Shown here: one piece after another, positions 1-64,000 of the stretch | How the letters are laid out: every line of letters starts with the position of its first letter | How positions within the stretch are numbered: the stretch's first letter is position 1 | NCBI GenBank assembly: GCA_027317865.1 | Contig: DAHVQG010000003.1 | Coordinates: forward strand, 159,263 to 223,262 | Length of the DNA stretch: 64,000 bases | Source: Bdellovibrionales bacterium | GTDB taxonomy: Bacteria; Bdellovibrionota; Bdellovibrionia; Bdellovibrionales; UBA1609 | Direction: 5' to 3' | Program-made: the position numbers and the translations under genes | The notes under the pieces: generated by a model | Databases searched by the model: none | Seen by the model: only the letters and a program-made list of their open reading frames with translations | Told to the model about the DNA's origin: nothing

Positions 1-390
1 AACGGCGCAAATTTTACTTCGGCGTGGGGTTTTTCAAACCTCCGATCCGCACTTCAGCGGTGGGCCAATCGGGGAGTTCGCGACTCGATCAATTCCAGTC
101 AAATCACTTCAAACTCGGGCGTTGTCATCATTTTGTCACCTGGCAAAATTAATTCGGCGGTCTATCCGCTCTTAATGGCCGCTATTCGCCGAATTCGAGA
201 CGTTGCCGTTGTCATGGTCAGTTCACAACTCCCGCCAGAAAACATCGCATTTGACGCTCACGCTGCCAATCGCAAAGGCATAGCCGATAATTTTGCGATT
301 GTTCAGTTGAAGCCCGAAGTCGAATGGATGTTAAAGAGGCGCACGTCGACAGAAATCAAATTGCCAACGTGTGAGGGCACTCTCGAGTGA
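1..390 (+). CDS. Hypothetical protein, 5' end outside window
   Basis: Frame 1 is open from base 1 to TGA at 388-390 (NGANFTSAW...KLPTCEGTLE*); the stop overlaps the GTG of the next gene (GTGA). Confidence 0.7.
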   Translation, partial: NGANFTSAWGFSNLRSALQRWANRGVRDSINSSQITSNSGVVIILSPGKINSAVYPLLMAAIRRIRDVAVVMVSSQLPPENIAFDAHAANRKGIADNFAIVQLKPEVEWMLKRRTSTEIKLPTCEGTLE

Positions 391-2114
391 AAGAATTGTC
401 GGGTGTCGCGAAGATTTCGTGTGCCGTTTCGCGTGTGAGTTCGTGGGCCATGATTTTAGTCGCGGTCGCCATTTCGATGACGGCATCGGGCTTTTTAATG
501 GCGCAACCTCGAATACAGCGATCACGCCGGTTGCGCCAAGTGGGTCAACAATTAAACCGCCAATTCATCCCCGGCATCGATCTCGATTCATGGACAAACG
601 TTCTTGTTCATCCGTCAGGAACAGAATCGCCGACGAGCTTTTCGTTGCCAACCGAAGGTCAAATTTTGCTCGACAAGCGTGAACCACGGGCGATTTTTGC
701 CGACTTGCTGGCGCGGCTTAAGAAAATCAAATTAATCGGCGCAAATGACGAGGAATCGGCCCAAAACTATGCAAACCTTGCGCGACGTTTTGAAGAAATG
801 CGCCAATGGTATCGTTACGATTTAAAAATCCCCATATTGCAAAAGCGACGCGTCCTTTACCTCATGCAGATTCTTGCCGAAGAAATTATGTATGTTGGTT
901 CGAAAAAATATCCGACGCAATTTCCGCCTGTTATTCGTGTTTCGCAACTTGATCCGCAAGCGGCTGAATTAGCCGAGAAAAACCCGCGCGCGGCAACGTT
1001 TGTCGGGTATCGGGTTTTAACTGGAGACGTGATTTTGTCAAAGGCGGTTGGCGACGGTTCAAGCGAATTGATCGCTTTTTTGATGCGAAGCCGGCACATT
1101 TTTTCGCATGTAACTGTTGCCGATGTTGATCCGCAGACGCACTCCCTTATGTCGCCTGAAGCATTGATACAAGATGGGTTGAAGTTACGGTGGATTGATT
1201 CGGAATACGATCCAAAACCGCCAAAAGAACCGACAAAGTCGCGGATATTTATTTACCGCCTGGTCGCTTCGCCACAAACTGAGAATCAAGTTTCGAATGC
1301 GGTAGCGGAGGGTGTCGATCGGTTTGTCTCATGGATGTACTCGCGCGTAAAAGATCCGTTTCAAGAAGCAGCCGCGCCGTATGATCATTCAATGAATCCG
1401 TTCAAACAAAATCAATTTATTTGCACCACCACTGTTTGGAACATATACAATCGGGTCAAAGCGATTCTGCAAAGCCAGGCCGGAGCCAGAAATATAAAAT
1501 ACGACGTGGATTTTTTCAGAGATGATATTAATGGCTACGCCGAGCCGTACTGGAGTGACGTAAACCCTCGAAACGCCTTGTTGGTAAAAGCACTGGGTGT
1601 AAAACGTATTTCGATTCCCGCGCCGGGCGATTTGGAGGTTGATCCGAATTTCGAACTCGTCGGTTCGGTTGTAAATGTAAGCACATTGCCTCAAGAGCGT
1701 ATTGAGGCAGCCATTGTGGATTACATTTTGAATTTTTTCGGCAGCCGCCGTGTGCAGGAAGTTCTTGGTTTTCTCGCAAAATTGCGGCAGGTCAATTGGA
1801 CGCCGCAAGAAATGGCGGCTCTTGAAAAAGCTGATGTTTTGCCCGCGGCGGCCTTAAAAAAAATGCAAGCGATTTCGCGGCAAATTCCACCGGGGATGTC
1901 GGTTAATCAAGTTACCTTTTTCTATTTTTTAGATAATGTCTTCACGCCAAAAATTCGCGCGATGGTTACCGCTCAGGTCGGTTCGAAGATCATCGGGTTT
2001 GATTCGCTTTATTCGTTAGTAGCAGGCGATGTGAATGCGGTCTGGAAAAACACAGTGCGCAAATTTGCGGGTATTCATCAGTTGAACGATTGCGCTGCCG
2101 TTTTACAGCAATAG
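387..2114 (+). CDS. Secreted permuted papain-like (YiiX/YebB, NlpC/P60 superfamily) enzyme
   Basis: Hydrophobic N-terminus; TGDVILS...FSHV (His) precedes PYD...FICTT (Cys), the permuted NlpC/P60 order. Confidence 0.6.
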   Translation: MKELSGVAKISCAVSRVSSWAMILVAVAISMTASGFLMAQPRIQRSRRLRQVGQQLNRQFIPGIDLDSWTNVLVHPSGTESPTSFSLPTEGQILLDKREPRAIFADLLARLKKIKLIGANDEESAQNYANLARRFEEMRQWYRYDLKIPILQKRRVLYLMQILAEEIMYVGSKKYPTQFPPVIRVSQLDPQAAELAEKNPRAATFVGYRVLTGDVILSKAVGDGSSELIAFLMRSRHIFSHVTVADVDPQTHSLMSPEALIQDGLKLRWIDSEYDPKPPKEPTKSRIFIYRLVASPQTENQVSNAVAEGVDRFVSWMYSRVKDPFQEAAAPYDHSMNPFKQNQFICTTTVWNIYNRVKAILQSQAGARNIKYDVDFFRDDINGYAEPYWSDVNPRNALLVKALGVKRISIPAPGDLEVDPNFELVGSVVNVSTLPQERIEAAIVDYILNFFGSRRVQEVLGFLAKLRQVNWTPQEMAALEKADVLPAAALKKMQAISRQIPPGMSVNQVTFFYFLDNVFTPKIRAMVTAQVGSKIIGFDSLYSLVAGDVNAVWKNTVRKFAGIHQLNDCAAVLQQ

Positions 2115-2156
2115 CATTTAGCTGCAATTGCGTGTCGCGACCCCCGTCGTTGCCTC

Positions 2157-3641
2157 CTAAATAACCAATTTTAATACCGGAGCTTTTCGCAGTAGATATT
2201 CGCACGGGGACTGATAGGGTTTCTCGCGCAAGCGGTTTAGGTCGACCCCCAGTTTTTGTAAGAACGGTACAATTTCGGAGCGTGGTTTTACGACGACCGG
2301 GAGTAAATAGGTTTTAGTACCTGCGGAGTCTTCCCAATAAGGGCGCGACTGGTGGCCGTAATTTGCTGGTGCGTGCAAGGTACCTGCTGGCGTGTAAATA
2401 ATCGCCCCACCGGTTGCAGATTCAATTTGATGAACTTGCATAATTTCGATCGGTTTTAGTTTGCCGGGTTCGCCCATAAACATTTGATAGCTTTCTGGGA
2501 AGTGCGACCGGGCGAGCGCATCAACGTAAAAATAAATATTTTCCGAACCTTCCATTTTATAAATTGAAATTATCTCGCGAGTTTCGGGCATGTTTTGTAT
2601 AACCGCTTGCCCGGTTTTGAGCCGTTCAGAAAGTAGATTGCGTTGAGTCGGAGTGGCCTCATTCAAGCAGGTTGAATCGTTCGGTGCGCTAATTCGGAGC
2701 ATTCCATCTGGCTCCAGCTGAACTGTTATGATTCGGCCCGGTTCGGTTGCTGTCGAGGCAAAAACTTCGAGTTTGAGAACGTTATATTGGCACTTCGAAA
2801 AAATGCTATGCTCGCTTTTCGAATAAAATTGATACATTTCGGGTTTGTCGAGATTGCCGAAATAAAATGGGTGGCGTCCGGTATAGTGGGCAGTGGTAGC
2901 TGTATCTTTTGCCGATAAAATGGCAACGTAATTACCGCGGCGATCGATCCACATTTGATTAACATTCAGGTCGCGAATCGAGCCTTTTGTAATCGGCATT
3001 AGTTTATCAAAGTGTGAAGTAGCTGAAATCAAGGGTTCATCATTGAGGTCGTCGTGAAGCCCGCCATAAACTGGGCCCGCGGGATTGAGCGTACCCTTTT
3101 CAATGGAATTTTTAGCAATGGAGCGCAATCGGGCAAGGCCTTGCGAACTAGGGTCAATTGCAAGTGACTCGATTTGAAAATTGAAATGGTCGGTCTCGAG
3201 CTGGCGCAGTGTAAAATCAGTTGCGGCCGACTCCTTTGTCCGCTCTTGATAACTTTGCCGAACTTCAGTGCGCAGCTGTTGAACTAAATCGGGGGGTGCC
3301 GTTTGGGAGTCAAAGTTTACCCACCACTGTAGATCGTGCTTTAACTTATTCGGTATCGCAATAAACAAACTCTGATAGGGTAGCGTCACTTTAACGCGAA
3401 CGCGAACGATTTCAGTAGTTGCGGCCAATCGAATGGGACGGTCTTGAATTTCGTAGTCTTTTTGCAGCCAACGAAGGTAAACATGAGCTCGATAGCCGCC
3501 TTTGTCGAAACTTGATACCGGGCTGCGCACGATAAACTCAGGGGCGCTTTCGCTCGCGACGCTGCTGCCAAGGTCCGTAACTGTTGTGGCCCGCAGTGGA
3601 GAAATTGCGAACATGATCGTTGTGAGAATTATCCACTTCAT
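2157..3641 (-). CDS. Secreted hypothetical protein
   Basis: 494 aa ORF, signal peptide MKWIILTTIMFAISPLRA. Confidence 0.75.
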   Translation of the reverse strand: MKWIILTTIMFAISPLRATTVTDLGSSVASESAPEFIVRSPVSSFDKGGYRAHVYLRWLQKDYEIQDRPIRLAATTEIVRVRVKVTLPYQSLFIAIPNKLKHDLQWWVNFDSQTAPPDLVQQLRTEVRQSYQERTKESAATDFTLRQLETDHFNFQIESLAIDPSSQGLARLRSIAKNSIEKGTLNPAGPVYGGLHDDLNDEPLISATSHFDKLMPITKGSIRDLNVNQMWIDRRGNYVAILSAKDTATTAHYTGRHPFYFGNLDKPEMYQFYSKSEHSIFSKCQYNVLKLEVFASTATEPGRIITVQLEPDGMLRISAPNDSTCLNEATPTQRNLLSERLKTGQAVIQNMPETREIISIYKMEGSENIYFYVDALARSHFPESYQMFMGEPGKLKPIEIMQVHQIESATGGAIIYTPAGTLHAPANYGHQSRPYWEDSAGTKTYLLPVVVKPRSEIVPFLQKLGVDLNRLREKPYQSPCEYLLRKAPVLKLVI

Positions 3642-3737
3642 AACTTTCGAAACTTATTAGCACTCCCGTTTAACAGCGGACAGTGTTTGCGTGTAAAAGA
3701 ACCTTGATGCGAAGGTCGCTTCATCGAAGCGCCGTGA

Positions 3738-3752
3738 CGGCATCATATTTGC
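3738..3752 (+). promoter_or_regulatory. Sigma-54 (-24/-12) promoter of the hemerythrin gene
   Basis: CGGCAT-CATAT-TTGC, matching YGGCAC-N5-TTGC with correct spacing. Confidence 0.6.
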
Positions 3753-3765
3753 AAATAAAATACAC

Positions 3766-4257
3766 ATGACAATTTATGACGAACTTCACTCCGACCATCT
3801 TAAGTTGATCGGTTTGATCGATGAGCTATTGGACATGCCCGACAGAGGCGATGAAGATTACCGCACCAACTTGATTCGCGACATTGAAGTTGAAGTTGTC
3901 CTTCATGTACGCGCCGAAGAAAAACTTCTGTTCGATTCGATGCGATCGCAAAAGAATCCGGCCTACATGAATCTGCTGCAGCGAGCGCTTAAACAACATC
4001 GCGAAGTGGAGCAAATGCTTTATGCGCTTCGGGAGAAGAACAAACAGGACGAAGAAAATTCGAGTGCGGTCTGGCGGAGCGCAGCCGAAGACTTTCGAGA
4101 CGCACTGGTTCACCATATTAGTCATGAGGAATTGAAATTGATACCTGTTGCACGCAAAGCGTTTACCGCCAGAGAAAATATTCAAATGGGTACGGACTTT
4201 CTTGAGCTTAAAAATGAAATGCGCGTGCAGGGGATACCAATGCTTCGTTACGCTTGA
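3766..4257 (+). CDS. Hemerythrin/HHE cation-binding domain protein
   Basis: DH..., HVRAEE, QHREVE and HHISHEE motifs. Confidence 0.85.
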   Translation: MTIYDELHSDHLKLIGLIDELLDMPDRGDEDYRTNLIRDIEVEVVLHVRAEEKLLFDSMRSQKNPAYMNLLQRALKQHREVEQMLYALREKNKQDEENSSAVWRSAAEDFRDALVHHISHEELKLIPVARKAFTARENIQMGTDFLELKNEMRVQGIPMLRYA

Positions 4258-4289
4258 CTCAAATTCGTGACGCAGCGACGATGTTGTAA

Positions 4290-5465
4290 ATGGAACTCCC
4301 ACAATGGCGTCGGGTCGTTGTCAAACTCGGTACACAAGTCGTCGTCGATGATTCCGGTCGGTTTGCCGCCGATCGAATCGCGAACATTCTCGCTGATTTG
4401 CTTGAAGGGGCAAAAGAGCGAATTCTTGTGACAAGTGGTGCTGTTGGCCTCGGGCGTGCTCGGCTATTGAAAAATCGCACCCAATCGCTTGTGCAAAAAC
4501 AGGCGTGCGCGGCCGTGGGGCAATCCCTTCTCATGAACGAATACCACCGGTTATTGCAGCGTCACGAAGTTTGTGCCGCACAAATGTTGGTGACCTCCGA
4601 CGATTTAACCGATCGGCAAAAGTATTTAAATTTTTCTGAGACGCTAAACGAACTTTTACGAATGAAGGCGCTACCGATTCTTAACGAAAACGATTCAATC
4701 TCAACGGCCGAACTGCAAGTTGGCAAAAGTTTTGGCGATAACGACAAGCTTTCGGCAATCGTGGCGGCCAAAATGGGAGCCGACCTTCTCGTGATTCTTT
4801 CGAATGTGAGCGGATTTTACAAAACCAATCCTCGCACCGATCAACGCGCTGAGCGGCTGGGTATTGTCGACGACTGGTCCATTTTGAACGAGATTGAAAT
4901 TGGCGAAGTGTCGCGCGGTGGGCGCGGTGGCATTGACACGAAAATTCAAGCGGCGAAGATTGCGGCGATGAACGGTGTTTACACGGTTGTGGCCGACGGC
5001 TTTCAAGCCGGGATATTAAAACAAATTTTATCTATGAGGGAGTGGCGAAGCGACGCGCCCTTTAGCCTCGTTTTGCCAAGATTCAAATTACCGGCTCGCA
5101 AGGCATGGATAGGATTTTCTGCTAATACGGCGGGCTCAATTGTAATTAACGACGGAGCAGTCGCGGCGATTTTAAACAGAGGCGCAAGTCTCTTGCCTGT
5201 TGGTATAATCAGGTTGGATGGACGATTCACGGCAAACTCGATTGTAAGTGTGACAACCGAAAACGGTGAAGAGATGGGCCGTGGACTTGTCGCGGTATCA
5301 AGCGACGAGCTTGGGCGGATGATCAAATCCGCACAGGCGAAAACTGGCGATCCTGTTTCACACAAAGTGAACTCGAAACTAGTGGCCATACACAAAGATA
5401 ACCTCGTGATCTATCGTGAAATTCGTCGCCAAAATAGTGAAAACGAAAAGAACAAACATGAATAA
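4290..5465 (+). CDS. proB: Glutamate 5-kinase
   Basis: VVVKLGT, TSGAV, NENDSI, FGDNDKLS motifs and C-terminal PUA domain. Confidence 0.96.
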   Translation: MELPQWRRVVVKLGTQVVVDDSGRFAADRIANILADLLEGAKERILVTSGAVGLGRARLLKNRTQSLVQKQACAAVGQSLLMNEYHRLLQRHEVCAAQMLVTSDDLTDRQKYLNFSETLNELLRMKALPILNENDSISTAELQVGKSFGDNDKLSAIVAAKMGADLLVILSNVSGFYKTNPRTDQRAERLGIVDDWSILNEIEIGEVSRGGRGGIDTKIQAAKIAAMNGVYTVVADGFQAGILKQILSMREWRSDAPFSLVLPRFKLPARKAWIGFSANTAGSIVINDGAVAAILNRGASLLPVGIIRLDGRFTANSIVSVTTENGEEMGRGLVAVSSDELGRMIKSAQAKTGDPVSHKVNSKLVAIHKDNLVIYREIRRQNSENEKNKHE

Positions 5466-6786
5466 AGACTCACGGGTGAGAAAAATTGAAAAAGCGGCGG
5501 CGGCGGCCTTAGTTATGCCGGCACTTTCTGCGGATCAAAAAGCGACGGCGCTCAGTAGTTTTGCTGATCGAATTTGGCGCAAAAAAGATAATTTGCTCCA
5601 AGCAAATGCGCGGGATCTCAACCGCGAAAAGAAGTCGTTGCCTGCGGCGCTTTTGGCGCGCTTGAAACTTGACGAAGGTAAAATTGCCACGTTATGCGAG
5701 GGGATTCGTGCTCTTGCCAATGCGGAAGACCCCGTCCATCGCGTGATTGATCGCATTGAACTTGACCAGGGTTTGGTTCTTGAGAAAAGGACCGTTCCGA
5801 TTGGGGTGATCGCAGTTATTTTTGAATCGCGTCCCGATGTCATCCCCCAAATATTGTCGTTGATTCTGAAAAGCGGAAACGTGGCTCTGTTAAAGGGCGG
5901 GCGTGAAGCCCGATTGACCAATTTGGCGTTTATGAAAATCGTCTCTGAGCTGAATCGTGAATTGCGTTTTTTACCCGGCGCTTGGGCACAATTGTTTATT
6001 GAACGAAGTGATGTGGACCTAATATTGAAACAAAATAAGTTGGTAAATTTAGTCATACCACGCGGTTCAAATGCGTTGGTACAAGCGATCATGAATAAGA
6101 CAAAAATTCCAGTTCTCGGACACGCCGACGGAGTTTGCCATTTGTATTGGGATGAATCCGCCGATTTTGCGACGGTTCGTCGCGTAGTAATCGACGCAAA
6201 GACACAGTATCCGGCGGTGTGTAATGCCGTCGAAACGCTTCTCGTACATCGGTCGCGTGTCGCCGAGCTGGGCGAATTGCTTCACGAATTGGACAATCGT
6301 GGAGTTAAAATTTTTGGAGATTCTTCAGTTCAGCGTTTATATCACGCGACTTTAAAAAAGAAAGCGGGCCGAGCCGGCAATTGGCACACCGAATACGGCG
6401 ATCTTGCGCTATCGGTGCGTATTGTCGCCTCGGTAAGCGAAGCGATCGCCCACATCAATCGATTTGGCTCACATCATACCGACGGAATTTTAACTCGCGA
6501 TTTGAAATCGAAGCAGTCATTTTTGGCGGGTGTTGATTCTGCAACGATAACCGTAAACGCTTCGACTCGATTTGCTGACGGGTATCGGTTCGGAATGGGT
6601 GCAGAAGTCGGTATTTCAACGAGTAAAATTCACGCTCGCGGCCCCGTTGGCGTGGAGGGCCTCATGACAAATCAGTTTGTGTTGGTAGGGGATGGGCATA
6701 TTGTAGGCGACTATGTTGCGACAAACGACGGGGAGATGCCCGCGCGTAAACCGGTTCGAAAGTTCACCCACCGGCGGCTTATTTAA
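5458..6786 (+). CDS. proA: Gamma-glutamyl phosphate reductase
   Basis: IFESRPDV, VIPRGS, CNAVETLL, NASTRFADG, EVGISTSKIHARGPVG; ATG at 5458 overlaps the end of proB. Confidence 0.96.
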   Translation: MNKDSRVRKIEKAAAAALVMPALSADQKATALSSFADRIWRKKDNLLQANARDLNREKKSLPAALLARLKLDEGKIATLCEGIRALANAEDPVHRVIDRIELDQGLVLEKRTVPIGVIAVIFESRPDVIPQILSLILKSGNVALLKGGREARLTNLAFMKIVSELNRELRFLPGAWAQLFIERSDVDLILKQNKLVNLVIPRGSNALVQAIMNKTKIPVLGHADGVCHLYWDESADFATVRRVVIDAKTQYPAVCNAVETLLVHRSRVAELGELLHELDNRGVKIFGDSSVQRLYHATLKKKAGRAGNWHTEYGDLALSVRIVASVSEAIAHINRFGSHHTDGILTRDLKSKQSFLAGVDSATITVNASTRFADGYRFGMGAEVGISTSKIHARGPVGVEGLMTNQFVLVGDGHIVGDYVATNDGEMPARKPVRKFTHRRLI

Positions 6787-9181
6787 GCTCGATCCAGGTT
6801 ACGCCATCGCCACCTGTTTCTTTAGTTCCGGCTTGCCATTTTTTTACATACACGCTTCGCGATAGATAAGTGCGCACGCCACGTTTCAACATATCGGCTG
6901 CGCCATGACCGTGAATGATCTTGACTCGATCGACATTGCCAAGAGCCGCGGCATCCAATTGTATTTCAAGTGTTGAAATTGCTTCTTCTACCGTGAGGCC
7001 GCGCAAGTCGACTACTCGATCAGTCTCAGCTGATTTTGATACAAATCCCGATGTTTTACCCAACCATTTCGAAATGGTACCGCTATCCGCAGAAGGGTTA
7101 AGGTCTCGCCATGAAATCATCAAACGCATTGAACTCGATAAAACCGGGACATCGCCCTTTGAATTCGGACGCCCTTGCACAATTCCGTTGCGGTCTAGGC
7201 TTTTGATATAGACCCCGGTGCCAGGCGGGCATTGCCGCGAAAAATCATCGGCAGAAGCAAAAGCACCGCTGGCCGTTTTTTTAATCCGATTACCAGAGGG
7301 CGCTGTTTCGCCGGCTTTGATGATTGTCGGGAGTTCTTGTTTGATTTGCGACAAGCGTTCGTGGCGGCTAAAGATCTCCTGAGCCTTAGTTTCTTGAATA
7401 AGACTCTCGATTCGAGCCTCGGCTTTCTTGAGCTCTTTTTGAAGCATTTCGTCTTTCTCTTTTTCAAATTTTTCACGTGCCAGTTCGAGCTCGGAGCGCG
7501 ATTTTTCAGCCTCCATTTGTCGCGCGCGAACGTCATCGTTCAGGTTAAGCAAATCTTTTTTCATTTGTTCGATTTCGCTCAGCGCGTTTTGGTATTGCCT
7601 GGCTTCAGGGCTCAAATAATGTTTCGCTCGATCGACAATAGTTCGGTCAACGCCAATCCGTTCAGCGGTTTGCAGCGCAAGCGATGGTCCGGGAACGCCC
7701 ATAATAAAGCGATACGTCGGTCCACGTTTTTGGTTAAATTCGAGACTGCCATTGATAACACCATCCGGCCAACCGTGCTTGAGCGCGCCAAGGTGAGATG
7801 TGATGACTCCAAAAGAAGCGTTGTCTTTATACCGATCGATAAAACTTCGCGCTAGAGCGGCGCCCTCTTCAGGGTCGGTTGAACCGCAAATTTCGTCAAT
7901 CAGAACGAGCGTATCTTCGCCTTGCACGTTGGCTGCGCGTTCGAGCGCGCGCAAATGCGCGGCAAAAGTACTCAGATTGGCGTCGACGCTTTGCGAGTCA
8001 CCGAGGGCGACGACCATCGTGCTAAAAAACGGCAGCCGTGAACCATCGGATGCGCAAATGAAAAGCCCGGCGCGTGCCATTTGAGCGGCTAAACCAACGG
8101 CCTTCAGTAGAACTGTTTTGCCTCCGGCATTAGGCCCGGATAGTAATAAAATTCGTCTCTCGGGCGCGAGTTCGACCGTATTAGCAACGACTGGTACCCC
8201 GTTTATAACTAAAAGAGGATGGCGCAAATCACGCAGATATAAACCAGCTATTGAAGCGTTACTGTCTGATAATTCTTCCGGATTCGCATTTGTAAATTCG
8301 CACGTGGTCGCTTGCATGAGTTCCGCGATTTTGGCCTGAGCGAGCCGTGCGTCCGCATTCAGCATAATTTGCTTTGAATCTTCAAACTGAAACCGCAATG
8401 TGGCTAAATATTTCGATAGCTCCGTGAGCAAGCGCTCGATCTCTTCTTCGATGGCGATCTCAATTTCGCGCAACCGGTTATTGATCGGGATGGTCTCTTG
8501 CGGCTCCATAAATACTGTTTGTTTGGTTTGGCTCGAGTCATGAATGATCCCTTCAAAACCGTGCTGCATTCCACTTTTGATCGGTAAAACCCAGCGGCCT
8601 TCGCGCGTCGTCACGTAACGGTCTTGTACCAGGTGTTCAATTTGAAAACTCTTAACCAGCCGATCGAGAATCAGTTGTACTTGTCGGGCGAGTTGCGTCT
8701 TCTCGGCGTTGAGTTGATAAAGGCGTTCACTCGCGTCGGTTCGAATGTCGCCGGCTGGTGTTAAAATTTGATCAATTGCCGCAAGCGGTTCATCGGCCCG
8801 CATCAGTTTTTCGTGGACGTCGCGCAGCGAGGAGATCGCCATTTCTTCAATAACTTCACGAAGAGTGACGACTTCTTGGCAAAAATGACGAACGTCTTTA
8901 AGTTCAATTGTGCGCAATACCGCGTTTCGGGCAAGGCGTTGATGCCATTGCGTAAACAAATCGAGGCTGGTCATTTGTGGGCGCATACCCGCGGCCAAAA
9001 GCCGTGACCACGATTCAATTTCACGCATGGATTGACGGGCCTCTTGCGGCGACGAAAGAGCCCGAAGTCCGCGAATTTTTTCGCGAGTCAGGTCGGCCGT
9101 CGCAAAAGTGGCCAGCCGAGCGAGGAGCTCTTGCCAGTCCAAGCTGATCGATTCATCGACTGAAAGCGGCGTAACCGTCAT
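6779..9181 (-). CDS. mutS2: Endonuclease MutS2 / ribosome-collision factor
   Basis: SGPNAGGKT Walker A, LSTFAAH, DEICGSTDPEEG and C-terminal Smr domain (DLRG...IIHGHG). Confidence 0.95.
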   Translation of the reverse strand: MTVTPLSVDESISLDWQELLARLATFATADLTREKIRGLRALSSPQEARQSMREIESWSRLLAAGMRPQMTSLDLFTQWHQRLARNAVLRTIELKDVRHFCQEVVTLREVIEEMAISSLRDVHEKLMRADEPLAAIDQILTPAGDIRTDASERLYQLNAEKTQLARQVQLILDRLVKSFQIEHLVQDRYVTTREGRWVLPIKSGMQHGFEGIIHDSSQTKQTVFMEPQETIPINNRLREIEIAIEEEIERLLTELSKYLATLRFQFEDSKQIMLNADARLAQAKIAELMQATTCEFTNANPEELSDSNASIAGLYLRDLRHPLLVINGVPVVANTVELAPERRILLLSGPNAGGKTVLLKAVGLAAQMARAGLFICASDGSRLPFFSTMVVALGDSQSVDANLSTFAAHLRALERAANVQGEDTLVLIDEICGSTDPEEGAALARSFIDRYKDNASFGVITSHLGALKHGWPDGVINGSLEFNQKRGPTYRFIMGVPGPSLALQTAERIGVDRTIVDRAKHYLSPEARQYQNALSEIEQMKKDLLNLNDDVRARQMEAEKSRSELELAREKFEKEKDEMLQKELKKAEARIESLIQETKAQEIFSRHERLSQIKQELPTIIKAGETAPSGNRIKKTASGAFASADDFSRQCPPGTGVYIKSLDRNGIVQGRPNSKGDVPVLSSSMRLMISWRDLNPSADSGTISKWLGKTSGFVSKSAETDRVVDLRGLTVEEAISTLEIQLDAAALGNVDRVKIIHGHGAADMLKRGVRTYLSRSVYVKKWQAGTKETGGDGVTWIELK

Positions 9182-10887
9182 GCCTTGTTACCCAGATCGG
9201 ATGTATCAGCGCCGTTTTTATAACCGCGCGTAAAGATCACAATGCCAAATAAAAGTACGAAGAGCGCGTGAAGCAGCCACGGAAACTTTTGATAGCCCGT
9301 CGCCGAAGGGTGTTTTAGATACGGAATTCGATAAACTCCATACCATTCTTTGTAAATCGGCGATGCCTTTTGTGTTCCGGTTGCCGTACCTAAAACTTTG
9401 CCGTTCGGGAGCATGACTCCCGAAATGCCGGTGTTGGTTGAGCGAACCATCGGGCGTCCGTATTCAACGGCCCGAGCTAGTGTCATATAGAAATTTTGAT
9501 ACGGTTCTTGCCAGTCGCCGTACCACGAGTCGTTATTAATATTGACGAAAATTTGCGCTCCTTTATTCGCAATACCTCGAGCAAAACTTGAAAATATTCC
9601 TTCGTAGCAGATTTCCGGGCCCACTTTCAAGACCGTAAATGGAGGAATATGATCATTTTGCGGAAGTGGCAATTTTTTAACAACCGGACCCGGTCCACGC
9701 GCGAAATCGGCGGCGGGTATCCACTGGTACAATTTAGGGAACCAATTGCCGAACGGGATGTACTCGCCAAACGCCAGTAAATCAGTTTTGTAATACGGAT
9801 CTGGTTGAATCGTGTTGTTGCTCTGCACGATATAGAACGTGTTGGTCGGTTTGTTGTCTTTGGGGGAATATCCAAAACCGCCCACTAAAAACTGCGCATT
9901 ACTTGCGTGGGCTAAATTGAGAAGGGGCTGAGCGGTTTGAGGATAATTCGGTTGAATCTGCCACATCCGTTGATCGAGTGGATAGGGATAGGCCGTTTCG
10001 GGCCAAACAACAAAATCGACTGTGACGTGATTTTTTGCGGCGTCAGCCAAGCCGGCTTTGGTTTCACTTTCAAATTTATTTAAAATGTAATTGCGAAACC
10101 CCCAACCGTATTCGGCGTAAATCTTATCGAGGTTGCCGATATTCGCTTGAACAATGAGCGCATTCACTTTGGCATCGGGTTTCGGCAGCGACTTCAAAAG
10201 CGCATATCCAGCCAAATTAAATAAAACCACCACAGTCACAAGCGCCATTGCGGCTCGACGCCCCACTTTTTCGCGCCAATGAAAAATCACAAGAAAACTT
10301 AAAGCGTTGAGCAAAATCACAATGTCACTAAGGCCCTTAAAGCCGATCAGCTCGGCGACTTGAGCCACAGGCCAATGCATCCAAAGAAACGGATAGCCGT
10401 AATTCCATTCAAAAATCGTGGGGTACCAATCTTTGGCAAATAGAGTGCATATCGCAATTAGAATGAGATGGCGTCCTAAATTACGTTTGTTGATCTCAAA
10501 GTGTAGAATTTTTTGGGTAATCAACCACCACGCTAATCCGGCGATTGCAACGTCGAGATTGGCAAATGAACAAAATCCGATAAACCCCAGTGTTGAAATC
10601 CACCAAGGCATCATTCCAAAAACATGAATGGTGTGAAGGACCCAATCGAATCCGATTACGGTAAGAACAAACTGCGCAACCCAGCCGGCGATAAAGACCT
10701 GGCGCCAATTTTTGGCACGAAGCCAGAGCCACCACAGGGGAACGAATGCAAACAAACTCGCCCATGGCGGGAATGGAATGTAACTAAATCCGATAAAAAT
10801 ACCGGTGAGCACTGCCGGTTGGTAAAACCAGCAAGTTTGCCCAACTTTCTTTAATAGCGATCGAATTGACCATTTTGTGGTTGCCAT
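9178..10887 (-). CDS. lnt: Apolipoprotein N-acyltransferase
   Basis: Multiple TM helices; VWPET, K..LLAFGEYIP, ICYE, NDSWY, RSTNTGISG; start set at ATG 10887. Confidence 0.95.
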   Translation of the reverse strand: MATTKWSIRSLLKKVGQTCWFYQPAVLTGIFIGFSYIPFPPWASLFAFVPLWWLWLRAKNWRQVFIAGWVAQFVLTVIGFDWVLHTIHVFGMMPWWISTLGFIGFCSFANLDVAIAGLAWWLITQKILHFEINKRNLGRHLILIAICTLFAKDWYPTIFEWNYGYPFLWMHWPVAQVAELIGFKGLSDIVILLNALSFLVIFHWREKVGRRAAMALVTVVVLFNLAGYALLKSLPKPDAKVNALIVQANIGNLDKIYAEYGWGFRNYILNKFESETKAGLADAAKNHVTVDFVVWPETAYPYPLDQRMWQIQPNYPQTAQPLLNLAHASNAQFLVGGFGYSPKDNKPTNTFYIVQSNNTIQPDPYYKTDLLAFGEYIPFGNWFPKLYQWIPAADFARGPGPVVKKLPLPQNDHIPPFTVLKVGPEICYEGIFSSFARGIANKGAQIFVNINNDSWYGDWQEPYQNFYMTLARAVEYGRPMVRSTNTGISGVMLPNGKVLGTATGTQKASPIYKEWYGVYRIPYLKHPSATGYQKFPWLLHALFVLLFGIVIFTRGYKNGADTSDLGNKA

Positions 10888-10932
10888 CGGCTTTAAGATT
10901 AAAGCAAAATAAAACAAAATGGAAATCCAACC

Positions 10933-10960
10933 GTAATGGACACCCAACTGTAATGGACAC
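10933..10960 (+). repeat. 11-bp direct repeat GTAATGGACAC x2 (17-bp period)
   Basis: Copies at 10933-10943 and 10950-10960. Confidence 0.85.
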
Positions 10961-11762
10961 TGAACCCCAAATTTTATCGACGTCACTACTTAAAATCCGC
11001 TGTCCGAAGTGTCTGAAATTGTATGCCGTTAATCGGGCTGAAATGCATGAAACCCGCCCTAAGTTTCAGTGCCGTGCGTGTCATGAGAAATTTTGGGTGA
11101 CGGCGGTTGATGTTGCAAAAAATGACGAAGAGGTCATGGGCTTTCCGATGGATTGGCTTGCGACAACAGTTGACGCGCCAGCCGTACTCGATGATCGGGC
11201 GTATTCGTGCCCAAAGTGCGGCGAGCCTTATTCAGCCGGGCAGCACGAGTGTACGAAGTGCGGGCTCGTATTTATTAAATTTGTTGAACGGAATTTAGTT
11301 GAGCAAAAAACTATTCCAGATGAAGGGATTAGCGCTCCTAGTGAAGTTAAGCAGGCGTGGGATGAGGTCGTGGCTCGGTACGACGAATCTTCGGTGCATA
11401 ATAAATTTATAGAACTTGCGAATCGGTACGACTGTTTGGACTACGCGGCCAAGCGGTATGCGACGATTCTCGAAACATGCCCAGGTGATGATCGGGCGGC
11501 AAAAGCCCAACAAGAGATCATTGCTCTTACTACAACGCGATTTGAGAGCCGTACATTACCGGAGAAAGACGCCTCTTCAAATTGGTTCGAGCGTATTGAC
11601 CTTTTTATGCGCGGCATGCGGTTTACATCACTCGTTCTTATTTTATGCGGAATTGTGATTACCATGGGTGTGTTGTTACCAAGCGAACGTAATTTAGTTG
11701 GTATTGGTTCTTCGGTTTTATTTTTTATTTTAACGTTGCGGTATTATTTTCGGGTTATATAG
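10953..11762 (+). CDS. Zinc-ribbon (MJ0042-like) membrane protein
   Basis: CPKC/CRAC and CPKC/CTKC pairs, two C-terminal TM helices; likely start ATG 10953. Confidence 0.8.
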   Translation: MDTEPQILSTSLLKIRCPKCLKLYAVNRAEMHETRPKFQCRACHEKFWVTAVDVAKNDEEVMGFPMDWLATTVDAPAVLDDRAYSCPKCGEPYSAGQHECTKCGLVFIKFVERNLVEQKTIPDEGISAPSEVKQAWDEVVARYDESSVHNKFIELANRYDCLDYAAKRYATILETCPGDDRAAKAQQEIIALTTTRFESRTLPEKDASSNWFERIDLFMRGMRFTSLVLILCGIVITMGVLLPSERNLVGIGSSVLFFILTLRYYFRVI

Positions 11763-11789
11763 ACTTTTCAAAGACCTGTGCCGTAAGAG

Positions 11790-12731
11790 GTGGCAGTGGC
11801 CTCGACCGGAATAACTTCCATTAAAAAACACGAAAAACGTATTCTCGTTGTCGAAGACGATCCGTCTGTTTTATTGGTGATCAAAGAGGCGCTGGCTCAA
11901 GAGCGGTATGTGACTGAGCAAGCGACAACGGCTTCGGGCGCGTTCGAAAAAATAGCGTCGTTTCAACCTCATTTGGTTTTAACGGATCATGAAATGCCCG
12001 GTAAAACCGGGCTTGAGATGCTTCACGAATTGCGTAAGCAACAGAACTATGTGACCGTGCTTTTTATTTCGGGCAAGACCGATCCTAAACTTATCGCCGA
12101 TGTTTTGCGCGCCGGAGCGGATGATTTCATTAAAAAGCCTTTTCGCATGGATGAACTGTTAGCGCGTGTCGAAGTCGCGATGCGAGTCAATGAAGTTCAT
12201 CAGCACTTGCTTGCGGCTAATCAGCGGCTTCTCGAACTGGTGGAACTTGATGATTTGACAGGGCTCTACAATATGCGCTCGATGTACGACAAGATCGACG
12301 TGGAAATTAAACGTGCGCGACGGTTCGGTCGTTACGTCGGTTGCGTCATGGTTGATTTGGATCATTTTAAACTAATTAATGATAAACACGATCATTTATT
12401 CGGCAGCCAGGTAATAAAATTGGTCGGGCACTTGGTTAAAAGATCGATTCGCGATATTGATTTTGCCGCTCGTTACGGCGGCGACGAGTTTCTGGTGATA
12501 TTGACCGAGACCACACCTGAAGGAGTGCATACGTTCACCGAACGAATGCGCGCCAAAATCGAATCCGAGAAATTTGAATTCGACGGGCAGTTCGCCACTC
12601 TAACCGCTAGCCTTGGCTATTCAGTTGGCGGGACAAGCGACCCCCGAGAAGCCCGCGATCTAGTACGATCCGCCGATCGCGCGCTCTATAAAGCGAAAGA
12701 GGCGGGACGCAATCGCATCGAAGGCGAGTGA
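11790..12731 (+). CDS. REC-GGDEF response-regulator diguanylate cyclase
   Basis: Receiver domain (VEDD, TDHEMP, K), DDLTGLYN, RDID I-site, RYGGDEF. Confidence 0.95.
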   Translation: MAVASTGITSIKKHEKRILVVEDDPSVLLVIKEALAQERYVTEQATTASGAFEKIASFQPHLVLTDHEMPGKTGLEMLHELRKQQNYVTVLFISGKTDPKLIADVLRAGADDFIKKPFRMDELLARVEVAMRVNEVHQHLLAANQRLLELVELDDLTGLYNMRSMYDKIDVEIKRARRFGRYVGCVMVDLDHFKLINDKHDHLFGSQVIKLVGHLVKRSIRDIDFAARYGGDEFLVILTETTPEGVHTFTERMRAKIESEKFEFDGQFATLTASLGYSVGGTSDPREARDLVRSADRALYKAKEAGRNRIEGE

Positions 12732-12746
12732 GAGACGCGCAACGTT

Positions 12747-13955
12747 TTAACTTTGGTTTGCGCGCTTAAAGATTGCTCTAACGCTCGCGCCGATGACTTC
12801 TCCGTTTTTACCTAAACGATTCGAAGGGATCACTTTGCCATCGTGAAGCTGCGCAATTGTTTTTACGACAACCGACCCAAGCCCTACTGAAATTCGACCG
12901 CCCGCTTTCGCATCAATAAATCGAGTTGTGCGTCGTTCGCCGTAGTCTTTAAGTGCTTGTGCGGAAAACCCTGGCCCGTCATCGTTCACAAATACTTCGA
13001 CGTGATCGCCGAGTTTGTAGTCGATTGTGATTTCGTTCCGGGCAAAACTGAATGCATTTTGAAGCAGGTTTCGAAAAACCCGCTTCAACAATAGTGCGTT
13101 ACCATTGACGATTGCCGGCGTGGCCGGAGCGTTATTGCGAACTTGAAGCATTGTCTTCGTTTTTAACTGTTGTGTATCGAAAACTTCGAGTTCGTCTTCT
13201 ATAATTTCCGTTACGTCGACGGACGTTTTGCTGATATCGGTATCCGCCCCCGCGAGTTGACTCATCAACAATAAGTCATTGACCAAAGTTTCAATATAAT
13301 TCGCTTCTTTTTGCGACGTCACAACAAGCTCGCGTTTTGAGTCTTCGGCAAGACGGCCCTGCTCATCGGACAATAAAGATAAATTGTTCTGCATTGAGGC
13401 GATCGGCGTTCGTAAATCGTGCGCAAGTTCTTGTAATAAGCGAGTGCGCGATTTTTCTTTCGATTTCAATTCGTCGAAAAGCTTTTTAAGTAAAACAATT
13501 GCCGACAATGCCGACCCCAACAAAAATGCCGAAACAATAGCGAATGCAAAAAGTAATATGGGACGATGATATGGCGGATGTGAGCGCTTTTCTAACGATC
13601 GGGAATGTTTTGATAAAACATGCGGCCAGCGAGGTGAGAGCGCTATATACATCGTGTTTTTGTCGGTCAGTTTTTCAATAATAATGGGCGGCTTGTGGCG
13701 CCAAAAGGCGGTGGATTCAGTCCCATTTGGGAGAGTGACCTTACTGAGCTTGAAGGGGAGAGGACGATTTGTTGAGCTGCCGGATACCCGTCCGTTTGCA
13801 TCAAAAACCCAGGCATTAAATTGCGGTGGGTGATGAACAAAATTCCTTCGGTGCAGTTGAAAAAAAAGTTGAATAATAAAAAAGCTTAAAACCAAAAATA
13901 GAGCGGTAAACCCGAGACTGATAATCAAATATTTTCTCAGAAGCGGCAGCTTCAT
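12747..13955 (-). CDS. Sensor histidine kinase
   Basis: Two TM segments, AHDLRTP H-box, NLLQNA, DDGPGF. Confidence 0.93.
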   Translation of the reverse strand: MKLPLLRKYLIISLGFTALFLVLSFFIIQLFFQLHRRNFVHHPPQFNAWVFDANGRVSGSSTNRPLPFKLSKVTLPNGTESTAFWRHKPPIIIEKLTDKNTMYIALSPRWPHVLSKHSRSLEKRSHPPYHRPILLFAFAIVSAFLLGSALSAIVLLKKLFDELKSKEKSRTRLLQELAHDLRTPIASMQNNLSLLSDEQGRLAEDSKRELVVTSQKEANYIETLVNDLLLMSQLAGADTDISKTSVDVTEIIEDELEVFDTQQLKTKTMLQVRNNAPATPAIVNGNALLLKRVFRNLLQNAFSFARNEITIDYKLGDHVEVFVNDDGPGFSAQALKDYGERRTTRFIDAKAGGRISVGLGSVVVKTIAQLHDGKVIPSNRLGKNGEVIGASVRAIFKRANQS

Positions 13956-14623
13956 TTTTTATCCAAACGATAACCGATACCGTATATCGAACGAATGACA
14001 ATTTCTTTGAGACCGGCTGCTTTTAGTCGCGTGCGCAGACGGCTTACGTGAGAATCGATAGTGCGATCGAAAATTTCGCCATCGCGATGAAGTGCCGTGA
14101 TCAGCGCATCGCGAGTTACGACTGATCCTGAGTGTTCCATTAGGTATTGTAGTGTATCGAATTCGCGGCGATTGAGGTCCACTTCAACCTTGCCGCAAAA
14201 CACGCGACGCTGATTGATAACCAAAGTAACGTCGCCAAAGCATAATTGCTCGTCGCGCTGGATGGGCTCTTTTAGCGCGTTTTTAATTCTCGCAATTAAT
14301 ATTTTCGGTTTAAACGGCTTTTCGACGTAATCGTTGGCTCCGGCGCTGAAGCCGGCGAGCACCGCTTCTTCGTGGGTTTGCGCAGTTAAAATTACGACGG
14401 GTACGCGCGACTCGGATTTTCGCAGGTGTTTGCAAAATTCGAGTCCGTTGCCGTCGGGTAAACCGAGATCAAGTAGTACTAAATCGGCCGTCGAATTTTC
14501 GTTCGCTTTAAAAGCTGAGGTCAAATCGCGCACCCAAATAACGGTATGCTTTTCGCTTTCGAGCGTGAGTTGCAAGCTTCGGCCTAGAACAGGGTCATCT
14601 TCGACTAAAAGAATTTTGCTCAT
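13952..14623 (-). CDS. OmpR-family response regulator
   Basis: LVEDD, LLDLGLPDG and winged helix (RTIDSHVSRLR, IYGIGYR). Confidence 0.95.
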   Translation of the reverse strand: MSKILLVEDDPVLGRSLQLTLESEKHTVIWVRDLTSAFKANENSTADLVLLDLGLPDGNGLEFCKHLRKSESRVPVVILTAQTHEEAVLAGFSAGANDYVEKPFKPKILIARIKNALKEPIQRDEQLCFGDVTLVINQRRVFCGKVEVDLNRREFDTLQYLMEHSGSVVTRDALITALHRDGEIFDRTIDSHVSRLRTRLKAAGLKEIVIRSIYGIGYRLDKK

Positions 14624-14851
14624 TGTTCTGATATATTACTCACAAATGATTGCAGAAGTGTGGATTTTTTAATCGCGTCTACGTTCAAGTTCATCCATTC
14701 AACTGTATCAAAATGAGACGTATTTTTATAATTCCGGCTGAGCCATAAAGTCTCAACAGTTTGATGGTAATTTGAACCTAACGCTCCACGAGGAGCCAAA
14801 CATTCGGCCTAATAAATGCGCGCTAAAAAGCCGAAATAGAAGGAGTCATAT

Positions 14852-15190
14852 ATGAGTAAAAATAAAATTGTAGTAAGCCTGATGGTCGTATTGTTCGCAT
14901 TCGGTTCGGCCGTAGCTTTGGGGCAACCGAACCGTCGGCACCATCCGCCGTTCGGCTTTTTAATGGGTGCCTGTGTCGCGACAACGATGGCGCAAAACGG
15001 TTCGGCGTTTCCGCTGCAGCAAATGATCCAGCATATTCAGCAAAACATTCAAAATAAACAAAATGGTAAGCCATTTGTGAAACCAAATTTAGATGCCGCA
15101 ACTCGTGCGGCCATGAAGGCGGCATTTCAAACATGCCGGGGCGAACTGCCCTTTCCGCATTGGCAACATCCAGGAGCAAATAAATCATGA
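14852..15190 (+). CDS. Small secreted protein with two Cys
   Basis: SD AAGGAG, signal peptide; stop overlaps next ATG (ATGA). Confidence 0.75.
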   Translation: MSKNKIVVSLMVVLFAFGSAVALGQPNRRHHPPFGFLMGACVATTMAQNGSAFPLQQMIQHIQQNIQNKQNGKPFVKPNLDAATRAAMKAAFQTCRGELPFPHWQHPGANKS

Positions 15191-15675
15191 ACGGAAATTT
15201 GGCGCGGCTCAAATCATGTATCAGCAAAATCGGTTTTATGATCGCGGGCGTGGTGGTTTTTGCTGCCGCTCCCGCATACGCTACGCTTGGTGGTTCGGTT
15301 GATACCATTCAAACAGATGTTCACGCGCTACACGCACGAGTCATCGCCACGCAGCCGCACGCTCTTTACTCGGTTCACGAAATCACCTATGGCGCGACCA
15401 AGGTCCGGGAATACGCAAATACAAACGGAATCGTTTTTGCGATCGCGTGGAACGGGCTTACCCATCCCGATCTGTCGAAACTATTGGGAACATATTATGC
15501 CGGCTATAAGGCAAAAATTCAGTCGAGACCGCCGCAGATTAAAGGTGAACTGCTGCGCACATTGCGCGTCGGCACGTTAGTTGTTCAGATGGGCGGCCAC
15601 ATGCGCGACGTCGTTGGGCGTGCATATGATTCGTCTTTGATACCATCTGGGGTTTCGTTAAGCGACATTAAATAA
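15187..15675 (+). CDS. DUF2844 family secreted protein
   Basis: AYATLGG, VREY...G.VFAIAW.G..PDL..LLG.Y, GGHMR...GRAY...LIP.GV; sits upstream of DUF3443 as in Burkholderia. Confidence 0.85.
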   Translation: MNGNLARLKSCISKIGFMIAGVVVFAAAPAYATLGGSVDTIQTDVHALHARVIATQPHALYSVHEITYGATKVREYANTNGIVFAIAWNGLTHPDLSKLLGTYYAGYKAKIQSRPPQIKGELLRTLRVGTLVVQMGGHMRDVVGRAYDSSLIPSGVSLSDIK

Positions 15676-15699
15676 ATGTGATTTATATGAGGTAAATGC

Positions 15700-16986
15700 A
15701 TGAAGGAGCAATGGAGCGGCAAAACAATTGCAATAATTGTCGTCGGTACGTTTCTTCTTCTAATAGGTTTTAACAATTGCGGCAAAAGTTTTGAAGCGGT
15801 TGGCGCCGGTGGCAATGGTGCGGCCGGATATTATTCGCCAACGGGCCAGGTGCTTGCCGAATGCGCGCAATTCGGAACGGGTTCGGACTGGGGGCCTGTC
15901 GAAATGGCAAATGTCGTTTTAGGCGGTGAGCCGGCCGTGACCATTCCGGTTCAAGTGATCGACTCGTCTTATGCAACCGTGCCGTCCAGTTGCCCTTCGC
16001 CCGATACGGATCCGAAAACCGCGGGGTTTAACGGCATTTTAGGCGTCGGTTTATTTAAACAAGATTGCGGGTCTCAGTGTACAACTGATTCAACCACGCA
16101 AATGTATTATGTTTGCAACAACAGCTCTTGTACCGCAACAACCGCAACACTCGCCGAACAAGTGACAAATCCCGTCGCGGAACTGCCGCAAGATAATAAC
16201 GGTGTCGCCTTGGTTTTGCCGACCGTCGCATACAGCGGCGGATACTTTGCGAACGGTTACATGCTTTTGGGGATCGGAACCGAAAGTAATAACTCCCCTG
16301 CGGCAGTGACCGAGTTAACTGCGGACGATACGTATGGCGAATTTACGGATGAATTTAACGGCACGCAAATGTCTGGGTTCATCGATAGCGGGTCAAACGG
16401 ATATTTTATACCGGCGTCTTCGAAGTATTATCCGGATTGCACGAACTCCCAATACAATCAGTGGTTCTGCCCTTCTGCAAATTACAGTTCGACTGCCACT
16501 GCCATCGGGGTGAATAACAAGCAAGAGTCGTTTCCGTTTCAAATTGGCAATGCCGAAAATTTGTTTAATTCAGGTAATTTCGCGTTTATGAATTTGGGCG
16601 GCGACAGCAGCGGCTCGCTCGGCAGTTTCGGCGATATGGGATTGCCATTTTTCTTTGGCCGAACTGTATATGTCGGCCTCGAACATACCAAATCACCGAT
16701 CGGCACTGGCCCCTATTGGGCGTTTTCTGGCGGTCAAAATCTGGTTGATGTGAACGGTTCGGTCGCTATCCCGCCGGGCCCGAATGTGATGACCGTTTCG
16801 ATCGGCAACACGGGTCAGTGCGACGGTGACAGTTACGACAATGAACCGTGTACGTCAGTTACGATTTGCTCACCTGGTTCGACAAATTGCCAAACTATAA
16901 ACAACATTTTGGTCGATACGGGCAGTTACGGTCTGCGGGTTTTTTCGTCGGTACTTCAGGTCAATCTCAAACCTGAAAATCCGTGA
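15700..16986 (+). CDS. DUF3443 family pepsin-like lipoprotein, apparently circularly permuted
   Basis: FNNC lipobox; LAEC..F...WG, NGILGVG, NPV...DNNGV, FIDSGSN, GLPFFFGR; VDTGSYGLR block at the C-terminus. Confidence 0.85.
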   Translation: MKEQWSGKTIAIIVVGTFLLLIGFNNCGKSFEAVGAGGNGAAGYYSPTGQVLAECAQFGTGSDWGPVEMANVVLGGEPAVTIPVQVIDSSYATVPSSCPSPDTDPKTAGFNGILGVGLFKQDCGSQCTTDSTTQMYYVCNNSSCTATTATLAEQVTNPVAELPQDNNGVALVLPTVAYSGGYFANGYMLLGIGTESNNSPAAVTELTADDTYGEFTDEFNGTQMSGFIDSGSNGYFIPASSKYYPDCTNSQYNQWFCPSANYSSTATAIGVNNKQESFPFQIGNAENLFNSGNFAFMNLGGDSSGSLGSFGDMGLPFFFGRTVYVGLEHTKSPIGTGPYWAFSGGQNLVDVNGSVAIPPGPNVMTVSIGNTGQCDGDSYDNEPCTSVTICSPGSTNCQTINNILVDTGSYGLRVFSSVLQVNLKPENP

Positions 16987-17605
16987 TGATCGTCATCTGT
17001 GGATGATCGAGTAGCCAACTTGCCGGGAGCTTTTGGCGCTCCGACTCGACTTTTTTTGCGCCGGCATCAAGAACCCTTTTGAGGATTTCTTTTTTTTGCA
17101 AACCGCGAACGAGTAGAGCAATGGCTTTCGTTTTTAAAAAAGCGTTTGCTCCATAAGAAACCGCGCGTGTGTTCGGCGGCAAATGAAGACGGGCACAGGT
17201 GTCGTCGGTGAGTGTCAGACATCCCGAATAAAATTTTTGCGGCAGGCTCGGTTCATGAAATGCGATGTGGCCGTTCATACCGAGCCCTAAAAATGCGAAA
17301 TCCGCGCCTCGTTCAGCCGTATCAATAAATTCGAATCGCGGCTTGAACATCGGCAATTCATCTAAAAAAAATTTTTGAAACGGGCGCTCGGTATTATGCA
17401 ATATTTCATCAACTTGCACTAAGCGTATCGATTCATCGACGAGCTGCGGATTTTCGCGCCATGACCTGTAAAGAGGTCGAGGGGTCTCGCCTGCGGGCAC
17501 AAAAAGTCGAAACGGGCGTGGAGTTATATTACGGCTTTGTTGATGGAGCCAATCGTTGGCACAATCAATCCACTCGCGTTCATTTTTACAAACTTCGAAG
17601 TTCAT
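16967..17605 (-). CDS. Glucosamine-6-phosphate deaminase / 6-phosphogluconolactonase family (NagB-like)
   Basis: PAGETP, QVDE, GLGMNGHIAFHEP, LPASWL..HP. Confidence 0.8.
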   Translation of the reverse strand: MNFEVCKNEREWIDCANDWLHQQSRNITPRPFRLFVPAGETPRPLYRSWRENPQLVDESIRLVQVDEILHNTERPFQKFFLDELPMFKPRFEFIDTAERGADFAFLGLGMNGHIAFHEPSLPQKFYSGCLTLTDDTCARLHLPPNTRAVSYGANAFLKTKAIALLVRGLQKKEILKRVLDAGAKKVESERQKLPASWLLDHPQMTIITDFQV

Positions 17606-17670
17606 ACCTGCGCGTCAGCTCTAGTCCCGCTTTCGCCTCCTCGCTAAAATTGTAACTGAGGTCTACTGTT

Positions 17671-18375
17671 TTGAAAAAGTGTAATTTAGTAATTGTCGCG
17701 CACCCCGATGACGAGACGTTGTTTTTCGGAGGACTTATACTCGCCGATCGTCGCTTCGAATGGCGCGTTGTGTGCGTGACGGATGGCAACGCCGATGGGT
17801 TGGGGTCAGAGCGGCACAATCAGTTCGCGCGCGCCTGCCGGGCGCTCGGCGTTCGACACCATGAATTCTTTGATCTGCCTGATCGATATGACTCGCGGTT
17901 ATCGCAAAATGAGTTACAAACACGTCTTAGAGGACTTTATGATCGTCTAAGACGGGAGGGCCAGTCGCTCCACGATGTTTATACACACGGCCCGCTCGGC
18001 GAGTATGGGCACCCCCACCATCAGGATGTTTCTCTTGCCGTCCATGAAACCCTTGCGCTGCAGACGCGAAAATCATCAAAGGTTTGGGGGGTGGCTTACA
18101 ATTGTGCAGCTGACCGCGTTCTCGAATTGTCTCACGCGCATTTCAAGAAAAAGTCCGATATTTTGGCGAAAATTTATTTAGGCGAGACAACCCGGTTTAT
18201 TCAATTTTTACCGGCAACAAGTGCCGAAGCATTTGCACGTTTTAAATTGTCAGAAGTTCGAGCATTGCATGCTTATATATCCGCTAAAACCGCACCGACC
18301 GCGCTTTACAAATATAATTGGTTCCGGCCTTATTTGGCGGCTTTTCGCGAAGCTGTGGTCAAACGTCCGTTTTAG
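17671..18375 (+). CDS. PIG-L/LmbE family N-acetylglucosaminyl deacetylase
   Basis: AHPDDE, TDG, THGPLGEYGHPHH. Confidence 0.9.
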   Translation: MKKCNLVIVAHPDDETLFFGGLILADRRFEWRVVCVTDGNADGLGSERHNQFARACRALGVRHHEFFDLPDRYDSRLSQNELQTRLRGLYDRLRREGQSLHDVYTHGPLGEYGHPHHQDVSLAVHETLALQTRKSSKVWGVAYNCAADRVLELSHAHFKKKSDILAKIYLGETTRFIQFLPATSAEAFARFKLSEVRALHAYISAKTAPTALYKYNWFRPYLAAFREAVVKRPF

Positions 18376-18394
18376 CCCGGCTCTTCGCGTTGGT

Positions 18395-19057
18395 TTAGGC
18401 TGCCGATTGACGGCGTAATTTTTCACGCAATTCTTGCACTTCGGCTCTCAGACGTTCGTTTTCTTGCACCAAATCTCGGATCTTTTTTTGAAGTAATTCG
18501 GCTGAGTTAATCGCTTTAGCTGCCGGTTGCGCGGTAGGTATTGAGCGCTCGCTTGTAACAGCGGGGGTGAGGGGAACTGCGGCTTGCGCCAGAAGTTCTT
18601 CGATATTTTCAGAAATGATTAATTCAGGAGCGAACTTTTCGGCTCGCAAGCGGCCGTCGAGCATCATCGCCCGCGCCTCTTCGATAATTTTCAAAAATGC
18701 GGCCGAGATTTCGGCTGGCGACGGGGAATTTGTTTTAAAAAGATCGTCAATTGTCCGTTTTTGGGCGTGGGTGTGAGTTTGTAATAGGCGGCTGCTCTGC
18801 TCACTGCTTAAGCCGTGCATGGCCGTCGCAAGAGTTAATACGGCTAGGCCCTTAGAAACTTCGGCGATTGTGTTGTCGTTCCAGTTCAACATTTTTTCGA
18901 TTGTAAGCATTTTTTCGCGCACGGCGCGCGCCCACCGAGGATCTTCGCCTTCTATGATGTTTAAAAAATTATCCTGCTTTTGTTTACCGCAGGTTTCGAT
19001 TAGCTGAATAAGTTGTATAAAGCCGCCTGGCCTTTGGTAGCGCGATAACATACCCAT
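18395..19057 (-). CDS. FliG C-terminal-domain-like protein with coiled-coil tail
   Basis: EDPRWARAVREKMLTIE resembles the FliG-C helix/MFxF region; no neighbouring flagellar genes. Confidence 0.65.
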   Translation of the reverse strand: MGMLSRYQRPGGFIQLIQLIETCGKQKQDNFLNIIEGEDPRWARAVREKMLTIEKMLNWNDNTIAEVSKGLAVLTLATAMHGLSSEQSSRLLQTHTHAQKRTIDDLFKTNSPSPAEISAAFLKIIEEARAMMLDGRLRAEKFAPELIISENIEELLAQAAVPLTPAVTSERSIPTAQPAAKAINSAELLQKKIRDLVQENERLRAEVQELREKLRRQSAA

Positions 19058-19085
19058 CGATTTGCTCCCGAATCCCGTCTAAAAT

Positions 19086-19113
19086 ACATCGGCACATTGG
19101 CGCCTAAACTCAA
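19086..19113 (-). promoter_or_regulatory. Sigma-28 (FliA)-like promoter
   Basis: Minus strand TTGAGTTTA-N11-GCCGATGT upstream of the FliG-like gene. Confidence 0.45.
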
Positions 19114-19164
19114 GGCCGGTTGAATTAAATGTTGCCGGCTGAGCTAAATCATTCAAAGTTTCAA

Positions 19165-20202
19165 CTAGCGATGGTGGCGCGGCACAAAATGATGATGTAA
19201 ATGCGGATGTGGTCGGTAATATTTGCGATAGACGTGGCGTCCGCTACCCTCTAGAGCTTTGGCGGTCGGTTTGTGCATGCGCATGGTTGGTGCGTTTCGC
19301 CATAAATTCGCGACTACAAATGTATCGATTTGATCGATGTTTTTGACTTTGCGTTGTCTTAAATTTTGGTACAGTGCTGGGTTATGCGCGCGAATATCCG
19401 CCATAACCGACTTAAACGCTCGCCTTTGCAATTTGTGTAGTTCTTGTTGTTGCGCTTTCGGCAATTTCGCTATGGCCCGCTTGCTGATTTTGACTTCAGA
19501 TTGTCGATGAATTTTAGCTAACTCGCTTCGTGTCGTCTGAATGACACGCGGAGCTGAATGAGATTTTGTGCTCGAATCGGCAGAAAAACCGGTTTTCACA
19601 GTTACGATCTGCGACGGATCTTTGGCGTTACGAAAAGCCACTGCTCCCCGCAAGACCGTCAGTTCTGTGCCGATATTGGCGTTCGACCGGGTGAAAAAGT
19701 CAGTTCCGCGTACGCCGGCGATCGCGTCGGGTGTCACAATGCGAAGGTGGTTGCGCGGCCCCACTTTTGAAATAAGCGCGCGGAACCTACCGTAAAACAT
19801 TTTGAGCATGGAATTGGCGTGGACATTCTGATGCGGATTGTTTTGAGTTGCGGCATTTTTCAAATCAACCGGCAAAACAAACGAGCTGGCTTTGCCGATA
19901 AAAAAAGTGTCGCCATTCGGATAAACGATTCTGATTTTTCCGTTTGTGCCACTGAGTACGATTTCACCTGGGCTTAGCTTTTGGCCGATTTTTGCAAGAT
20001 GATAGACGTATTTCTTTCCGTGCAATTTCGCAAATGGACCGTGGGCACCCGCTTGCGGTAGATGCAGAATTTTAACGTCACCTTGAACGGCGAGTATAGT
20101 CCCGACAAAAGTCTGCGCAAGGGCCGCCGACCCGGCACACAAAAATCCGGCACAAAGAAGTTCGACAATAATCACGTTGATGCGGTTAAGATGTAATTTC
20201 AT
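19165..20202 (-). CDS. FecR-domain secreted protein with His-rich tail
   Basis: Signal peptide, TPDAIAGVRGTDF FecR motif, VLRGAV. Confidence 0.85.
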   Translation of the reverse strand: MKLHLNRINVIIVELLCAGFLCAGSAALAQTFVGTILAVQGDVKILHLPQAGAHGPFAKLHGKKYVYHLAKIGQKLSPGEIVLSGTNGKIRIVYPNGDTFFIGKASSFVLPVDLKNAATQNNPHQNVHANSMLKMFYGRFRALISKVGPRNHLRIVTPDAIAGVRGTDFFTRSNANIGTELTVLRGAVAFRNAKDPSQIVTVKTGFSADSSTKSHSAPRVIQTTRSELAKIHRQSEVKISKRAIAKLPKAQQQELHKLQRRAFKSVMADIRAHNPALYQNLRQRKVKNIDQIDTFVVANLWRNAPTMRMHKPTAKALEGSGRHVYRKYYRPHPHLHHHFVPRHHR

Positions 20203-20257
20203 AATAAAAAAGCGTCACTGAAAGTCAGCACACAGTCAAGCGGTTAGGAGCGATGTT

Positions 20258-21043
20258 ATGGTTGCGAAGCGAATGGTAAAGCAATTGCTAGTAATGGGTA
20301 CGGTGGTTGTGTTCGCTGCCGCGCCGGCTCTCGCCGACAATATCAATGACGTTTTAAACGATGCAAAACTGAGTTACCCCGAACTTGAAGTTACTCCGCG
20401 AGCTTCGGCTCGGCTTAAAATGGAGGCGCGCGCCGAAATCTATAATCACTGGGAGCTTCACATACCCGTTCAAAGTTCGGCGCTTTTGACTCTTGCGGCG
20501 GCAATAAGTGCTCAACCAAGAGCTAATCTTTCATCATCCCAACAGTCAGCATTTGATTCCTCAAAGCAAATCGCCATAGGCGTCGGCGTGGGGTGGCTCG
20601 CTATAACCCTGGGGCTATCAGCCTGGTATCGCCCGTATCTTTCCGGTTATCGTGAAATCGCCAGAATGCCGAACAAAACGGAGCGGCAACAATTGACGCG
20701 CGAGCGCCTGGCTGAAGAAGCTTTGTATGCCCCCGAAGACCTTGCGATTAAAATTAAATGGTTTTCATTTGTGTCGAATCTCGCCGCGAACGTTGCGGTC
20801 ATGACGAATGCCGACAAATCGTCACAGGGTTTTTTGGCCGTTGCGGCTTTTGCCTCACTCGCACCGATTTTGTTCCCCTATCGATGGGAGACGGTTGCGG
20901 AGTTGCAGCGCAAGTATTTAAAACGAATTTATGGACCGGTGACAAGCGCGGTCTTGATGCCGGTGGAGGTTGCTAATTCTTCGCGGGCGCCAGATTCAGC
21001 TGTACGATACTCGCCGGGAGTCGAGATGCAATGGACTTTCTAA
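20258..21043 (+). CDS. Exported/membrane hypothetical protein
   Basis: Signal peptide (APALA), hydrophobic hairpins, C-terminal GVEMQWTF. Confidence 0.7.
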   Translation: MVAKRMVKQLLVMGTVVVFAAAPALADNINDVLNDAKLSYPELEVTPRASARLKMEARAEIYNHWELHIPVQSSALLTLAAAISAQPRANLSSSQQSAFDSSKQIAIGVGVGWLAITLGLSAWYRPYLSGYREIARMPNKTERQQLTRERLAEEALYAPEDLAIKIKWFSFVSNLAANVAVMTNADKSSQGFLAVAAFASLAPILFPYRWETVAELQRKYLKRIYGPVTSAVLMPVEVANSSRAPDSAVRYSPGVEMQWTF

Positions 21044-21920
21044 ATATGCCCGGTTTCAAATTATAAAACGTATCTTTTGAGATATTTTCGGCAAATGCGA
21101 CGGATTGTACAGCGGGTAGACCAAGTCCGCCGTTTGTGATCGCATAGTTATATGCCGTGATAAAATTGTCGGCAGCTTCCGGCCCTTGTGCAACCACATT
21201 GTCTGCAATTTTGAGCGCCGTTGCAATGGGGGCAGCCGGGCCCTTACTTGAAGTTAGAAAGCGATATAGTTTTATAAACTGGCCGGCAATTAGTGCATCA
21301 AAGTTTTCGGCCCGTTTTACTACGCGTGCGGCAATAATACCGCAAAGCGGTTTGGAGTAATTCATGCCTTTGCTGCTGTCACAAAATTTTACGAGTTTAA
21401 CAAAATCTTTAGCAGCTATACGAGGGTCGCCGGTGTAATTTGTTGCGAGCGCATTAGCGAGAATCAATGACGTGCGATAATCGAGATTCAGATATTTAGT
21501 TAAATAACTTCGGGTGAAAACCAAAACGAAGGTATCGCTGTAAGCTTGGGGGCGGTTTGCGAGTTCAACGGCAATCTTTATAGCGTCGTGCGTGCCCGAA
21601 CCGGATTTCGATAAAACTTCGAACACTTTCACAAAACGTCCCGCTGCGCCTGAGCAGCCTTTTGCCACCTGACTTGCGACGTCGAACATTTGCTCCCGAG
21701 TGAGTGCTAAATCCGGGTGCTTTTGTAAATATTCAAATGTTGTTATGAACTCTCGCGCTGAAGAGCAACGTTCAGGCACTTGGCTTGCTTTTAGCAGTTT
21801 AGTATCGAGATGTGCTGTCGTGAGGTCCTTCAAAGATGCCGCTTGGGCGACACGTGTAGGCGCAAGCGAAAAGATACTAAAAGCGAAAACGCAACAAAGC
21901 GTGCGAAGTATAAATTTCAC
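20973..21920 (-). CDS. Secreted helical-repeat hypothetical protein
   Basis: Signal peptide (VAQA); internally repeated F..L..FL...K..GL pattern. Confidence 0.7.
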   Translation of the reverse strand: MKFILRTLCCVFAFSIFSLAPTRVAQAASLKDLTTAHLDTKLLKASQVPERCSSAREFITTFEYLQKHPDLALTREQMFDVASQVAKGCSGAAGRFVKVFEVLSKSGSGTHDAIKIAVELANRPQAYSDTFVLVFTRSYLTKYLNLDYRTSLILANALATNYTGDPRIAAKDFVKLVKFCDSSKGMNYSKPLCGIIAARVVKRAENFDALIAGQFIKLYRFLTSSKGPAAPIATALKIADNVVAQGPEAADNFITAYNYAITNGGLGLPAVQSVAFAENISKDTFYNLKPGIFRKSIASRLPASIVQLNLAPAKN

Positions 21921-22064
21921 TCTTTTGATATCGGTTTAACTGCGCAATCGCCCGATGGCCTATCGTCGAGCTGTAGTGCGTTATTTGTCGCGGCGCTAAT
22001 GTAAAACAAATAATCGCAGCATAGTCTTGTGCCGTGAACTCTAGTTGCGCGAGGATGCGAGATT

Positions 22065-22805
22065 ATGATTGAACTACCAATTGTAGAATACTTGCGGGGG
22101 CAGCCGGTGACCGGGCGAAAGATTTATATAATTGAAGACGAACAAGATATTTCGGAGTTGATGCGGTTTAATTTGTCGCTTGAAGGTTTTGCAGTCGAAA
22201 CTTTTTCTACGGGCGAAGCCGGGCTAAAAGCGATCGAAGAAAACGCTCCGGATCTGCTGATTCTCGATATCATGCTCCCCGGTATGAGCGGGCTCGAAAT
22301 TTGCCGGCAATTAAAAGAAGGGCAAAACACAAAAAAAATTCCAACTATTATTGTCTCTGCGCGTGGCGAAGAGGCCGATGTCGTGCGCGGTCTTGAAATA
22401 GGCGCGGACGACTACGTAACAAAACCGTTTAGCCCCAAAGTGTTGCACGCGCGGGTTGAAGCGGTTTTACGGCGCGGGCAAGAGGCGCGAAAAGCGGCTG
22501 AAGTGGTTCAAATCGGCGGACTTACGATCAATGCCGGTCGTGTCGAGGTGCTTGTTGACGGTGAAAAAGTCAGTCTCACCCAATCCGAATTTCGGATTCT
22601 ACATTTTTTAGCGCAACGACCCGGCTGGGTCTATACGCGCTCACAAATCGTTGAAGCCATTCGCGGCGAAAACTATTCAGTCACCGACCGTACGATCGAT
22701 TTTCAAATGGTGGGCTTACGAAAAAAACTGGGCTCAGTGGGGCATCTGATTGAAACGGTTCGGGGAGTAGGGTATCGGTTCAGAGATTCGGAACCTAATT
22801 TGTGA
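22065..22805 (+). CDS. phoB: PhoB-like response regulator
   Basis: IEDE, LDIMLPG, GADDYVTKPFSP, IETVRGVGYRF; precedes a PhoR-like kinase. Confidence 0.85.
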   Translation: MIELPIVEYLRGQPVTGRKIYIIEDEQDISELMRFNLSLEGFAVETFSTGEAGLKAIEENAPDLLILDIMLPGMSGLEICRQLKEGQNTKKIPTIIVSARGEEADVVRGLEIGADDYVTKPFSPKVLHARVEAVLRRGQEARKAAEVVQIGGLTINAGRVEVLVDGEKVSLTQSEFRILHFLAQRPGWVYTRSQIVEAIRGENYSVTDRTIDFQMVGLRKKLGSVGHLIETVRGVGYRFRDSEPNL

Positions 22806-24106
22806 ACGACCGACGGCAACCCGCGAAATCACGACAATTTTTTTGGCAAATTTTTGCCGCACTCAGCGGCCTGAGCGTCTGTTCGCTTTTAGCGGCTTAT
22901 TTCATTGCGCCGTCTGATCCGAAACTTTTGCGAGCTTTAATGATTTTGCTCCCTGTGCAATTCGTTGTCTCTGTGATACTGGCCCTGCGATTGCGGCGAC
23001 CCGTAGATGTCTTGCGTTTGGCTTTGCAGCGTATTCGCTTGCAACTTCGACACCGAATTCAAATGTTGTCGGCGCAAAAAAATGAACAAGACGCTTTGTT
23101 ATCGTCAATGGCCGAGGGTGTGGTCGCCATCGATGCAGAAATGCGGATTATACAGGTTAATCGTGCGGCAGCCCGAATCTTGCAACTTGATCCGAAAGCC
23201 GCAGTGGGCTGTTTGTTGCACGATTTAATTCAAGAGCCATCGGTTATCGAACTCATTGAAACGGTCCGGCGCGATAATCAATCAGCAGAGCGCGACATCG
23301 AGCTCAAGGGCGATCGTTCGCGCCATTTGCAGGTGCAAGCCGGTCCCATGAATTTTGACGCCAAAGCGGCCGGGGTGGTGGTCGTGTTTTCAGATGTAAC
23401 TCGTATGCGAGAACTTGAGGGTATGCGCCGCAATTTTGTTTCTAACGTTTCGCACGAACTGCGCACGCCGCTGACGTCGATACAGGGTTTCGCCGAGACT
23501 TTGCTCAATCCGGCGGTAAAAGACCCCGAAGAAGTTCGCAAATTCTTGCAGATTATTCAACGTCATGCCACCCGTCTCGGCCGCATCATCGACGACATAC
23601 TGACACTTTCGAGTCTCGAGCGTGATGCTGAAAATAATCAAATTGAACTTAAAATTGATTTGATTCGGCCCGTCCTGCAGGCGGCTGTCGAACTATGCGG
23701 CAAAAAGGCCGAGGTTAAAAAAATCAAAATCGAATTGACGTGTGCCGAAGAGATTTCAGCTCCAATTGATACGCATCTACTTGAACAAGCCGTGATCAAC
23801 CTAGTTGACAATGCCGTCCGCTATAGCGATGAAGGCCAGCCGATTCGTGTTGAAGCTGAGCAAGTTGGGTCTGAAATTTTCATTCGTGTGATCGACCATG
23901 GAATTGGCATTCCTGAAAAACAATTGCCGCGGATTTTTGAACGTTTTTACCGTGTCGACAAAGCCCGCAGCCGCGAACTCGGTGGCACAGGCTTAGGGCT
24001 ATCAATTGTTAAACATATTGCGCTCGCACACAAAGGGAGCGTTGAGGTACAGAGCCAGGTCGGTGAGGGGAGCCAATTTACAATTCGGCTACCCTCATCT
24101 CAGTAG
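22802..24106 (+). CDS. phoR: PhoR-like PAS sensor histidine kinase
   Basis: FVSNVSHELRTPLTSIQGFAETL, RIFERFYRVDKARSRELGGTGLGLSIVKH. Confidence 0.88.
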   Translation: MNDRRQPAKSRQFFWQIFAALSGLSVCSLLAAYFIAPSDPKLLRALMILLPVQFVVSVILALRLRRPVDVLRLALQRIRLQLRHRIQMLSAQKNEQDALLSSMAEGVVAIDAEMRIIQVNRAAARILQLDPKAAVGCLLHDLIQEPSVIELIETVRRDNQSAERDIELKGDRSRHLQVQAGPMNFDAKAAGVVVVFSDVTRMRELEGMRRNFVSNVSHELRTPLTSIQGFAETLLNPAVKDPEEVRKFLQIIQRHATRLGRIIDDILTLSSLERDAENNQIELKIDLIRPVLQAAVELCGKKAEVKKIKIELTCAEEISAPIDTHLLEQAVINLVDNAVRYSDEGQPIRVEAEQVGSEIFIRVIDHGIGIPEKQLPRIFERFYRVDKARSRELGGTGLGLSIVKHIALAHKGSVEVQSQVGEGSQFTIRLPSSQ

Positions 24107-24116
24107 AAATTTGGTA

Positions 24117-24467
24117 TTATTCGCACTTAAATCCGGCTTTAGTCAAATTCTTGCGGATTTCGTTTTGAACATCGGCGCAATGGTGGGATTTCGGTCCGCC
24201 ACTGGCGATTTCTTTTGTTTTGCCCCATTTGGTATATTCGACAATGCAACGGTCTTTGCTTAGCGCGACCGTGGCCACGCGTTTGTCTTTACCTTTTGAA
24301 CAAGTGAGAGTCATGGTCGAAGTTCCGCTTTTGGTCATTGAGTGTTTAGCTGTTTTAGCAGCTTTCATTGTCGCGACCGGCTTCGCGCCCATCGTTTTTT
24401 TTGTTTTCATCGAAGAACAACCAGCTAACAGCGCAGCGGCTGCAAGCGATGCCAAGATGATTTTCAT
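24117..24467 (-). CDS. Small Lys-rich lipoprotein
   Basis: LLAGC lipobox; four further Cys, ends GFKCE. Confidence 0.8.
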   Translation of the reverse strand: MKIILASLAAAALLAGCSSMKTKKTMGAKPVATMKAAKTAKHSMTKSGTSTMTLTCSKGKDKRVATVALSKDRCIVEYTKWGKTKEIASGGPKSHHCADVQNEIRKNLTKAGFKCE

Positions 24468-24712
24468 GTTGAATATCTCCTTGCTAAATTTGTTTTATTT
24501 GATTTCGCGATGAAGAGTGTGTTTGCGCATATGCGGATTGTATTTCTTTTTCTCTAAGCGCTCAGGATGATTTTGAAAGTTTTTACGAGTTGTGTAACGA
24601 GACGGCGGTACACCCGCGGCGCGAGCCTCAGTACATTCAAGCGTAATAATTCGCACTTTACCTTTTTTAGCCATAAATTCACCTGCTGATGGGGCATAAC
24701 GTACCCGAACGG

Positions 24713-25504
24713 TTATTCAACGACAAGAGAAATTTCGCGCTTGTATTTCTGAATAGTGCTTCGAAACCCATAGTATAGGGATTCGGCAATGAACGCGTGA
24801 CCGATCGAAACTTCGATTATCTGCGGGACTGAATCCAGGAGTGCCCCAAGATTTATCGAGTTGAGGTCATGACCGGCGTTTACGGTGACCCCAATGGTCT
24901 CCGCCTTTACCGCTGCTTGTTGGTACACCCGAATAGTTGAACTATGGGAGCGGCTTTTAAAATCATGCGCATAGCGCTCGGTATAAAGCTCGATGCGATC
25001 CGGTTTTAACCGCGCCAAGGCGGACATTTCACGCTGAGAAAACGTAAACGGGTCGACAAAAAGTGAAGAGCGAACATGAAACTTGCGTAATGTTTCTAGT
25101 ATCTTATGTAAAAATCGCTCGTTTTGGTTTAGTCGCCAACCGGCATTCGACGTAAGCGCTTGTGGCGGGTCGGGCACCAAAGTTGCCTGGTCGGGCTTCA
25201 CGCGTTTGATAAGATCCAAGTAGTGTGAGCTGGGGTAGCCCTCAATATTGAACTCAATTTTCTTTTTAGACGAACGCCGCAGATTGATTTTTTTTAACAG
25301 TGCCGCCAAGGCGTAAACATCGCTTATACGGATATGGCGCTCATCCGGTCGCGGATGAACCGTAATACCTTCGGCGCCGAATTTGATGAGGTCTTTGGCA
25401 CACGCAACCACATCGGGGACGTTACCGCCGCGTGAATTGCGAAGGGTCGCAATTTTATTGACGTTAATGCTTAATTTGCAGTTCGGTCGCTGGTCGGGCT
25501 TCAT
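24713..25504 (-). CDS. pdxJ: Pyridoxine 5'-phosphate synthase
   Basis: [38 protein letters not shown]. Confidence 0.97.
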
Positions 25505-25605
25505 AAGACGGTGCAGGTTTACCTAACATCTCACACAACAGCAAGTTCTCACGACAAAAGGCGGTGGGGAATGCCCATGAAAAGGGTTCATGATAGTATT
25601 TTTAA

Positions 25606-26052
25606 ATGGCCAATAAATTACTTCGATCCAGCGTGGGTTGGGCCGGCCGCGAAGAAGCGACCCTTACAGTTGAACTAACTGTCGATGAAAACATCGTGAA
25701 AGCTCAACTTCACGGAATCGGTGGCCCCGAATTTTTACAGGCCCTTTGTGCGTTGCGCTCCCAACTCGTCGGTGACTGGAACAAAGTGAAACTGCCATTA
25801 GGGGCGACGTTTAGTGCAATCCTTTTGCGCGAACTTTTATTGAAAGCGCGTGGCGAATGGAACTTTCCGTACACGGAAGATGAAACGTGCCACTGCCGGG
25901 TTGTTCCCACTGAAATTGTCGATCAGGCGATATGCCTTGGGGCCCATACGCCAGCGAAAGTGAGCGCAATGACATCGGCGAGCACGGCCTGCGGCAGTTG
26001 CCGTCCCGATGTTGAAGCGATGATTCGCTACCGTCTGGGGCGCGCGGGTTGA
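25606..26052 (+). CDS. BFD-like [2Fe-2S]-binding domain protein
   Basis: TCHC...TSASTACGSC. Confidence 0.8.
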   Translation: MANKLLRSSVGWAGREEATLTVELTVDENIVKAQLHGIGGPEFLQALCALRSQLVGDWNKVKLPLGATFSAILLRELLLKARGEWNFPYTEDETCHCRVVPTEIVDQAICLGAHTPAKVSAMTSASTACGSCRPDVEAMIRYRLGRAG

Positions 26053-26074
26053 AATGTTCGCACAGTTAACTTAT

Positions 26075-27103
26075 TTACCCGAATCGTCTTTGAGGTGAAT
26101 CGAGACGCGAAAGTATTTGCGCCACGACGCGGTCACGAATTTCGCGGTAAGAACCGCGAATTTCAGCTCCTGCGGCGTACATGTGGCCTCCGCCACCGAA
26201 ATTTTCGGCTATCCCGAGAACCTCGACGGGGCCTTTAGAGCGCAAACTCATTTTATATAGGTTGGGGCCATCTTCGCGAAAAATCGCCGCTGCGAGTACG
26301 CTTTTAATGCTCATAACCATATCGATGACGTCGCGGGAGTCGTCCATATCAAGATCGTGATCGGCCAGGTCTTTAAGAGATAAGTTTAATATGGCGATGC
26401 GGTCATCCGCCAGGTATTCCACTTCGCTTAAAACTTTACCTAGATAGGTCACTTTCTTTTTTGTGTAATTGGCAAAGAGCGCGCGATGAATTTTTTCCGC
26501 TTGTCGTTCGAACTCCAATAGTTCGGCGCAGATCAGATGGGTGTTCCCCGAGTTTTTCACAAATTTGAAAATCTGGGTGTCAAATGCGAGTGACGTATAG
26601 AGGGCGCGCGCAATTTTTTCGTCCAAACGGATGCCCAGTTGTTTGATTAAAAAGAACGCAATTTCACCCGTGCTGGCTGCTGAAGTATCAATGAATGATC
26701 CCGGTGTGGGTTCTGGCCCTTGGTTTAAAATGGGATGGTGATCAATAAAAATAATTTCATGACATTTCTTTTCAAGTTCTGAATATAACGGTTCAACTAG
26801 TCTTCGGTCGTTGGTGTCGAAGATCATAGCTAGGTCCGTCTGTGCGATCGTATTTTTGAGTTGATCGTAGCGTTCGAGGTGAACTTCGGGCTCTAAAAAC
26901 GAATATTTTCTAGGAATTTCGTCGACGGCGACAACCCGCACGATCTTATTGTACTTCTTTAAAGCGTGAAAAAGACCCAACATTGCGCCAAGACCGTCCC
27001 CGTCGCACTGTTTGTGAGTCGTTAAAACGATAGTTTTCGCCTGTTGGATTTTTTTCGAAATGCTTGTGACGTTAAGATTATTGAATCGCGCCAGTGAGTC
27101 CAT
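26075..27103 (-). CDS. nrnA: DHH/DHHA1 phosphoesterase (NrnA-like nanoRNase / c-di-NMP PDE)
   Basis: H..CDGDGLG, FDT, IDHH, SLRS, GGGGH..AAG. Confidence 0.85.
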   Translation of the reverse strand: MDSLARFNNLNVTSISKKIQQAKTIVLTTHKQCDGDGLGAMLGLFHALKKYNKIVRVVAVDEIPRKYSFLEPEVHLERYDQLKNTIAQTDLAMIFDTNDRRLVEPLYSELEKKCHEIIFIDHHPILNQGPEPTPGSFIDTSAASTGEIAFFLIKQLGIRLDEKIARALYTSLAFDTQIFKFVKNSGNTHLICAELLEFERQAEKIHRALFANYTKKKVTYLGKVLSEVEYLADDRIAILNLSLKDLADHDLDMDDSRDVIDMVMSIKSVLAAAIFREDGPNLYKMSLRSKGPVEVLGIAENFGGGGHMYAAGAEIRGSYREIRDRVVAQILSRLDSPQRRFG

Positions 27104-27284
27104 TTTCCTGCTTATCGGTAAAATCGAGCGTTTAATTTAAAATGGCCGATACTTGCGCCACGGGCAAGTTACAATGTGTGACGGTCTTTTACTTTGGCCT
27201 TGTCACGGTTGAACTTTTCACTATAATACTCGCTTCATATTTCGTATCTTGACGCTATACAATATACAAGGAGACATCCAAATA

Positions 27285-27764
27285 ATGAGCGCTGAACGTC
27301 AACCAATGACCCAAGAAGGAAAAACGAAGCTTGAAAAAGAGCTTTATCAATTAATTCACGTCGAACGTCCAAGCATAATCAAGGCTATTGAAGAGGCACG
27401 GTCAAACGGCGACCTATCTGAAAATGCGGATTATGATGCAGCCAAAGAGCGGCAAGCCTTTTGTGAAGCACGGATCAGCGATTTACAGTCGAAAATCGCC
27501 AACGCTGAAGTCGTTGACACGGCTCGCCTTCGGTCTGACAAAATCATTTTCGGAGCTCATGTGAAACTCCTAGATGTCGAAGCCGACGACGAAAAAACAT
27601 TTCAAATCGTTGGTGAAGAAGAATCAGACGTGAATCTCGGCCGGATTTCGGTTTTTTCGCCGCTCGCAAGGGCCATCATCGGCAAGAAAAAAGGCGATGT
27701 TATTGAATTTAAAAGTCCAAAGGGCGAAAAAGAATATGAGGTCCTGGATTTTTTCTTTAAATAA
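27285..27764 (+). CDS. greA: Transcription elongation factor GreA
   Basis: GDLSENADYDAAKE, ISVFSPLARA; SD GGAG before ATG 27285. Confidence 0.97.
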   Translation: MSAERQPMTQEGKTKLEKELYQLIHVERPSIIKAIEEARSNGDLSENADYDAAKERQAFCEARISDLQSKIANAEVVDTARLRSDKIIFGAHVKLLDVEADDEKTFQIVGEEESDVNLGRISVFSPLARAIIGKKKGDVIEFKSPKGEKEYEVLDFFFK

Positions 27765-27804
27765 TAGGGGCAAGGGCTTTTTGGGTGAGCTCTAAGGAGC
27801 GTGC

Positions 27805-29679
27805 GTGTCGCCGAATCGCGGCTGGGTATTGATACTAATTGGATTACTCATCAGTTCGTTTATCGGCGGTGCGATCCACGTCCTATTGTCGCCTGAACGA
27901 ATCACCGAATTTGTCCACGATCTTGTCGATCAATACGAACCTAAATTTACGATTCAATTTCAAAATGCCCGTTTGCGGTTGGCGGAGGGGTGGGAGCCTA
28001 TCGTTGCCATTGAACTCGATAACGTCGACTTTAAAGCCAAAGATCCGTGTATTACGGGGTCAGAAATTTACGCCGATCACGTGATCGTACCTCTCCAAGT
28101 TATTCCGCTCATCGATAAGAAAGTTCGATTTGGCGATATTTACGCCCACAATCTTAAGTTTCAGTGGCGGCCGCCGGAGTGCCGCAAACAAACCTTATCA
28201 CAAAGCGTATCTGGACCGCATTCCGCGGATAAAAATGAGGATAAAATAGGTTTACTCGAGCGCTTCTTTCACGATCGTTGGAATTATGAAGTCGCCAATA
28301 CCGAAGAATTACTTCACGGGTTTGACGTGGCCAAGTTTGAATTTTTGGTGGGCGGCAAAATTTCATATTTTAGCGCGAACGATTTCCGAGCCCATTTCGA
28401 CACAGGTCGGCGTCAGGCAATCGTCCATGCAAACATTCGTCTCGGCCAACCGTGGGTGGGGGATGCTGGTTTCGGTGAATTTCGCATGACAGCTAAAATC
28501 AACGCGTCGAAAATTCGAGTCAGCGGAAATGGCAATCTTAAAGAAGGCCAAATCGCGGTAGATTCACAGTGGAATATCAGCACGGGCAATTTGAAACTAC
28601 GAGGGAATTTTACCGATCTGCCGATTCAGCGGGTTCTCGTATTGGCGAATCACTGGGGAGTGTTGTCGGCGTTTCATCCCGAATTACACGATGAATGGCT
28701 GTCTTGCGATTTGTCGTATGACGGTGACATTCGTGCCTTGCCGAAGGGTAAATTACAAGATTCTCAATGCCGAATGTATGGTGATTTGGGCGATTGGTTT
28801 TTAAAAACTCCTACGGTACAAATACAAAAACCTTTTCCGGTGAAGTGGCATCTTGTCCATGTCGATGTGAAAAAATGGCTAGATGGGTTCGGTGTCGGTT
28901 CGACGTGGGGAGTTGTTGGGCGCTTCGGCGATTTCACCGGAAATTTGGGTTTAGCTGGGGCTGAAAAACTGCAAATTGACGGAAGTCTTACCGGCTTCTC
29001 GGCCTATGTCGTAAGTAAACGGAACCGTGCTAAATTGAAGGTCAAAAATGTAAATTTGAATACGAGGATTCAGCCAAATCAAATTTCAGGCGAGCTCGCC
29101 CACATGCAAATCGAAAACGGCGTAATAGGCGGTTTGTTGAATTTTACCTTTAATAGGGCCGGAACGGGGCAGATCAATTTTAACTTGAAGAATGTCCGTT
29201 TGCCGTTGACGGTTCAACAAGTACTTTGGAGCGGGCACGCGGGTGCCACAGCTTTGGCGGGTACTTTGAAATTCAAAGGATTTCAAATGAATCAATTTGA
29301 CGGCAACCTTGCCATTCAACAACTGTCGTTAAATCCAGCCGGAAAATGGGCGGCGCTTGCAACAAAACTTATTTCATTTGTTTCGCCGCTGAATAGTTTA
29401 ACTAAAAATCTACCAGCCGGAATTGAGTGGAAGCACTTGCGGGCCCACATTTTATATCGTAACTCAATTGGCCACTGGCAACGATTTGAAGCCCACGCGG
29501 CGATACCAAACCGCTTTAATATTTTCACCGATTCAACGGGGGGCTGGTCAAATGCGGGCCAATTGACGGGCCGGATATTCATCAAGAGTTTCAATGACCG
29601 TTTTCGCGCAATAAGGTCGCGTGTTGTTTTGCTTAGCGGGAGTTGGCAAAATCCGCAGTTAATATTGCCGGCTCGGTAA
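27805..29679 (+). CDS. AsmA/TamB-like membrane-anchored beta-rich protein
   Basis: N-terminal TM, long beta-rich periplasmic region, C-terminal LSGSWQNPQL typical of AsmA-like proteins. Confidence 0.55.
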   Translation: MSPNRGWVLILIGLLISSFIGGAIHVLLSPERITEFVHDLVDQYEPKFTIQFQNARLRLAEGWEPIVAIELDNVDFKAKDPCITGSEIYADHVIVPLQVIPLIDKKVRFGDIYAHNLKFQWRPPECRKQTLSQSVSGPHSADKNEDKIGLLERFFHDRWNYEVANTEELLHGFDVAKFEFLVGGKISYFSANDFRAHFDTGRRQAIVHANIRLGQPWVGDAGFGEFRMTAKINASKIRVSGNGNLKEGQIAVDSQWNISTGNLKLRGNFTDLPIQRVLVLANHWGVLSAFHPELHDEWLSCDLSYDGDIRALPKGKLQDSQCRMYGDLGDWFLKTPTVQIQKPFPVKWHLVHVDVKKWLDGFGVGSTWGVVGRFGDFTGNLGLAGAEKLQIDGSLTGFSAYVVSKRNRAKLKVKNVNLNTRIQPNQISGELAHMQIENGVIGGLLNFTFNRAGTGQINFNLKNVRLPLTVQQVLWSGHAGATALAGTLKFKGFQMNQFDGNLAIQQLSLNPAGKWAALATKLISFVSPLNSLTKNLPAGIEWKHLRAHILYRNSIGHWQRFEAHAAIPNRFNIFTDSTGGWSNAGQLTGRIFIKSFNDRFRAIRSRVVLLSGSWQNPQLILPAR

Positions 29680-30657
29680 TATTCGGTCGAGCGCTTGGGT
29701 GGTCACTTTACCCAAAATATCTTGCAGCTTTTCGCCCAATTTTTTCTTGGGCAGAATTTTGATCCCAAATATGCGGGCATTGTGACGCTGCTCAAAGAGA
29801 TATTCATCGCTAGTTGCAATTTGATCAACCAGTTTCAATTCGAGGGCTCGAATTCCAGGCCAAAATTCTCCGGTTGCGACTTTAGCTATGTCGACCTGCG
29901 GCCGGTGAGAAGTAACAAAATTTTTGAACAGGGTATGGGCGTCTTCAATTTGCTCGCGAAATTTTGCCCGGCCCTTGTCGGTAATTTCACCTAGCATGCT
30001 GACAGTGCGTTTGTATTCCCCTGAGGTGATTTCTTCATAGTCGACGTCGTATTTTTTCAACAATCGGTGAACGTTTGGAACGGGCGCGACCACGCCGATT
30101 GAACCCATAATCGCGAAAGGTGCGGCCACAATTTTATCCGCCGTACACGCCATCATGTAGCCGCCGCTGGCCGCGATTTTATCAACGCAAACGGTGACCT
30201 TTAAGCCGGCATTTTTCAAACGCAAAATTTCAGCGGCGCCAAGTCCATATCCGTGAACGGTCCCGCCGGGACTTTCAACGCGTACAACAGCTTCATCGCC
30301 GGGTTTGGCGACAGTCAAAACAGCCGTGATTTCATCCCGAAGCTCTTTAACTTGAGACGCTTCCATATCCCCTTCGAAATCCAATACATAAATCTTTCGA
30401 AGTGGTTCATCGGCAGTTGCTTTTTTGCGTTCTTTTGCCGCTTTAACAAGTTTCTTAAGATCTTTTTTGTTCAGAACGACCGAACCCAGGTTCTGTTCGT
30501 AATCGTTGAGCTTTTCATTTACGTCTTCGATTTGAAAATCAGGTTTCATTTTGGACCGCAATGCGAGTCCAAAGATGAGCATGATCAGACCCGCAATCGC
30601 GAGAAAAATAATGACGACTTTGCCAAAAAATAGTCCGAACTCGATTAGATGGGCCAT
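29659..30657 (-). CDS. sohB: S49 family protease SohB
   Basis: VLDFEGD, ESPGGTVHGYGL, VDKIAASGGYMMAC, GSIGVV; start set at ATG 30657. Confidence 0.95.
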   Translation of the reverse strand: MAHLIEFGLFFGKVVIIFLAIAGLIMLIFGLALRSKMKPDFQIEDVNEKLNDYEQNLGSVVLNKKDLKKLVKAAKERKKATADEPLRKIYVLDFEGDMEASQVKELRDEITAVLTVAKPGDEAVVRVESPGGTVHGYGLGAAEILRLKNAGLKVTVCVDKIAASGGYMMACTADKIVAAPFAIMGSIGVVAPVPNVHRLLKKYDVDYEEITSGEYKRTVSMLGEITDKGRAKFREQIEDAHTLFKNFVTSHRPQVDIAKVATGEFWPGIRALELKLVDQIATSDEYLFEQRHNARIFGIKILPKKKLGEKLQDILGKVTTQALDRILPSRQY

Positions 30658-30741
30658 GTGAGGTTTACGCTCCTTAAAAACGTGAGCCTTTAAAACTAGA
30701 CTTTGCCGGCCCAATTGTAAAGGGCTCGCCTTTGATAGAGT

Positions 30742-31308
30742 ATGAGCGGCATGGAATTGTCGGAGGGGCCTAATTTCAGCGATAATAAGTCGAGGCGTTT
30801 GAAGATGCGTATTACGCTCAACTTAATTAATCGACGGTTTGCTGTTCGGGCGATGCTTTTGTCATGGGTTGTCGTGTTGATCGCGACCGGTGGCCTTTCG
30901 CGTGCGGCGGTTCTCCACCCAACCGAATTGCCGGGCCCGATACAAGAACAATTGCACGTGCGGCTGAAGAGGTTAAAAGCGCGCATTCGTGATTTTTATC
31001 ACCGTATGGCGCAAGAAAAGATCGCAAGGCGGCAGGAAGAAAAAGCCGCGCAACAAATGCGAATCGAGCGTAAGAAGATGCGGGTGCAATTTGTAAAAGC
31101 CCGCGAAGAATTCGTTGCTCAGCGAAAGCCCGAAATTAATATTGGCCACGCCCAATGGTTAAGGATGCAAAAAAAGCAAAAATTGATTTACGACGAGCAA
31201 CGCGAACAATATGTCGAAAGCCGCGAATTGTATCGCCGGTACGGCCGGCGAATGGGTCACATACCCGCCGACATCGAGTACGGAATTAATCCGAACGCCG
31301 AAAACTGA
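30742..31308 (+). CDS. Hypothetical coiled-coil exported protein
   Basis: Hydrophobic segment followed by charged helix; start uncertain. Confidence 0.6.
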   Translation: MSGMELSEGPNFSDNKSRRLKMRITLNLINRRFAVRAMLLSWVVVLIATGGLSRAAVLHPTELPGPIQEQLHVRLKRLKARIRDFYHRMAQEKIARRQEEKAAQQMRIERKKMRVQFVKAREEFVAQRKPEINIGHAQWLRMQKKQKLIYDEQREQYVESRELYRRYGRRMGHIPADIEYGINPNAEN

Positions 31309-31314
31309 TTTCAG

Positions 31315-32088
31315 CTACCGAACTTCGGCACGAAGAATTTCGTGCAGTTCAAGCCCGGTAATTCGGCGAAGGCTTCGAATCAAGTACCAAAGAACGCCGC
31401 CTGTGAAAAACATCATGGGGAATGCAATGATCAAATATCCCTCCCACGTCATGCGCGCAATCTGAGCGTTGAGGATTGCATCTTGTTGCGACGTTGAAAG
31501 CAAAGGATTAATCGGCAGAAATACGTGCATTGCCAGAAAAAAATTGGCGGTGGCGCTGATAAAAAACGACAATGAAAAAAGATCGGTGGCGCGGATAAAC
31601 AGCTTTTTTAATTCTAAATTGCCGGGTTGATTTGGCGAGGTTTGCCCGGCAATTGCCGCTTCAATTTTGCCTGTTTGAAAAACCTGGGCGTTCCAAAAGA
31701 GGCTGTAAAGAAAGGGCCGGCCGAGTCGATTGCCGAAAAAAATAGCAACCCCAATAATAGTCGGGAAAAAGGCTTCTTTAATCCAGAACCAGTGGCCGTG
31801 AAGTTTTAATAGCGCAAAACTGCCGGTGACCGAGATATTTAAAAGTCCAATCAGCGAGATCCAATTCACTTTCTTTTGTTTGATAAAATCAAACAAACCG
31901 TAAAAAAACGGCAGCGAAATGGCGACTAAAAGAGCCAGCGTGGGGCCCCATTCGCCAAGGCGGGAGGGGACAATTTTGCGTCCCTGATTGAGGATGATAA
32001 CCGGCAGTACGATGTTGAACAAAAGCATCCAAATCGGATTTTGTGGTTTGCTCGCTGGGCTCGATTTATGTTGGATTTCGTCTGTCAA
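31315..32088 (-). CDS. VC0807/YciB-like integral membrane protein
   Basis: NIVLPVIIL, WFWIKEA..P, SFFISATANF; about 6 TM. Confidence 0.7.
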   Translation of the reverse strand: MTDEIQHKSSPASKPQNPIWMLLFNIVLPVIILNQGRKIVPSRLGEWGPTLALLVAISLPFFYGLFDFIKQKKVNWISLIGLLNISVTGSFALLKLHGHWFWIKEAFFPTIIGVAIFFGNRLGRPFLYSLFWNAQVFQTGKIEAAIAGQTSPNQPGNLELKKLFIRATDLFSLSFFISATANFFLAMHVFLPINPLLSTSQQDAILNAQIARMTWEGYLIIAFPMMFFTGGVLWYLIRSLRRITGLELHEILRAEVR

Positions 32089-32190
32089 AGTCTTCTCCGT
32101 GACCTACTTTTTCATTGTTTAGCTGTAGATTCAACATTCGTCTTGATAAACTCTGCGGCATCGGGCAGTTTCACGCCGAAGGGGCCTTAA

Positions 32191-33036
32191 ATGCCTGAAC
32201 TTCCAGAAGTTGAAACCATTCGAACCGGACTCGCCGCAAGTTTATCGCGCGAATCACGGATTTGCTCGGTTCAAATACGCCGATCGAGTTTGCGTGTGCC
32301 GATTCCGCGTGAATTGGGCAGGTTGATTACGGGTAGCGAAGTGTACGCGGTTCGACGCCGGGCGAAGTTCTTACTTTTTGACATCGGTGATTACACGCTC
32401 ATTTCACATCTCGGTATGAGCGGCTCGTGGCGGTTTATTCAGGCCTCTAAAAATTCAGGTGACGAAAATCACGGTCGTTATTTGAAACATGATCATTTCA
32501 GTCTGCATTTTGCTGATGGGCGCGAGTTGGTATTGAACGATCCGCGACGTTTCGGATTGCTTGATGTTGCCCCTCGAGGTCTAGAAACCCAAAACCGCTG
32601 GTTGAAAAATCTTGGACTGGAGCCTTTAGGCCGCGATTTCACCGCTCAACAATTACGATCTCGCGCCAGTCACCGCCAGGTCATGGTAAAAAATTTTTTA
32701 ATGGATCAAAAAGTTGTTGTTGGAATCGGCAATATTTACGCTTCTGAGATCTTGCATCGCGCGGGGATACGGCCGAGCCGACGAGTGGACCGTTTGTCGA
32801 TTCGCCAGTGCAATGACGTCGTCGTGGCCACGCGTGAAGTTTTAGAGTCGGCCATTCGCGAAGGGGGCACGACGTTGCGAGATTATCGCGCACCGGATGG
32901 ATCGAACGGGAGATTCAAACGTGCTTTGCGTGTGTATGATCGCGCGGGGTTACCGTGTTTCAATTGTTCGGCGCCGATACAGTCGCGGGTAATGGCGGGG
33001 CGAGCGACGTATTGGTGTAGGGTTTGCCAAAAATGA
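32191..33036 (+). CDS. mutM: Formamidopyrimidine-DNA glycosylase
   Basis: MPELPEVE, HLGMSG, DPRRFG, GIGNIYASE, CFNC...CRVCQ zinc finger. Confidence 0.98.
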   Translation: MPELPEVETIRTGLAASLSRESRICSVQIRRSSLRVPIPRELGRLITGSEVYAVRRRAKFLLFDIGDYTLISHLGMSGSWRFIQASKNSGDENHGRYLKHDHFSLHFADGRELVLNDPRRFGLLDVAPRGLETQNRWLKNLGLEPLGRDFTAQQLRSRASHRQVMVKNFLMDQKVVVGIGNIYASEILHRAGIRPSRRVDRLSIRQCNDVVVATREVLESAIREGGTTLRDYRAPDGSNGRFKRALRVYDRAGLPCFNCSAPIQSRVMAGRATYWCRVCQK

Positions 33037-34307
33037 CAACAGTCAGCGACTCGCGTTCTAAAGAAACTATTTATAGCGCAATCAATTGGCCACTTGTTGT
33101 CACCGCCTACGCCACCATGTTTTGCTTAGGTACGCTTGATAATATTCGCGGGCCGTTTTTTCCGGATGTAACGCGGGACCTTCATCTCACAAATTTCCAA
33201 GCGGCGTTTTTTTACGCCGTCGTTAGCGGGATGGCCTTCGTTTCAGGCGCGGTGGTCGCGAAATCGGTTCAACGGTTCGGGCAACTCCCGGTTTTAAGAA
33301 TTGGGCAAATCACAATGGCCGTCGGGTTTGCTATTTTGTCGCGGGTTGAAACCTTTTGGCAAATGATTGGCGCTTGTATCGTATTTGGTTTGGGTTTTGG
33401 AGTTCTAAATGTCGCGCAAAACTTATTAATTCTAAATGCGACGTCGACAATTGGCCCTGACAACGGTGTCTATGGGCCGCGTCGGCGTCTCTTGTCCGGA
33501 CTCCATTCGATGTATGCATTTGCCTCAATTGTTGCCCCGTTGGTGGCGGCGTACTTTTTTCGCATTGGCGGGAACTGGCGCGAAGTCTTTTTGATTGCGG
33601 CAGTATTTGTATTGTCATCCTTTTTTATCAGCTTCTGGCCATCGAATACGCGAACAACGGCATCAGAGGCCGCGGGCTGCGCGTCGACGTCAGAGCCGGC
33701 AAAGTCGGCTAAATTACCGGTTGGCCGATTGTGGTTAGTGGCTTGCATGTTGTCGTTTTACTCACTCGCCGAGCTAACAGTTTCATCGCGTCTGGCGCTT
33801 TATTTACGTCATGGCTTTGGCTACAAACCCGCCGTAGCCGCAGAGGATGTCGCGCTTTTTTATTCATTCTTGCTCATCGGCCGCCTGATTTTTTTCTTTT
33901 TTCACTTTCGCTGGAGCACGCGTTCAATCATCGGGTGGGCACTCGTAGGTACGATTGCTTTTTTTCTAATTGGGTTGTCTTGGCGGCCCGACATTTTGGT
34001 TTTGTGCGGGTTATTTATGGCTCCCGTGTTCTGCTTGGGGATTGATTATATCGCCGAATTGTTCCCCGAAAACCCGAGCGTTGCGGTGAACAATTGCATT
34101 GCAATAAGCTGTCTGTTCATCGTGTTGATGCATATTTTACTTGGGATTTTAACCGATCAATATGGAATCGCACGCGCGTTTACAGTCGCACCGGTTTTTG
34201 CGGGGTTGTCACTTTTGTTCTTGTGGTTGAGCGCGGTAGAGACTGACAAGTCTTGGAAATTAGGCCGCCCGTGGCAACGGACCGACGCCTCAGTGACAAA
34301 GATTTGA
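33033..34307 (+). CDS. MFS transporter
   Basis: About 12 TM helices; ATGA overlap with mutM stop. Confidence 0.9.
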   Translation: MTTVSDSRSKETIYSAINWPLVVTAYATMFCLGTLDNIRGPFFPDVTRDLHLTNFQAAFFYAVVSGMAFVSGAVVAKSVQRFGQLPVLRIGQITMAVGFAILSRVETFWQMIGACIVFGLGFGVLNVAQNLLILNATSTIGPDNGVYGPRRRLLSGLHSMYAFASIVAPLVAAYFFRIGGNWREVFLIAAVFVLSSFFISFWPSNTRTTASEAAGCASTSEPAKSAKLPVGRLWLVACMLSFYSLAELTVSSRLALYLRHGFGYKPAVAAEDVALFYSFLLIGRLIFFFFHFRWSTRSIIGWALVGTIAFFLIGLSWRPDILVLCGLFMAPVFCLGIDYIAELFPENPSVAVNNCIAISCLFIVLMHILLGILTDQYGIARAFTVAPVFAGLSLLFLWLSAVETDKSWKLGRPWQRTDASVTKI

Positions 34308-34529
34308 CTAATGCATTTTATGGTTTTTAACCCGAGTTTTGATTTGGCAAACCGGGCACGCAGCTTCTTCGCGAAGATAGTAGTCATCGAGATATGTTTC
34401 GACCCGGATTTGCAAAGCTGAACCGCAGAGTGCGCACTGGTTTTGCGTCTCAACGAATAGTCGTTCCTGTGCCGTTAACGGTTTCATGACTCCGTCGCGC
34501 TTCGCGTTTGGTCGTTGGTGTTGATCCAT
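34308..34529 (-). CDS. Small CxxC-CxxC zinc-ribbon protein
   Basis: CALC...CPVC; SD GGAGGG before ATG 34529. Confidence 0.7.
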   Translation of the reverse strand: MDQHQRPNAKRDGVMKPLTAQERLFVETQNQCALCGSALQIRVETYLDDYYLREEAACPVCQIKTRVKNHKMH

Positions 34530-34627
34530 CGTGTGTCCCTCCAAGTTGCGGCGAAATGTGACCTCAATTCACATGTGCATGCAAAATTGGTACTCGGGAC
34601 AATAGGCCGGATTCTGTCGAATGCGGC

Positions 34628-35257
34628 CTAGACGTTGCGGGCGGCGTAGTATTCTGTGAACAAACCAGCATCGAAGTTAAATGGCACGTGTTCTGTACTC
34701 GGCACATTTTGCACAATTCCAACTTCTTTGCCGTTTTGTTCTTCTTTGCGCAAGAAATCAGCCACTTCAAGACGCGGTGACTGTTTGGCGCGTAAATAAA
34801 TTTGATTTTGAAAACCTTTGTCTGAGAGTGTGACTTGGTCTCCGACTTCTAAAACGTAAGAGCCGATATCGACTTTTTTGCCGTTCACTCGTACGTGGCC
34901 GTGCGAAGCAAGTTGTCGTGCCGCGCGGATACTCGGAGCAAAACCTAAGCGGAATACGACGTTGTCGAGACGGCGCTCTAACAGACCCATGAGTTTTGCT
35001 GTCCAGTTTGTGCCTTTGCCTGTTTTTGCATGACGAATAAATCGGCGCAACTGTTCTTCGCGCAGTTCATAATGTTGGCGAATTTTTTGTTTTTCTTCTA
35101 AGCGCAAAGCATAATCAGAAAACTTGCGGCGTTTGTTGCCGTTCTGACCGGGTGGATAGGGGCGCCGTTCAAGCGCGCCAGCTTTACCAAGTCCGGGGAG
35201 TTCGACTCCTAATCGACGTTGAATCCGAAATCGTGCCACTTTGCCCGTTTTGCTCAT
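34628..35257 (-). CDS. rpsD: 30S ribosomal protein S4
   Basis: PYPPGQNG, SDYALRLEEKQK, LERRLDNVVFRLG, ARQLASHGH. Confidence 0.97.
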   Translation of the reverse strand: MSKTGKVARFRIQRRLGVELPGLGKAGALERRPYPPGQNGNKRRKFSDYALRLEEKQKIRQHYELREEQLRRFIRHAKTGKGTNWTAKLMGLLERRLDNVVFRLGFAPSIRAARQLASHGHVRVNGKKVDIGSYVLEVGDQVTLSDKGFQNQIYLRAKQSPRLEVADFLRKEEQNGKEVGIVQNVPSTEHVPFNFDAGLFTEYYAARNV

Positions 35258-35329
35258 CCGTAGTTACCTCATATTGAACAGTAGAATAAGACGGCAGATA
35301 TACCGGGCTTTGGGGGCCTACGCAAGCGT

Positions 35330-36808
35330 TTAATGCAATTGCTGTTGGAGGATTGGCGCTGAGGTCGGCTTAGGGATCGTAATGGTTTGGGTGTGCAGAT
35401 AATTTTGGAGGTCATCGCTGAACGACGTGAGGTTGAAACCGGCCGCCATATTATCGCTAGCAGTTTCTCTCATGCCGGCGTTTTGGGCATGGCGACCGAG
35501 CGCAAACTGGCCGGGCCGTAAATTTGCGGTATTTTGCGCAATTGTGCCAGTAACCGAGACGCCAAACCCTAAAATCGAAAGAGCCCGGTAAGCGTTGAGA
35601 CGTTTTTCGTAGCGGGTTTTACCTGCGAGACGAATCGGATCGAGGTCCCCAGTCTGCGTTATCTGTGCGATTAGTCGAGCGGCATCGAAATCCGGATATT
35701 CAGCTTTAAGTAGGGCGGCAACCCCGCTGACGACGGCAGTAGCTTGCGATGTTCCTGTCAGATAGCCATAAAGGCCGCCGGGCAATGTCGAATAAACATT
35801 TTTACCGGGAGCTGCAATATCGACGGTGCGTGTCCCGTAATTGCTTGACTGTAAAACTTTGTCCCGACGGTTGTATGCCGTCACCGAGATAATGTTATCT
35901 AAACTGTAGTCGGCGGGGTAATAATGGTGAGTATCCGAATCGGAGTATTCGTTGCCGGCAGCGGCGACAAAGAGAATGCCTTTTTTGCGAGCTTCGGCGA
36001 TGGCCGCGCGTTCAGGGGCACTGGGTTCGAGTCCGCCTCCCGAGAAATTGATGATGTCAGCGTCATGATCGATGCAATAATGGATGGATTTGATTTCGTT
36101 GAGTAAGTTATTGTCCATCGGGTAACGAGGATCGTAATATTTAGCAATGATGAGAGTGACGCGCGGTGAAACGCCGATGACTCCGCCAGCCGCACCAGTT
36201 GCTCCGATAATGCCGGCCACGTGGGTGCCGTGACCTTCGTGATCGCTAATGTCGCCGTTACCCGTGATAAGGTTACATCCGTGAACGTCGTCGACGCAGC
36301 CGTCTTTGTCGTCGTCGATTTGATTGGTGGCTTTGTTTTGGCCCGCAGAATCGAGACCGGTTTCGCCGGGGTTGGTCCAGAGGTTGGCTTTTAAATCGGG
36401 GTGGTTGACGTCAATGCCGGTATCGATCACGCACACTTTAACTTTGCGGCTCCCTAAAATGTGATGTTTTCGCCAAGCTTCGAAAGCATTTATACTTTTA
36501 AGGTCCCATTTTTTTTGCGCAAATTGTTTATCAAAGCTCCTGTCATACAAAAGGGCGTCGAGTTGGCTCTTTTTCTCGGGCTTTTTGTAAACTGCTTTAC
36601 CAAGTACAATATTACGTGAGATGTGGGAGGCGCGAATACTGGCAAGATCGGTCTGGCTGAGTTCAAAATTCTGTCGGTCGGGATTCATATTATGGTCGGC
36701 TAGCATTCGAAGCGATTTTAGCCGGTAAAGATTAAAACAAAGAACAGCGGCAAGCGCGAACACGGCGATTATGAAGAAGGCTGTTTGTTGTTTATTTTTT
36801 CTTTTCAT
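35330..36808 (-). CDS. S8 subtilisin-like serine protease
   Basis: VIDTG, HGTHVAG, AAAGN, GTSQAT; SD GAGGGA before ATG 36808. Confidence 0.93.
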   Translation of the reverse strand: MKRKNKQQTAFFIIAVFALAAVLCFNLYRLKSLRMLADHNMNPDRQNFELSQTDLASIRASHISRNIVLGKAVYKKPEKKSQLDALLYDRSFDKQFAQKKWDLKSINAFEAWRKHHILGSRKVKVCVIDTGIDVNHPDLKANLWTNPGETGLDSAGQNKATNQIDDDKDGCVDDVHGCNLITGNGDISDHEGHGTHVAGIIGATGAAGGVIGVSPRVTLIIAKYYDPRYPMDNNLLNEIKSIHYCIDHDADIINFSGGGLEPSAPERAAIAEARKKGILFVAAAGNEYSDSDTHHYYPADYSLDNIISVTAYNRRDKVLQSSNYGTRTVDIAAPGKNVYSTLPGGLYGYLTGTSQATAVVSGVAALLKAEYPDFDAARLIAQITQTGDLDPIRLAGKTRYEKRLNAYRALSILGFGVSVTGTIAQNTANLRPGQFALGRHAQNAGMRETASDNMAAGFNLTSFSDDLQNYLHTQTITIPKPTSAPILQQQLH

Positions 36809-36868
36809 ATAATCCCTCGATCTGTAGTAAAAGACATCTCGCAGTTGAACGCTCAATAGATAGTAAGA

Positions 36869-36883
36869 GCAATTGCGGTGCCG
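36869..36883 (-). promoter_or_regulatory. Sigma-54 promoter of the subtilase
   Basis: Minus strand CGGCAC-CGCAA-TTGC, a full consensus match. Confidence 0.75.
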
Positions 36884-36913
36884 TCCCCGTGCGCGTACAA
36901 GTATTCGTAATCA

Positions 36914-38200
36914 TTGAATTATCGACTTGAGACGCGCGCAATTCGCGTTCATGATATAGTGAACTGTCAACTTTTTAGACAGAGGTACATCATTCGCCGC
37001 GTTCGCATTCGCATTATTGGTATTACCCTATTTTTTCTTGTGGGTTACACGGTTATAAAAGCAGTCGAAATTCTGCCGTCACAGCCGTGGCTCGCGGTGG
37101 CGCTTGCACTCGGAATCTTCGTGCTCATAATCGGTTGGCAGTGGATCAGTCACCACCCACAATGGAACGTCAACGATAAAATTTGGTATCGAGTGCTGGC
37201 GTGGTGCGCTTCAGAGGTCATGTCGTTTTGGTCCATATTTATTCCGCTTTCGTTTGTAACAGATTTAATTTATCTTTTCGTGCGGACAGGCTTACTCGAG
37301 GCACACGCGCGACCTTTGCCATTTTCGATGCGCAGCCTCGAATTTTTTATGTTGACGGTCACTGCGGTGATGACGATTGCCGGATATATCATCGCGCTGG
37401 CCGGCCCGAAGGTGCGCGATGTGACGGTGCCGATTGAAGGGCTGCCGGCCGACCTAAATGGTTTAAAAATCGCCCAGATCAGCGATTTGCATGTCGGCTC
37501 AACGATTCGCCGCCGTTACGTTGAGCGCGTGGTCGCCAGAGCCAACGCCGTGCAAGCCGATTTGGTGACGGTCACGGGGGACCTTCTGGACGGCTGGGCG
37601 GAGCGGTTAACAGAGCATCTTAACCCACTATCCGGATTACAATCGCGCCACGGCGTCTACTACGTTACAGGCAACCACGAATATTATTGGGACGCTCACC
37701 AAACGATCGACAAAATAAAGCAATTTGGTTTTGTCCCGCTTATAAACGAAAGCGTGCCGTTAAAAATCGGCGAGACGCACGTTTTAGTCAGCGGTATTAC
37801 TGATCCGGCCGGACGAATGCTATCTGAAGATCACGTCCCGGATGTCGCGCGGGCCGCGCGCATGGTAGGGGCGGCGCAAGCAGCGCATTTGAACTCAGAC
37901 TTGCATCAGGGCGCGGACGTTGTAAAACCCCTTTTGCGCGTGCTTCTGTCGCATCGACCTGACGTTTATCGCGAAGCCGAGGAGCATGGATTTCATCTGC
38001 AGTTATCAGGGCACACGCACGGCGGCCAATATTTTCCGTACAATTTGATGATGCGATTTTTTCATAAATTTCATCGCGGACTTCATCAATACGGTCGGCT
38101 TGCCATCTACGTCAACCCGGGGAGTGGTTACTGGGCCCCGGCAAACCGTTTAGGCGTTCCGGCAGAGATTAGCGTTCTTACGTTGGTTTCGCCCGTATAG
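36914..38200 (+). CDS. Membrane-anchored calcineurin-like metallophosphoesterase (YkuE/YaeI-like)
   Basis: SDLH, TGDLLD, GNHEYY, SHRP, SGHTHGGQ; start uncertain. Confidence 0.92.
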   Translation: MNYRLETRAIRVHDIVNCQLFRQRYIIRRVRIRIIGITLFFLVGYTVIKAVEILPSQPWLAVALALGIFVLIIGWQWISHHPQWNVNDKIWYRVLAWCASEVMSFWSIFIPLSFVTDLIYLFVRTGLLEAHARPLPFSMRSLEFFMLTVTAVMTIAGYIIALAGPKVRDVTVPIEGLPADLNGLKIAQISDLHVGSTIRRRYVERVVARANAVQADLVTVTGDLLDGWAERLTEHLNPLSGLQSRHGVYYVTGNHEYYWDAHQTIDKIKQFGFVPLINESVPLKIGETHVLVSGITDPAGRMLSEDHVPDVARAARMVGAAQAAHLNSDLHQGADVVKPLLRVLLSHRPDVYREAEEHGFHLQLSGHTHGGQYFPYNLMMRFFHKFHRGLHQYGRLAIYVNPGSGYWAPANRLGVPAEISVLTLVSPV

Positions 38201-38719
38201 CAAAGTGTTACTTAAAAAGTGACGGGTGGCCGTCTCAAATTGATCGATTGCGCCGCTCCAAATTGATGCAATTTAAATTAAATTTTGTTTAGATCAAAAG
38301 TTTTTAAACGGTTATATAATTTTAAAATTGCGCTTCAAAATAAGACGCTTCATTACGCCGGCGCGCGAATATTCGAGCTGAGCTCGATCTTTGTCTCGTA
38401 TTTAAACATAAAATGTTTCAAATTAAAACACTTAAGGATTGGGCGATGTTCCGGAACTGGCTTATGGTCCCGTCGATTTGTGAATTGGGGGGTTGATCCG
38501 CTTATGGTTTTTGTTAAAATTTTCTATTGAAGATGTAGGAGTTGGAACCGCAATGAAGCTATGAGATGGCGCTCGCTTTGTGGAGCGTTCTTGAATCGGG
38601 GCGCTGTAGTAATAGCTAAAATGTTCCGATAGTTTAAAAGAATGCAGTAAGGATAGAAACTGCGGCTTCGAGCCGCGAAACGACAAACCAAGTACACATT
38701 GTACGTTCAGGGGGAAATA

Positions 38720-39373
38720 ATGAAGAAACCAAATACCCGGACATTAAACTCCGGTTTCTCACTTATCGAGTTGATGGTCGTCGTGGCCATCATCGGGATT
38801 CTCGCGGCTATCGCGATCCCAAACTATCAAAAATTTGAGCGTCGCGCCCGCGCCTCGGAGGGTAAAGAGCTCTTGTCTTCGCTTTACAACGATGAAAAAT
38901 CAGCCTACGCCTCATATGAAGGCTACACGACAAATTTTGTTGTGATGGGCTTTCAACCCACGGGCAACCACATTCAGACTGAGGTCGGTTTTAAAGCAGC
39001 GTGTGCTGGACCGACAGCCGCACCTGGTCCGTCGTGCGAGCCGTTTAGCATGTACACCGGGGGTATTAATGCAATGGCATATACAAATGCCACCACCTCT
39101 GGCGCTCCGACCTATGGTGTGCCCGAAGCTAACGCTTATGATTTAGCCCAATACTGCACCTCGAGCGGAAAGTGCTCCATGGACCCTGCAGCGAGCCAGG
39201 CAATTGCGTCAACCTTGGCAGATTCCGTGGATCCGGCTAACACTGATACGGCTGGCGCCGCATCGTATACGTTTACAGCAGAATCTGTTACAGATTGTGG
39301 TTCAAGTACGCCAGATAGATGGACAGTTGACCAAGACAAGACCTGGACACAGAAATCTGACTGTACGATGTAG
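38720..39373 (+). CDS. pilA: Type IVa major pilin
   Basis: G|FSLIELMVVVAIIGILAAIAIPNY prepilin motif; SD GGGGG before ATG 38720. Confidence 0.9.
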   Translation: MKKPNTRTLNSGFSLIELMVVVAIIGILAAIAIPNYQKFERRARASEGKELLSSLYNDEKSAYASYEGYTTNFVVMGFQPTGNHIQTEVGFKAACAGPTAAPGPSCEPFSMYTGGINAMAYTNATTSGAPTYGVPEANAYDLAQYCTSSGKCSMDPAASQAIASTLADSVDPANTDTAGAASYTFTAESVTDCGSSTPDRWTVDQDKTWTQKSDCTM

Positions 39374-39404
39374 AGTGAACATGACCGAATTGTGTGAGAT
39401 CATT

Positions 39405-39434
39405 GCGGAGGAGCATTTGTTCCTCCGCTTTTTT
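39405..39434 (+). terminator. Intrinsic terminator after pilA
   Basis: GCGGAGGAGCA-TT-TGTTCCTCCGC hairpin followed by TTTTTT. Confidence 0.85.
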
Positions 39435-39439
39435 ATTTT

Positions 39440-40213
39440 ATGAAGTCTACTATGAAATTGGTTTTGATCTTAATTTTTGCTGTCGGGGCTATCGGCGTCT
39501 CGGCGCATAAAGTTGTTCCTGGAAGTCACCACAAAGAGATCCTATTTGCAATGCCTGCGACAGCTAAATATTTCACATTTGGTTATAACGATGTGATTGC
39601 TGACGCGGCCTGGATTCGCGCCTTGCAGAGTATTGGTGCCTGTGGTGAGCATCGTCGCGACGTCACGAAAGGAGTTCACATTGGTCCTAACCGAGTCGCT
39701 CGGTGCCACGATGGTTGGTCCTACCGGATGTTGGATCTAGTGATGACGCTCGCTCCACGCTGGCGCTTGCCGCAACGGGTGGGGCCGATGCTTTTGAGCA
39801 TTTTCGTAGACGATCGCGACGGTGCAACGAAATTGTTTAATAAGGCGGTCAATAATTTTCCGAATGATTGGCGAATTTTGACTCGTGCGGGATATCATTA
39901 TTTGTACGAAGATCACGATTACATGAAAGCGGCGATGGTCTACAATAGAGCCGCCAAGCAACCTGGTGCGCCTCAATGGTGCCGATATCTCGCGGCTAAA
40001 TTGTACCAAGAAAATGGTCGCTTGCACGTTGCCAAGCTTGTACTTGAGAATTTTTTGAAATCCCCTGGTATTAGTAAATTCGGTCTTGAGATGGCAAAAA
40101 AGCGATTAGAGGACATTAACAAACAGTTGGCTGCGCTCCAATTAAAACATGAATTCGAAGAGCCGGCCCCTAAGCATCCTGTTTTCCCTACGCACGACCG
40201 CATATTGAAGTAA
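39440..40213 (+). CDS. TPR-like pilus accessory protein (PilG-like of Bdellovibrio/Myxococcus pil loci)
   Basis: FGY..VIADAAWIRALQ, TPR-like helices; directly follows the pilin. Confidence 0.6.
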   Translation: MKSTMKLVLILIFAVGAIGVSAHKVVPGSHHKEILFAMPATAKYFTFGYNDVIADAAWIRALQSIGACGEHRRDVTKGVHIGPNRVARCHDGWSYRMLDLVMTLAPRWRLPQRVGPMLLSIFVDDRDGATKLFNKAVNNFPNDWRILTRAGYHYLYEDHDYMKAAMVYNRAAKQPGAPQWCRYLAAKLYQENGRLHVAKLVLENFLKSPGISKFGLEMAKKRLEDINKQLAALQLKHEFEEPAPKHPVFPTHDRILK

Positions 40214-40413
40214 TACTGTGATTCAGCGGGCGCTTGCCGGTTTTTAAAATATAAATTAGGTGGTGGCCGGGCGCGATTGACTGGGTTGTTACTATTACTT
40301 AAGTCTTTCAAGAAAAATTTTTGGGTGGATGAGAGATAGTCTTGCGGCGGCGATTTATTCGCGTCCAATTACGTGAGCGTCAAAGGGAACTTACGCCCAG
40401 CATTGGACATCGA

Positions 40414-40442
40414 CTTGACAGCTCCCGAACCGCCTCCACTAT
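40414..40442 (+). promoter_or_regulatory. Sigma-32-like promoter of dnaJ
   Basis: CTTGAC-N14-CTCCACTAT. Confidence 0.45.
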
Positions 40443-40495
40443 AACTGTAGCTTTAAAGCCGTTCAACCAGACGATTTTTTACATCCGGGGCCTCA

Positions 40496-41614
40496 ATGCG
40501 AGATTATTACGAAGTGCTCGGTGTTTCGCGCACCGCTGACAAAGACGCCATCAAAAAGGCCTATCGCCAATTGGCGATGAAATACCACCCCGATCGCAAC
40601 CCTGGCGACAAAGCTGCCGAAGACAAATTTAAAGAAGCCGCAGAAGCTTACGACGTGCTCTCACATGATGAAAAGCGCTCTCAGTATGATCGTTTTGGCC
40701 ACGCCGGCATGAATGGCTTTGGTGGGTTCGGCGGTGGCCCGCAAGGCTTTCATGACATCAATGATATTTTCAGCGCGTTTGGCGATATTTTTTCAGATTT
40801 GTTTGGTCCTGGAATGGGCGGTATGGGCCAGCGAGGTCGTAGCCGGTCACGAGCACGGCGTGGATCAGACCTCCGCTATCGGCTTGAAGTTGAATTGAAA
40901 GATGTCATTTCCGGCACTCAACGAGAAATTCAATTTGAAACAGATGACTCGTGCAAAACTTGTTCGGGTTCGGGCGCCAAACCAGGAACTTCACCCACGA
41001 CCTGTCTGACGTGTGGGGGTAGTGGTCAAGTCGTTCGTCAGCAAGGTTTTTTTGCAATGTCGACAACTTGCCCCACCTGTCGAGGCGAGGGCGTTATGAT
41101 TAAAGAGATGTGCCCGGACTGCAGGGGCCGTGGCCGCAAACCGGTCCATCGAAAGCTTAGTATTCAGGTCCCCGCAGGCGTTGAAACCGGTACCCAGCTT
41201 CGGCTTTCAGGTGAAGGCGAGGCGGGTTATCAAGGTGGCCCAAGTGGTGACCTTTATGTACAACTGTTGGTCAAAGATGACCCGCGGTTTGAGCGTGACG
41301 GGCAGACGTTACACGGCGAAATACATATATCTTATTTGCAAGCGCTTCTCGGAACTGAAGTTGAAGTCGAAACGGTTACTGGCCGTACAAAACTCGAAGT
41401 GCGGCCCGGAAGTCACGATGGGAGCGAAGTGCGGCTTCATAACGAAGGTGTTCCTGCCATTCGGGGTGGCCGGCGTGGTGACCTTGTGTACCATTTAAAG
41501 GTTGAATTCCCCAAGAAATTGACCAAAAAAGAAGAGGAGCTATTGCGCGAAATTGCGAATGAGACCGGAGTTGAGGTAATGGCGCCTGCGGGTTTTTTTG
41601 GCCGGCGGAAATAA
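40496..41614 (+). CDS. dnaJ: Chaperone DnaJ
   Basis: HPD J-domain, G/F region, four CxxCxGxG repeats. Confidence 0.98.
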
Positions 41615-41655
41615 AACTGAAAATGCGGCCCGTTAGTCGGCTGAAAAATGGTGGC

Positions 41656-41684
41656 CTTGACGATTTGCAAGGCGGCCCCAATGT
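41656..41684 (+). promoter_or_regulatory. Sigma-32-like promoter of dnaK
   Basis: CTTGAC-N14-CCCCAATGT, same geometry as the dnaJ site. Confidence 0.55.
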
Positions 41685-41745
41685 ATTATTGAGTAGAAAA
41701 TGTTGAGAGATCTATGCGATTTAAACGAAAGAGGAGACATTTGAA

Positions 41746-43698
41746 ATGAATAAAATTATCGGAATCGACTTAGGTACGACCAACTCCGTTGTTGCGGTGA
41801 TGGAAGGCGGCGAGGCCAAAGTACTTGTGAACGAAGAAGGTGGGCGAACCACTCCTTCTGTTGTGGCCTATACAAAAGACAACGAGATTCTGGTGGGTCA
41901 AATTGCAAAACGTCAGGCCGTCACTAATCCTGAAAATACTATTTATTCGTCAAAACGCTTTATTGGCCGACGCTTTAACGAAGTTGGCGAAGAAATGAAA
42001 CTAGTGCCGTACAAAGTGGTGCCGAAAGATCAAGATTGCGGATTTGAAGTGAAAGGCAAAACCGTATCGCCCGAAGAAGTAGGGGCCCAGGTTTTGCTAA
42101 AACTCAAAAAAGTAGCAGAAAATTATTTAGGTCAAGAAGTGACCGAGGCGGTGATTACTGTCCCGGCATATTTTAACGATGCGCAAAGGCAGGCGACAAA
42201 AGACGCCGGCCGAATCGCGGGTCTCAACGTTCGACGTATTATTAATGAACCGACAGCGGCGGCATTAGCTTACGGCCTCGATAAGAAAAAAGACGAAAAG
42301 ATCGCAATTTACGATTTCGGTGGTGGCACCTTCGATATCTCAATTCTCGAAGTCGGCGATAATGTCGTTGAAGTCAAAGCGACCAACGGCGACACGCACC
42401 TAGGCGGCGATAATTTTGACCATCGTGTTCTTGAATGGATGGTCAGTGAATTCAAAAAAGAATCTGGAATTGATCTGCGCAATGACAAAATGGCGCTGCA
42501 GCGGCTGCGTGAAGCGGCAGAAAAAGCGAAAATCGAACTCAGCTCGCGTATGGAGACGGATATCAATTTGCCATTTATTACGGCCGATCAAAGCGGTCCG
42601 AAGCACCTCAATTTGCAGCTCACCCGCGCAAAATTTGAACAGATGATCGACGATCTTGTGGAGCGTAGTCTTGAACCCTGCCGAAAATGTATGAAAGACG
42701 CCGATATTTCGGCTTCTGAAATCGATGAAGTGGTTCTTGTCGGCGGTTCAACTCGCGTGCCAAAAATTCAAGAGGCAGTCAAAAAACTTTTTGGTAAAGA
42801 ACCCAACCGTTCGGTGAACCCAGATGAAGTGGTTGCGGTCGGCGCGGCTGTGCAAGGCGGCGTGCTTTCGGGTGAAGTGAAAGAAGTTTTGCTCCTCGAT
42901 GTGACGCCCTTGTCGCTCGGTATTGAAACCTTGGGTGGCATAATGACAAAGCTTATCGAGCGCAACTCGCGTATCCCGACGCGCAAGTCGCAAGTATTTT
43001 CGACCGCGGCTGATAGCCAAACGAGTGTCGATGTTCACGTGTTGCAAGGTGAGCGCGAAATGGCTCGCGATAATAAAACGTTGGGCCGGTTTGAGTTGGT
43101 TGGAATCCCGGCCGCTCCACGCGGGATGCCGCAAATTGAAGTGACGTTCGACATTGATGCCAACAGCATTTTAAATGTTTCGGCAAAAGATTTGGGTACA
43201 GGTAAAGAACAAGCTATTAAAATTACCGCGAAGTCGGGCCTTAGCGAAGATGAAATCAACCGGATGGTCAAAGATGCCGAAGCACACGCCGAAGAAGATA
43301 AGAAGAAACGCGAAGAAGTTTCGGCCATCAATAATCTCGATAATTTGATTTATGCGACCGAAAAACTCATTCGCGAAAAAGGCGGTGATTTGTCGCAATC
43401 AGATAAGGCAGAAGCTGAAGCGGCAATTAACGATGCCAAAGAAGTATTGAAAAATCGTCCACCGCTTGCGCAAATTCAAAGTGCCCTAGACCGATTGACA
43501 CAAGCGAGCCACAAACTTTCGAGCGCTTTGTATGAGAAAACAAAAGCCACTGGCACTGGCGGAGGTGCTGCGGGTGGTGCTCCTGGCGCAGGCGGCAGTA
43601 ATGAATCGGCACAAGGCAGCGGCGGTGGCGAAGCTTCGGGAGAAAATAAAAAGAATAACGGCGACGTGATTGACGCCGAATACAAAGACGTAAATTAA
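41746..43698 (+). CDS. dnaK: Chaperone DnaK
   Basis: [36 protein letters not shown]. Confidence 0.99.
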
Positions 43699-44369
43699 AA
43701 TGCGGGGAATTGGGCGCCGATGACGATCGAATTCGGCGCCTGATTCACGTCAAAATCAAGTTCTGCCATAAAATCGCAAACTTTAAATTGGTCGTCATGA
43801 TATTTTGCTCCAAACGCGATCTGAACGGGTACTCCCGTAGTGCTCCTGTAAGATGACAGTCCAATAGGGAGCGCAACAAACGGCGTGACAGTTCCTGAAA
43901 CAGAATCGGTTGTAATCGCAAATTTTTTGCTGGCAAGCGGTACAATTCGTGCGGCGACTTCGCTGGCACCGTGGTAGTGAGCGTATTGAGCTCCAAATAT
44001 AAAACCGACCGCAGGCTGCTGTTCATAATCGGGAAAGGGTACCCATTTATAGTACGCTCCAAGTACGGCGTCGGTTGCCCCGCCACCGGCTTCAAATCGA
44101 AAATTCGACGAATCGTTGAACCCGACGTCAAGGTGGCCCAAGAGATTGACCCCTGGAGTTGGGCCTTGCGTGATCCATTGTAATGACGTTCCAATTGCTT
44201 CTTGATTGGGTTTAACTAAATCGCCCGTGTCTTGCACGGTGTAGTAGGCAAATGCCGGCGACGAGATAAACAGTGCCGGAATAAGTGCCAACGAAAAGCC
44301 GGTAAAAATAGCGGCAAAACCAACGGGGCTTAGACATTTTGAAAAAAACCGAGACATCAATTTGATCAT
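43695..44369 (-). CDS. Putative outer-membrane beta-barrel protein
   Basis: Signal peptide (PAFA), amphipathic beta strands, C-terminal Phe. Confidence 0.6.
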
Positions 44370-44451
44370 ACTTTTGACCTCATTCTTGCGCGTTTCTTGA
44401 CAACGGACAATGCGCTCGCGATTGTAGAAGTATTAAGAGGACTCGACAAGA

Positions 44452-45219
44452 GTGAAGTTACCGTTATCCCTGATTATTATCACGTTGAATGAAGAAAAGA
44501 ATATAGAGCGATGCATACGGTCTGTGCCGTTTGCCTCGGATATTCTAGTACTTGATAGTGGCAGCACGGACCGGACCGTTGACATTGCACGCAAGTTAGG
44601 GGCACGCACTTTGCAAGAGCCATGGCGCGGTTACGCACGCCAGAAAATTCGTGCAACGGCCCTGGCACGAAACGAATGGGTGCTTTCGCTCGATGCCGAT
44701 GAAGCACTGAGTGAACTGGCCCAAAAGGAAATTGTCGAACTGTTTCAAACCAGTCAGCCCGCCACTGACATTGATGCCTATTCGTTTCCGCGAAAGGCCA
44801 ATTATCTCGGCCGATGGATGAACCATACGGGGATGTACCCGGACCGGCAAACCCGCCTATACCATCGCGCCCGGACGCAATGGAAGGACGCTCAGGTCCA
44901 TGAAAAAATAGAGGCCAAAAATGTGAGTGAATTTTCAGGCGACATTTTGCATTGGCCGTTCATCGATATTTCAGACCAAATTCAAACGATCAATCGCTAT
45001 TCGAGCTTAAGAGCGAACGAGCTTATGGAGCGGAACCAAAAATTTTCACCGGTAAAAATGGTAACCAAAACGGTTTCTAAATTTTTTGAAACTTTTTTCC
45101 TAAAAAAGGGGTTTCTTGACGGACAAGAAGGCTTGATCGCATCGATAGTAACGGCGTTTTCAACTTTTCTTCGGTGGTCAAAGTTGCGCGAATTGCAAAA
45201 GAGCAAGAACCAGCTTTAG
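44452..45219 (+). CDS. GT2 glycosyltransferase (WaaE/KdtX-like)
   Basis: NEEKNI, DSGSTD, SLDADE, YPDRQTRL, VHE. Confidence 0.92.
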   Translation: MKLPLSLIIITLNEEKNIERCIRSVPFASDILVLDSGSTDRTVDIARKLGARTLQEPWRGYARQKIRATALARNEWVLSLDADEALSELAQKEIVELFQTSQPATDIDAYSFPRKANYLGRWMNHTGMYPDRQTRLYHRARTQWKDAQVHEKIEAKNVSEFSGDILHWPFIDISDQIQTINRYSSLRANELMERNQKFSPVKMVTKTVSKFFETFFLKKGFLDGQEGLIASIVTAFSTFLRWSKLRELQKSKNQL

Positions 45220-47087
45220 TTCAACAAAACATTTTGGCCCGATTTAAACGGTAACGTACACTCGTTAAAATCAAAGTCTTTTTTACATCCGATGGTCGCC
45301 CGCAGTGGAGCGGTAAACCATTCCTTCTTTCGCCGGGCGCCTTCGGTATGTGAATCGTCGAAAACATATGAATCTTGAATCGAATTTTCGTGCGGATATC
45401 GAGTTTGTAGCGACGGGGCCTCGCATTGCCAGGAACTGCTGGCTAAAAACACATTCATGCGGGCCCTCGGGCTTGAATAGGTGGTTTTGAGCAAATTAGC
45501 CATCGCGTAACTCCCCATAACGTCGGCAAAGCGTTCATAAGGAGGTGAGGAGTAACCTTCGAGCACAAGTTCTCGACGGTCAGAAAATTGCCCTTCGATG
45601 CGAAGTGTTTTCTCAAGCACTTTTTGCATCATATCTTTTGCCGTTGAAAGAGCGTCGCGCAGTCTCTCAAGACGATCGGTGTTTTGCGTGCAACGATATT
45701 CGGCGGTGAAAAACATCAGTGTGGTCACCTCATCGTCGATAGGTTCTTCGCCGTGGCTCCATAAATAATAGCTACAGGGGTTCAGATAATTAGGATTTGT
45801 TTGAAGCGTACCGTTTGGGAACGGAATTTTAGCTTTTGTTATGCGCAAAAACTCGTTATCAGAGGCAAGATCTGACATTTGATCGGCCACAATATCATGG
45901 GCAAAGCGTTTGTAATCGGCTGAGGTGAGAACGTTCGGCGTATCCTGAAGTTTGAGGCATTCTTGAAATTGCGGTAGCTCCGGCTGAAATGCGTCGAGCG
46001 ATTTCAAAGACTGCGGAAATTGCTTTTTGAATTGATTCCATGCATTGCAGCTAAATGCACGGGGTTCGCACACGTTTTGTCTTAGCGTTGCCAACCGTTG
46101 CCCCATCAATGAGTGCTTTTCAAACAAATATTGGCTTCGATTTAATGCGAGGACGTGGCCCATTTCGTGGGCGAGCGTTTGCATTATGTCTTCGCTGTTA
46201 AAATCTCCCGCGCAAACGGTAATCAGGTTAAGGTGCGGATAATAGTAAGCGTTGTTGGTTGTCGTCGAACATTCTTGATCTGAGATTTCGGGCATTGAAC
46301 CCGGCAAAACCAATTTCACTTTTCGGATACGTTCAGACCAATCTTCGCGAACCGCTTTCGGAATATCGAGATCGGCTATAACTTGCAAATAGCTTTTTTG
46401 CAGACGTTTGAACAACCGGACGACTTTTTGCCAATTGGCGTCGTCCTTCCAAATGGCGCGCGAGATTTCAGAGATAAGATCGCGCTTCACGCGTTCGCGC
46501 TCGATATCAAGTTCAATCGGTATCATCGTAGCCGGAATTTTATAATAGCCCGGAAATTTTTTATTCATTCGATAAATAATTGTTTCGTTGATCGCAGCCG
46601 CCCAAATTTCGCCGAGTTGATAATTTAGTTGTTCATCGCTCAAGCGCTCCTGCAATGTCATTTGGCTGCGCGGTTTGCGGCTAAGAAGAGCTTCGAGTTT
46701 CTGAAAATAGTGATGGCGAACGAGAATCCAGTAAAAGTCTTTTGGAAGTTCATGGCGGTGGCGAATCTTCGCAATCGAATAACGGTAGAACACTTGCGTA
46801 AAGCCGTTTCGCGTATTGCCTTGAAGAATTTGAATGGATTGATGTTTACGTTTGATCATGAGATTGCCAAGAGCCGCTGGCGAATAGAGATAGTGGCAAT
46901 ACGAGTCGAGCGTGGCCATGCAATAAGGGTGTTTGCTTGGAGAAAAGTATTGATCCGAAGTAAAATCTAATAGAGGGGTGTGGGTCGGCTTCCAATTACT
47001 TACCGAGCCGCCTGAAATACAAGAAGTAAGAGTCAACGCGGTACCCAAACAAATTAAAACGCCGCTCGCAATTCGTATTCGAATCAT
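45216..47087 (-). CDS. M13-like (neprilysin/PepO) zinc metallopeptidase lipoprotein
   Basis: LTSC lipobox, NNAYY, HEMGH, ERFAD, DSH. Confidence 0.65.
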   Translation of the reverse strand: MIRIRIASGVLICLGTALTLTSCISGGSVSNWKPTHTPLLDFTSDQYFSPSKHPYCMATLDSYCHYLYSPAALGNLMIKRKHQSIQILQGNTRNGFTQVFYRYSIAKIRHRHELPKDFYWILVRHHYFQKLEALLSRKPRSQMTLQERLSDEQLNYQLGEIWAAAINETIIYRMNKKFPGYYKIPATMIPIELDIERERVKRDLISEISRAIWKDDANWQKVVRLFKRLQKSYLQVIADLDIPKAVREDWSERIRKVKLVLPGSMPEISDQECSTTTNNAYYYPHLNLITVCAGDFNSEDIMQTLAHEMGHVLALNRSQYLFEKHSLMGQRLATLRQNVCEPRAFSCNAWNQFKKQFPQSLKSLDAFQPELPQFQECLKLQDTPNVLTSADYKRFAHDIVADQMSDLASDNEFLRITKAKIPFPNGTLQTNPNYLNPCSYYLWSHGEEPIDDEVTTLMFFTAEYRCTQNTDRLERLRDALSTAKDMMQKVLEKTLRIEGQFSDRRELVLEGYSSPPYERFADVMGSYAMANLLKTTYSSPRARMNVFLASSSWQCEAPSLQTRYPHENSIQDSYVFDDSHTEGARRKKEWFTAPLRATIGCKKDFDFNECTLPFKSGQNVLLN

Positions 47088-47094
47088 AAAATAT

Positions 47095-47370
47095 TCACCG
47101 TTGTTGCCACGCCAGTACTGTTAAACCGATGCCGATACCCCACATGGCCACAGTATTGCTGACAAAATAGGGGTACGCCATGAGGCCTATGCCGATAAAG
47201 AGATGTGAAAAATTCGTATTTCGTTTGCCTGAACGTAAGATGTAGCCGCCGATGATTCCGAACAGGATGCCGGCGACAATTTGTGAGGCGCTGAAATGAA
47301 AGAAACCCTTTCCAGCGGAAGTTAATCCTTTTGCGAGAACATTTGGGCTCAGTGCCGGCACGCCATTCAT
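47095..47370 (-). CDS. Small membrane protein
   Basis: Three hydrophobic helices, GLMAYPYFV; SD GGAGG. Confidence 0.75.
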   Translation of the reverse strand: MNGVPALSPNVLAKGLTSAGKGFFHFSASQIVAGILFGIIGGYILRSGKRNTNFSHLFIGIGLMAYPYFVSNTVAMWGIGIGLTVLAWQQR

Positions 47371-47453
47371 GTGATTTCGCTGACGCCTCCTGGTTACTAA
47401 TTATAAATACGGCTCATGTTGCAAGTCTAGCGGAGCGAATAAGTGTTCTGCCG

Positions 47454-50400
47454 CTACCCGTAAAAATATTGCGTCGGATCGGCATTCTTTAGCAATGTGG
47501 CCGGTTCAGACGGTCTATCTTGAGGTTTTCCGACGAATATGGGCTCCACTTTGCTTACAATTAAACTCACCGTGGCGCCTTCGTGCTGCACTGTTGCCGT
47601 AACCGTAATAAAACAATGGTTCAAAAAAACCTCACGGTATTTTTCAAAAATATCCTTCCATAAGACGAGATCCATGAATCCGTGTTCATCTTCGATGGTG
47701 GCAAAGCAGACGCCATTGGCCGTTGGCGGCCGCTGGCGGACAAGCGTCATCCCTGAAACTTTCACGCGGGTGCCTGTTGCGAGGGTTCGCACGGTTTGCG
47801 ATGTGACTTTCGGTACATTCTTAACCCGTCGACGAAGCTCACTCATTGGGTGACCATGTAGAGACATCGCAAAAGCTGAATACTCATTCTGGATATGTTC
47901 AAGCGGGCTTAATGGAGAAAATTGATCTGGTTTAATATCGGTCTGTTTAATTTCCGTCAATGGCAGATTCGCAGGCAGGTTCGCCGCTGACTCGGCAAAA
48001 AGGTTGAGTTGTTGCCATTCGGTGCCTTTACGGCGCTCGCGAAAAAGATTTTGGTATTCAAGCAGGGCCCAAAGGGCTTCTCGTGGGTTATAGCGAGCCT
48101 CTTCAGAAAAATTATTGTCAGTCGTCGGGTGCGAAAGTTCGGCAAAACGCCCGGCAAGAGCGAGACGTTCGAGAATGTCTCGCTTGATATTGGAGCGATG
48201 AACAAAGTCAGCCAAATTTTGAAATTGCAGATTTTCTCGTTCGGCGATGAGGGCTTCGACATCCGAGCGCGAAATTCCATGAACAAGGCGAAATCCGAGC
48301 CGTATCGCGGCAGGCGGGTCTTTATAATTGCGTGCATTTTCAGATTTATTTTCAACGGTGCAGTCCCACTGTGAGTGGAGAATAGAGACCGGCAAAACTC
48401 GCACGCCGTGGCGAATGGCATCGTATAAAATGGTGTCGGGACGATAAAAACCCATGGGCTGACTATTGACGGCCGAACACGCAAACTCCGCCGGGAAGTG
48501 GCATTTCAAATAGCAAGACGCATAGGCAAGAAGCGCAAACGAGGCGGCATGACTTTCGGGGAAGCCGTAATGGCTAAAACCCTTGATGTGTTCAAAAATC
48601 TGTTCGGCAAATTCGCGCGAGAGCCCGGCGTTGCGAAGTCCATCCATGAGCCGCCCGGCAAGTTGACCAATCGAAGCGCTGGTTCTCCATGCGTTGATGC
48701 ATTTGCGCAGTTGATCGGATTCTCCGGGCGTAAAACCGGCGAGTTCAATGGCCAGCTTCATGATTTGCTCCTGAAAAAGGGGAATGCCGAGAGTGCGTCC
48801 CAAAATACGTTCGACGATGGCATTGGGGTAGGTGATTGATTCGAGCCCTTGCCTTCGCCGTAAATACGGATGAACCATTTTGCCAACAATGGGACCGGGC
48901 CGCACAATGGCCACTTCAATGACTAAATCATAAAAGTTTTTTGGTTGCAGGCGGCCCAGCATAGACATCTGCGCGCGCGATTCAATTTGAAAGACGCCAA
49001 CCGTGTCGCAATTACCGATCATCTCAAAAGTGGCGTTATCGTCCCGCGGGATTTCATACAATTTCAAGTTCACAAGTTGGAGTGTCTTGCGTAAGCAACT
49101 GAGCATCCCGAGTGACAGAATGTCGACCTTGATGAGGCCCAAAGTGTCGAGGTCGTATTTATCCCACTGGATGATCGTGCGTCCCTCCATACGAGCGGGT
49201 TCAACCGGAACAATTTCTGTGATCGGGTCAGCACTCAAAGTAAAACCGCCGCTATGAATCGAAAGGTGGCGTGGAAAACCATGCAGTTCGCGTGCGATGG
49301 CCTCGATTTGCGCACGTGGATGAGTGCACGCGCGTAGTTCAACCGGACGCGTTTTTATAAGAGTTTCAAAATTGCGTTCAACTTTTTTTGCAGAAAGCGT
49401 GCCGACAGGTAATCCGAAAGCTTTGCACACCTCGCGCAGAGCATTTCTATATTGATATGTGATGACGGCGCTGACCATGGCCGCGCGATGGCGGCCATAT
49501 TTTTCGTAAATATATTGGATCACTTCTTCGCGACGTTCGTGTTCAAAATCGATATCGATGTCAGGTGGTTCACCGCGCTCGGCTGAAATGAAACGTTCAA
49601 ATAGGAGATCCATTTGCACAGGATCAATCGCGGTGATGCCGAGCACATAACAAACGGCGGAGTTTGCCGCCGAACCGCGACCTTGGCATAAAATTTCGCG
49701 GCGTTTGGCAAATTCGACAATGTCGTAAATAGTAAGAAAGTAATCGGCATAGCGAAGTTCACCGATAAGTTTCAATTCATGTTCGAGTTGCTTTTTCACT
49801 TTGTCACTCATGCCGGAGGGGTAACGGTCCGTAACGTGAGTCCAAACTAAATGTTCAAGATAGGTTTGCGCCGAAAAACCGCTCGGAATCCATTCGGACG
49901 GATAGCGATAGCGCAGTTCGCTGGGGCTAAACGTGCAGCTTTCGGCAAGTTCCAAGGTTTTGGTTAAAGCCGGTTGAAAGTCGCGATATCTTCGCGCCAT
50001 TTCGTGGGGAGTAAGAATGTAGCGCTCGGCGTTTGCGCGCAGAGCAAACCCCGCTTGCGAAAGAGGTTTACCTTCGCGAATTGAAATGAGCACGTCTTGC
50101 AAAATTTTTCTCGATTTGACGTGATATTCGACGTCGTTCGATGCGACAAGTGGCAATTCAAAACGGCGGCTCAAATCTCGAATCGTGCGTACGCGATTTG
50201 CATCATGGCCATCGAGATAAAAAGTCAAAGGGAGCGCCATATTTGCCGCGAATACATCCTTGAGAAGACCGAGCTGAAGGGATGTCAATTCGATACGTGG
50301 TAAGCAAATAAATTCTGACGATGGGTTTGCTGGTGAAGACATAAAGTTTAAAAAATCGGCAAAAGCTATGCGCCCCAACTCTTTTTGTTTATCACTTTTG

Positions 50401-50750
50401 AGTTGTGTGAGAAGTCGGCACAAAACGCCATAGGATTCTCGAGTTTGGCAAAGCAAATGAACAGGGGCATGATCGGCAAATAAAATTTCGGCGCCCACGA
50501 TGTAATGAAACTCGGGCCGTTCGCGGGTCGCCGCCGCCAGTTGTGAGATGGCGGTATGATATCCGCGTGGCATGCCATAAACGCCGTTTTGATCGGTTAG
50601 TGCAAGGCCCGAAAGACCGTGGGCGATTGCGGTTTTAACGAGTTCTTCGGGATGTGAGGCGCCGAGCAAAAAGCTAAAGTTCGATTTGCAGCGAAGTTCG
50701 GCATACGCAGGTAAGGGTTGCGTTTTCAGGCGCCCCGTTCGGTGGCTCAT
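47454..50750 (-). CDS. dnaE2: Error-prone DNA polymerase DnaE2 (ImuC)
   Basis: SNFSFL.GASHPEEL, GRGSAANS, PPDIDIDF, YGFPESHAASFA, LVRQRPPTA. Confidence 0.97.
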   Translation of the reverse strand: MSHRTGRLKTQPLPAYAELRCKSNFSFLLGASHPEELVKTAIAHGLSGLALTDQNGVYGMPRGYHTAISQLAAATRERPEFHYIVGAEILFADHAPVHLLCQTRESYGVLCRLLTQLKSDKQKELGRIAFADFLNFMSSPANPSSEFICLPRIELTSLQLGLLKDVFAANMALPLTFYLDGHDANRVRTIRDLSRRFELPLVASNDVEYHVKSRKILQDVLISIREGKPLSQAGFALRANAERYILTPHEMARRYRDFQPALTKTLELAESCTFSPSELRYRYPSEWIPSGFSAQTYLEHLVWTHVTDRYPSGMSDKVKKQLEHELKLIGELRYADYFLTIYDIVEFAKRREILCQGRGSAANSAVCYVLGITAIDPVQMDLLFERFISAERGEPPDIDIDFEHERREEVIQYIYEKYGRHRAAMVSAVITYQYRNALREVCKAFGLPVGTLSAKKVERNFETLIKTRPVELRACTHPRAQIEAIARELHGFPRHLSIHSGGFTLSADPITEIVPVEPARMEGRTIIQWDKYDLDTLGLIKVDILSLGMLSCLRKTLQLVNLKLYEIPRDDNATFEMIGNCDTVGVFQIESRAQMSMLGRLQPKNFYDLVIEVAIVRPGPIVGKMVHPYLRRRQGLESITYPNAIVERILGRTLGIPLFQEQIMKLAIELAGFTPGESDQLRKCINAWRTSASIGQLAGRLMDGLRNAGLSREFAEQIFEHIKGFSHYGFPESHAASFALLAYASCYLKCHFPAEFACSAVNSQPMGFYRPDTILYDAIRHGVRVLPVSILHSQWDCTVENKSENARNYKDPPAAIRLGFRLVHGISRSDVEALIAERENLQFQNLADFVHRSNIKRDILERLALAGRFAELSHPTTDNNFSEEARYNPREALWALLEYQNLFRERRKGTEWQQLNLFAESAANLPANLPLTEIKQTDIKPDQFSPLSPLEHIQNEYSAFAMSLHGHPMSELRRRVKNVPKVTSQTVRTLATGTRVKVSGMTLVRQRPPTANGVCFATIEDEHGFMDLVLWKDIFEKYREVFLNHCFITVTATVQHEGATVSLIVSKVEPIFVGKPQDRPSEPATLLKNADPTQYFYG

Positions 50751-52252
50751 TCAAACACGCCATGTAGAAAATAGGTGGAATGGCTGCTGGAGCCGCTACT
50801 CGAGCCGTGAGTCACAGTGCGGAACACCCATAAATCAGGCATTGTGGGGTCTTTTGAGATGAGCCGAAAATAAACACGCTCCACCGATGCCGGGTACGGG
50901 GTGGTGGAGCATGCGTCACCCGAGTAAATGCGAGGCTCCCACCAATCGGCGAGTAAGACTTCTTTATTACGAACGGTCCAGTGTTCCGCTGCCCATTGTA
51001 GGGGGATCGGCTTTGGCAGAAGGCGCAACGGCCGTTCAGGTAATTCGTGTTGGATTTTTTTGGCGGCTTTCGGCTGAACAGTTTCGTCGTTCGTAAGCTT
51101 TAAAGAATCCGCCTCATGCACGCGCCGCCAATTTTTTTCGGGCAAATAGCTGGCGTGGGGTTCGGCAAAAAAGACCGCTGTGGGGCCAAGACGTGTAGCC
51201 AGTCGACTTATCAATTGGAAAAATGATTCTTCATTTTCTTCTTTTTTTTGATCAAAAAGATTTTTTTGTGTGAGTGAGTAGGGAGCTGTCTCGACAACCT
51301 CAAGCCGCATTTCGCTGATGGGCCGTTCAAAAAAAGACTTCGTCTGCAAACTATTTTCGAGTTTTTCGCGCAAAATTTGAAAAATCACTTTGCTGCCGAC
51401 ATGGGGGAGTTGAATAAAAATCGAAAACCGCTTCTCGCGCTCGCTCAGAAGCGAGGAGTCGTTGGGGCCGTGATCAGCTCCAGAAGCGCACTCGTGCTGT
51501 AGAACAATGTCGATTTGCCGGGCTCGCAGGCCCGAAGCGCCATGCGAAGACGGTGTTTGTGAGCCAGCGTGAGGGGACCTTCGAGCGCGTAATCGTAAAA
51601 CCGCACGCTCAATCATTGGGCGAAGTGGGAAATAAATCATTTCTAGATTTTGCGCGGGAGCTTCTTCATCAAATACAAACCGCTCAATCACGTGCTCACG
51701 GGGGCAAAAAGGCGGCCAAACGATGTCGTTTTGCCCTTGTGCGCGCAGATAAGCTAAAAGTCCAAATCGAGAAAATCGTGAGGCGAGCTCATACTGCGGA
51801 AGTCTTAAAAAATCGCCGATGGTTTTGACCCCCATCAGGCGAAGAGTTTGCGCCATTTCAATCAGCCGCGCTTCTGTATCAAGTTGATTGCCGAGCGGGT
51901 CGACATAAAACGTTACCGCTTCAATGGGGAGTTGTGACTTGCAGTCGAGGCGAAAAAACGCCAAACCCAGTGCCGTGCCAACGTCGTCGGCTATGGCAAG
52001 ATGAGCGTCGAGGGCAATCCGTCGCAATGTGGCTCGCGTACGGGCGAGAAAAGTCGGCTCCCGATAGAGCGCTTGGCATTTTGAAATTTCTAGAAATAAA
52101 GCCTCGTAGCCTAAAGGTTTATGGTTTAAAGTTTTATAGCGACGCCATGTCACATAAGGAGTTGCCCGATAAAAAATTTCGGCAATAGTTTGGATGTCAG
52201 AAACGGGATGGGCAAAGTAAATGCATATGACGCGGGCGTGAGGATGAGCCAT
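50747..52252 (-). CDS. imuB: ImuB, inactive Y-family polymerase scaffold
   Basis: Position in cassette; LMGVKTIGDFLRLP, RLATRLG, RPLRLL, WW, LHGVF; start set at ATG 52252. Confidence 0.85.
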   Translation of the reverse strand: MAHPHARVICIYFAHPVSDIQTIAEIFYRATPYVTWRRYKTLNHKPLGYEALFLEISKCQALYREPTFLARTRATLRRIALDAHLAIADDVGTALGLAFFRLDCKSQLPIEAVTFYVDPLGNQLDTEARLIEMAQTLRLMGVKTIGDFLRLPQYELASRFSRFGLLAYLRAQGQNDIVWPPFCPREHVIERFVFDEEAPAQNLEMIYFPLRPMIERAVLRLRARRSPHAGSQTPSSHGASGLRARQIDIVLQHECASGADHGPNDSSLLSEREKRFSIFIQLPHVGSKVIFQILREKLENSLQTKSFFERPISEMRLEVVETAPYSLTQKNLFDQKKEENEESFFQLISRLATRLGPTAVFFAEPHASYLPEKNWRRVHEADSLKLTNDETVQPKAAKKIQHELPERPLRLLPKPIPLQWAAEHWTVRNKEVLLADWWEPRIYSGDACSTTPYPASVERVYFRLISKDPTMPDLWVFRTVTHGSSSGSSSHSTYFLHGVFE

Positions 52253-52844
52253 CAGATGCCTCCAACAGTGATTTTTGCGCTTCAAGCTGCAAGTGTGGAA
52301 CCCAACTCTTATGAGCTTGTCGTGAAAGCAAGAAGAAATGAGTGTGGTAAGATTCAGATAGAAGCTGGTAGCGCCGCAATTCGCGCTCAGAAAAAACGCT
52401 GACATCAGCATGACCGGTTTTAAGTGAGGGGCCAGCCACGCCAATGTCAGCGACAATAACTTGAAAGCAACCCGATTCGAGAACTTGGATCAAACACCAA
52501 TTCACTTGATTGCCGGCTTCAACAAAAAGAATATTTTGTAAATTCGCGCCCTTTTGCGACAGAGCAAACGGATGGACAGTAAGCTTGCTTGTGACCCATG
52601 CGACTCGCATCTCAGGATGTTCACTTAGAAATAAAGCCAGAGCCGTTGTTTTAGTTGGGCCGACAATTTCAATCAATGAGCCGACGGCGAATCCGTCTTC
52701 ATAAAATGAAAACGAAGTTCGCTCTTTTGTCTGGCCATCTGCTCCTAGTCGCTGGCGCAGTTCATCGAATTTTTTAAGCCGTGCGGTCGCGACATCGTCT
52801 TCGCGCTGGGCAGACAAATCAATTTGCGTAACGGATGAGTCCAT
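52197..52844 (-). CDS. imuA: ImuA, RecA-like mutasome protein
   Basis: GSLIEIVG..KT degenerate P-loop, VAWV, LESGCF, LRRYQL. Confidence 0.8.
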   Translation of the reverse strand: MDSSVTQIDLSAQREDDVATARLKKFDELRQRLGADGQTKERTSFSFYEDGFAVGSLIEIVGPTKTTALALFLSEHPEMRVAWVTSKLTVHPFALSQKGANLQNILFVEAGNQVNWCLIQVLESGCFQVIVADIGVAGPSLKTGHADVSVFSERELRRYQLLSESYHTHFFLLSRQAHKSWVPHLQLEAQKSLLEASDGSSSRPRHMHLLCPSRF

Positions 52845-53418
52845 GCATTACCCCTGCAATTCGAAAACTTTGGTGAGGTTCGACAATAATTGGTTTGTAT
52901 TTGGGATTGGCCGCGTGCAACTCAACTCGATCAGCCCGCTTTTTAAAAAATCGTTTGAGGGTCGCTTCGTCTTCAATTTCAGCGACGATGAGATCGCCGT
53001 TTTGTGCCGTGTTTTGTTCGCGAATAACCACGAAATCGCCTTCGAAAATTCCGTCGTTGATCATCGAATCGCCGACAACTTCGAGAGCGAAATAGGCCCC
53101 TGGAGTTTTGAGCATCTTGCGCGGCACTTCAAGGCGTTCGTCGAATTTATAACGTTCGAGCGGGCGGCCTGCGGCCACTTGCCCAAGAAGCGGGACCAGA
53201 TTGCCTTCTTTGTATAAAGTAAGGCCATTCGAGAGATGATGCTCTTTGGTCAGATAACCTTTCTTGATTAATGTTTCGACATAATGTTGAACCGTTGATT
53301 TGGCCGTATAACCAAAGTGCTTACCGATGACTTCATAGGTTGGTGAGACGCCGGTGCGGTTTCGATAGTTTTCAATGAAATCGAGGATGCGCCTCTGGTT
53401 AAGCGTTAAATTTTGCAT
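52819..53418 (-). CDS. lexA: SOS repressor LexA
   Basis: LTLNQRRIL, SPT, G.VAAG cleavage site, GDSM, ATLKR; SD AAGGA before ATG 53418. Confidence 0.95.
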   Translation of the reverse strand: MQNLTLNQRRILDFIENYRNRTGVSPTYEVIGKHFGYTAKSTVQHYVETLIKKGYLTKEHHLSNGLTLYKEGNLVPLLGQVAAGRPLERYKFDERLEVPRKMLKTPGAYFALEVVGDSMINDGIFEGDFVVIREQNTAQNGDLIVAEIEDEATLKRFFKKRADRVELHAANPKYKPIIVEPHQSFRIAGVMHGLIRYAN

Positions 53419-53467
53419 GTTAGTCCTTTGCGAGTCTTGGTTCATTATATAAGGCCATCGGCAACTA

Positions 53468-53517
53468 CCGTACTTTTATCGTACTTTCACAATACCCGTA
53501 CTTTTATCGTACTTCAA
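53468..53517 (-). promoter_or_regulatory. lexA sigma-70 promoter overlapped by two 19-bp direct repeats (candidate SOS boxes)
   Basis: CCGTACTTTTATCGTACTT at 53468-53486 and 53496-53514; minus strand TTGAAG-N17-TATTGT at 53517-53489. Confidence 0.8.
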
Positions 53518-53714
53518 GAGTTTTTTTGAGGCATAACCAAACAAAGTGGGCGCATTGATTCATTTTGGAGCATCGATGCCGCGTCAAATGGCTGCTCAAC
53601 ACTTTAATGCGGGAGGGGGCTGTCAAACAAAGAGCACAAATGATTTTTCTTCGCCTGGCTGAGTTTATGTTACAATTGTATAAATAATGTACGTTTATGA
53701 AAGGGATTTAATTT

Positions 53715-54479
53715 ATGGGACAAAATCTGCGTCTCGTAATATTAGACTATCCAAAGTTAATGTTAGACCAAGATACGGTTCGACGGGCATTTGCCGACAT
53801 GATCGTCGTCAAGCAAAAGAATTTTGCCCGAACTTCAGAATCGTACGTCAGTATGGGACCGCTCGACATGATCAGCACCCATTTCTTAATTTATGATCAA
53901 ACTCAAGTTTACGAACCCCGGCTGGCAGGCGGGTTTCGTTGCTGCTGGGGCAATCGGACTCGTTACCACAAGCTCAGCCTACCCATAGAAGAGTACATTA
54001 CCTATGCGCCGATTGAGTATCGAAAGAAGTTTGAAGAATTTCGATCGACAAGGCCGGTGATTGTCGACGGCAACGCTTGGTTTGTCGATCCCGAATACAC
54101 TTATTCGAAATCCGGCTTGCGGCTTTCTGAATTAATCTACACGGCATTCGTACAATTCATTGTGCGCAAGGGGTTCGATCATTACGTCGGGGCCGCGAAC
54201 GAAAAATACAAAGCCTCGAGGTGGGCGATGCCGACTGGATATACGCGGGATGGAATGATATTTACCCATCCCAAAGTGCCGGATCCTCATAAACTTTTAT
54301 TATTTGAACATTTAAATTATGAGTGGCTCTACGACTGTTCGATGCAATATGCCGAGTTCATTTCTCAGAGGGTGGAGGTAAAGCCCGAAACCTACCCAAC
54401 TCCTGAAACTACAATGTCAGTTGAGGATGCGGTGGAGCTCATCCAAGCAAGAAAGCGAAGCGATTCAATCGCGGCTTAA
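53715..54479 (+). CDS. LuxI/FeeM-like GNAT-fold acyltransferase (divergent)
   Basis: KQKNF, LDMISTHFLIYD, LAGGFRC, LP, VDGNAWFVDPEY follow the order of AHL / N-acyl amino acid synthase blocks; SD AAGGGA. Confidence 0.5.
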   Translation: MGQNLRLVILDYPKLMLDQDTVRRAFADMIVVKQKNFARTSESYVSMGPLDMISTHFLIYDQTQVYEPRLAGGFRCCWGNRTRYHKLSLPIEEYITYAPIEYRKKFEEFRSTRPVIVDGNAWFVDPEYTYSKSGLRLSELIYTAFVQFIVRKGFDHYVGAANEKYKASRWAMPTGYTRDGMIFTHPKVPDPHKLLLFEHLNYEWLYDCSMQYAEFISQRVEVKPETYPTPETTMSVEDAVELIQARKRSDSIAA

Positions 54480-55340
54480 AAAAATGCAATCGTTGAATTC
54501 AGTTTCGTAAACCGAAGCCTCGTCGCCTTGGCTTACGCATTTAACGGTCGACATCGGCAACGCCGGTAGGCCACATTGTGAGATTACATTGCCGAACATT
54601 TGTGAGCGATAGGCATAGAGTTCAGGAGAGCCGTATTTTGGATTTTTCGTGGCTTCTATAAGTAACTCCGTCGGTTTACAAATGATTCTGACCTTATTAG
54701 GCCAAACTTCGAAATCATAAGTAAAGTTCTCATCGAACGATTTTGTGGCTTCGGCCACGACTTCCCACGCTTCTGCATACCGGTGGCACTGGCGAAACAA
54801 ACGAGCCCCGGCTTGATCTTCTTCGGTGGTTAAATAGATAAACCGTGAAAGGCGCTGAATATCTTCAATGGTGTTACCTAGCGCAATGAACTCCCGCAGT
54901 AAATCTTCAAAAAAAGTGATGCTGATGCGATTTGATATAAATCTAAAATAGTCGGGGTGAACGCCCATCCGGTAGAGAATGCCTTTTGCATAATACGCTC
55001 CGTAACGCAAATTCATATATTCGACGATATGCCGGGATGACATTGTGTAACTAAAGGCGTTTGTTAAATATTTAGGATTTATTTTATCGTCAAAATCAAG
55101 AATTCCAGTATCTACGGTAGACGCCGAAATGCGGCCGTTGAGTAAATCATCGTCGGTTGCTCCCAGCGCCCAGGTGAGATTTCGAATTTTAGAAATTGGA
55201 AAATTCGATTCGTGGTGAACCCACCACCTCATGCAATCACTGGCTGAAACATCTAACTTTTGGGCAAGTTTTTGCAGCGAGACCCCGTGCTTATCGACGA
55301 GGCGACGGAGTCCCTGATTGAGGTCGGTGGTGGTTGCCAT
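54465..55340 (-). CDS. XRE-HTH regulator with C-terminal V4R/H-NOX-like ligand-binding domain
   Basis: N-terminal SLQKLAQKLDVS HTH; C-terminal KCVSQGDEASVYETEF resembles the V4R C-x-x-x-G-D motif. Confidence 0.6.
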   Translation of the reverse strand: MATTTDLNQGLRRLVDKHGVSLQKLAQKLDVSASDCMRWWVHHESNFPISKIRNLTWALGATDDDLLNGRISASTVDTGILDFDDKINPKYLTNAFSYTMSSRHIVEYMNLRYGAYYAKGILYRMGVHPDYFRFISNRISITFFEDLLREFIALGNTIEDIQRLSRFIYLTTEEDQAGARLFRQCHRYAEAWEVVAEATKSFDENFTYDFEVWPNKVRIICKPTELLIEATKNPKYGSPELYAYRSQMFGNVISQCGLPALPMSTVKCVSQGDEASVYETEFNDCIFLSRD

Positions 55341-55355
55341 AAAAGGCGTTCAGCG

Positions 55356-55640
55356 CTAGCTCGCGCGGCGGTGTTTTTTGCCGTGTCCGAAAAGATTTTC
55401 AACGTCGTCTTCAGCACAAACGCGATAAATCTTACGAAAACGGTTTTGGTCCATTTTTAATAGGCCAATCGTTTTGGCCAACATGGATTCCGGCATCATG
55501 ACATGACCTTTTTCAATTTTACCAAGAAACTGTGCGGAACAGCGCAAATTCTTTGCTAAAACCGTTTGGGTCATGCTGAGTTGGCGGCGGCGTTCAAAAA
55601 TGTACGCGCCAATCATTTCTGCGAGGAGTGAGTGTCTCAT
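55356..55640 (-). CDS. XRE-family HTH transcriptional regulator
   Basis: IGAYIFERRRQLSMTQTVLAKNLRCSAQFLGKIEKG; SD AAGGA. Confidence 0.88.
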   Translation of the reverse strand: MRHSLLAEMIGAYIFERRRQLSMTQTVLAKNLRCSAQFLGKIEKGHVMMPESMLAKTIGLLKMDQNRFRKIYRVCAEDDVENLFGHGKKHRRAS

Positions 55641-55843
55641 AGTGTTGCCATCCTTTTTTAGGGTTATCGTACCCGTTGTTTACTTTTCAGCGGCAAATAT
55701 ACCCTATTGCGGTTCTCGACGCAATAGAGCAATTTTGTCTAGATCAATTTTTGTCGGCAGCTTATTTCGTAAATTCAATAAGTTTAAAGAAAAGTTCTTC
55801 TGTGACCTATAGAGATATTCTAAATGTGCCGAAAAGTGACAAT

Positions 55844-56713
55844 ATGACCAAATTTTATACACAGACGTACACGCGTAATTGGCCGGTTATTCCGCAAGAA
55901 ACTCAAGAGAAGTTAAGCCGACTTAAAGTTGCTGTAGCGGGCTGCGGTTCAACCGGCGGTGGTTTTATCGATGGGCTGCTCCGCCTTGGTGTGCAGTCCT
56001 TTCACCTGGCCGACGATGGCGCCTATGAACGGAATAACCTTAATCGACAGTTCGTATATTTAAACGATATTGATCGAAACAAGGCAACCGTGCACGCCCG
56101 TCGCATTAAGGAGTTAAACCCGGAAGCCAATGTGCAGGTGTGGAGCGAGGGTTTGACCGAAAATAATGTTTTCGACTTTGTAAGTGATTGCGATTTTGTT
56201 TTCGACGCTATTGATGTTACGACTGCGGCCGGCATGGCCATGAAACTACGACTCCATGAAGTGCTACATGAAAAGCGTGTGCCGACCGGATCGGCTTTAG
56301 ATCTCGGCTATAAACAGTGGCTACAAAGCTACAATTACCATCTGGGCGAAGACGTTTTGAAAGGACGGCTAAGTCAGGCGCGAGCATGTACAAACCCGCT
56401 TCACGCTGTCTTTGAGGGGTTTTGTGCGGTAGAAGAGCTGCCGCTCGAAATTACTGAAGAATTAATTCGTTTGCTTCAAACCCCCGGCGCCAATTGCTGC
56501 CAACTCGCATGCGTGTGTTTTTTGCTTGCTGGTATGGCAACTCCGTACATGATTCATTTCATTGAGACAAATCGCCTGCCGAATCTCATCACAATGGATT
56601 TACTCGATCCCTACTTAAGCGCGAGGGAGAAACGTGAGCGGGCCGCAAAAACTATCGATGCGCATCGCCGCTTACGTGCAATTCTTGATGGGCTTGAATT
56701 AAAGGCGGCCTAA
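55844..56713 (+). CDS. ThiF/E1-like adenylyltransferase
   Basis: GCGSTGG, DDGAYERNNLNRQ, NKA, DAID; lacks the MoeB CxxC pairs; start set at ATG 55844. Confidence 0.88.
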   Translation: MTKFYTQTYTRNWPVIPQETQEKLSRLKVAVAGCGSTGGGFIDGLLRLGVQSFHLADDGAYERNNLNRQFVYLNDIDRNKATVHARRIKELNPEANVQVWSEGLTENNVFDFVSDCDFVFDAIDVTTAAGMAMKLRLHEVLHEKRVPTGSALDLGYKQWLQSYNYHLGEDVLKGRLSQARACTNPLHAVFEGFCAVEELPLEITEELIRLLQTPGANCCQLACVCFLLAGMATPYMIHFIETNRLPNLITMDLLDPYLSAREKRERAAKTIDAHRRLRAILDGLELKAA

Positions 56714-56731
56714 CCGCAAGGTGTAACGACA

Positions 56732-57523
56732 ATGTCGTCAAAAAAATCGTACTTTTTTTTACACTACGGCCCCGGTGGTAACTGCGACGCCGAACGTTCG
56801 TACTGGGGTTCTGATAAGGGGATATACTTTTGGGACCAACCGGCGGCAACGACCTTCGAGGATCTCGTTCAAAGTTGCGTTAGTAAGTTTGAAACCTACG
56901 CCCAACAAAATCAGTGCCAAGGCATCATCGGGCACAGCTTTGGTTGCGATTTGGCCGTTGAAATGGCAAAGCGTCTGAAGCATCTGCCGGCAAAAGTCAT
57001 TCTCATCGCGCCGATCCCCAATCTTTACATAGCATTTGAAAATTTAGCGAAAAGAGTTTTGAAAAGCGGTGATGTCGACGCGACGATTCGAATCGCCATA
57101 GAAAGTAAATTGGGGTTACTAAAGTCGGTTGATATTTCGTCGTTATGGGACCTCGTATTTAGCACGTACCAATATCCAAATATTGGCCGCATTTTTTGGG
57201 CTAAAGACAGTGCCTTTGCCGAATACGCAAACCGTTCAAAAACATTTAAAGCAATGGATTTGGGAGTTTGGCAAAACATTTTAACCGACTATGTTAAAAA
57301 CTATAGTCCGGTACTGTTGAAAGAAAACCCGGAACCGCAACGAGATAGAACCTGGGCTTACATGGGCAGGCATGATCCCTATACGGACGGCAACAGCAGC
57401 GAATCTGACCAATGGCTAAAGATCGCGCGCCCGGAGCACATTTTAGTTGATGAAGATTCAGGCCATTGGCCCCATCTCGAGAGCGCAAACACGTTTTTAA
57501 AATTTATATCAGGGGTCGATTAA
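56732..57523 (+). CDS. Alpha/beta hydrolase
   Basis: HYGPGG oxyanion motif, GHSFG nucleophile, GRHDP, SGHWPHLE. Confidence 0.88.
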   Translation: MSSKKSYFFLHYGPGGNCDAERSYWGSDKGIYFWDQPAATTFEDLVQSCVSKFETYAQQNQCQGIIGHSFGCDLAVEMAKRLKHLPAKVILIAPIPNLYIAFENLAKRVLKSGDVDATIRIAIESKLGLLKSVDISSLWDLVFSTYQYPNIGRIFWAKDSAFAEYANRSKTFKAMDLGVWQNILTDYVKNYSPVLLKENPEPQRDRTWAYMGRHDPYTDGNSSESDQWLKIARPEHILVDEDSGHWPHLESANTFLKFISGVD

Positions 57524-57692
57524 ACATTAACGACGGGTTTACAACTATTTGTGCTGGTTGTGATTATTTGGCTCAAATTCCGCACAATCACACCGAAAAG
57601 AATGAGCACGTTTTAGTTTGCGCACGGGGTGCAGATTAAGAGCGCGACATTTAACACGGGCAAATAGACCCGCGAACTCAAGGAGGTTCTTA

Positions 57693-58103
57693 GTGAAATC
57701 ACGCACATTCAATTACGCCGGAAAAAAAATCAAAGCCTATTATAAATCTGCAGGCAAAGGTTATGAAGTGGGGGTGTGCTACGGTTCAAAAACACTTTTT
57801 GTCGGCAACTTTATTCATTCGGCAGAAGCTACGGCTTGGTACGGCCTTATGGGTAAAGAGATTGGTCGCGTCAGCCGCAAATTTCATGGTTGGAAAGCGC
57901 AACCCACGCCGTTTCATTGGAAGTTTGTCAGCAACACCCTCTACAAACACTACTACGATTATTTAAACCGCTGTTTTGACCAACACACGAAAAATTACCA
58001 TCGTCAATTCAATCAAGATGTCAAAACTTGGAAGCAAATGAAACGCCACCCAAAATCAGCGTGGAACTCACGTGCGGTCGCTTACACGCGACGCGCGGCA
58101 TAG
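57693..58103 (+). CDS. Basic, aromatic-rich hypothetical protein
   Basis: Strong SD AGGAGG before GTG 57693; ends TRRAA. Confidence 0.7.
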   Translation: MKSRTFNYAGKKIKAYYKSAGKGYEVGVCYGSKTLFVGNFIHSAEATAWYGLMGKEIGRVSRKFHGWKAQPTPFHWKFVSNTLYKHYYDYLNRCFDQHTKNYHRQFNQDVKTWKQMKRHPKSAWNSRAVAYTRRAA

Positions 58104-58111
58104 TTTGCGGC

Positions 58112-58924
58112 TTACGGTAAATGAGTTCGATTCGGCATCGGCCATTGCGCGCGATAGGCGTATAGGCCGATGCTTGTTGCTGCAACAGCGTTGAGCGAAT
58201 CCATGTCCGGCTTCATCAAAATCGAAAGTCGGTGGCTCGTATAAGGTTCTGCCGAAAATTCCGCGGGAATGCCTTTGCCTTCTTCGCCAATAAGTAGTCG
58301 AAAATTTTTTGGGAATTTAAACTGCGAAATGTCGCGACCGTTTTTATCGAGCGCCCATAATTCGGCGGCCATTTGCGGTGACGCCAAAGCGTGAATCGAT
58401 TGGCCGTGTGCGAGCGTGTTCGACCAACCAAGCCGTAACGCTGATCCGCTCGACGCCCGTATTACTCTAGGCAAAAACGGATTGGCGCACTCAGATAGCA
58501 AAATCACTTTGTCGACGCAAAAGGCTTCGGCGGAACGCAGTGCTGCCCCTAAATTAAGCGGATTCGAAAGGGCCAGCAGAAGTTCTAGGCCGCACGGTGA
58601 TTTGGCAAAGTCGAATTGTTCTACAGGCGGGATCTCCCCCCAAACAATTGGATAATGGGTGCCCAAAATATCAAGTTCATCAAAGAGCTTTTTTGCAAGC
58701 TCGATGACGGGTGTTGAATTCGCAGGTGAGAGATCTAGCCCGTTGAGCGACATATTCGGTGCGACGATTATAGCTTTCGCCTTTTTTTGAACCCGTGCAC
58801 AAAACTCTGGAACAAGCCTTCGGCCCGAAAGCAAAAACTCGCCATATTTGTTTATACCGGCGGAATTCAGCAGTGATATAAGACGTTGAAATGTCGAGTT
58901 GGCGCGGCTGTCGATACGTTTCAT
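58112..58924 (-). CDS. TrmH/SpoU family RNA methyltransferase
   Basis: [31 protein letters not shown]; start set at ATG 58924. Confidence 0.92.
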
Positions 58925-58972
58925 AATCTCGTTGTACTTGTTTTCACCGATAAAATCATTCACAATACGAGG

Positions 58973-60034
58973 ATGTCCAACGATAAAAACGACAATAAAA
59001 ACGCCGACAAAAGCGCTATAGTTCAATCGGCTCAAGACATTGAAGCGCAAGCGGCGGCCGAAATCACAAAAGCTCCCAGCAGTCGTGAATTGTACGACCT
59101 GAAAACTAAATATCTCGGTAAACAAGGGTCTCTTTCGCTGCTCATGCGTGAATTGGGCAAACTCGGATCCGCCGACCGGCCGGGCGTAGGCCAATTGTTC
59201 AACGACATAAAAAAGCGCCTTGAAGTAGCCTATGCTCAGCGCGAAAACGAGCTCAAAGCCAGCGAGATCAACGCAGCAATTGCGCGTGAACGTCTCGATC
59301 TCACTTTGCCAGGTCCGCATTTAGATCTTGGGGCGGCTCATCCCGTTTCGATCGTGATTCGCGAAATTGTCGAAATTCTGGGCCGTATCGGCTACAGCGT
59401 GAGGCAAGGTCCGCTCATTGAAACCGATCGCAATAATTTTACAGCTCTGAATATTCCCGAAGATCATCCGTCGCGCGACTTACAAGATACGTTTTACATC
59501 GATGACCGGCATGTGTTGCGCACGCACACCAGCCCCGTGCAGGTACGCACGATGGAAAATGAAAAGCCACCGCTTCGCGTACTTGCTCCAGGGTCGGTTT
59601 TTCGTTGTGACAGTGATGCCTCGCACGCGCCGCATTTTCATCAAATCGAAGGGCTGCTTATCGATCGAAAAGTATCGATGGCTGATTTGCGTGGCACCAT
59701 TTCTTATTTTGTTGATGAGTTTTTTGGTCCGGGTCTGAAAAAGCGATTTCGCCCGAGCTTTTTTCCGTTTACCGAGCCATCCGCTGAGGTGGATTGTTCG
59801 TGCCCGATTTGCCGTGGCAACGGTTGCCGTTTATGTAAACAATCGGGTTGGATTGAAATCGGCGGTTCGGGGTTGGTGAATCCCAAAGTGCTGGCTAATT
59901 GCGGGCTTGACCCAGAAGAATGGCAAGGTTTTGCCTTTGGTTTTGGCATCGAGCGAATGGCAATCATTAAATATGCAATAGACGACATCCGGCTTTTTAG
60001 CGAAAACGATTTGCGTTTTTTAAGGCAATTTTGA
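58973..60034 (+). CDS. pheS: Phenylalanine-tRNA ligase alpha subunit
   Basis: [45 protein letters not shown]. Confidence 0.98.
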
Positions 60035-60055
60035 TCGGGAGTGAACGAGGATTAA

Positions 60056-62536
60056 ATGAAACTGTCTCTCAAGTGGATAAATGAATTTGTCGACATTGCC
60101 GACTATATGTCAAAGCCGCGTGAACTCGCGGAGTGGCTCATAAAAGCGGGTTTAGAAGTTGAGCAGATCGAAGATCCGGCAGAATCTTTTCATCACGTTG
60201 TCGTTGGTCATATCGTAGAACTCGGCAAGCACCCCAACGCCGATAAATTGACTCTTTGCCAAGTCGATACGGGTGAAAAAACGCATCGGCAAATTGTTTG
60301 CGGGGCCAAAAATCATAAACAAGGCGACAAGGTGGTGGTCGCAACCCCGGGCGCTGTTTTGCCTGGAAATTTCGCGATCAAAATCTCAAAAATTCGCGGC
60401 ATCGAAAGTCAGGGCATGCTGTGTTCAGAGTCTGAACTCGGCTTTAAAGAAAAAAGTGAAGGCATTTTGATTTTACCAAAAGACGCTCCGATCGGTGTGC
60501 CGTTTGCGGAATTTCAAGGCCTTGACGACGTGATTTTTGATCTTTCAATCACGCCGAATCGGGCCGATTGTCTCAGCCATTTGGGTCTTGCGCGTGAGAT
60601 TTCGTGTCTTCTCGACCGCCCGCTAAAGCCGGTTTCTACGAAACCTAAAAATACGGTGCGAGCGGGTGCCGGTAAATCTGGTGCGAAAAACAAGGTGGCC
60701 GTCGAGGTTCGCGATAGCGAACTTTGCCCGCGTTACAGTGGGCAAACAATATTTGGTGTAAAGGTTGGGCCGAGCCCGGCGTGGCTCAAACAACGCCTCG
60801 AATCTCTTGGCGTGAACTCAGTTAATAACGTTGTCGATGTGACAAATTATGTGATGCTTGAACGCGGGCAGCCGCTCCATGCGTTTGATTTGGCGCAATT
60901 GCGCGGGCAAAAAATTACCGTGGCGCGGTCGACACCGAATGAGAAATTTAAGACTTTTGACGGTACTGAGCTTACGCTTTCAGGCGAAGAACTCACCATT
61001 CGTGACAACGAACGGGCCGTGGCGCTTGCGGGAGTGATCGGCGGCGTAAATTCTGGAGTGAGCAATTCAACACGCGACGTATTTTTAGAAGCCGCTTACT
61101 TTAACCCGAAAGGTGTGAGACGTACGAGCCGGCGTTTGGCCGTTGATACCGATTCGGCCTATCGTTTCGCTCGCGGTGTCGACATCAACGGCGTCATTGA
61201 GGCGATGGCACGTGCCAGCGAGCTACTTTGCGAATTAGCCGGCGGTGAATCTTCCGCAGACCATGTCGACGTTTATCCGAAACCGGCGCCACAGCCGCGT
61301 ATTGTGGTTCGTCAGCAAAAGCTGAGCGAGCGCTTGGGTTACGAAGTGAAAATGGCGGATTTTGTTCGTGTTGTTAAGCGTCTTCATTGCACGGTCAAAG
61401 ATGAACCTAAAGCCGGCGCCGGGGATCGTGTGACGGGCGAGCAGGTGAATATTGTGCCACCCTCCTTTCGCGTTGATCTCGAAATCGAAATGGATCTTGT
61501 TGAAGAGTACGGGCGGTTGAACGGTTACGATAAAATTCCCGAAACATTTCCGGTTTTGCGCGGGCGTCCGACTGATCACGCCGCGAGCTATGTCGGCGAA
61601 GAACGAGTTCGTGACCAACTGGTACGCGAAGGTTTTTTTGAAGCGCGAAATTACGCCTTTTTGAGCCCAAAGTGGCAGTCTGAATTTGTTGACTCCACTG
61701 GTGCGGCGCAGGTTGTGCGGGTACGCAATCCGCTCAGCGAAGAAACAAGTGCGATGCGCATGAGCTTACTGCCGGGGTTGGTGCAAAATCTAATCTACAA
61801 TGAACATCGTGGCGTACATTTCGGGCGGCTTTTTGAGGCAGGGCGCGTGTTTGTAAAAGAGGATTCTCCCACAGACGATAAAGGGGATTATCTACCGGTG
61901 CCGGGATTTCACGAACCGCATCGGTTGGCACTAATTGCATGGGGCCACTGTCAGGGTTTGTGGCAGAAATCGACACATCCTGTGGTGTATGATTTGAAGT
62001 CGGCTCTCGTCGAACTTGCAAATTCATTGGGCGGGCGGATCGAAGTCCGTTCGGGATCAACTCCCGCGTTTTTGCACCCCGGGCAATCGGCTCAATTGTT
62101 TTATGCTGGGCGGGCAATTGGGTTTTTCGGGAGTCTGCACCCGCAAATTCGCGACCGGTACAAAATTCGCTCCGATACCGCTGTTGCAGAGTTAGATTTA
62201 GGTGCACTATTGCATCGCGTATCGAAGGCCGGCACTAAAGTGAAGGCGATTTCGAAATTTCCGTCAGTTGAGCGAGATTTTTCGTTAGTGGTAAGCGATT
62301 CGGTGATTGCCGGTGATATTGTTCGCGAAACTGAAAAGGTTGCAGGGACCCTTTTGCAAGAGGTCGAGGTGTTTGATGTCTTTCGGGGAACTGGCGTTGC
62401 AGAGGGCCACCAGTCCGTGTCAATTCGCGTTGTTTTGCAAGATATAGAATCGACCTTGTCAGAAGAGCGGTTGCAAGCATTTGCAAAAAGTCTTTTAGAA
62501 CGGCTTGAACAAAAATTTGCGGCTAAGATACGATAG
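60056..62536 (+). CDS. pheT: Phenylalanine-tRNA ligase beta subunit
   Basis: HPNADKL, IVCGA, TPNRADCLS, GQPLHAFD, FDX-ACB domain. Confidence 0.98.
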   Translation: MKLSLKWINEFVDIADYMSKPRELAEWLIKAGLEVEQIEDPAESFHHVVVGHIVELGKHPNADKLTLCQVDTGEKTHRQIVCGAKNHKQGDKVVVATPGAVLPGNFAIKISKIRGIESQGMLCSESELGFKEKSEGILILPKDAPIGVPFAEFQGLDDVIFDLSITPNRADCLSHLGLAREISCLLDRPLKPVSTKPKNTVRAGAGKSGAKNKVAVEVRDSELCPRYSGQTIFGVKVGPSPAWLKQRLESLGVNSVNNVVDVTNYVMLERGQPLHAFDLAQLRGQKITVARSTPNEKFKTFDGTELTLSGEELTIRDNERAVALAGVIGGVNSGVSNSTRDVFLEAAYFNPKGVRRTSRRLAVDTDSAYRFARGVDINGVIEAMARASELLCELAGGESSADHVDVYPKPAPQPRIVVRQQKLSERLGYEVKMADFVRVVKRLHCTVKDEPKAGAGDRVTGEQVNIVPPSFRVDLEIEMDLVEEYGRLNGYDKIPETFPVLRGRPTDHAASYVGEERVRDQLVREGFFEARNYAFLSPKWQSEFVDSTGAAQVVRVRNPLSEETSAMRMSLLPGLVQNLIYNEHRGVHFGRLFEAGRVFVKEDSPTDDKGDYLPVPGFHEPHRLALIAWGHCQGLWQKSTHPVVYDLKSALVELANSLGGRIEVRSGSTPAFLHPGQSAQLFYAGRAIGFFGSLHPQIRDRYKIRSDTAVAELDLGALLHRVSKAGTKVKAISKFPSVERDFSLVVSDSVIAGDIVRETEKVAGTLLQEVEVFDVFRGTGVAEGHQSVSIRVVLQDIESTLSEERLQAFAKSLLERLEQKFAAKIR

Positions 62537-62626
62537 TGATAGGGTTTTTATAGGGGAGCGGTAAAAAGCCGCGAACAAAAGCGCGGTAGCCCGCGAAATT
62601 TACGCCGACGCCGAAGGGGGCAATTT

Positions 62627-62977
62627 ATGGCGACCGGAAAACCGGCAAGCGAAAAATCGACGATGACTAAGGCCGATATAGTTGAACAGGTCTACCAAAA
62701 AATTGGATTTTCAAAAAAAGAGGCGTCTGAATTGGTGGAGATGGTCTTTGATCAGCTCAAAGGGACTTTAGTCGCCGGCGAAAAGGTGAAGATATCGGGG
62801 TTTGGCAATTTTATTGTGCGTAAGAAAAATGAGCGCACGGGTCGAAATCCGCAAACGGGTGAGCAAATTCGAATTTCTGCAAGGCGTGTTCTGACGTTTC
62901 GTCCGAGCCAAGTTTTGAAAGGCATTTTAAACGGAGAAGACGTGTCACAAATAAAAGAGGACGATGACAATGAATGA
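62627..62977 (+). CDS. ihfA: Integration host factor alpha subunit
   Basis: [23 protein letters not shown]; follows pheT. Confidence 0.95.
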
Positions 62978-63485
62978 AGAATCGGTCTACGACGTTTTCA
63001 ATGAAAAACGATTTGCTCCTTCATTGCGTGATTTCTCTGGCGTACTGTTTGATGCGCAATTGCAAAAAGAAATGGCTGCGATCCCTGAAAAATTAGCGTT
63101 TAAAATTGGCGAAGTGGCAGATATTGCGCGGGTGAAGCCATACGTGCTTCGCTATTGGGAGACCGAATTCGATCAGTTGGCCCCGCAAAAGTCGAGCAAA
63201 AATCAACGTGTCTATCTACGTCGCGACGTTGAGATTGTGTTAATGATCAAGAAATTGTTGTACCGCGATCGGTTTTCGATCGAAGGGGCGCGCGTGGCCC
63301 TCACGCGGCTCAAACGCGAATCAAAGCAAATTCAGTCTGCCGGTGGTTTTGAAGAAATAGCAACTGAGGAACAAACGGCTAGTAAGCGGGCGCACGATAA
63401 AACTCAGAAGCTCGTTGAAATTCGCCGCCAACTAGAAGATATTGTCTTGCACGTTTCAGCCTTGAAACAGATGGTGCGTTTCTAG
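62964..63485 (+). CDS. MerR-family transcriptional regulator
   Basis: FKIGEVA...[10 protein letters not shown]; canonical ihfA-merR-tRNA-Pro synteny. Confidence 0.93.
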
Positions 63486-63507
63486 TACAACTGTCTCCAA
63501 ACGCATT

Positions 63508-63584
63508 CGGACCGTGGCTCAGCCCGGTAGAGCGCTTGCTTGGGGTGCAAGAGGTCGTGGGTTCAAATCCCGCCGGTCCGACCA
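63508..63584 (+). tRNA. tRNA-Pro (GGG)
   Basis: CGGACCG acceptor stem, CTTGC-TTGGGGT-GCAAG anticodon arm, GGTTCAAATCC T-arm, 3' CCA. Confidence 0.96.
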
Positions 63585-63737
63585 ACTTTTTCCATACCGT
63601 TTGTTATTCACGAATAAAAAATCAAAAATTGTAAGTACTTGAATTAACTGAAGTGGGCGCGACGTCCGACCGCAATGCCCGACCTCGCGTCTCCTTACCC
63701 TGACATTCGAAATTTGCCCAGCATGTCGTCACAGTGA

Positions 63738-64000
63738 CTATATTTTGCCTGCCAACACAATAGAAGGGAGTAGTCCGTTGAACATGGCCACCACAAGTCT
63801 TTTCAGCTTTTGCAATGGCAGTTCCTTCTGCTGCCTGTTTCGTTCCACCGTCAGGACCAGCTGCGGTCCCGCTTGAAATAAACGTAATAGGTTGACCCTC
63901 AAGTTGGATGGATCGGGTAGACTGTCTTTTCGTCGCACTACAAATGAGGTGTAGCCCAAAGCCAGTTTCAATTTGGTTATTTCTGTGATCCCCTTGGACA
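63738..64000 (-). CDS. Possible hypothetical protein, 5' end outside window
   Basis: Frame is open from the window end to TAG at 63738; no recognisable motif. Confidence 0.35.
   Translation of the reverse strand, partial: SKGITEITKLKLALGYTSFVVRRKDSLPDPSNLRVNLLRLFQAGPQLVLTVERNRQQKELPLQKLKRLVVAMFNGLLPSIVLAGKI

Follow-up and report, generated by a model that had tools for sequence, protein, structure and literature searches.

A circularly permuted DUF3443 gene with a predicted pepsin-like fold beside DUF2844 in a Bdellovibrionales genome

Results

The DUF3443 locus

The window analysed here, a stretch of 64,000 nucleotides from a Bdellovibrionales bacterium, carries an intact DUF3443 open reading frame of 428 aa on the forward strand (15700..16986), with a DUF2844 gene directly upstream and a convergent Glucosamine_iso-like gene downstream. 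The features of the locus are as follows.

15187..15675, + strand: DUF2844 gene, 162 aa (PF11005, E=3.6e-35), ending 24 nt before the DUF3443 start
15700..15780, + strand: signal peptide, probably of a lipoprotein, as read from the sequence; it ends in F-N-N-C (Cys27 at 15778-15780), an atypical lipobox
15781..15834, + strand: Gly/Ala-rich tether, residues 28-45; no HMM match, and pLDDT <50 for residues 1-47 in the predicted model
15835..16725, + strand: segment B, residues 46-342 (Pfam profile 73-367), comprising the remaining N-lobe and the entire C-lobe, with DSGS (D229) inside
16726..16980, + strand: relocated block, residues 343-427 (Pfam profile 4-64), comprising SGGQN and then segment A, the canonical N-terminal strands, with DTGS (D406)
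16976..16986, + strand: right junction and stop, from comparison with the related locus L001: AAAAT (16976-16980), then CCG and TGA
16967..17605, - strand: convergent Glucosamine_iso-like gene (PF01182), syntenic with L001 7131-7952

The N-terminus of the DUF3443 protein consists of a hydrophobic signal running to F-N-N-C, a Gly/Ala-rich linker, and the DUF3443 domain from approximately residue 48. The FNNCGK box is common to the window protein and two canonical database proteins, P0002 and P0003. Nearly all of 71 canonical relatives have a Cys at the lipobox position; compared with the family consensus, L-x-x-G-C-G, the F-N-N-C of the window protein is an atypical rather than a textbook lipobox. 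Lipidation would occur at Cys27.

NCBIfam models returned nothing relevant for the three proteins, with one weak DUF2844 match (E=0.13) far under the cut-off, and PADLOC gave no match. A promoter and terminator scan produced counts at chance level. By tblastn, there was no second DUF3443 copy or paralogue in the 64-kb window. Rfam and tRNA scans of the window identified only a tRNA-Pro at its far end.

The DUF3443 match runs in reversed model order

By Pfam hmmscan, PF11925 (DUF3443) matched the window protein with E=3.6e-115 and 385.3 bits against a gathering cut-off of 25. The match was split into two stretches in reversed model order: residues 48-342, the best stretch, corresponded to profile positions 73-367 of 367, and residues about 361-422 to positions 4-64. 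Scanned alone, residues 48-342 matched profile 75-367 (E=3e-96) and residues 343-428 matched profile 4-64 (E=1.2e-20). The reversed-order match greatly exceeds what chance would give. A local HMM derived from the 71 canonical relatives placed residues 48-342 at its positions 116-405 and residues 353-425 at positions 40-111, in the window protein and in the near-identical P0001. Canonical P0002 and P0003 each gave a single collinear stretch (profile 5/6-367), whereas the window protein is not collinear with PF11925 over the whole model: it is homologous but permuted.

The same order can be followed in the motifs. Segment B terminates in PYWAF, which is the canonical C-terminus. The block that extends from NVMTVSI, a strand, through DTGSYGLRVFSS is placed after PYWAF, and the linker between the two is SGGQNLVDVNGSVAIPPGP. 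Consequent on this placement, DSGS (D229, 16384-16395) comes before DTGS (D406, 16915-16926). D229 aligns with the invariant D304 of P0003, and D406 with its invariant D99. An earlier sequence-only reading of this DNA had described such a layout, with the domain following FNNC, then PYWAF, a linker and the NVMTVSI block, and with the two motifs swapped in one intact ORF. Every part of that description is present in the sequence, and the profile search that it proposed returned the two stretches in the reversed order it predicted. It had also stated that canonical proteins have the opposite order, and this was correct for 45/45 genes in 44 related loci as well as for P0002 and P0003, which are collinear with the Pfam model.

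Within one ORF, then, the N-terminal part of the window protein is homologous to the C-terminal part of canonical DUF3443 and vice versa, as in a natural circular permutation. Both the reversed HMM order and the canonical order of the related loci confirm that the window ORF is circularly permuted relative to canonical DUF3443, as had been claimed. The proposed new anchor point was also upheld: the signal and Cys27 now lead into the middle of the former N-lobe, which lipidation at this residue would tether.

A single block moved within the gene

The nearest relatives of the window protein, P0002 and P0003, have the canonical order. P0003 is encoded at L001, the closest genome locus, whose source is a Bdellovibrionales MAG. 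On the left flank, the DUF2844 region is collinear (window 15265-15699, L001 5457-5891), as is the right flank (window 17050-18375, L001 7137-8476). Between the flanks, tblastx aligned segment B (window 15841-16725) with L001 6247-7131 and segment A (window 16741-16980) with L001 6001-6240, the latter at 69% aa identity. Segments A and B are therefore swapped between the two loci within the gene alone. Since both flanks are collinear with L001, the change is confined to the 85-codon block at 16726..16980, whose position has shifted from the 5' end of the gene to its 3' end.

Both internal junctions are in frame. There were no repeats >21 nt in 15500-17200 and none at the junctions. The AAAAT at the right junction could come from the P-E-N codons of the block or from the 3' end of the downstream gene, a possible 5-nt microhomology. 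The convergent Glucosamine_iso-like gene overlaps the DUF3443 ORF by 20 nt, with its last two codons and stop inside the relocated block, and its product ends in TDFQV in the window versus TDFEID in L001, each followed by a stop.

The relocated block is similar in composition to the remaining gene (GC/GC3 of 0.50/0.53 vs 0.51/0.55). Segment A of the window protein is 73-77% identical to those of P0002 and P0003, which are themselves 73% identical to each other in this segment, showing that the relocated block carries no extra divergence. Identity in segment B between the window protein and P0002 or P0003 is 59-67%. Tandem-fusion intermediates of the form A-B-A-B were found in 0 of the 43 longer proteins checked (from 44 matches), which is weak evidence on the route.

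These comparisons suggest a route in which an 85-codon block, encoding the first N-lobe strands including DTGS and once situated directly behind the signal peptide and tether, would have been relocated in frame to the 3' end of its own gene, leaving the neighbouring genes undisturbed. The old C-terminus, PYWAF, would thereby have become joined to the old N-terminus through about 20 residues, and the new termini would lie in the loop behind the strand that follows DTGS.

A second record and conservation of family residues

The window protein is matched in length and segment order by a second public record, P0001, from which it differs at 2 residues. P0001 lies on a 6,281-bp contig and represents a cluster of 8 sequences. 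The window-type permutant is confined to one 90%-identity cluster, with P0001 the only other example among the matches listed (best 120; 150 rows), indicating that the event is young. In an alignment of 71 sequences, the window protein keeps 34/34 invariant and 68/75 nearly invariant columns, including 12 conserved Cys and both Asp motifs. Their retention may be due to the youth of the event and not to selection.

Other DUF3443 proteins are permuted at different sites

Among the matches listed, 17 further database proteins departed from the collinear order, with cuts at three other places, near Pfam profile positions 169-170 (between the lobes), 247 and 271, compared with about 64-73 in the window protein. 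These permutants were the P0134/P0312-P0318 class, P0171, P0138, P0201, P0199 and P0268; P0164/P0131; and P0259. All cuts fall in a loop or hairpin turn. As in the window protein, a short linker fuses the old C-terminus to the old N-terminus, and 4-14 residues separate the matched stretches; unlike it, these proteins have different cut sites and belong to different parts of the family tree. Those with a complete, inspected N-terminus have a lipoprotein signal at the front. One class spans 59-68% identity, and permuted forms thus persist. A further candidate, P0136 (1214 aa, 9 stretches), was set aside as an unrelated MBG_2 / T9SS-tail repeat protein.

The family tree places canonical P0002 and P0003 as the sister group of the window protein and P0001 (SH-aLRT 99). 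Forcing 10 permutants into one clade cost 412 lnL units (AU p=7.5e-6), and a single origin of the permutations is rejected. The window permutation thus appears to be a recent event, independent of several other DUF3443 permutations. We would give even odds to the broader proposition that DUF3443 is unusually prone to circular permutation, with at least four cut sites, several independent origins, the tether kept in front and the window gene the youngest case.

DUF3443 has a predicted pepsin-like fold

AlphaFold2 models of the window protein were built from an alignment (A1) made with MAFFT using 10 segment A fragments and inspected before folding. A MAFFT alignment of the query with 45 A and 45 B fragments was rejected because segment A was wrongly aligned with the beginning of the C-lobe. 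The best model had a pLDDT of 77.9 and a pTM of 0.80. The other four were weaker (pLDDT 70.5, 62.0, 50.0 and 46.7), and the relocated block was covered by just 11 alignment rows. In the best model, low confidence was limited to residues 1-47, 347-353 and 425-428. The relocated block was ordered, with strands at 363-369, 384-390, 397-406 and 412-414; its 10-residue pLDDT means were 86-91 except for 59 (371-380) and 75 (411-420). In the canonical model, the region of the cut is well ordered (pLDDT 97-98, residues 111-130), and a cut there may carry a stability cost.

Searched against the PDB with Foldseek, the window model had 46 matches at E<=1e-3, with 1ent the best (E=6.1e-5), and the matches listed were all pepsin-like aspartic proteinases. 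The model of a canonical relative gave at least 500 matches to pepsin-like proteinases, the best being 1m43_A (E=3e-11, TM 0.62). The canonical model aligned over ~407 columns (TM up to 0.62) and the permuted one over ~320-334 columns (TM 0.46-0.50); lower values are expected in the latter because Foldseek alignment is sequence-order-dependent. In the predicted models of both queries, DUF3443 is a bilobal pepsin fold, with one D-T/S-G motif per lobe (D406-T-G-S and D229-S-G-S) and both Asp invariant in the family. The label "pepsin-like" in the sequence-only reading is therefore borne out by the predicted fold, although it is not visible by sequence: the Asp, TAXi and retropepsin families of Pfam had no match in the window protein at E<=1, and the family profile found no pepsin among PDB sequences, its one match (E=1.2) being irrelevant. 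Similarity between the two lobes, measured with hhalign, was limited to 12 residues around each Asp.

The old termini are adjacent in a pepsin fold, which could allow the permuted chain to regain the same three-dimensional structure. In the re-formed fold, the C-terminal 85 residues would give the first Asp and segment B the second. The permuted protein probably folds in this manner in vivo.

Association with DUF2844

A DUF2844 homologue lies directly upstream of DUF3443 on the same strand in 44/44 related loci, and one database protein, P0386, is a DUF2844-DUF3443 fusion. The DUF2844 profile had no match among PDB sequences. This arrangement suggests that DUF3443 probably acts together with the upstream DUF2844 product. 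Judged by its N-terminus, the window DUF3443 protein is probably secreted, lipid-anchored and membrane-tethered. The activity most consistent with the predicted fold is aspartic-type peptide-bond hydrolysis, which most likely would take place in the cleft between the lobes, at the membrane surface.

Discussion

The locus as a whole is best explained by a recent, independent permutation event that produced a permuted, probably lipid-anchored DUF3443 protein of predicted pepsin fold, which would be an aspartic-type peptidase working with DUF2844. We put the probability of this reading at roughly 0.8.

One alternative is that the pepsin fold serves binding and not catalysis, as in inhibitor proteins, and that the permutation matters only for tethering. 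The searched literature contained no biochemistry on the family, the protein has no PF00026 sequence match, and some clusters among its language-model neighbours carry TAXi_C (scores 0.79-0.85), which serve as leads only. Non-catalytic pepsin-fold proteins, however, generally lose the Asp and G-S residues of the motifs. In DUF3443, both Asp and the following G-S are invariant in the 71 canonical relatives and kept in the window protein, and we consider a purely binding role unlikely.

The rearrangement could also be real and its product dead, a young pseudogene or misfolded protein in which stops have yet to accumulate. The occurrence of the window cut in only one 90% cluster among the matches listed would fit such a product, as would the canonical order of the nearest relatives (59-67% identity), the position of the cut within a region that the canonical model shows as well ordered, the low or middling confidence of 4/5 AlphaFold2 models and the altered last codons of the convergent neighbour. 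Against this, all 34 invariant residues and the 12 conserved Cys are kept, the two variants are only 2 substitutions apart with neither frameshifted, and the moved block has no excess divergence. The best model, at pTM 0.80, has the block ordered; other permutants have been maintained over 59-68% identity, showing that the fold tolerates new termini; and the DUF2844 partner is intact 24 nt upstream. A dead product is accordingly improbable. Least probable by far is an assembly artefact, with a 255-bp piece of a canonical DUF3443 gene wrongly placed in the contig: the source of the window is probably a metagenome-style assembly and the closest genome locus is a MAG, but the internal junctions are in frame in an intact ORF and without repeats able to mislead an assembler, the flanks are perfectly syntenic, P0001 (2 aa differences) has the identical order, and 17 proteins from other sources show a like rearrangement.

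A functional, permuted, lipid-anchored peptidase thus remains the preferred reading. Circular permutation is an established evolutionary route, but few recent events are known in which a close relative still shows the ancestral order. The window gene can be compared with a canonical sister that has identical gene neighbours, and the DNA event can therefore be read directly as the relocation of a 255-bp block. The fold assignment touches two families of unknown function: DUF3443, which would have a pepsin fold, and DUF2844, an obligate neighbour that in one protein is also fused to it. The permuted classes mark positions in the pepsin fold that tolerate new termini, which is useful for engineering and for questions of lobe folding. 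If the family is indeed prone to permutation, it offers a natural series for studying the means and the positions of re-threading in a two-lobed enzyme. In practice, collinear aligners and domain callers will mis-score or split such permuted genes.

The searched literature contained no mention of DUF3443 or DUF2844, and searches for circularly permuted pepsin-like or aspartic proteases found only swaposin-related or irrelevant papers. The main text of the CIRPIN survey (PMC13552848) contains neither "pepsin" nor "DUF". If there is no earlier description, the permuted DUF3443 proteins would provide the first natural examples in which the pepsin fold itself is permuted.

Comparison with known systems

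Canonical DUF3443 proteins (P0003, P0002) share with the window protein the FNNCGK signal end, the upstream DUF2844 gene, the flanking genes and the invariant residues. They differ in segment order, which is signal, A, B in the canonical proteins and signal, B, A in the window protein, so that the tether meets the domain at a different point on its surface.

Pepsin-like proteinases (MEROPS A1), such as endothiapepsin 1ent, plasmepsin II 1m43 and the bacterial pepsin homologues of PMC2761423, share the bilobal fold (Foldseek probability 1.00; TM up to 0.62 with the canonical model and 0.50 with the window model), and in both groups there is one D-T/S-G-S/T motif per lobe. There is no detectable sequence relationship, with 9-16% identity in the structural alignments. 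The window protein further differs from A1 proteinases in its probable lipoprotein signal, many extra Cys, DUF2844 partner and permuted chain order.

The classic natural circular permutation is that of swaposin, the plant-specific insert of plant aspartic proteinases (PMC3320104). In swaposin a saposin-like insert is permuted, whereas in the window protein it is the pepsin fold itself. PMC3320104 discusses whether permutation arises by duplication or by cut-and-paste, and the same question applies to DUF3443. With flanks, breakpoints and a canonical sister all at hand, the window gene bears on this debate between duplication-and-deletion and cut-and-paste.

Order of the DUF3443 domain

A single intact ORF of 428 aa was found at 15700..16986 (+) of the window. 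In the canonical DUF3443 proteins, the N-terminal strands with the DTGS motif (segment A) precede the rest of the N-lobe and the C-lobe with the DSGS motif (segment B). The window protein is laid out differently.

Layout of the window protein, read from the sequence (all on the + strand)
N-terminus: hydrophobic signal with F-N-N-C at its end (Cys27)
After Cys27: Gly/Ala-rich tether of 18 residues
Up to residue 342: long stretch closing in PYWAF
After PYWAF: short linker, then the strands NVMTVSI, PCTSVTI and QTINNILVD and the DTGSYGLRVF motif

The stop codon lies 21 residues past the DTGS Asp. DSGS (D229) comes ahead of DTGS (D406), which bears out the swapped motif order within one intact ORF that had been claimed from the sequence alone. 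Pfam matched PF11925 (DUF3443) in two stretches of the window protein (E=3.6e-115), the best being residues 48-342 to profile positions 73-367. In separate scans, residues 48-342 alone matched profile positions 75-367 (E=3e-96) and residues 343-428 alone matched positions 4-64 (E=1.2e-20), the reversed model order that the sequence-only reading had predicted. The canonical relatives P0002 and P0003 each gave one PF11925 stretch, from position 5 or 6 to 367.

Relatives and synteny

Of the 5130 relatives scored in the first homology search, the 120 best were judged for coverage: P0001 alone covered the full query, and the others covered 68-73%. P0001 (428 aa), the representative of 8 clustered sequences, comes from a 6,281-bp contig (NCBI and ENA). 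It has the same order as the window protein and differs from it at two residues, which gives the permuted architecture a second, non-identical record. P0002 (431 aa) and P0003 (417 aa), which rank next, have the canonical order and share with the window protein the unusual FNNCGK signal end. Segment A preceded segment B in one frame in all 45 DUF3443 genes of 44 genome-contig loci. The closest of these loci, L001 (a Bdellovibrionales MAG), encodes P0003 and was compared with window positions 8001-24000 by tblastx.

Correspondence of the window with locus L001 (tblastx)
Window 8001-12733, L001 740-5336: upstream flank
Window 15265-15699, L001 5457-5891: DUF2844
Window 15841-16725, L001 6247-7131: segment B
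Window 16741-16980, L001 6001-6240: segment A
Window 17050-18375, L001 7137-8476: downstream genes

The order of A and B was the sole difference in these correspondences. No second DUF3443 copy was found within the window, and no repeats were found at the rearrangement junctions of the gene. The reversed Pfam order, the collinear P0002 and P0003 and the synteny with L001 support the earlier proposal of a natural circular permutation. Our results support the window gene as a genuine and recent case of circular permutation, in a DUF3443 protein of predicted pepsin fold that is probably a lipoprotein.

Conserved residues and predicted fold

Family conservation was taken from an alignment of 71 canonical proteins, with 34 invariant and 75 nearly invariant columns. 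The window protein retains 34/34 and 68/75 of these, respectively, and all 12 conserved Cys. D406 aligned with D99 of P0003, and D229 with D304. For segment A, the moved block shares 73% identity with P0002 and 77% with P0003, against 73% between P0002 and P0003 themselves; segment B identities are 67% (P0002), 59% (P0003) and 69% (P0002 to P0003). By these identities, divergence of the relocated block is not accelerated.

Because canonical rows and a permuted query are not alignable with MAFFT, a purpose-built alignment (A1) was made from the window protein, P0001, and 10 A-part and 45 B-part translations of the loci, each fragment being confirmed on the correct part of the query. A-parts were kept to 10, since with all 45 MAFFT placed segment A over the beginning of the C-lobe. 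The best AlphaFold2 model on A1 had a mean pLDDT of 77.9 and a pTM of 0.80, with low confidence restricted to residues 1-47, 347-353 and 425-428 and the relocated strands ordered; the other four models were weaker (pLDDT 70.5, 62.0, 50.0 and 46.7). The model of canonical P0003 (71 rows) reached a pLDDT of 91.2 and a pTM of 0.86.

Foldseek against the PDB returned pepsin-like aspartic proteinases for both models. The window model matched endothiapepsin 1ent best (E=6.1e-5); its alignments spanned about 320-334 columns at TM 0.46-0.50, and 46 matches had E<=1e-3. The canonical model had at least 500 matches, the best being plasmepsin II 1m43_A (E=3e-11), and its alignments of about 407 columns reached TM 0.62. 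A permuted chain should give such weaker, shorter alignments in an aligner that depends on sequence order. The pepsin-like assignment made earlier was thus upheld by the predicted folds, and not by sequence: no Pfam Asp family matched the window protein at E<=1, and no relevant match to the DUF3443 family was found among PDB sequences. Language-model neighbours outside DUF3443 included PF00026/TAXi_C clusters (scores 0.79-0.85), which are leads only, and a lobe-lobe profile comparison found similarity limited to 12 residues round each Asp (E=0.003).

On the canonical model, the new termini of the window protein fall between P0003 residues 118 and 123, in the loop from strand 103-108 (after DTGS) to strand 126-133. 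In the pepsin fold, the old N- and C-terminal strands are adjacent in the inter-lobe sheet. The link between PYWAF and the first A strand of the window protein is about 20 residues long.

Anatomy and route of the rearrangement

Comparison of the window with P0002 and P0003 suggests a moved block of 85 codons at 16726-16980 that begins with the SGGQN linker, includes LVDVNGS and closes with KPEN; the junction anatomy is partly inferred. At the old site of the block, the tether now continues directly into YYSPTGQVLAEC. PYWAF precedes the block at its new site, and the last codons of the block encode P-E-N, which also occurs at the A/B boundary of canonical relatives. The bases after the block (CCG TGA...) are part of the conserved 3' end of the gene downstream, a convergent one (Glucosamine_iso-like), which overlaps the DUF3443 ORF by 20 nt (16967-16986). 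AAAAT (16976-16980) could derive from either partner and would then be a 5-nt microhomology. The relocated block contains the stop and the final two codons of the downstream gene, and the rearrangement therefore also rewrote the C-terminus of this neighbour (TDFQV* in the window, TDFEID* in L001). GC and GC3 of the block agree with those of the rest of the gene.

The permutation may have arisen by duplication followed by two deletions, or by a single cut-and-paste or template-switch event. An A-B-A-B form was seen in 0/43 longer proteins checked, drawn from 44 matches, which is weak evidence. A MAG labelled Gammaproteobacteria carries tandem canonical DUF3443 genes (L005:6001-7044 and L005:7266-8396), the kind of substrate that a duplication-based permutation needs.

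Other permuted DUF3443 proteins

Window residues 300-428 (end of B, linker and A) were searched against 1.84 billion representatives, giving 1346 matches at E<=1e-3; several of the 150 matches listed span the old-termini junction in one stretch, mid-protein. A local HMM built from 71 canonical sequences was run on 268 database proteins, and 11 were non-collinear, counting P0001.

Non-collinear proteins other than P0001
P0134, P0171, P0268, P0201, P0138, P0199: cut between the lobes, in a hairpin turn flanked by two conserved Cys
P0164, P0131: cut just past the strand following DSGS (P0131 probably N-terminally incomplete)
P0259: cut in the hairpin turn immediately ahead of DSGS
P0217: non-collinear fragment

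The P0164/P0131 cut is the pseudo-symmetric counterpart of that in the window protein. Pfam confirmed the reversed coordinates of the permutants, and all eight full-length permutants inspected had a lipoprotein signal and tether in front and ended at the complementary position. With P0134 as query, 7 more inter-lobe permutants were found (P0312-P0318, 59-68% identity), one of them on a 187-kb contig of a Nitrospiraceae MAG; at this identity, a permuted form has persisted while its sequence diverged substantially. In all, 18/396 database proteins were non-collinear, in a sample enriched by query choice.

In P0134, P0171, P0268, P0201, P0138, P0199, P0312 and P0313, each new terminus has one conserved Cys, directly behind the tether at the front and 2-3 residues before the end at the back; a disulfide may staple these termini. 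P0230 (255 aa), a DUF3443 relative that covers HMM positions 27-144 and 319-405 only and is without the domain middle, may have arisen by deletion or reflect faulty gene calling.

Independence of the permutations was assessed on a model-ordered alignment of 254 rows, in which HMM-matched pieces were merged per protein and 14 short rows, P0131 and P0217 among them, were left out. The FastTree tree required 7 changes between permuted and canonical order. An IQ-TREE tree (quick search, LG+G4) of 44 rows, 10 permutants and 34 canonical proteins that were mostly their neighbours, required 8.

Placement of permutants in the IQ-TREE tree (SH-aLRT)
Window protein with P0001, sister to canonical P0002 with P0003: 99
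This group of four, then canonical P0005: 99
P0138 with canonical P0236: 100
P0134 with P0164: 100
P0171 with canonical P0128: 94
One clade of P0201, P0268, P0199, P0259 and 6 canonical rows: 99

Constraining all 10 permutants to one clade was 412 lnL units worse (AU p=7.5e-6); this group was set by architecture, not by the tree, and was named after the first tree was seen. The placement and the rejected single clade argue that the permutation in the window is independent and recent, and the results support repeated permutation of DUF3443, with the window gene as one of several independent cases. P0134 and P0164 are 69% identical and have a similar old-termini junction, and their cut sites differ (between the lobes and after the DSGS strand, respectively), suggesting either that the two were trimmed in different ways from a longer intermediate in common or that a second permutation followed the first.

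Gene context

The ORF upstream of the window gene (15187-15675) encodes DUF2844 by Pfam. A DUF2844 homologue lies immediately upstream on the same strand at 44/44 loci, from Bdellovibrionota, Burkholderiaceae and MAGs labelled Dehalococcoidia, Bacillota and Acidiferrales. In P0386 (716 aa), DUF2844 (41-170) and DUF3443 (352-716) are fused into a single polypeptide, a Rosetta-stone hint of cooperation between these neighbours. The adjacency and the fusion argue for a functional partnership. No DUF2844 relative was found in the PDB.

Just upstream of the pair, window 12747-15190 holds a two-component system and a small ORF that are extra relative to L001. Two further genes (18395-20202) are no part of the finding, and Rfam and ARAGORN found a single RNA gene in the window.

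Other features of the window
12747-13955 (-): histidine kinase, absent from the otherwise syntenic L001
13952-14623 (-): OmpR-type response regulator, likewise absent
14852-15190 (+): 112-aa signal-bearing ORF overlapping the DUF2844 start, absent from L001
18395-19057 (-): small protein with FliG C-terminal domain and coiled-coil tail
19165-20202 (-): FecR-domain protein
63508-63584 (+): tRNA-Pro (GGG)

Proposed function and comparison with known systems

Order, synteny and conservation were observed directly and the fold was predicted; from these we propose that the window protein would be exported and tethered via Cys27. Residues 46-342 and 355-425 would assemble the two-lobed fold, with D406 and D229 opposed across the cleft, and the Asp pair would activate water for peptide-bond hydrolysis, like pepsin-like enzymes. 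The protein may act with or on DUF2844. Since the tether enters at the former A/B loop, not at the old N-terminus, canonical proteins may hold the cleft at a different angle to the membrane.

In the literature searched, no papers naming DUF3443 or DUF2844 were found. Searches for circular permutation with pepsin-like proteins returned only work on the plant-specific insert, and those for circularly permuted aspartic proteases returned none on the protease fold among the matches listed. The main text of the CIRPIN survey (PMC13552848) contains neither 'pepsin' nor 'DUF'; its supplement could list the family, and a large structural survey may already include it. Models of circular permutation are treated in a topic page (PMC3320104).

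Follow-up and report, generated by a model that had tools for sequence, protein, structure and literature searches.

Five neighbouring genes (O1 to O5, Table 1) from a Bdellovibrionales bacterium may constitute a conserved accessory cluster of the Bdellovibrionota for a modified N-acyl amino acid, made by an oxazolone-type pathway that lacks the desaturase, with the product sensed by a regulator of the H-NOX fold. Based on analogy with published pathways, we consider the chances of this reading to be about even. The genes lie in a 64,000-nt stretch of the assembly GCA_027317865.1 (DAHVQG010000003.1:159263-223262), hereafter the window, whose numbering is used throughout. All five ORFs were found where the preliminary description had placed them, as was the 15-nt stretch (54465-54479) shared by the convergent O1 and O2. 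A gap of 15 nt separates O2 from O3, which immediately precedes it on the same strand, and O4 is separated from O5 by 18 nt. The flanks, previously described as an SOS cassette and a trmH-pheS core, encode, on the upstream side, LexA (TIGR00498, 166.7 bits) and a DnaE2-type error-prone polymerase and, on the downstream side, a SpoU-type methyltransferase and PheS, in agreement with that assignment. For the two ORFs between lexA and dnaE2, an NCBIfam search at E≤1e-10 gave no match. Among the loci examined, O6 was present only in the window and in a same-genus genome, and it had no match in Pfam, NCBIfam and PADLOC searches. The O1-O5 arrangement recurs across the phylum and is therefore far beyond chance.

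Table 1. Features of the cluster and the adjoining gene (window numbering)
Feature	Position	Strand	Length	Description
O1	53715-54479	+	254 aa	Acyltransferase, LuxI/FeeM structural branch of the GNAT fold (modelled); putative N-acyl amino acid synthase
O2	54465-55340	-	291 aa	N-terminal XRE-type helix-turn-helix and C-terminal H-NOX-fold domain; putative sensor of the pathway product
O3	55356-55640	-	94 aa	XRE-family helix-turn-helix protein
Palindrome	55704-55727	no strand		Perfect 8-N8-8 where the O3 and O4 promoters diverge; candidate operator (O2 or O3)
O4	55844-56713 (longest ORF 55676-56713)	+	289 aa from likely start	Stand-alone ThiF-family adenylating enzyme, PF00899
O5	56732-57523	+	263 aa	Alpha/beta-fold serine hydrolase, Abhydrolase_6
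O6	57618-58103	+	161 aa	Adjoins the cluster, outside the conserved set

The structure model of O1 (pLDDT 95.8) places this protein in the LuxI/FeeM branch of the GNAT fold. Its best structural matches were FeeM, BjaI, MesI, EsaI, RpaI, LasI and TofI, and the alignments with this group of AHL synthases and FeeM covered approximately 175-200 residues, compared with approximately 145 for the ordinary GNATs, which ranked below. The LuxI-type fold proposed in the preliminary description was thus recovered, and the sequence blocks named there coincide with conserved positions in the alignment of the 58 family sequences (K33/Q34/F37, D51...T55-H56..I59-Y60, R75, P90 and D118/N120/F123-V124-D125). O1 shares the fold of FeeM-type synthases (PF21926; 2g0b), but it is approximately 60 residues longer, carries motifs of its own (NEKYKASRW and the invariant H192) and is the founder of a Bdellovibrionota family without a Pfam model: a Pfam search of O1 at E≤1 retrieved no family, neither PF00765 nor PF21926, and NCBIfam also gave no match. 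Within the family, PF21926 weakly matched 8 of the 58 members (best E 8.6e-5), and a more distant relative (P0085) scored 27.1 bits with PF13444, for which the cut-off is 22.4. Fold and gene context suggest that O1 is a putative N-acyl amino acid synthase, and its substrates are proposed on the same basis. It seems unlikely that O1 acylates another substrate (an amine, a peptide, or a nucleotide-linked or carrier-bound group), with ThiF activating a different carboxylate and a product unrelated to N-acyl amino acids, given that the AHL synthase/FeeM group supplied both the best and the longest structural matches, that the sequence links lead only to FeeM and PF13444, and that the pairing of synthase and ThiF has so far one characterised meaning.

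The same structural neighbours raise the question of a true AHL quorum-sensing pair, in which O1 would make an acyl-homoserine lactone from SAM and an acyl donor, and O2 would replace LuxR as the sensor; we regard this as very improbable. AHL synthases conserve an N-terminal Arg/Phe/Trp, two Asp, a strand-3 Arg and a strand-4 Glu-x-Ser-Arg. In a low-confidence hhalign comparison of the O1-family alignment with a TraI alignment (probability 10.9%, E 0.0028, with an unreliable register in the N-terminal half), D118, N120 and A121 were paired with E101, S103 and R104, respectively; the acid is kept, but the Arg, which does not vary among the TraI sequences, stands opposite Ala. PF00765, besides being unmatched by O1, is absent from the 24 families matched by any of the 58 family members, and a PF00765 profile search of the genome also gave no match, a result of little weight as the controls were silent. 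The faint sequence signal points to FeeM and not to LuxI, and the conserved ThiF partner plays no part in making AHLs, whereas a ThiF step that follows N-acyl amino acid formation is known. The LuxI/LuxR-type systems that come closest are in particular the convergent overlapping pairs of the esaI/esaR type, from which the O1-O2 pair differs in that O1 lies outside PF00765, that O2 carries an N-terminal XRE domain and an H-NOX fold instead of the LuxR autoinducer-binding domain and GerE helix-turn-helix, and that AHL systems lack partners of the ThiF and hydrolase kind.

O4 matched PF00899 (E 3.8e-30, 105 bits), and GxGxxG, N121/N123/R124/Q125 (NxNRQ), K136 and D180 were invariant in 21 sequences, among which no conserved Cys was detected in the alignment. 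D180 is possibly the counterpart of TrzS D217, as judged from the motif and not from an alignment. The most likely start is the ATG at 55844, since in-frame stops interrupt the 5' portion of the long ORF in the same-genus orthologue; the gene of the preliminary description is retained, with its start moved from 55676. The 99%-complete genome has no PF00899 gene other than O4, and its best score for a ThiS/MoaD partner (PF02597), 20.6 bits inside a 751-aa ORF, stayed below the cut-off. We therefore rejected a sulfur-carrier activating system of the ThiF/MoeB type, having found neither ThiS/MoaD above the cut-off nor a conserved Cys. NCBIfam scores were 89.6 bits for PRK08223, 81.2 for ThiF PRK08644 and 59.7 for the Rv1355c (TrzS) family, all below the cut-offs (476 for the Rv1355c family). 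As judged from its sequence, O4 is an intact ThiF-type adenylating enzyme without a sulfur-carrier partner in the genome, and not a housekeeping ThiF.

Published accounts place the combination of a FeeM/BjaI-like N-acyl amino acid synthase with a ThiF-type ATP-dependent cyclase at the centre of the acyl-oxazolone pathways OxzAB, TyzABC and TrzAS. The preliminary description, which had called the island undescribed, did not make this link, and the term does not hold for the synthase and cyclase core. In the same accounts, OxzA acylates Tyr or Phe, while OxzB requires ATP for oxazolone formation; TyzB, a ThiF homologue, performs an ATP-dependent cyclisation; and in TrzS the ThiF-mediated cyclisation comes first, a saturated ring-closed intermediate accumulating in the absence of oxygen. 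The structures closest to TyzA in the Tyz paper are FeeM (2G0B) and BjaI (5W8C), which are also the nearest solved structures of O1. As in the Oxz, Tyz and Trz clusters, the synthase gene adjoins a ThiF-family gene of the small-molecule type, and the ThiF adenylation motifs are intact in O4, although the enzymes are compared by analogy and not as demonstrated orthologues. The stieleriacine paper describes the ThiF of related N-acyl tyrosine clusters as 'enigmatic' in its role.

The cluster differs from these pathways in lacking a flavin/nitroreductase desaturase fused or adjacent to ThiF, which is the rule in the published clusters and accompanies nearly all known oxazolone ThiF genes. Such a desaturase was absent from the five genes and from the recurrent neighbour families scanned with Pfam, and the two PF00881 genes of the genome sit on other contigs. 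The cluster, here in the phylum Bdellovibrionota, gains a Ser-Asp-His hydrolase that co-varies with ThiF and a dedicated, receptor-like XRE/H-NOX-fold regulator as the most constant partner.

O5 scored above the cut-off with Abhydrolase_6 (29.2 bits), and S69 (in GHSFG), D215 and H245 were invariant in 16 homologues, indicating that the predicted Ser-Asp-His triad is intact. Its profile retrieved only generic esterases and hydrolases from the PDB. ThiF type A was paired with a single hydrolase subtype in all eight cases, and in one locus (L038) ThiF and the hydrolase were swapped jointly (25-30% identity), while O1 and O2 were still 62-88% identical to their relatives. ThiF and the hydrolase thus form a co-varying module that joins the O1-O2 pair in most loci, and, since the hydrolase subtype tracks the ThiF subtype and both are replaced as a unit, O5 is the functional partner of the ThiF enzyme.

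By analogy with OxzA, TyzA and TrzA, O1 would attach a fatty acyl chain, with acyl-CoA or acyl-ACP as the donor, to the amino group of an amino acid, and O4, by analogy with OxzB, TyzB and TrzS, would adenylate the free carboxylate of this product. The adenylated product might then undergo ring closure, giving a saturated oxazolone or a similar ring, or be handed on as an activated acyl group. A saturated oxazolone is described as chemically labile and so may not be the end product; the serine of O5 could open or transfer such a labile activated species. As no flavin desaturase is involved, a compound other than the yellow arylidene oxazolones made by the known pathways is expected.

A protein, instead of a small molecule, might also be the substrate of ThiF, which would then adenylate the conserved small C-terminus of O1, with the hydrolase reversing the reaction. 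Cap2 acts in this manner on the CD-NTase C-terminus in CBASS. Nearly all of the 88 O1-family sequences listed, a set that takes in duplicates and three truncated ORFs, have a pair of small residues at the very C-terminus (AA 35, AS 12, VA 8, AG 7 and VS 5), the tail before them being otherwise variable, and O4 matches E1-E2 (Cap2-type) models and Cap2 structures, though these matches are generic. Against this, the same kind of C-terminus was found in O1 genes without a nearby ThiF (L023, L025, L028 and L017) and in TraI, which has no ThiF partner, so that a proteolysis tag fits better; in addition, O4 has neither an E2 domain nor a conserved cysteine, and the loci share no recurrent gene of the Ubl or JAB type. 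We consider this the least probable of the alternatives, and the adenylation of an N-acyl amino acid is preferred.

O2 combines an XRE helix-turn-helix with an H-NOX-fold domain (approximately residues 97-285) that lacks a conserved histidine. The conserved columns in 25 homologues were Y91, G114, I139, N205, D146, D203, F206, Y244 and R245, and no His was invariant or at least 90% conserved, which makes heme ligation of the H-NOX kind unlikely. Its closest known counterparts are H-NOX sensors and same-fold regulators, namely those with the VirS ligand domain or the V4R of XylR/MopR-type activators, from which the domain differs in the lack of this histidine and of any match to H-NOX or V4R in a Pfam search. 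The preliminary description had proposed a V4R ligand domain and a non-LuxR receptor. A DNA-binding protein with a small-ligand-type domain unlike that of LuxR was indeed found, but the H-NOX fold describes this domain better: V4R was the nearest named Atlas cluster only at 0.81, below the lead level, and the MopR sensor domain appeared only at Foldseek rank 49. Our literature search found no paper on an XRE-H-NOX fusion. O3 fell just short of the Pfam cut-offs for HTH_31 (E 5.3e-5) and HTH_3 (E 2.3e-4), and its position is occupied in distant clades by a second full-length O2-like gene. The palindrome between O3 and O4 has no second perfect copy in the window, with 0.38 matches expected at three or fewer mismatches; it was found at the same place with two mismatches in a same-genus genome (G006) and was not kept in the more distant loci searched, its conservation being confined to the genus. 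Gene linkage and fold suggest that O2 is a putative receptor of the pathway product, the H-NOX-fold pocket of which would bind the lipid-like molecule, and, together with O3, O2 might control the divergent O3-O2 and O4-O5 promoters via the palindrome.

The co-occurrence of the five genes across the Bdellovibrionota, on which the preliminary description depended, was observed widely. Of the full-length O1 genes, 43 had 1 kb or more past the 3' end; O2 was convergent at 35 of these 43, and in 32 of the 35 it overlapped O1. Among the 31 O1 genes with 5 kb on either side, O2 was present in 25, ThiF (within 5 kb) in 21, the hydrolase in 20 and an XRE gene (within 3 kb) in 24. As ThiF was missing near O1 in 10 and O2 in six of these 31 loci, neither is obligatory for O1. 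Even the most distant members of the family, Pseudobdellovibrio exovorus JSS among them, kept the O1-O2 pairing, indicating a deeply conserved convergent pair.

The make-sense-destroy circuit proposed in the preliminary description is a hypothesis. Two uses of this chemistry can be envisaged. We consider it doubtful, though possible, that the cluster serves no signalling and makes an envelope or membrane lipid, an antibiotic or a stress metabolite, with O2 and O3 as ordinary regulators answering a precursor, a prey-derived lipid or a gas. Known oxazolones were recovered mainly from cell pellets, and the set of ThiF, hydrolase, methyltransferase and desaturase genes around O1 differs between loci in the manner of tailoring genes of biosynthetic clusters. 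Moreover, the cluster is a variable accessory feature, detected in two of the seven same-genus genomes searched (that of the window included) and missing beside trmH-pheS in two others. However, the most constant partner across the 43 O1 loci is the regulator O2 (36 loci) and not a tailoring enzyme such as ThiF (27 loci), and the retention of a convergent overlapping synthase and regulator over deep divergence is more typical of synthase-receptor pairs than of regulators of the generic pathway type. Somewhat less probable still, in our estimation, is that O1-O2 represents a novel type of signalling module, a synthase-receptor pair that parallels LuxI/LuxR with different components. In such a module, a synthase of the FeeM/LuxI fold would make an N-acyl amino acid; ThiF and the hydrolase, or a methyltransferase in other clades, would mask and unmask the carboxylate to give a neutral, membrane-permeant ring-closed or esterified form; and a heme-less XRE receptor of the H-NOX fold would sense it. 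If so, the predatory Bdellovibrionota would have a candidate circuit based on a self-made lipid signal, and oxazolone-type lipids would gain a physiological role in signalling.

Variation among the loci extends beyond the ThiF-hydrolase module, and the genes of lipid and carboxylate chemistry in the variant loci support the proposed pathway. A class-I SAM methyltransferase was located near O1 in 11 loci, mostly without ThiF, and variant loci also contained a FadL-type porin, fatty acid desaturases and, lying between O1 and O2, an acyl-CoA dehydrogenase.

The product of O1, the putative N-acyl amino acid synthase gene, matched no family in Pfam or NCBIfam. By sequence, it gave no matches to the PDB with phmmer, and the O1 profile gave only three chance-level matches (E 0.37‒1.2). 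We found 61 relatives, each of approximately 250 aa, and the few that are named all belong to Bdellovibrionaceae or Bdellovibrionales. When 1.84 billion representatives were scanned in full with HMMER, 168 O1-like proteins were detected at E≤1e-3, only 24 of them at E≤1e-30, and no credible fused form, the long matches being repeat proteins with many short matched stretches. The FeeM family (PF21926) was weakly matched by 8 of 58 O1-family members and the AHL-synthase family (PF00765) by none of the 58, and a more distant relative passed the PF13444 cut-off. Alignment of the O1 profile with that of the TraI AHL synthases, at a probability of only 10.9 %, placed D118, N120 and A121 opposite TraI E101, S103 and R104, the last of which is invariant in the TraI alignment. 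Because the sequence links to FeeM, PF13444 and TraI are this faint, O1 is the founder of a new family within the AHL-synthase/FeeM structural branch and belongs to neither of the two Pfam families. Its nearest structures, FeeM (2G0B) and BjaI (5W8C), are also those reported as closest to TyzA of Mycobacterium tuberculosis (PMC10404671). The LuxI/FeeM-like fold proposed in the preliminary description was upheld, and O1 is very probably an acyltransferase of this branch. A true AHL circuit is very improbable given the missing PF00765 match, the alanine opposite the invariant TraI arginine in that low-probability alignment, and the conserved ThiF partner. A GNAT toxin–antitoxin pair was rejected on the basis of the protein length, the AHL-synthase/FeeM architecture, and the convergence of O1 with its regulator, which leaves no co-transcription.

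The five ORFs were present as initially described, and O1 and O2, the XRE/H-NOX-fold regulator, converge with 15 nt in common. O1 forms a single-gene unit. For O4, the ThiF-family gene, position 55844 is the most likely start, since in-frame stops precede the conserved ATG in the same-genus orthologue; with this start, O3–O2 and O4–O5 constitute two divergent units approximately 200 nt apart. LexA and an error-prone DnaE2-type polymerase are encoded upstream of the cluster, and a SpoU-type methyltransferase and PheS downstream. Two ORFs lie between lexA and the polymerase gene; neither had an NCBIfam match at E≤1e-10, and their location suggests imuA-like and imuB-like genes. The adjoining ORF O6 has a counterpart (77 % identity) in the same-genus genome alone, where it likewise follows the hydrolase gene.

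Features of the cluster and its surroundings (window positions) and neighbours at compared loci (locus number, then locus positions)
Feature	Position	Strand	Length	Remarks
O1	53715‒54479	+	254 aa	Putative N-acyl amino acid synthase
O1 C-terminus	54450‒54479			
O2	54465‒55340	‒	291 aa	XRE/H-NOX-fold regulator
O3	55356‒55640	‒	94 aa	Small XRE protein
O4	55676‒56713	+		ThiF-family enzyme; longest ORF, likely start 55844
O5	56732‒57523	+	263 aa	Alpha/beta hydrolase
O6	57618‒58103		161 aa	Basic; without family match
Perfect palindrome	55704‒55727			Candidate operator
TTATCGTAC copies	53476‒53484, 53504‒53512, 55664‒55672		9 nt	
Two ORFs between lexA and polymerase gene	50747‒52844			
Methyltransferase examples	L048:7339‒8121, L052:6237‒6998, L055:3836‒4654, L027:5713‒6501			Also at seven more loci
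Lipid- or amino-acid-related neighbours	L023:6801‒7775, L036:5309‒6250, L039:10117‒11190, L049:7780‒8973, L039:2588‒3931, L016:6213‒7061			

The conservation of this arrangement was analysed with iterated HMMs, built from the window proteins and run on 27 loci from a one-genome-per-species scan, 19 loci from relatives and 251 phylum genomes, and the window itself; one duplicate (L059, equal to L035) was removed before counting. Of the O1 genes, 43 were full-length and had 1 kb or more of sequence past the 3′ end; a convergent O2 followed 35 of these, and 32 of the 35 pairs overlapped, although such counts are not independent events, as some close relatives were kept in the set. Where each flank of O1 extended for 5 kb (31 genes), O2 was found at 25, XRE at 24, ThiF at 21 and the hydrolase at 20, with ThiF and hydrolase both present at 16. 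Clustering of neighbouring ORFs at 43 loci gave recurrent families (loci: O2, 36; ThiF, 27; XRE, 26; hydrolase, 22, plus 5 with a more distant hydrolase). The O1–O2 pairing was kept even in the most distant family members (E of about 1e-7 to 1e-14 with the O1-family profile), where O3 is often replaced by another O2-like gene of full length. O1 is bound more tightly to a cytoplasmic regulator with a ligand-binding fold than to any tailoring enzyme. The family is patchy: 9 of the 61 close relatives have it, as do 19 of the 251 phylum genomes, and two same-genus genomes carry trmH-pheS-pheT without any cluster gene alongside, indicating that the cluster is an accessory island. The co-occurrence initially claimed for these genes holds, and they very probably work together.

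The ThiF and hydrolase genes were located on either side of the O1–O2 pair and in either orientation, yet adjacent to each other. ThiF subtype A was accompanied by one hydrolase subtype in all eight cases. At locus L038 (6253‒7859), both proteins were just 25‒30 % identical to those of the close relatives L036, L039 and L041, and O1 and O2 were 62‒88 % identical to their counterparts. The two genes at L038 have been exchanged together, one ThiF/hydrolase type for another that is deeply diverged from it. The subtype pairing and this joint replacement indicate that ThiF and hydrolase behave as one module.

Other neighbours recurred in subsets of loci. A class-I SAM methyltransferase gene was detected within a few kilobases of O1 at 11 of 43 loci, in distant O1 clades and mostly without ThiF, abutting or overlapping O1 in several cases; it may provide an alternative modification of the same product. 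Histidine kinases were encoded near O1 at 9 and response regulators at 7 of the 43 loci. Further subsets had neighbours related to lipids or amino acids. Two separate clades carry fatty acid desaturases; elsewhere, O1 and O2 flank an acyl-CoA dehydrogenase gene, a FadL-type porin of the outer membrane is encoded, or ThiF adjoins PLP-dependent (PALP) enzymes. No recurrent nitroreductase was detected among the neighbouring ORFs scanned, which were part of the total.

O4 clearly matched the ThiF family (105 bits), and in the O4 family the adenylation motifs are invariant and no cysteine is conserved. It is the sole ThiF-family (PF00899) gene of the 99 %-complete window genome, in which neither ThiS nor MoaD scored above the cut-off, so that O4 is not a sulfur-carrier activator. 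This gene content suggests that the usual sulfur-carrier systems for thiamine and molybdopterin are missing from the organism. In O5, the alpha/beta hydrolase, S69, D215 and H245 are invariant, and only generic relatives were found among solved structures. The predicted complex of O4 residues 57‒345 with O1 scored 0.00 and, being without controls, is uninformative on binding. With PADLOC, O4 showed generic E1 similarity, O2 and O3 showed helix-turn-helix similarity, and O1 and O5 gave nothing; a defence-system reading was dropped. A tblastn search of O4 against 72,556 plasmids gave five records, four from Riemerella and one from Nitratidesulfovibrio, and no synthase was encoded beside the ThiF gene in the one Riemerella plasmid context read. 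There (L068; Riemerella anatipestifer plasmid NZ_CP081938.1, 4998‒6505), the ThiF gene closest to O4 among the plasmids likewise converges on, and overlaps, a gene with the annotation of helix-turn-helix regulator.

The last two residues of O1-family proteins are nearly always small, and Lys or Arg often comes before them. In a set of 88 sequences that contains duplicates and three truncated ORFs, the final pairs were AA (35), AS (12), VA (8), AG (7) and VS (5), and the preceding tail was variable; in 25 aligned TraI AHL synthases, the final four residues, R-S-A-A, were invariant. From these alignments, the ending looks like a proteolysis tag common to signal synthases, or a recognition element. 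Action of ThiF on this conserved small C-terminus is exceedingly improbable, as the same kind of ending occurs in TraI and in O1 genes without ThiF, and it fits a proteolysis tag better.

A word search with O2 retrieved only four close relatives, and the family was therefore gathered from the DNA beside O1 genes. The O2 model (pLDDT 90.5) has two parts, the N-terminal one being a helix-turn-helix that was assigned to XRE-type repressors by profile search. Conserved positions of the family are Y91, G114, I139, D146, D203, N205, F206, Y244 and R245; no histidine is conserved, so that O2 is unlikely to ligate heme as H-NOX proteins do, and its ligand is more plausibly a small hydrophobic molecule. 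Sensing of the pathway product by O2 is a tentative proposal. Of the HTH-V4R receptor first suggested, the receptor-like DNA-binding partner stands, and V4R was a weak lead only.

Related enzymes are known from acyl-oxazolone pathways. In Pseudoalteromonas rubra, OxzA produces N-acyl tyrosine or phenylalanine, and OxzB is a ThiF–nitroreductase fusion, ATP being required for oxazolone formation (10.1101/2020.06.11.147165). M. tuberculosis uses TyzA for amino acid acylation, the ThiF homologue TyzB for ATP-dependent cyclisation and TyzC for desaturation (PMC10404671). With TrzS, ThiF-mediated cyclisation comes first, and a saturated ring-closed intermediate builds up without oxygen; oxazolones are described as labile to acid and alcohols (PMC12856293). 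The enzyme core of the island is of this known kind, a connection missing from the preliminary description, and what was described as an undescribed island is a variant in a new phylum: unlike the Oxz, Tyz and Trz systems, it has no desaturase, and has a co-varying serine hydrolase and a tightly linked XRE/H-NOX-fold regulator. We found no literature on a Bdellovibrio N-acyl amino acid synthase or on ThiF with LuxI and GNAT, and, judged by title and abstract, none of the papers listed for Bdellovibrio LuxI or autoinducer synthases dealt with the O1 family.

Taken together, we propose that O1 would attach a fatty acyl group to the nitrogen of an amino acid, and that O4 would adenylate the carboxylate left free in the product. 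The adenylated product could then cyclise, giving a saturated oxazolone or a ring related to it, or serve further on as an activated acyl group, and the O5 serine would open or transfer this labile species. The H-NOX-fold pocket of O2 would bind the product, and O2 and O3 would control the divergent promoters. We regard this reading as a whole, from N-acylation through ThiF activation and O5 action to O2 sensing, as evenly poised. An N-acyl amino acid is modestly favoured as the product, and an acyl acceptor other than the one proposed is improbable. It is unlikely that the product acts as an extracellular signal, and the same chemistry without signalling is likewise somewhat unlikely; the make-sense-destroy circuit of the preliminary description is unproven. 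We speculate that carboxylate masking is a common theme, the methyltransferase standing where ThiF is missing in distant clades.

Work since 2020 has elucidated the enzymes that make acyl-oxazolone lipids; the role of the lipids is called ‘a major unresolved question’ (PMC12856293). The linkage of O1 to a regulator offers an experimental handle, through product binding to the regulator and switch-on of the cluster, by which the function of these lipids becomes directly testable. The cluster would also be a candidate system for signalling among Bdellovibrionota with a compound of their own making. A ThiF cyclase is here teamed with a serine hydrolase in place of a flavin oxidase, which points to chemistry unlike that of the known arylidene oxazolones. 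Genetics is feasible, as there is at least one cultured carrier: Pseudobdellovibrio exovorus JSS, one of the distant O1–O2 carriers, has a distant version of the trio. Bdellovibrio sp. HCB337 has O1 and ThiF without O2.

Finally, we analysed candidate operators. A promoter and terminator scan of 53400‒58200 gave sites no more numerous than in shuffles. The perfect palindrome is a candidate operator for the divergent promoters; its conservation was not found beyond the genus, nor was a second copy upstream of O1. Separately, three copies of the 9-mer TTATCGTAC are present in the 64 kb, against 0.23 expected. Two of them belong to a direct repeat of 19 nt that lies a short way upstream of lexA, and the third is between O3 and O4, within an 11-nt stretch absent from the same-genus orthologous region. 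It may represent a shared operator half-site, for example for SOS control of the cluster in the window's genome only.
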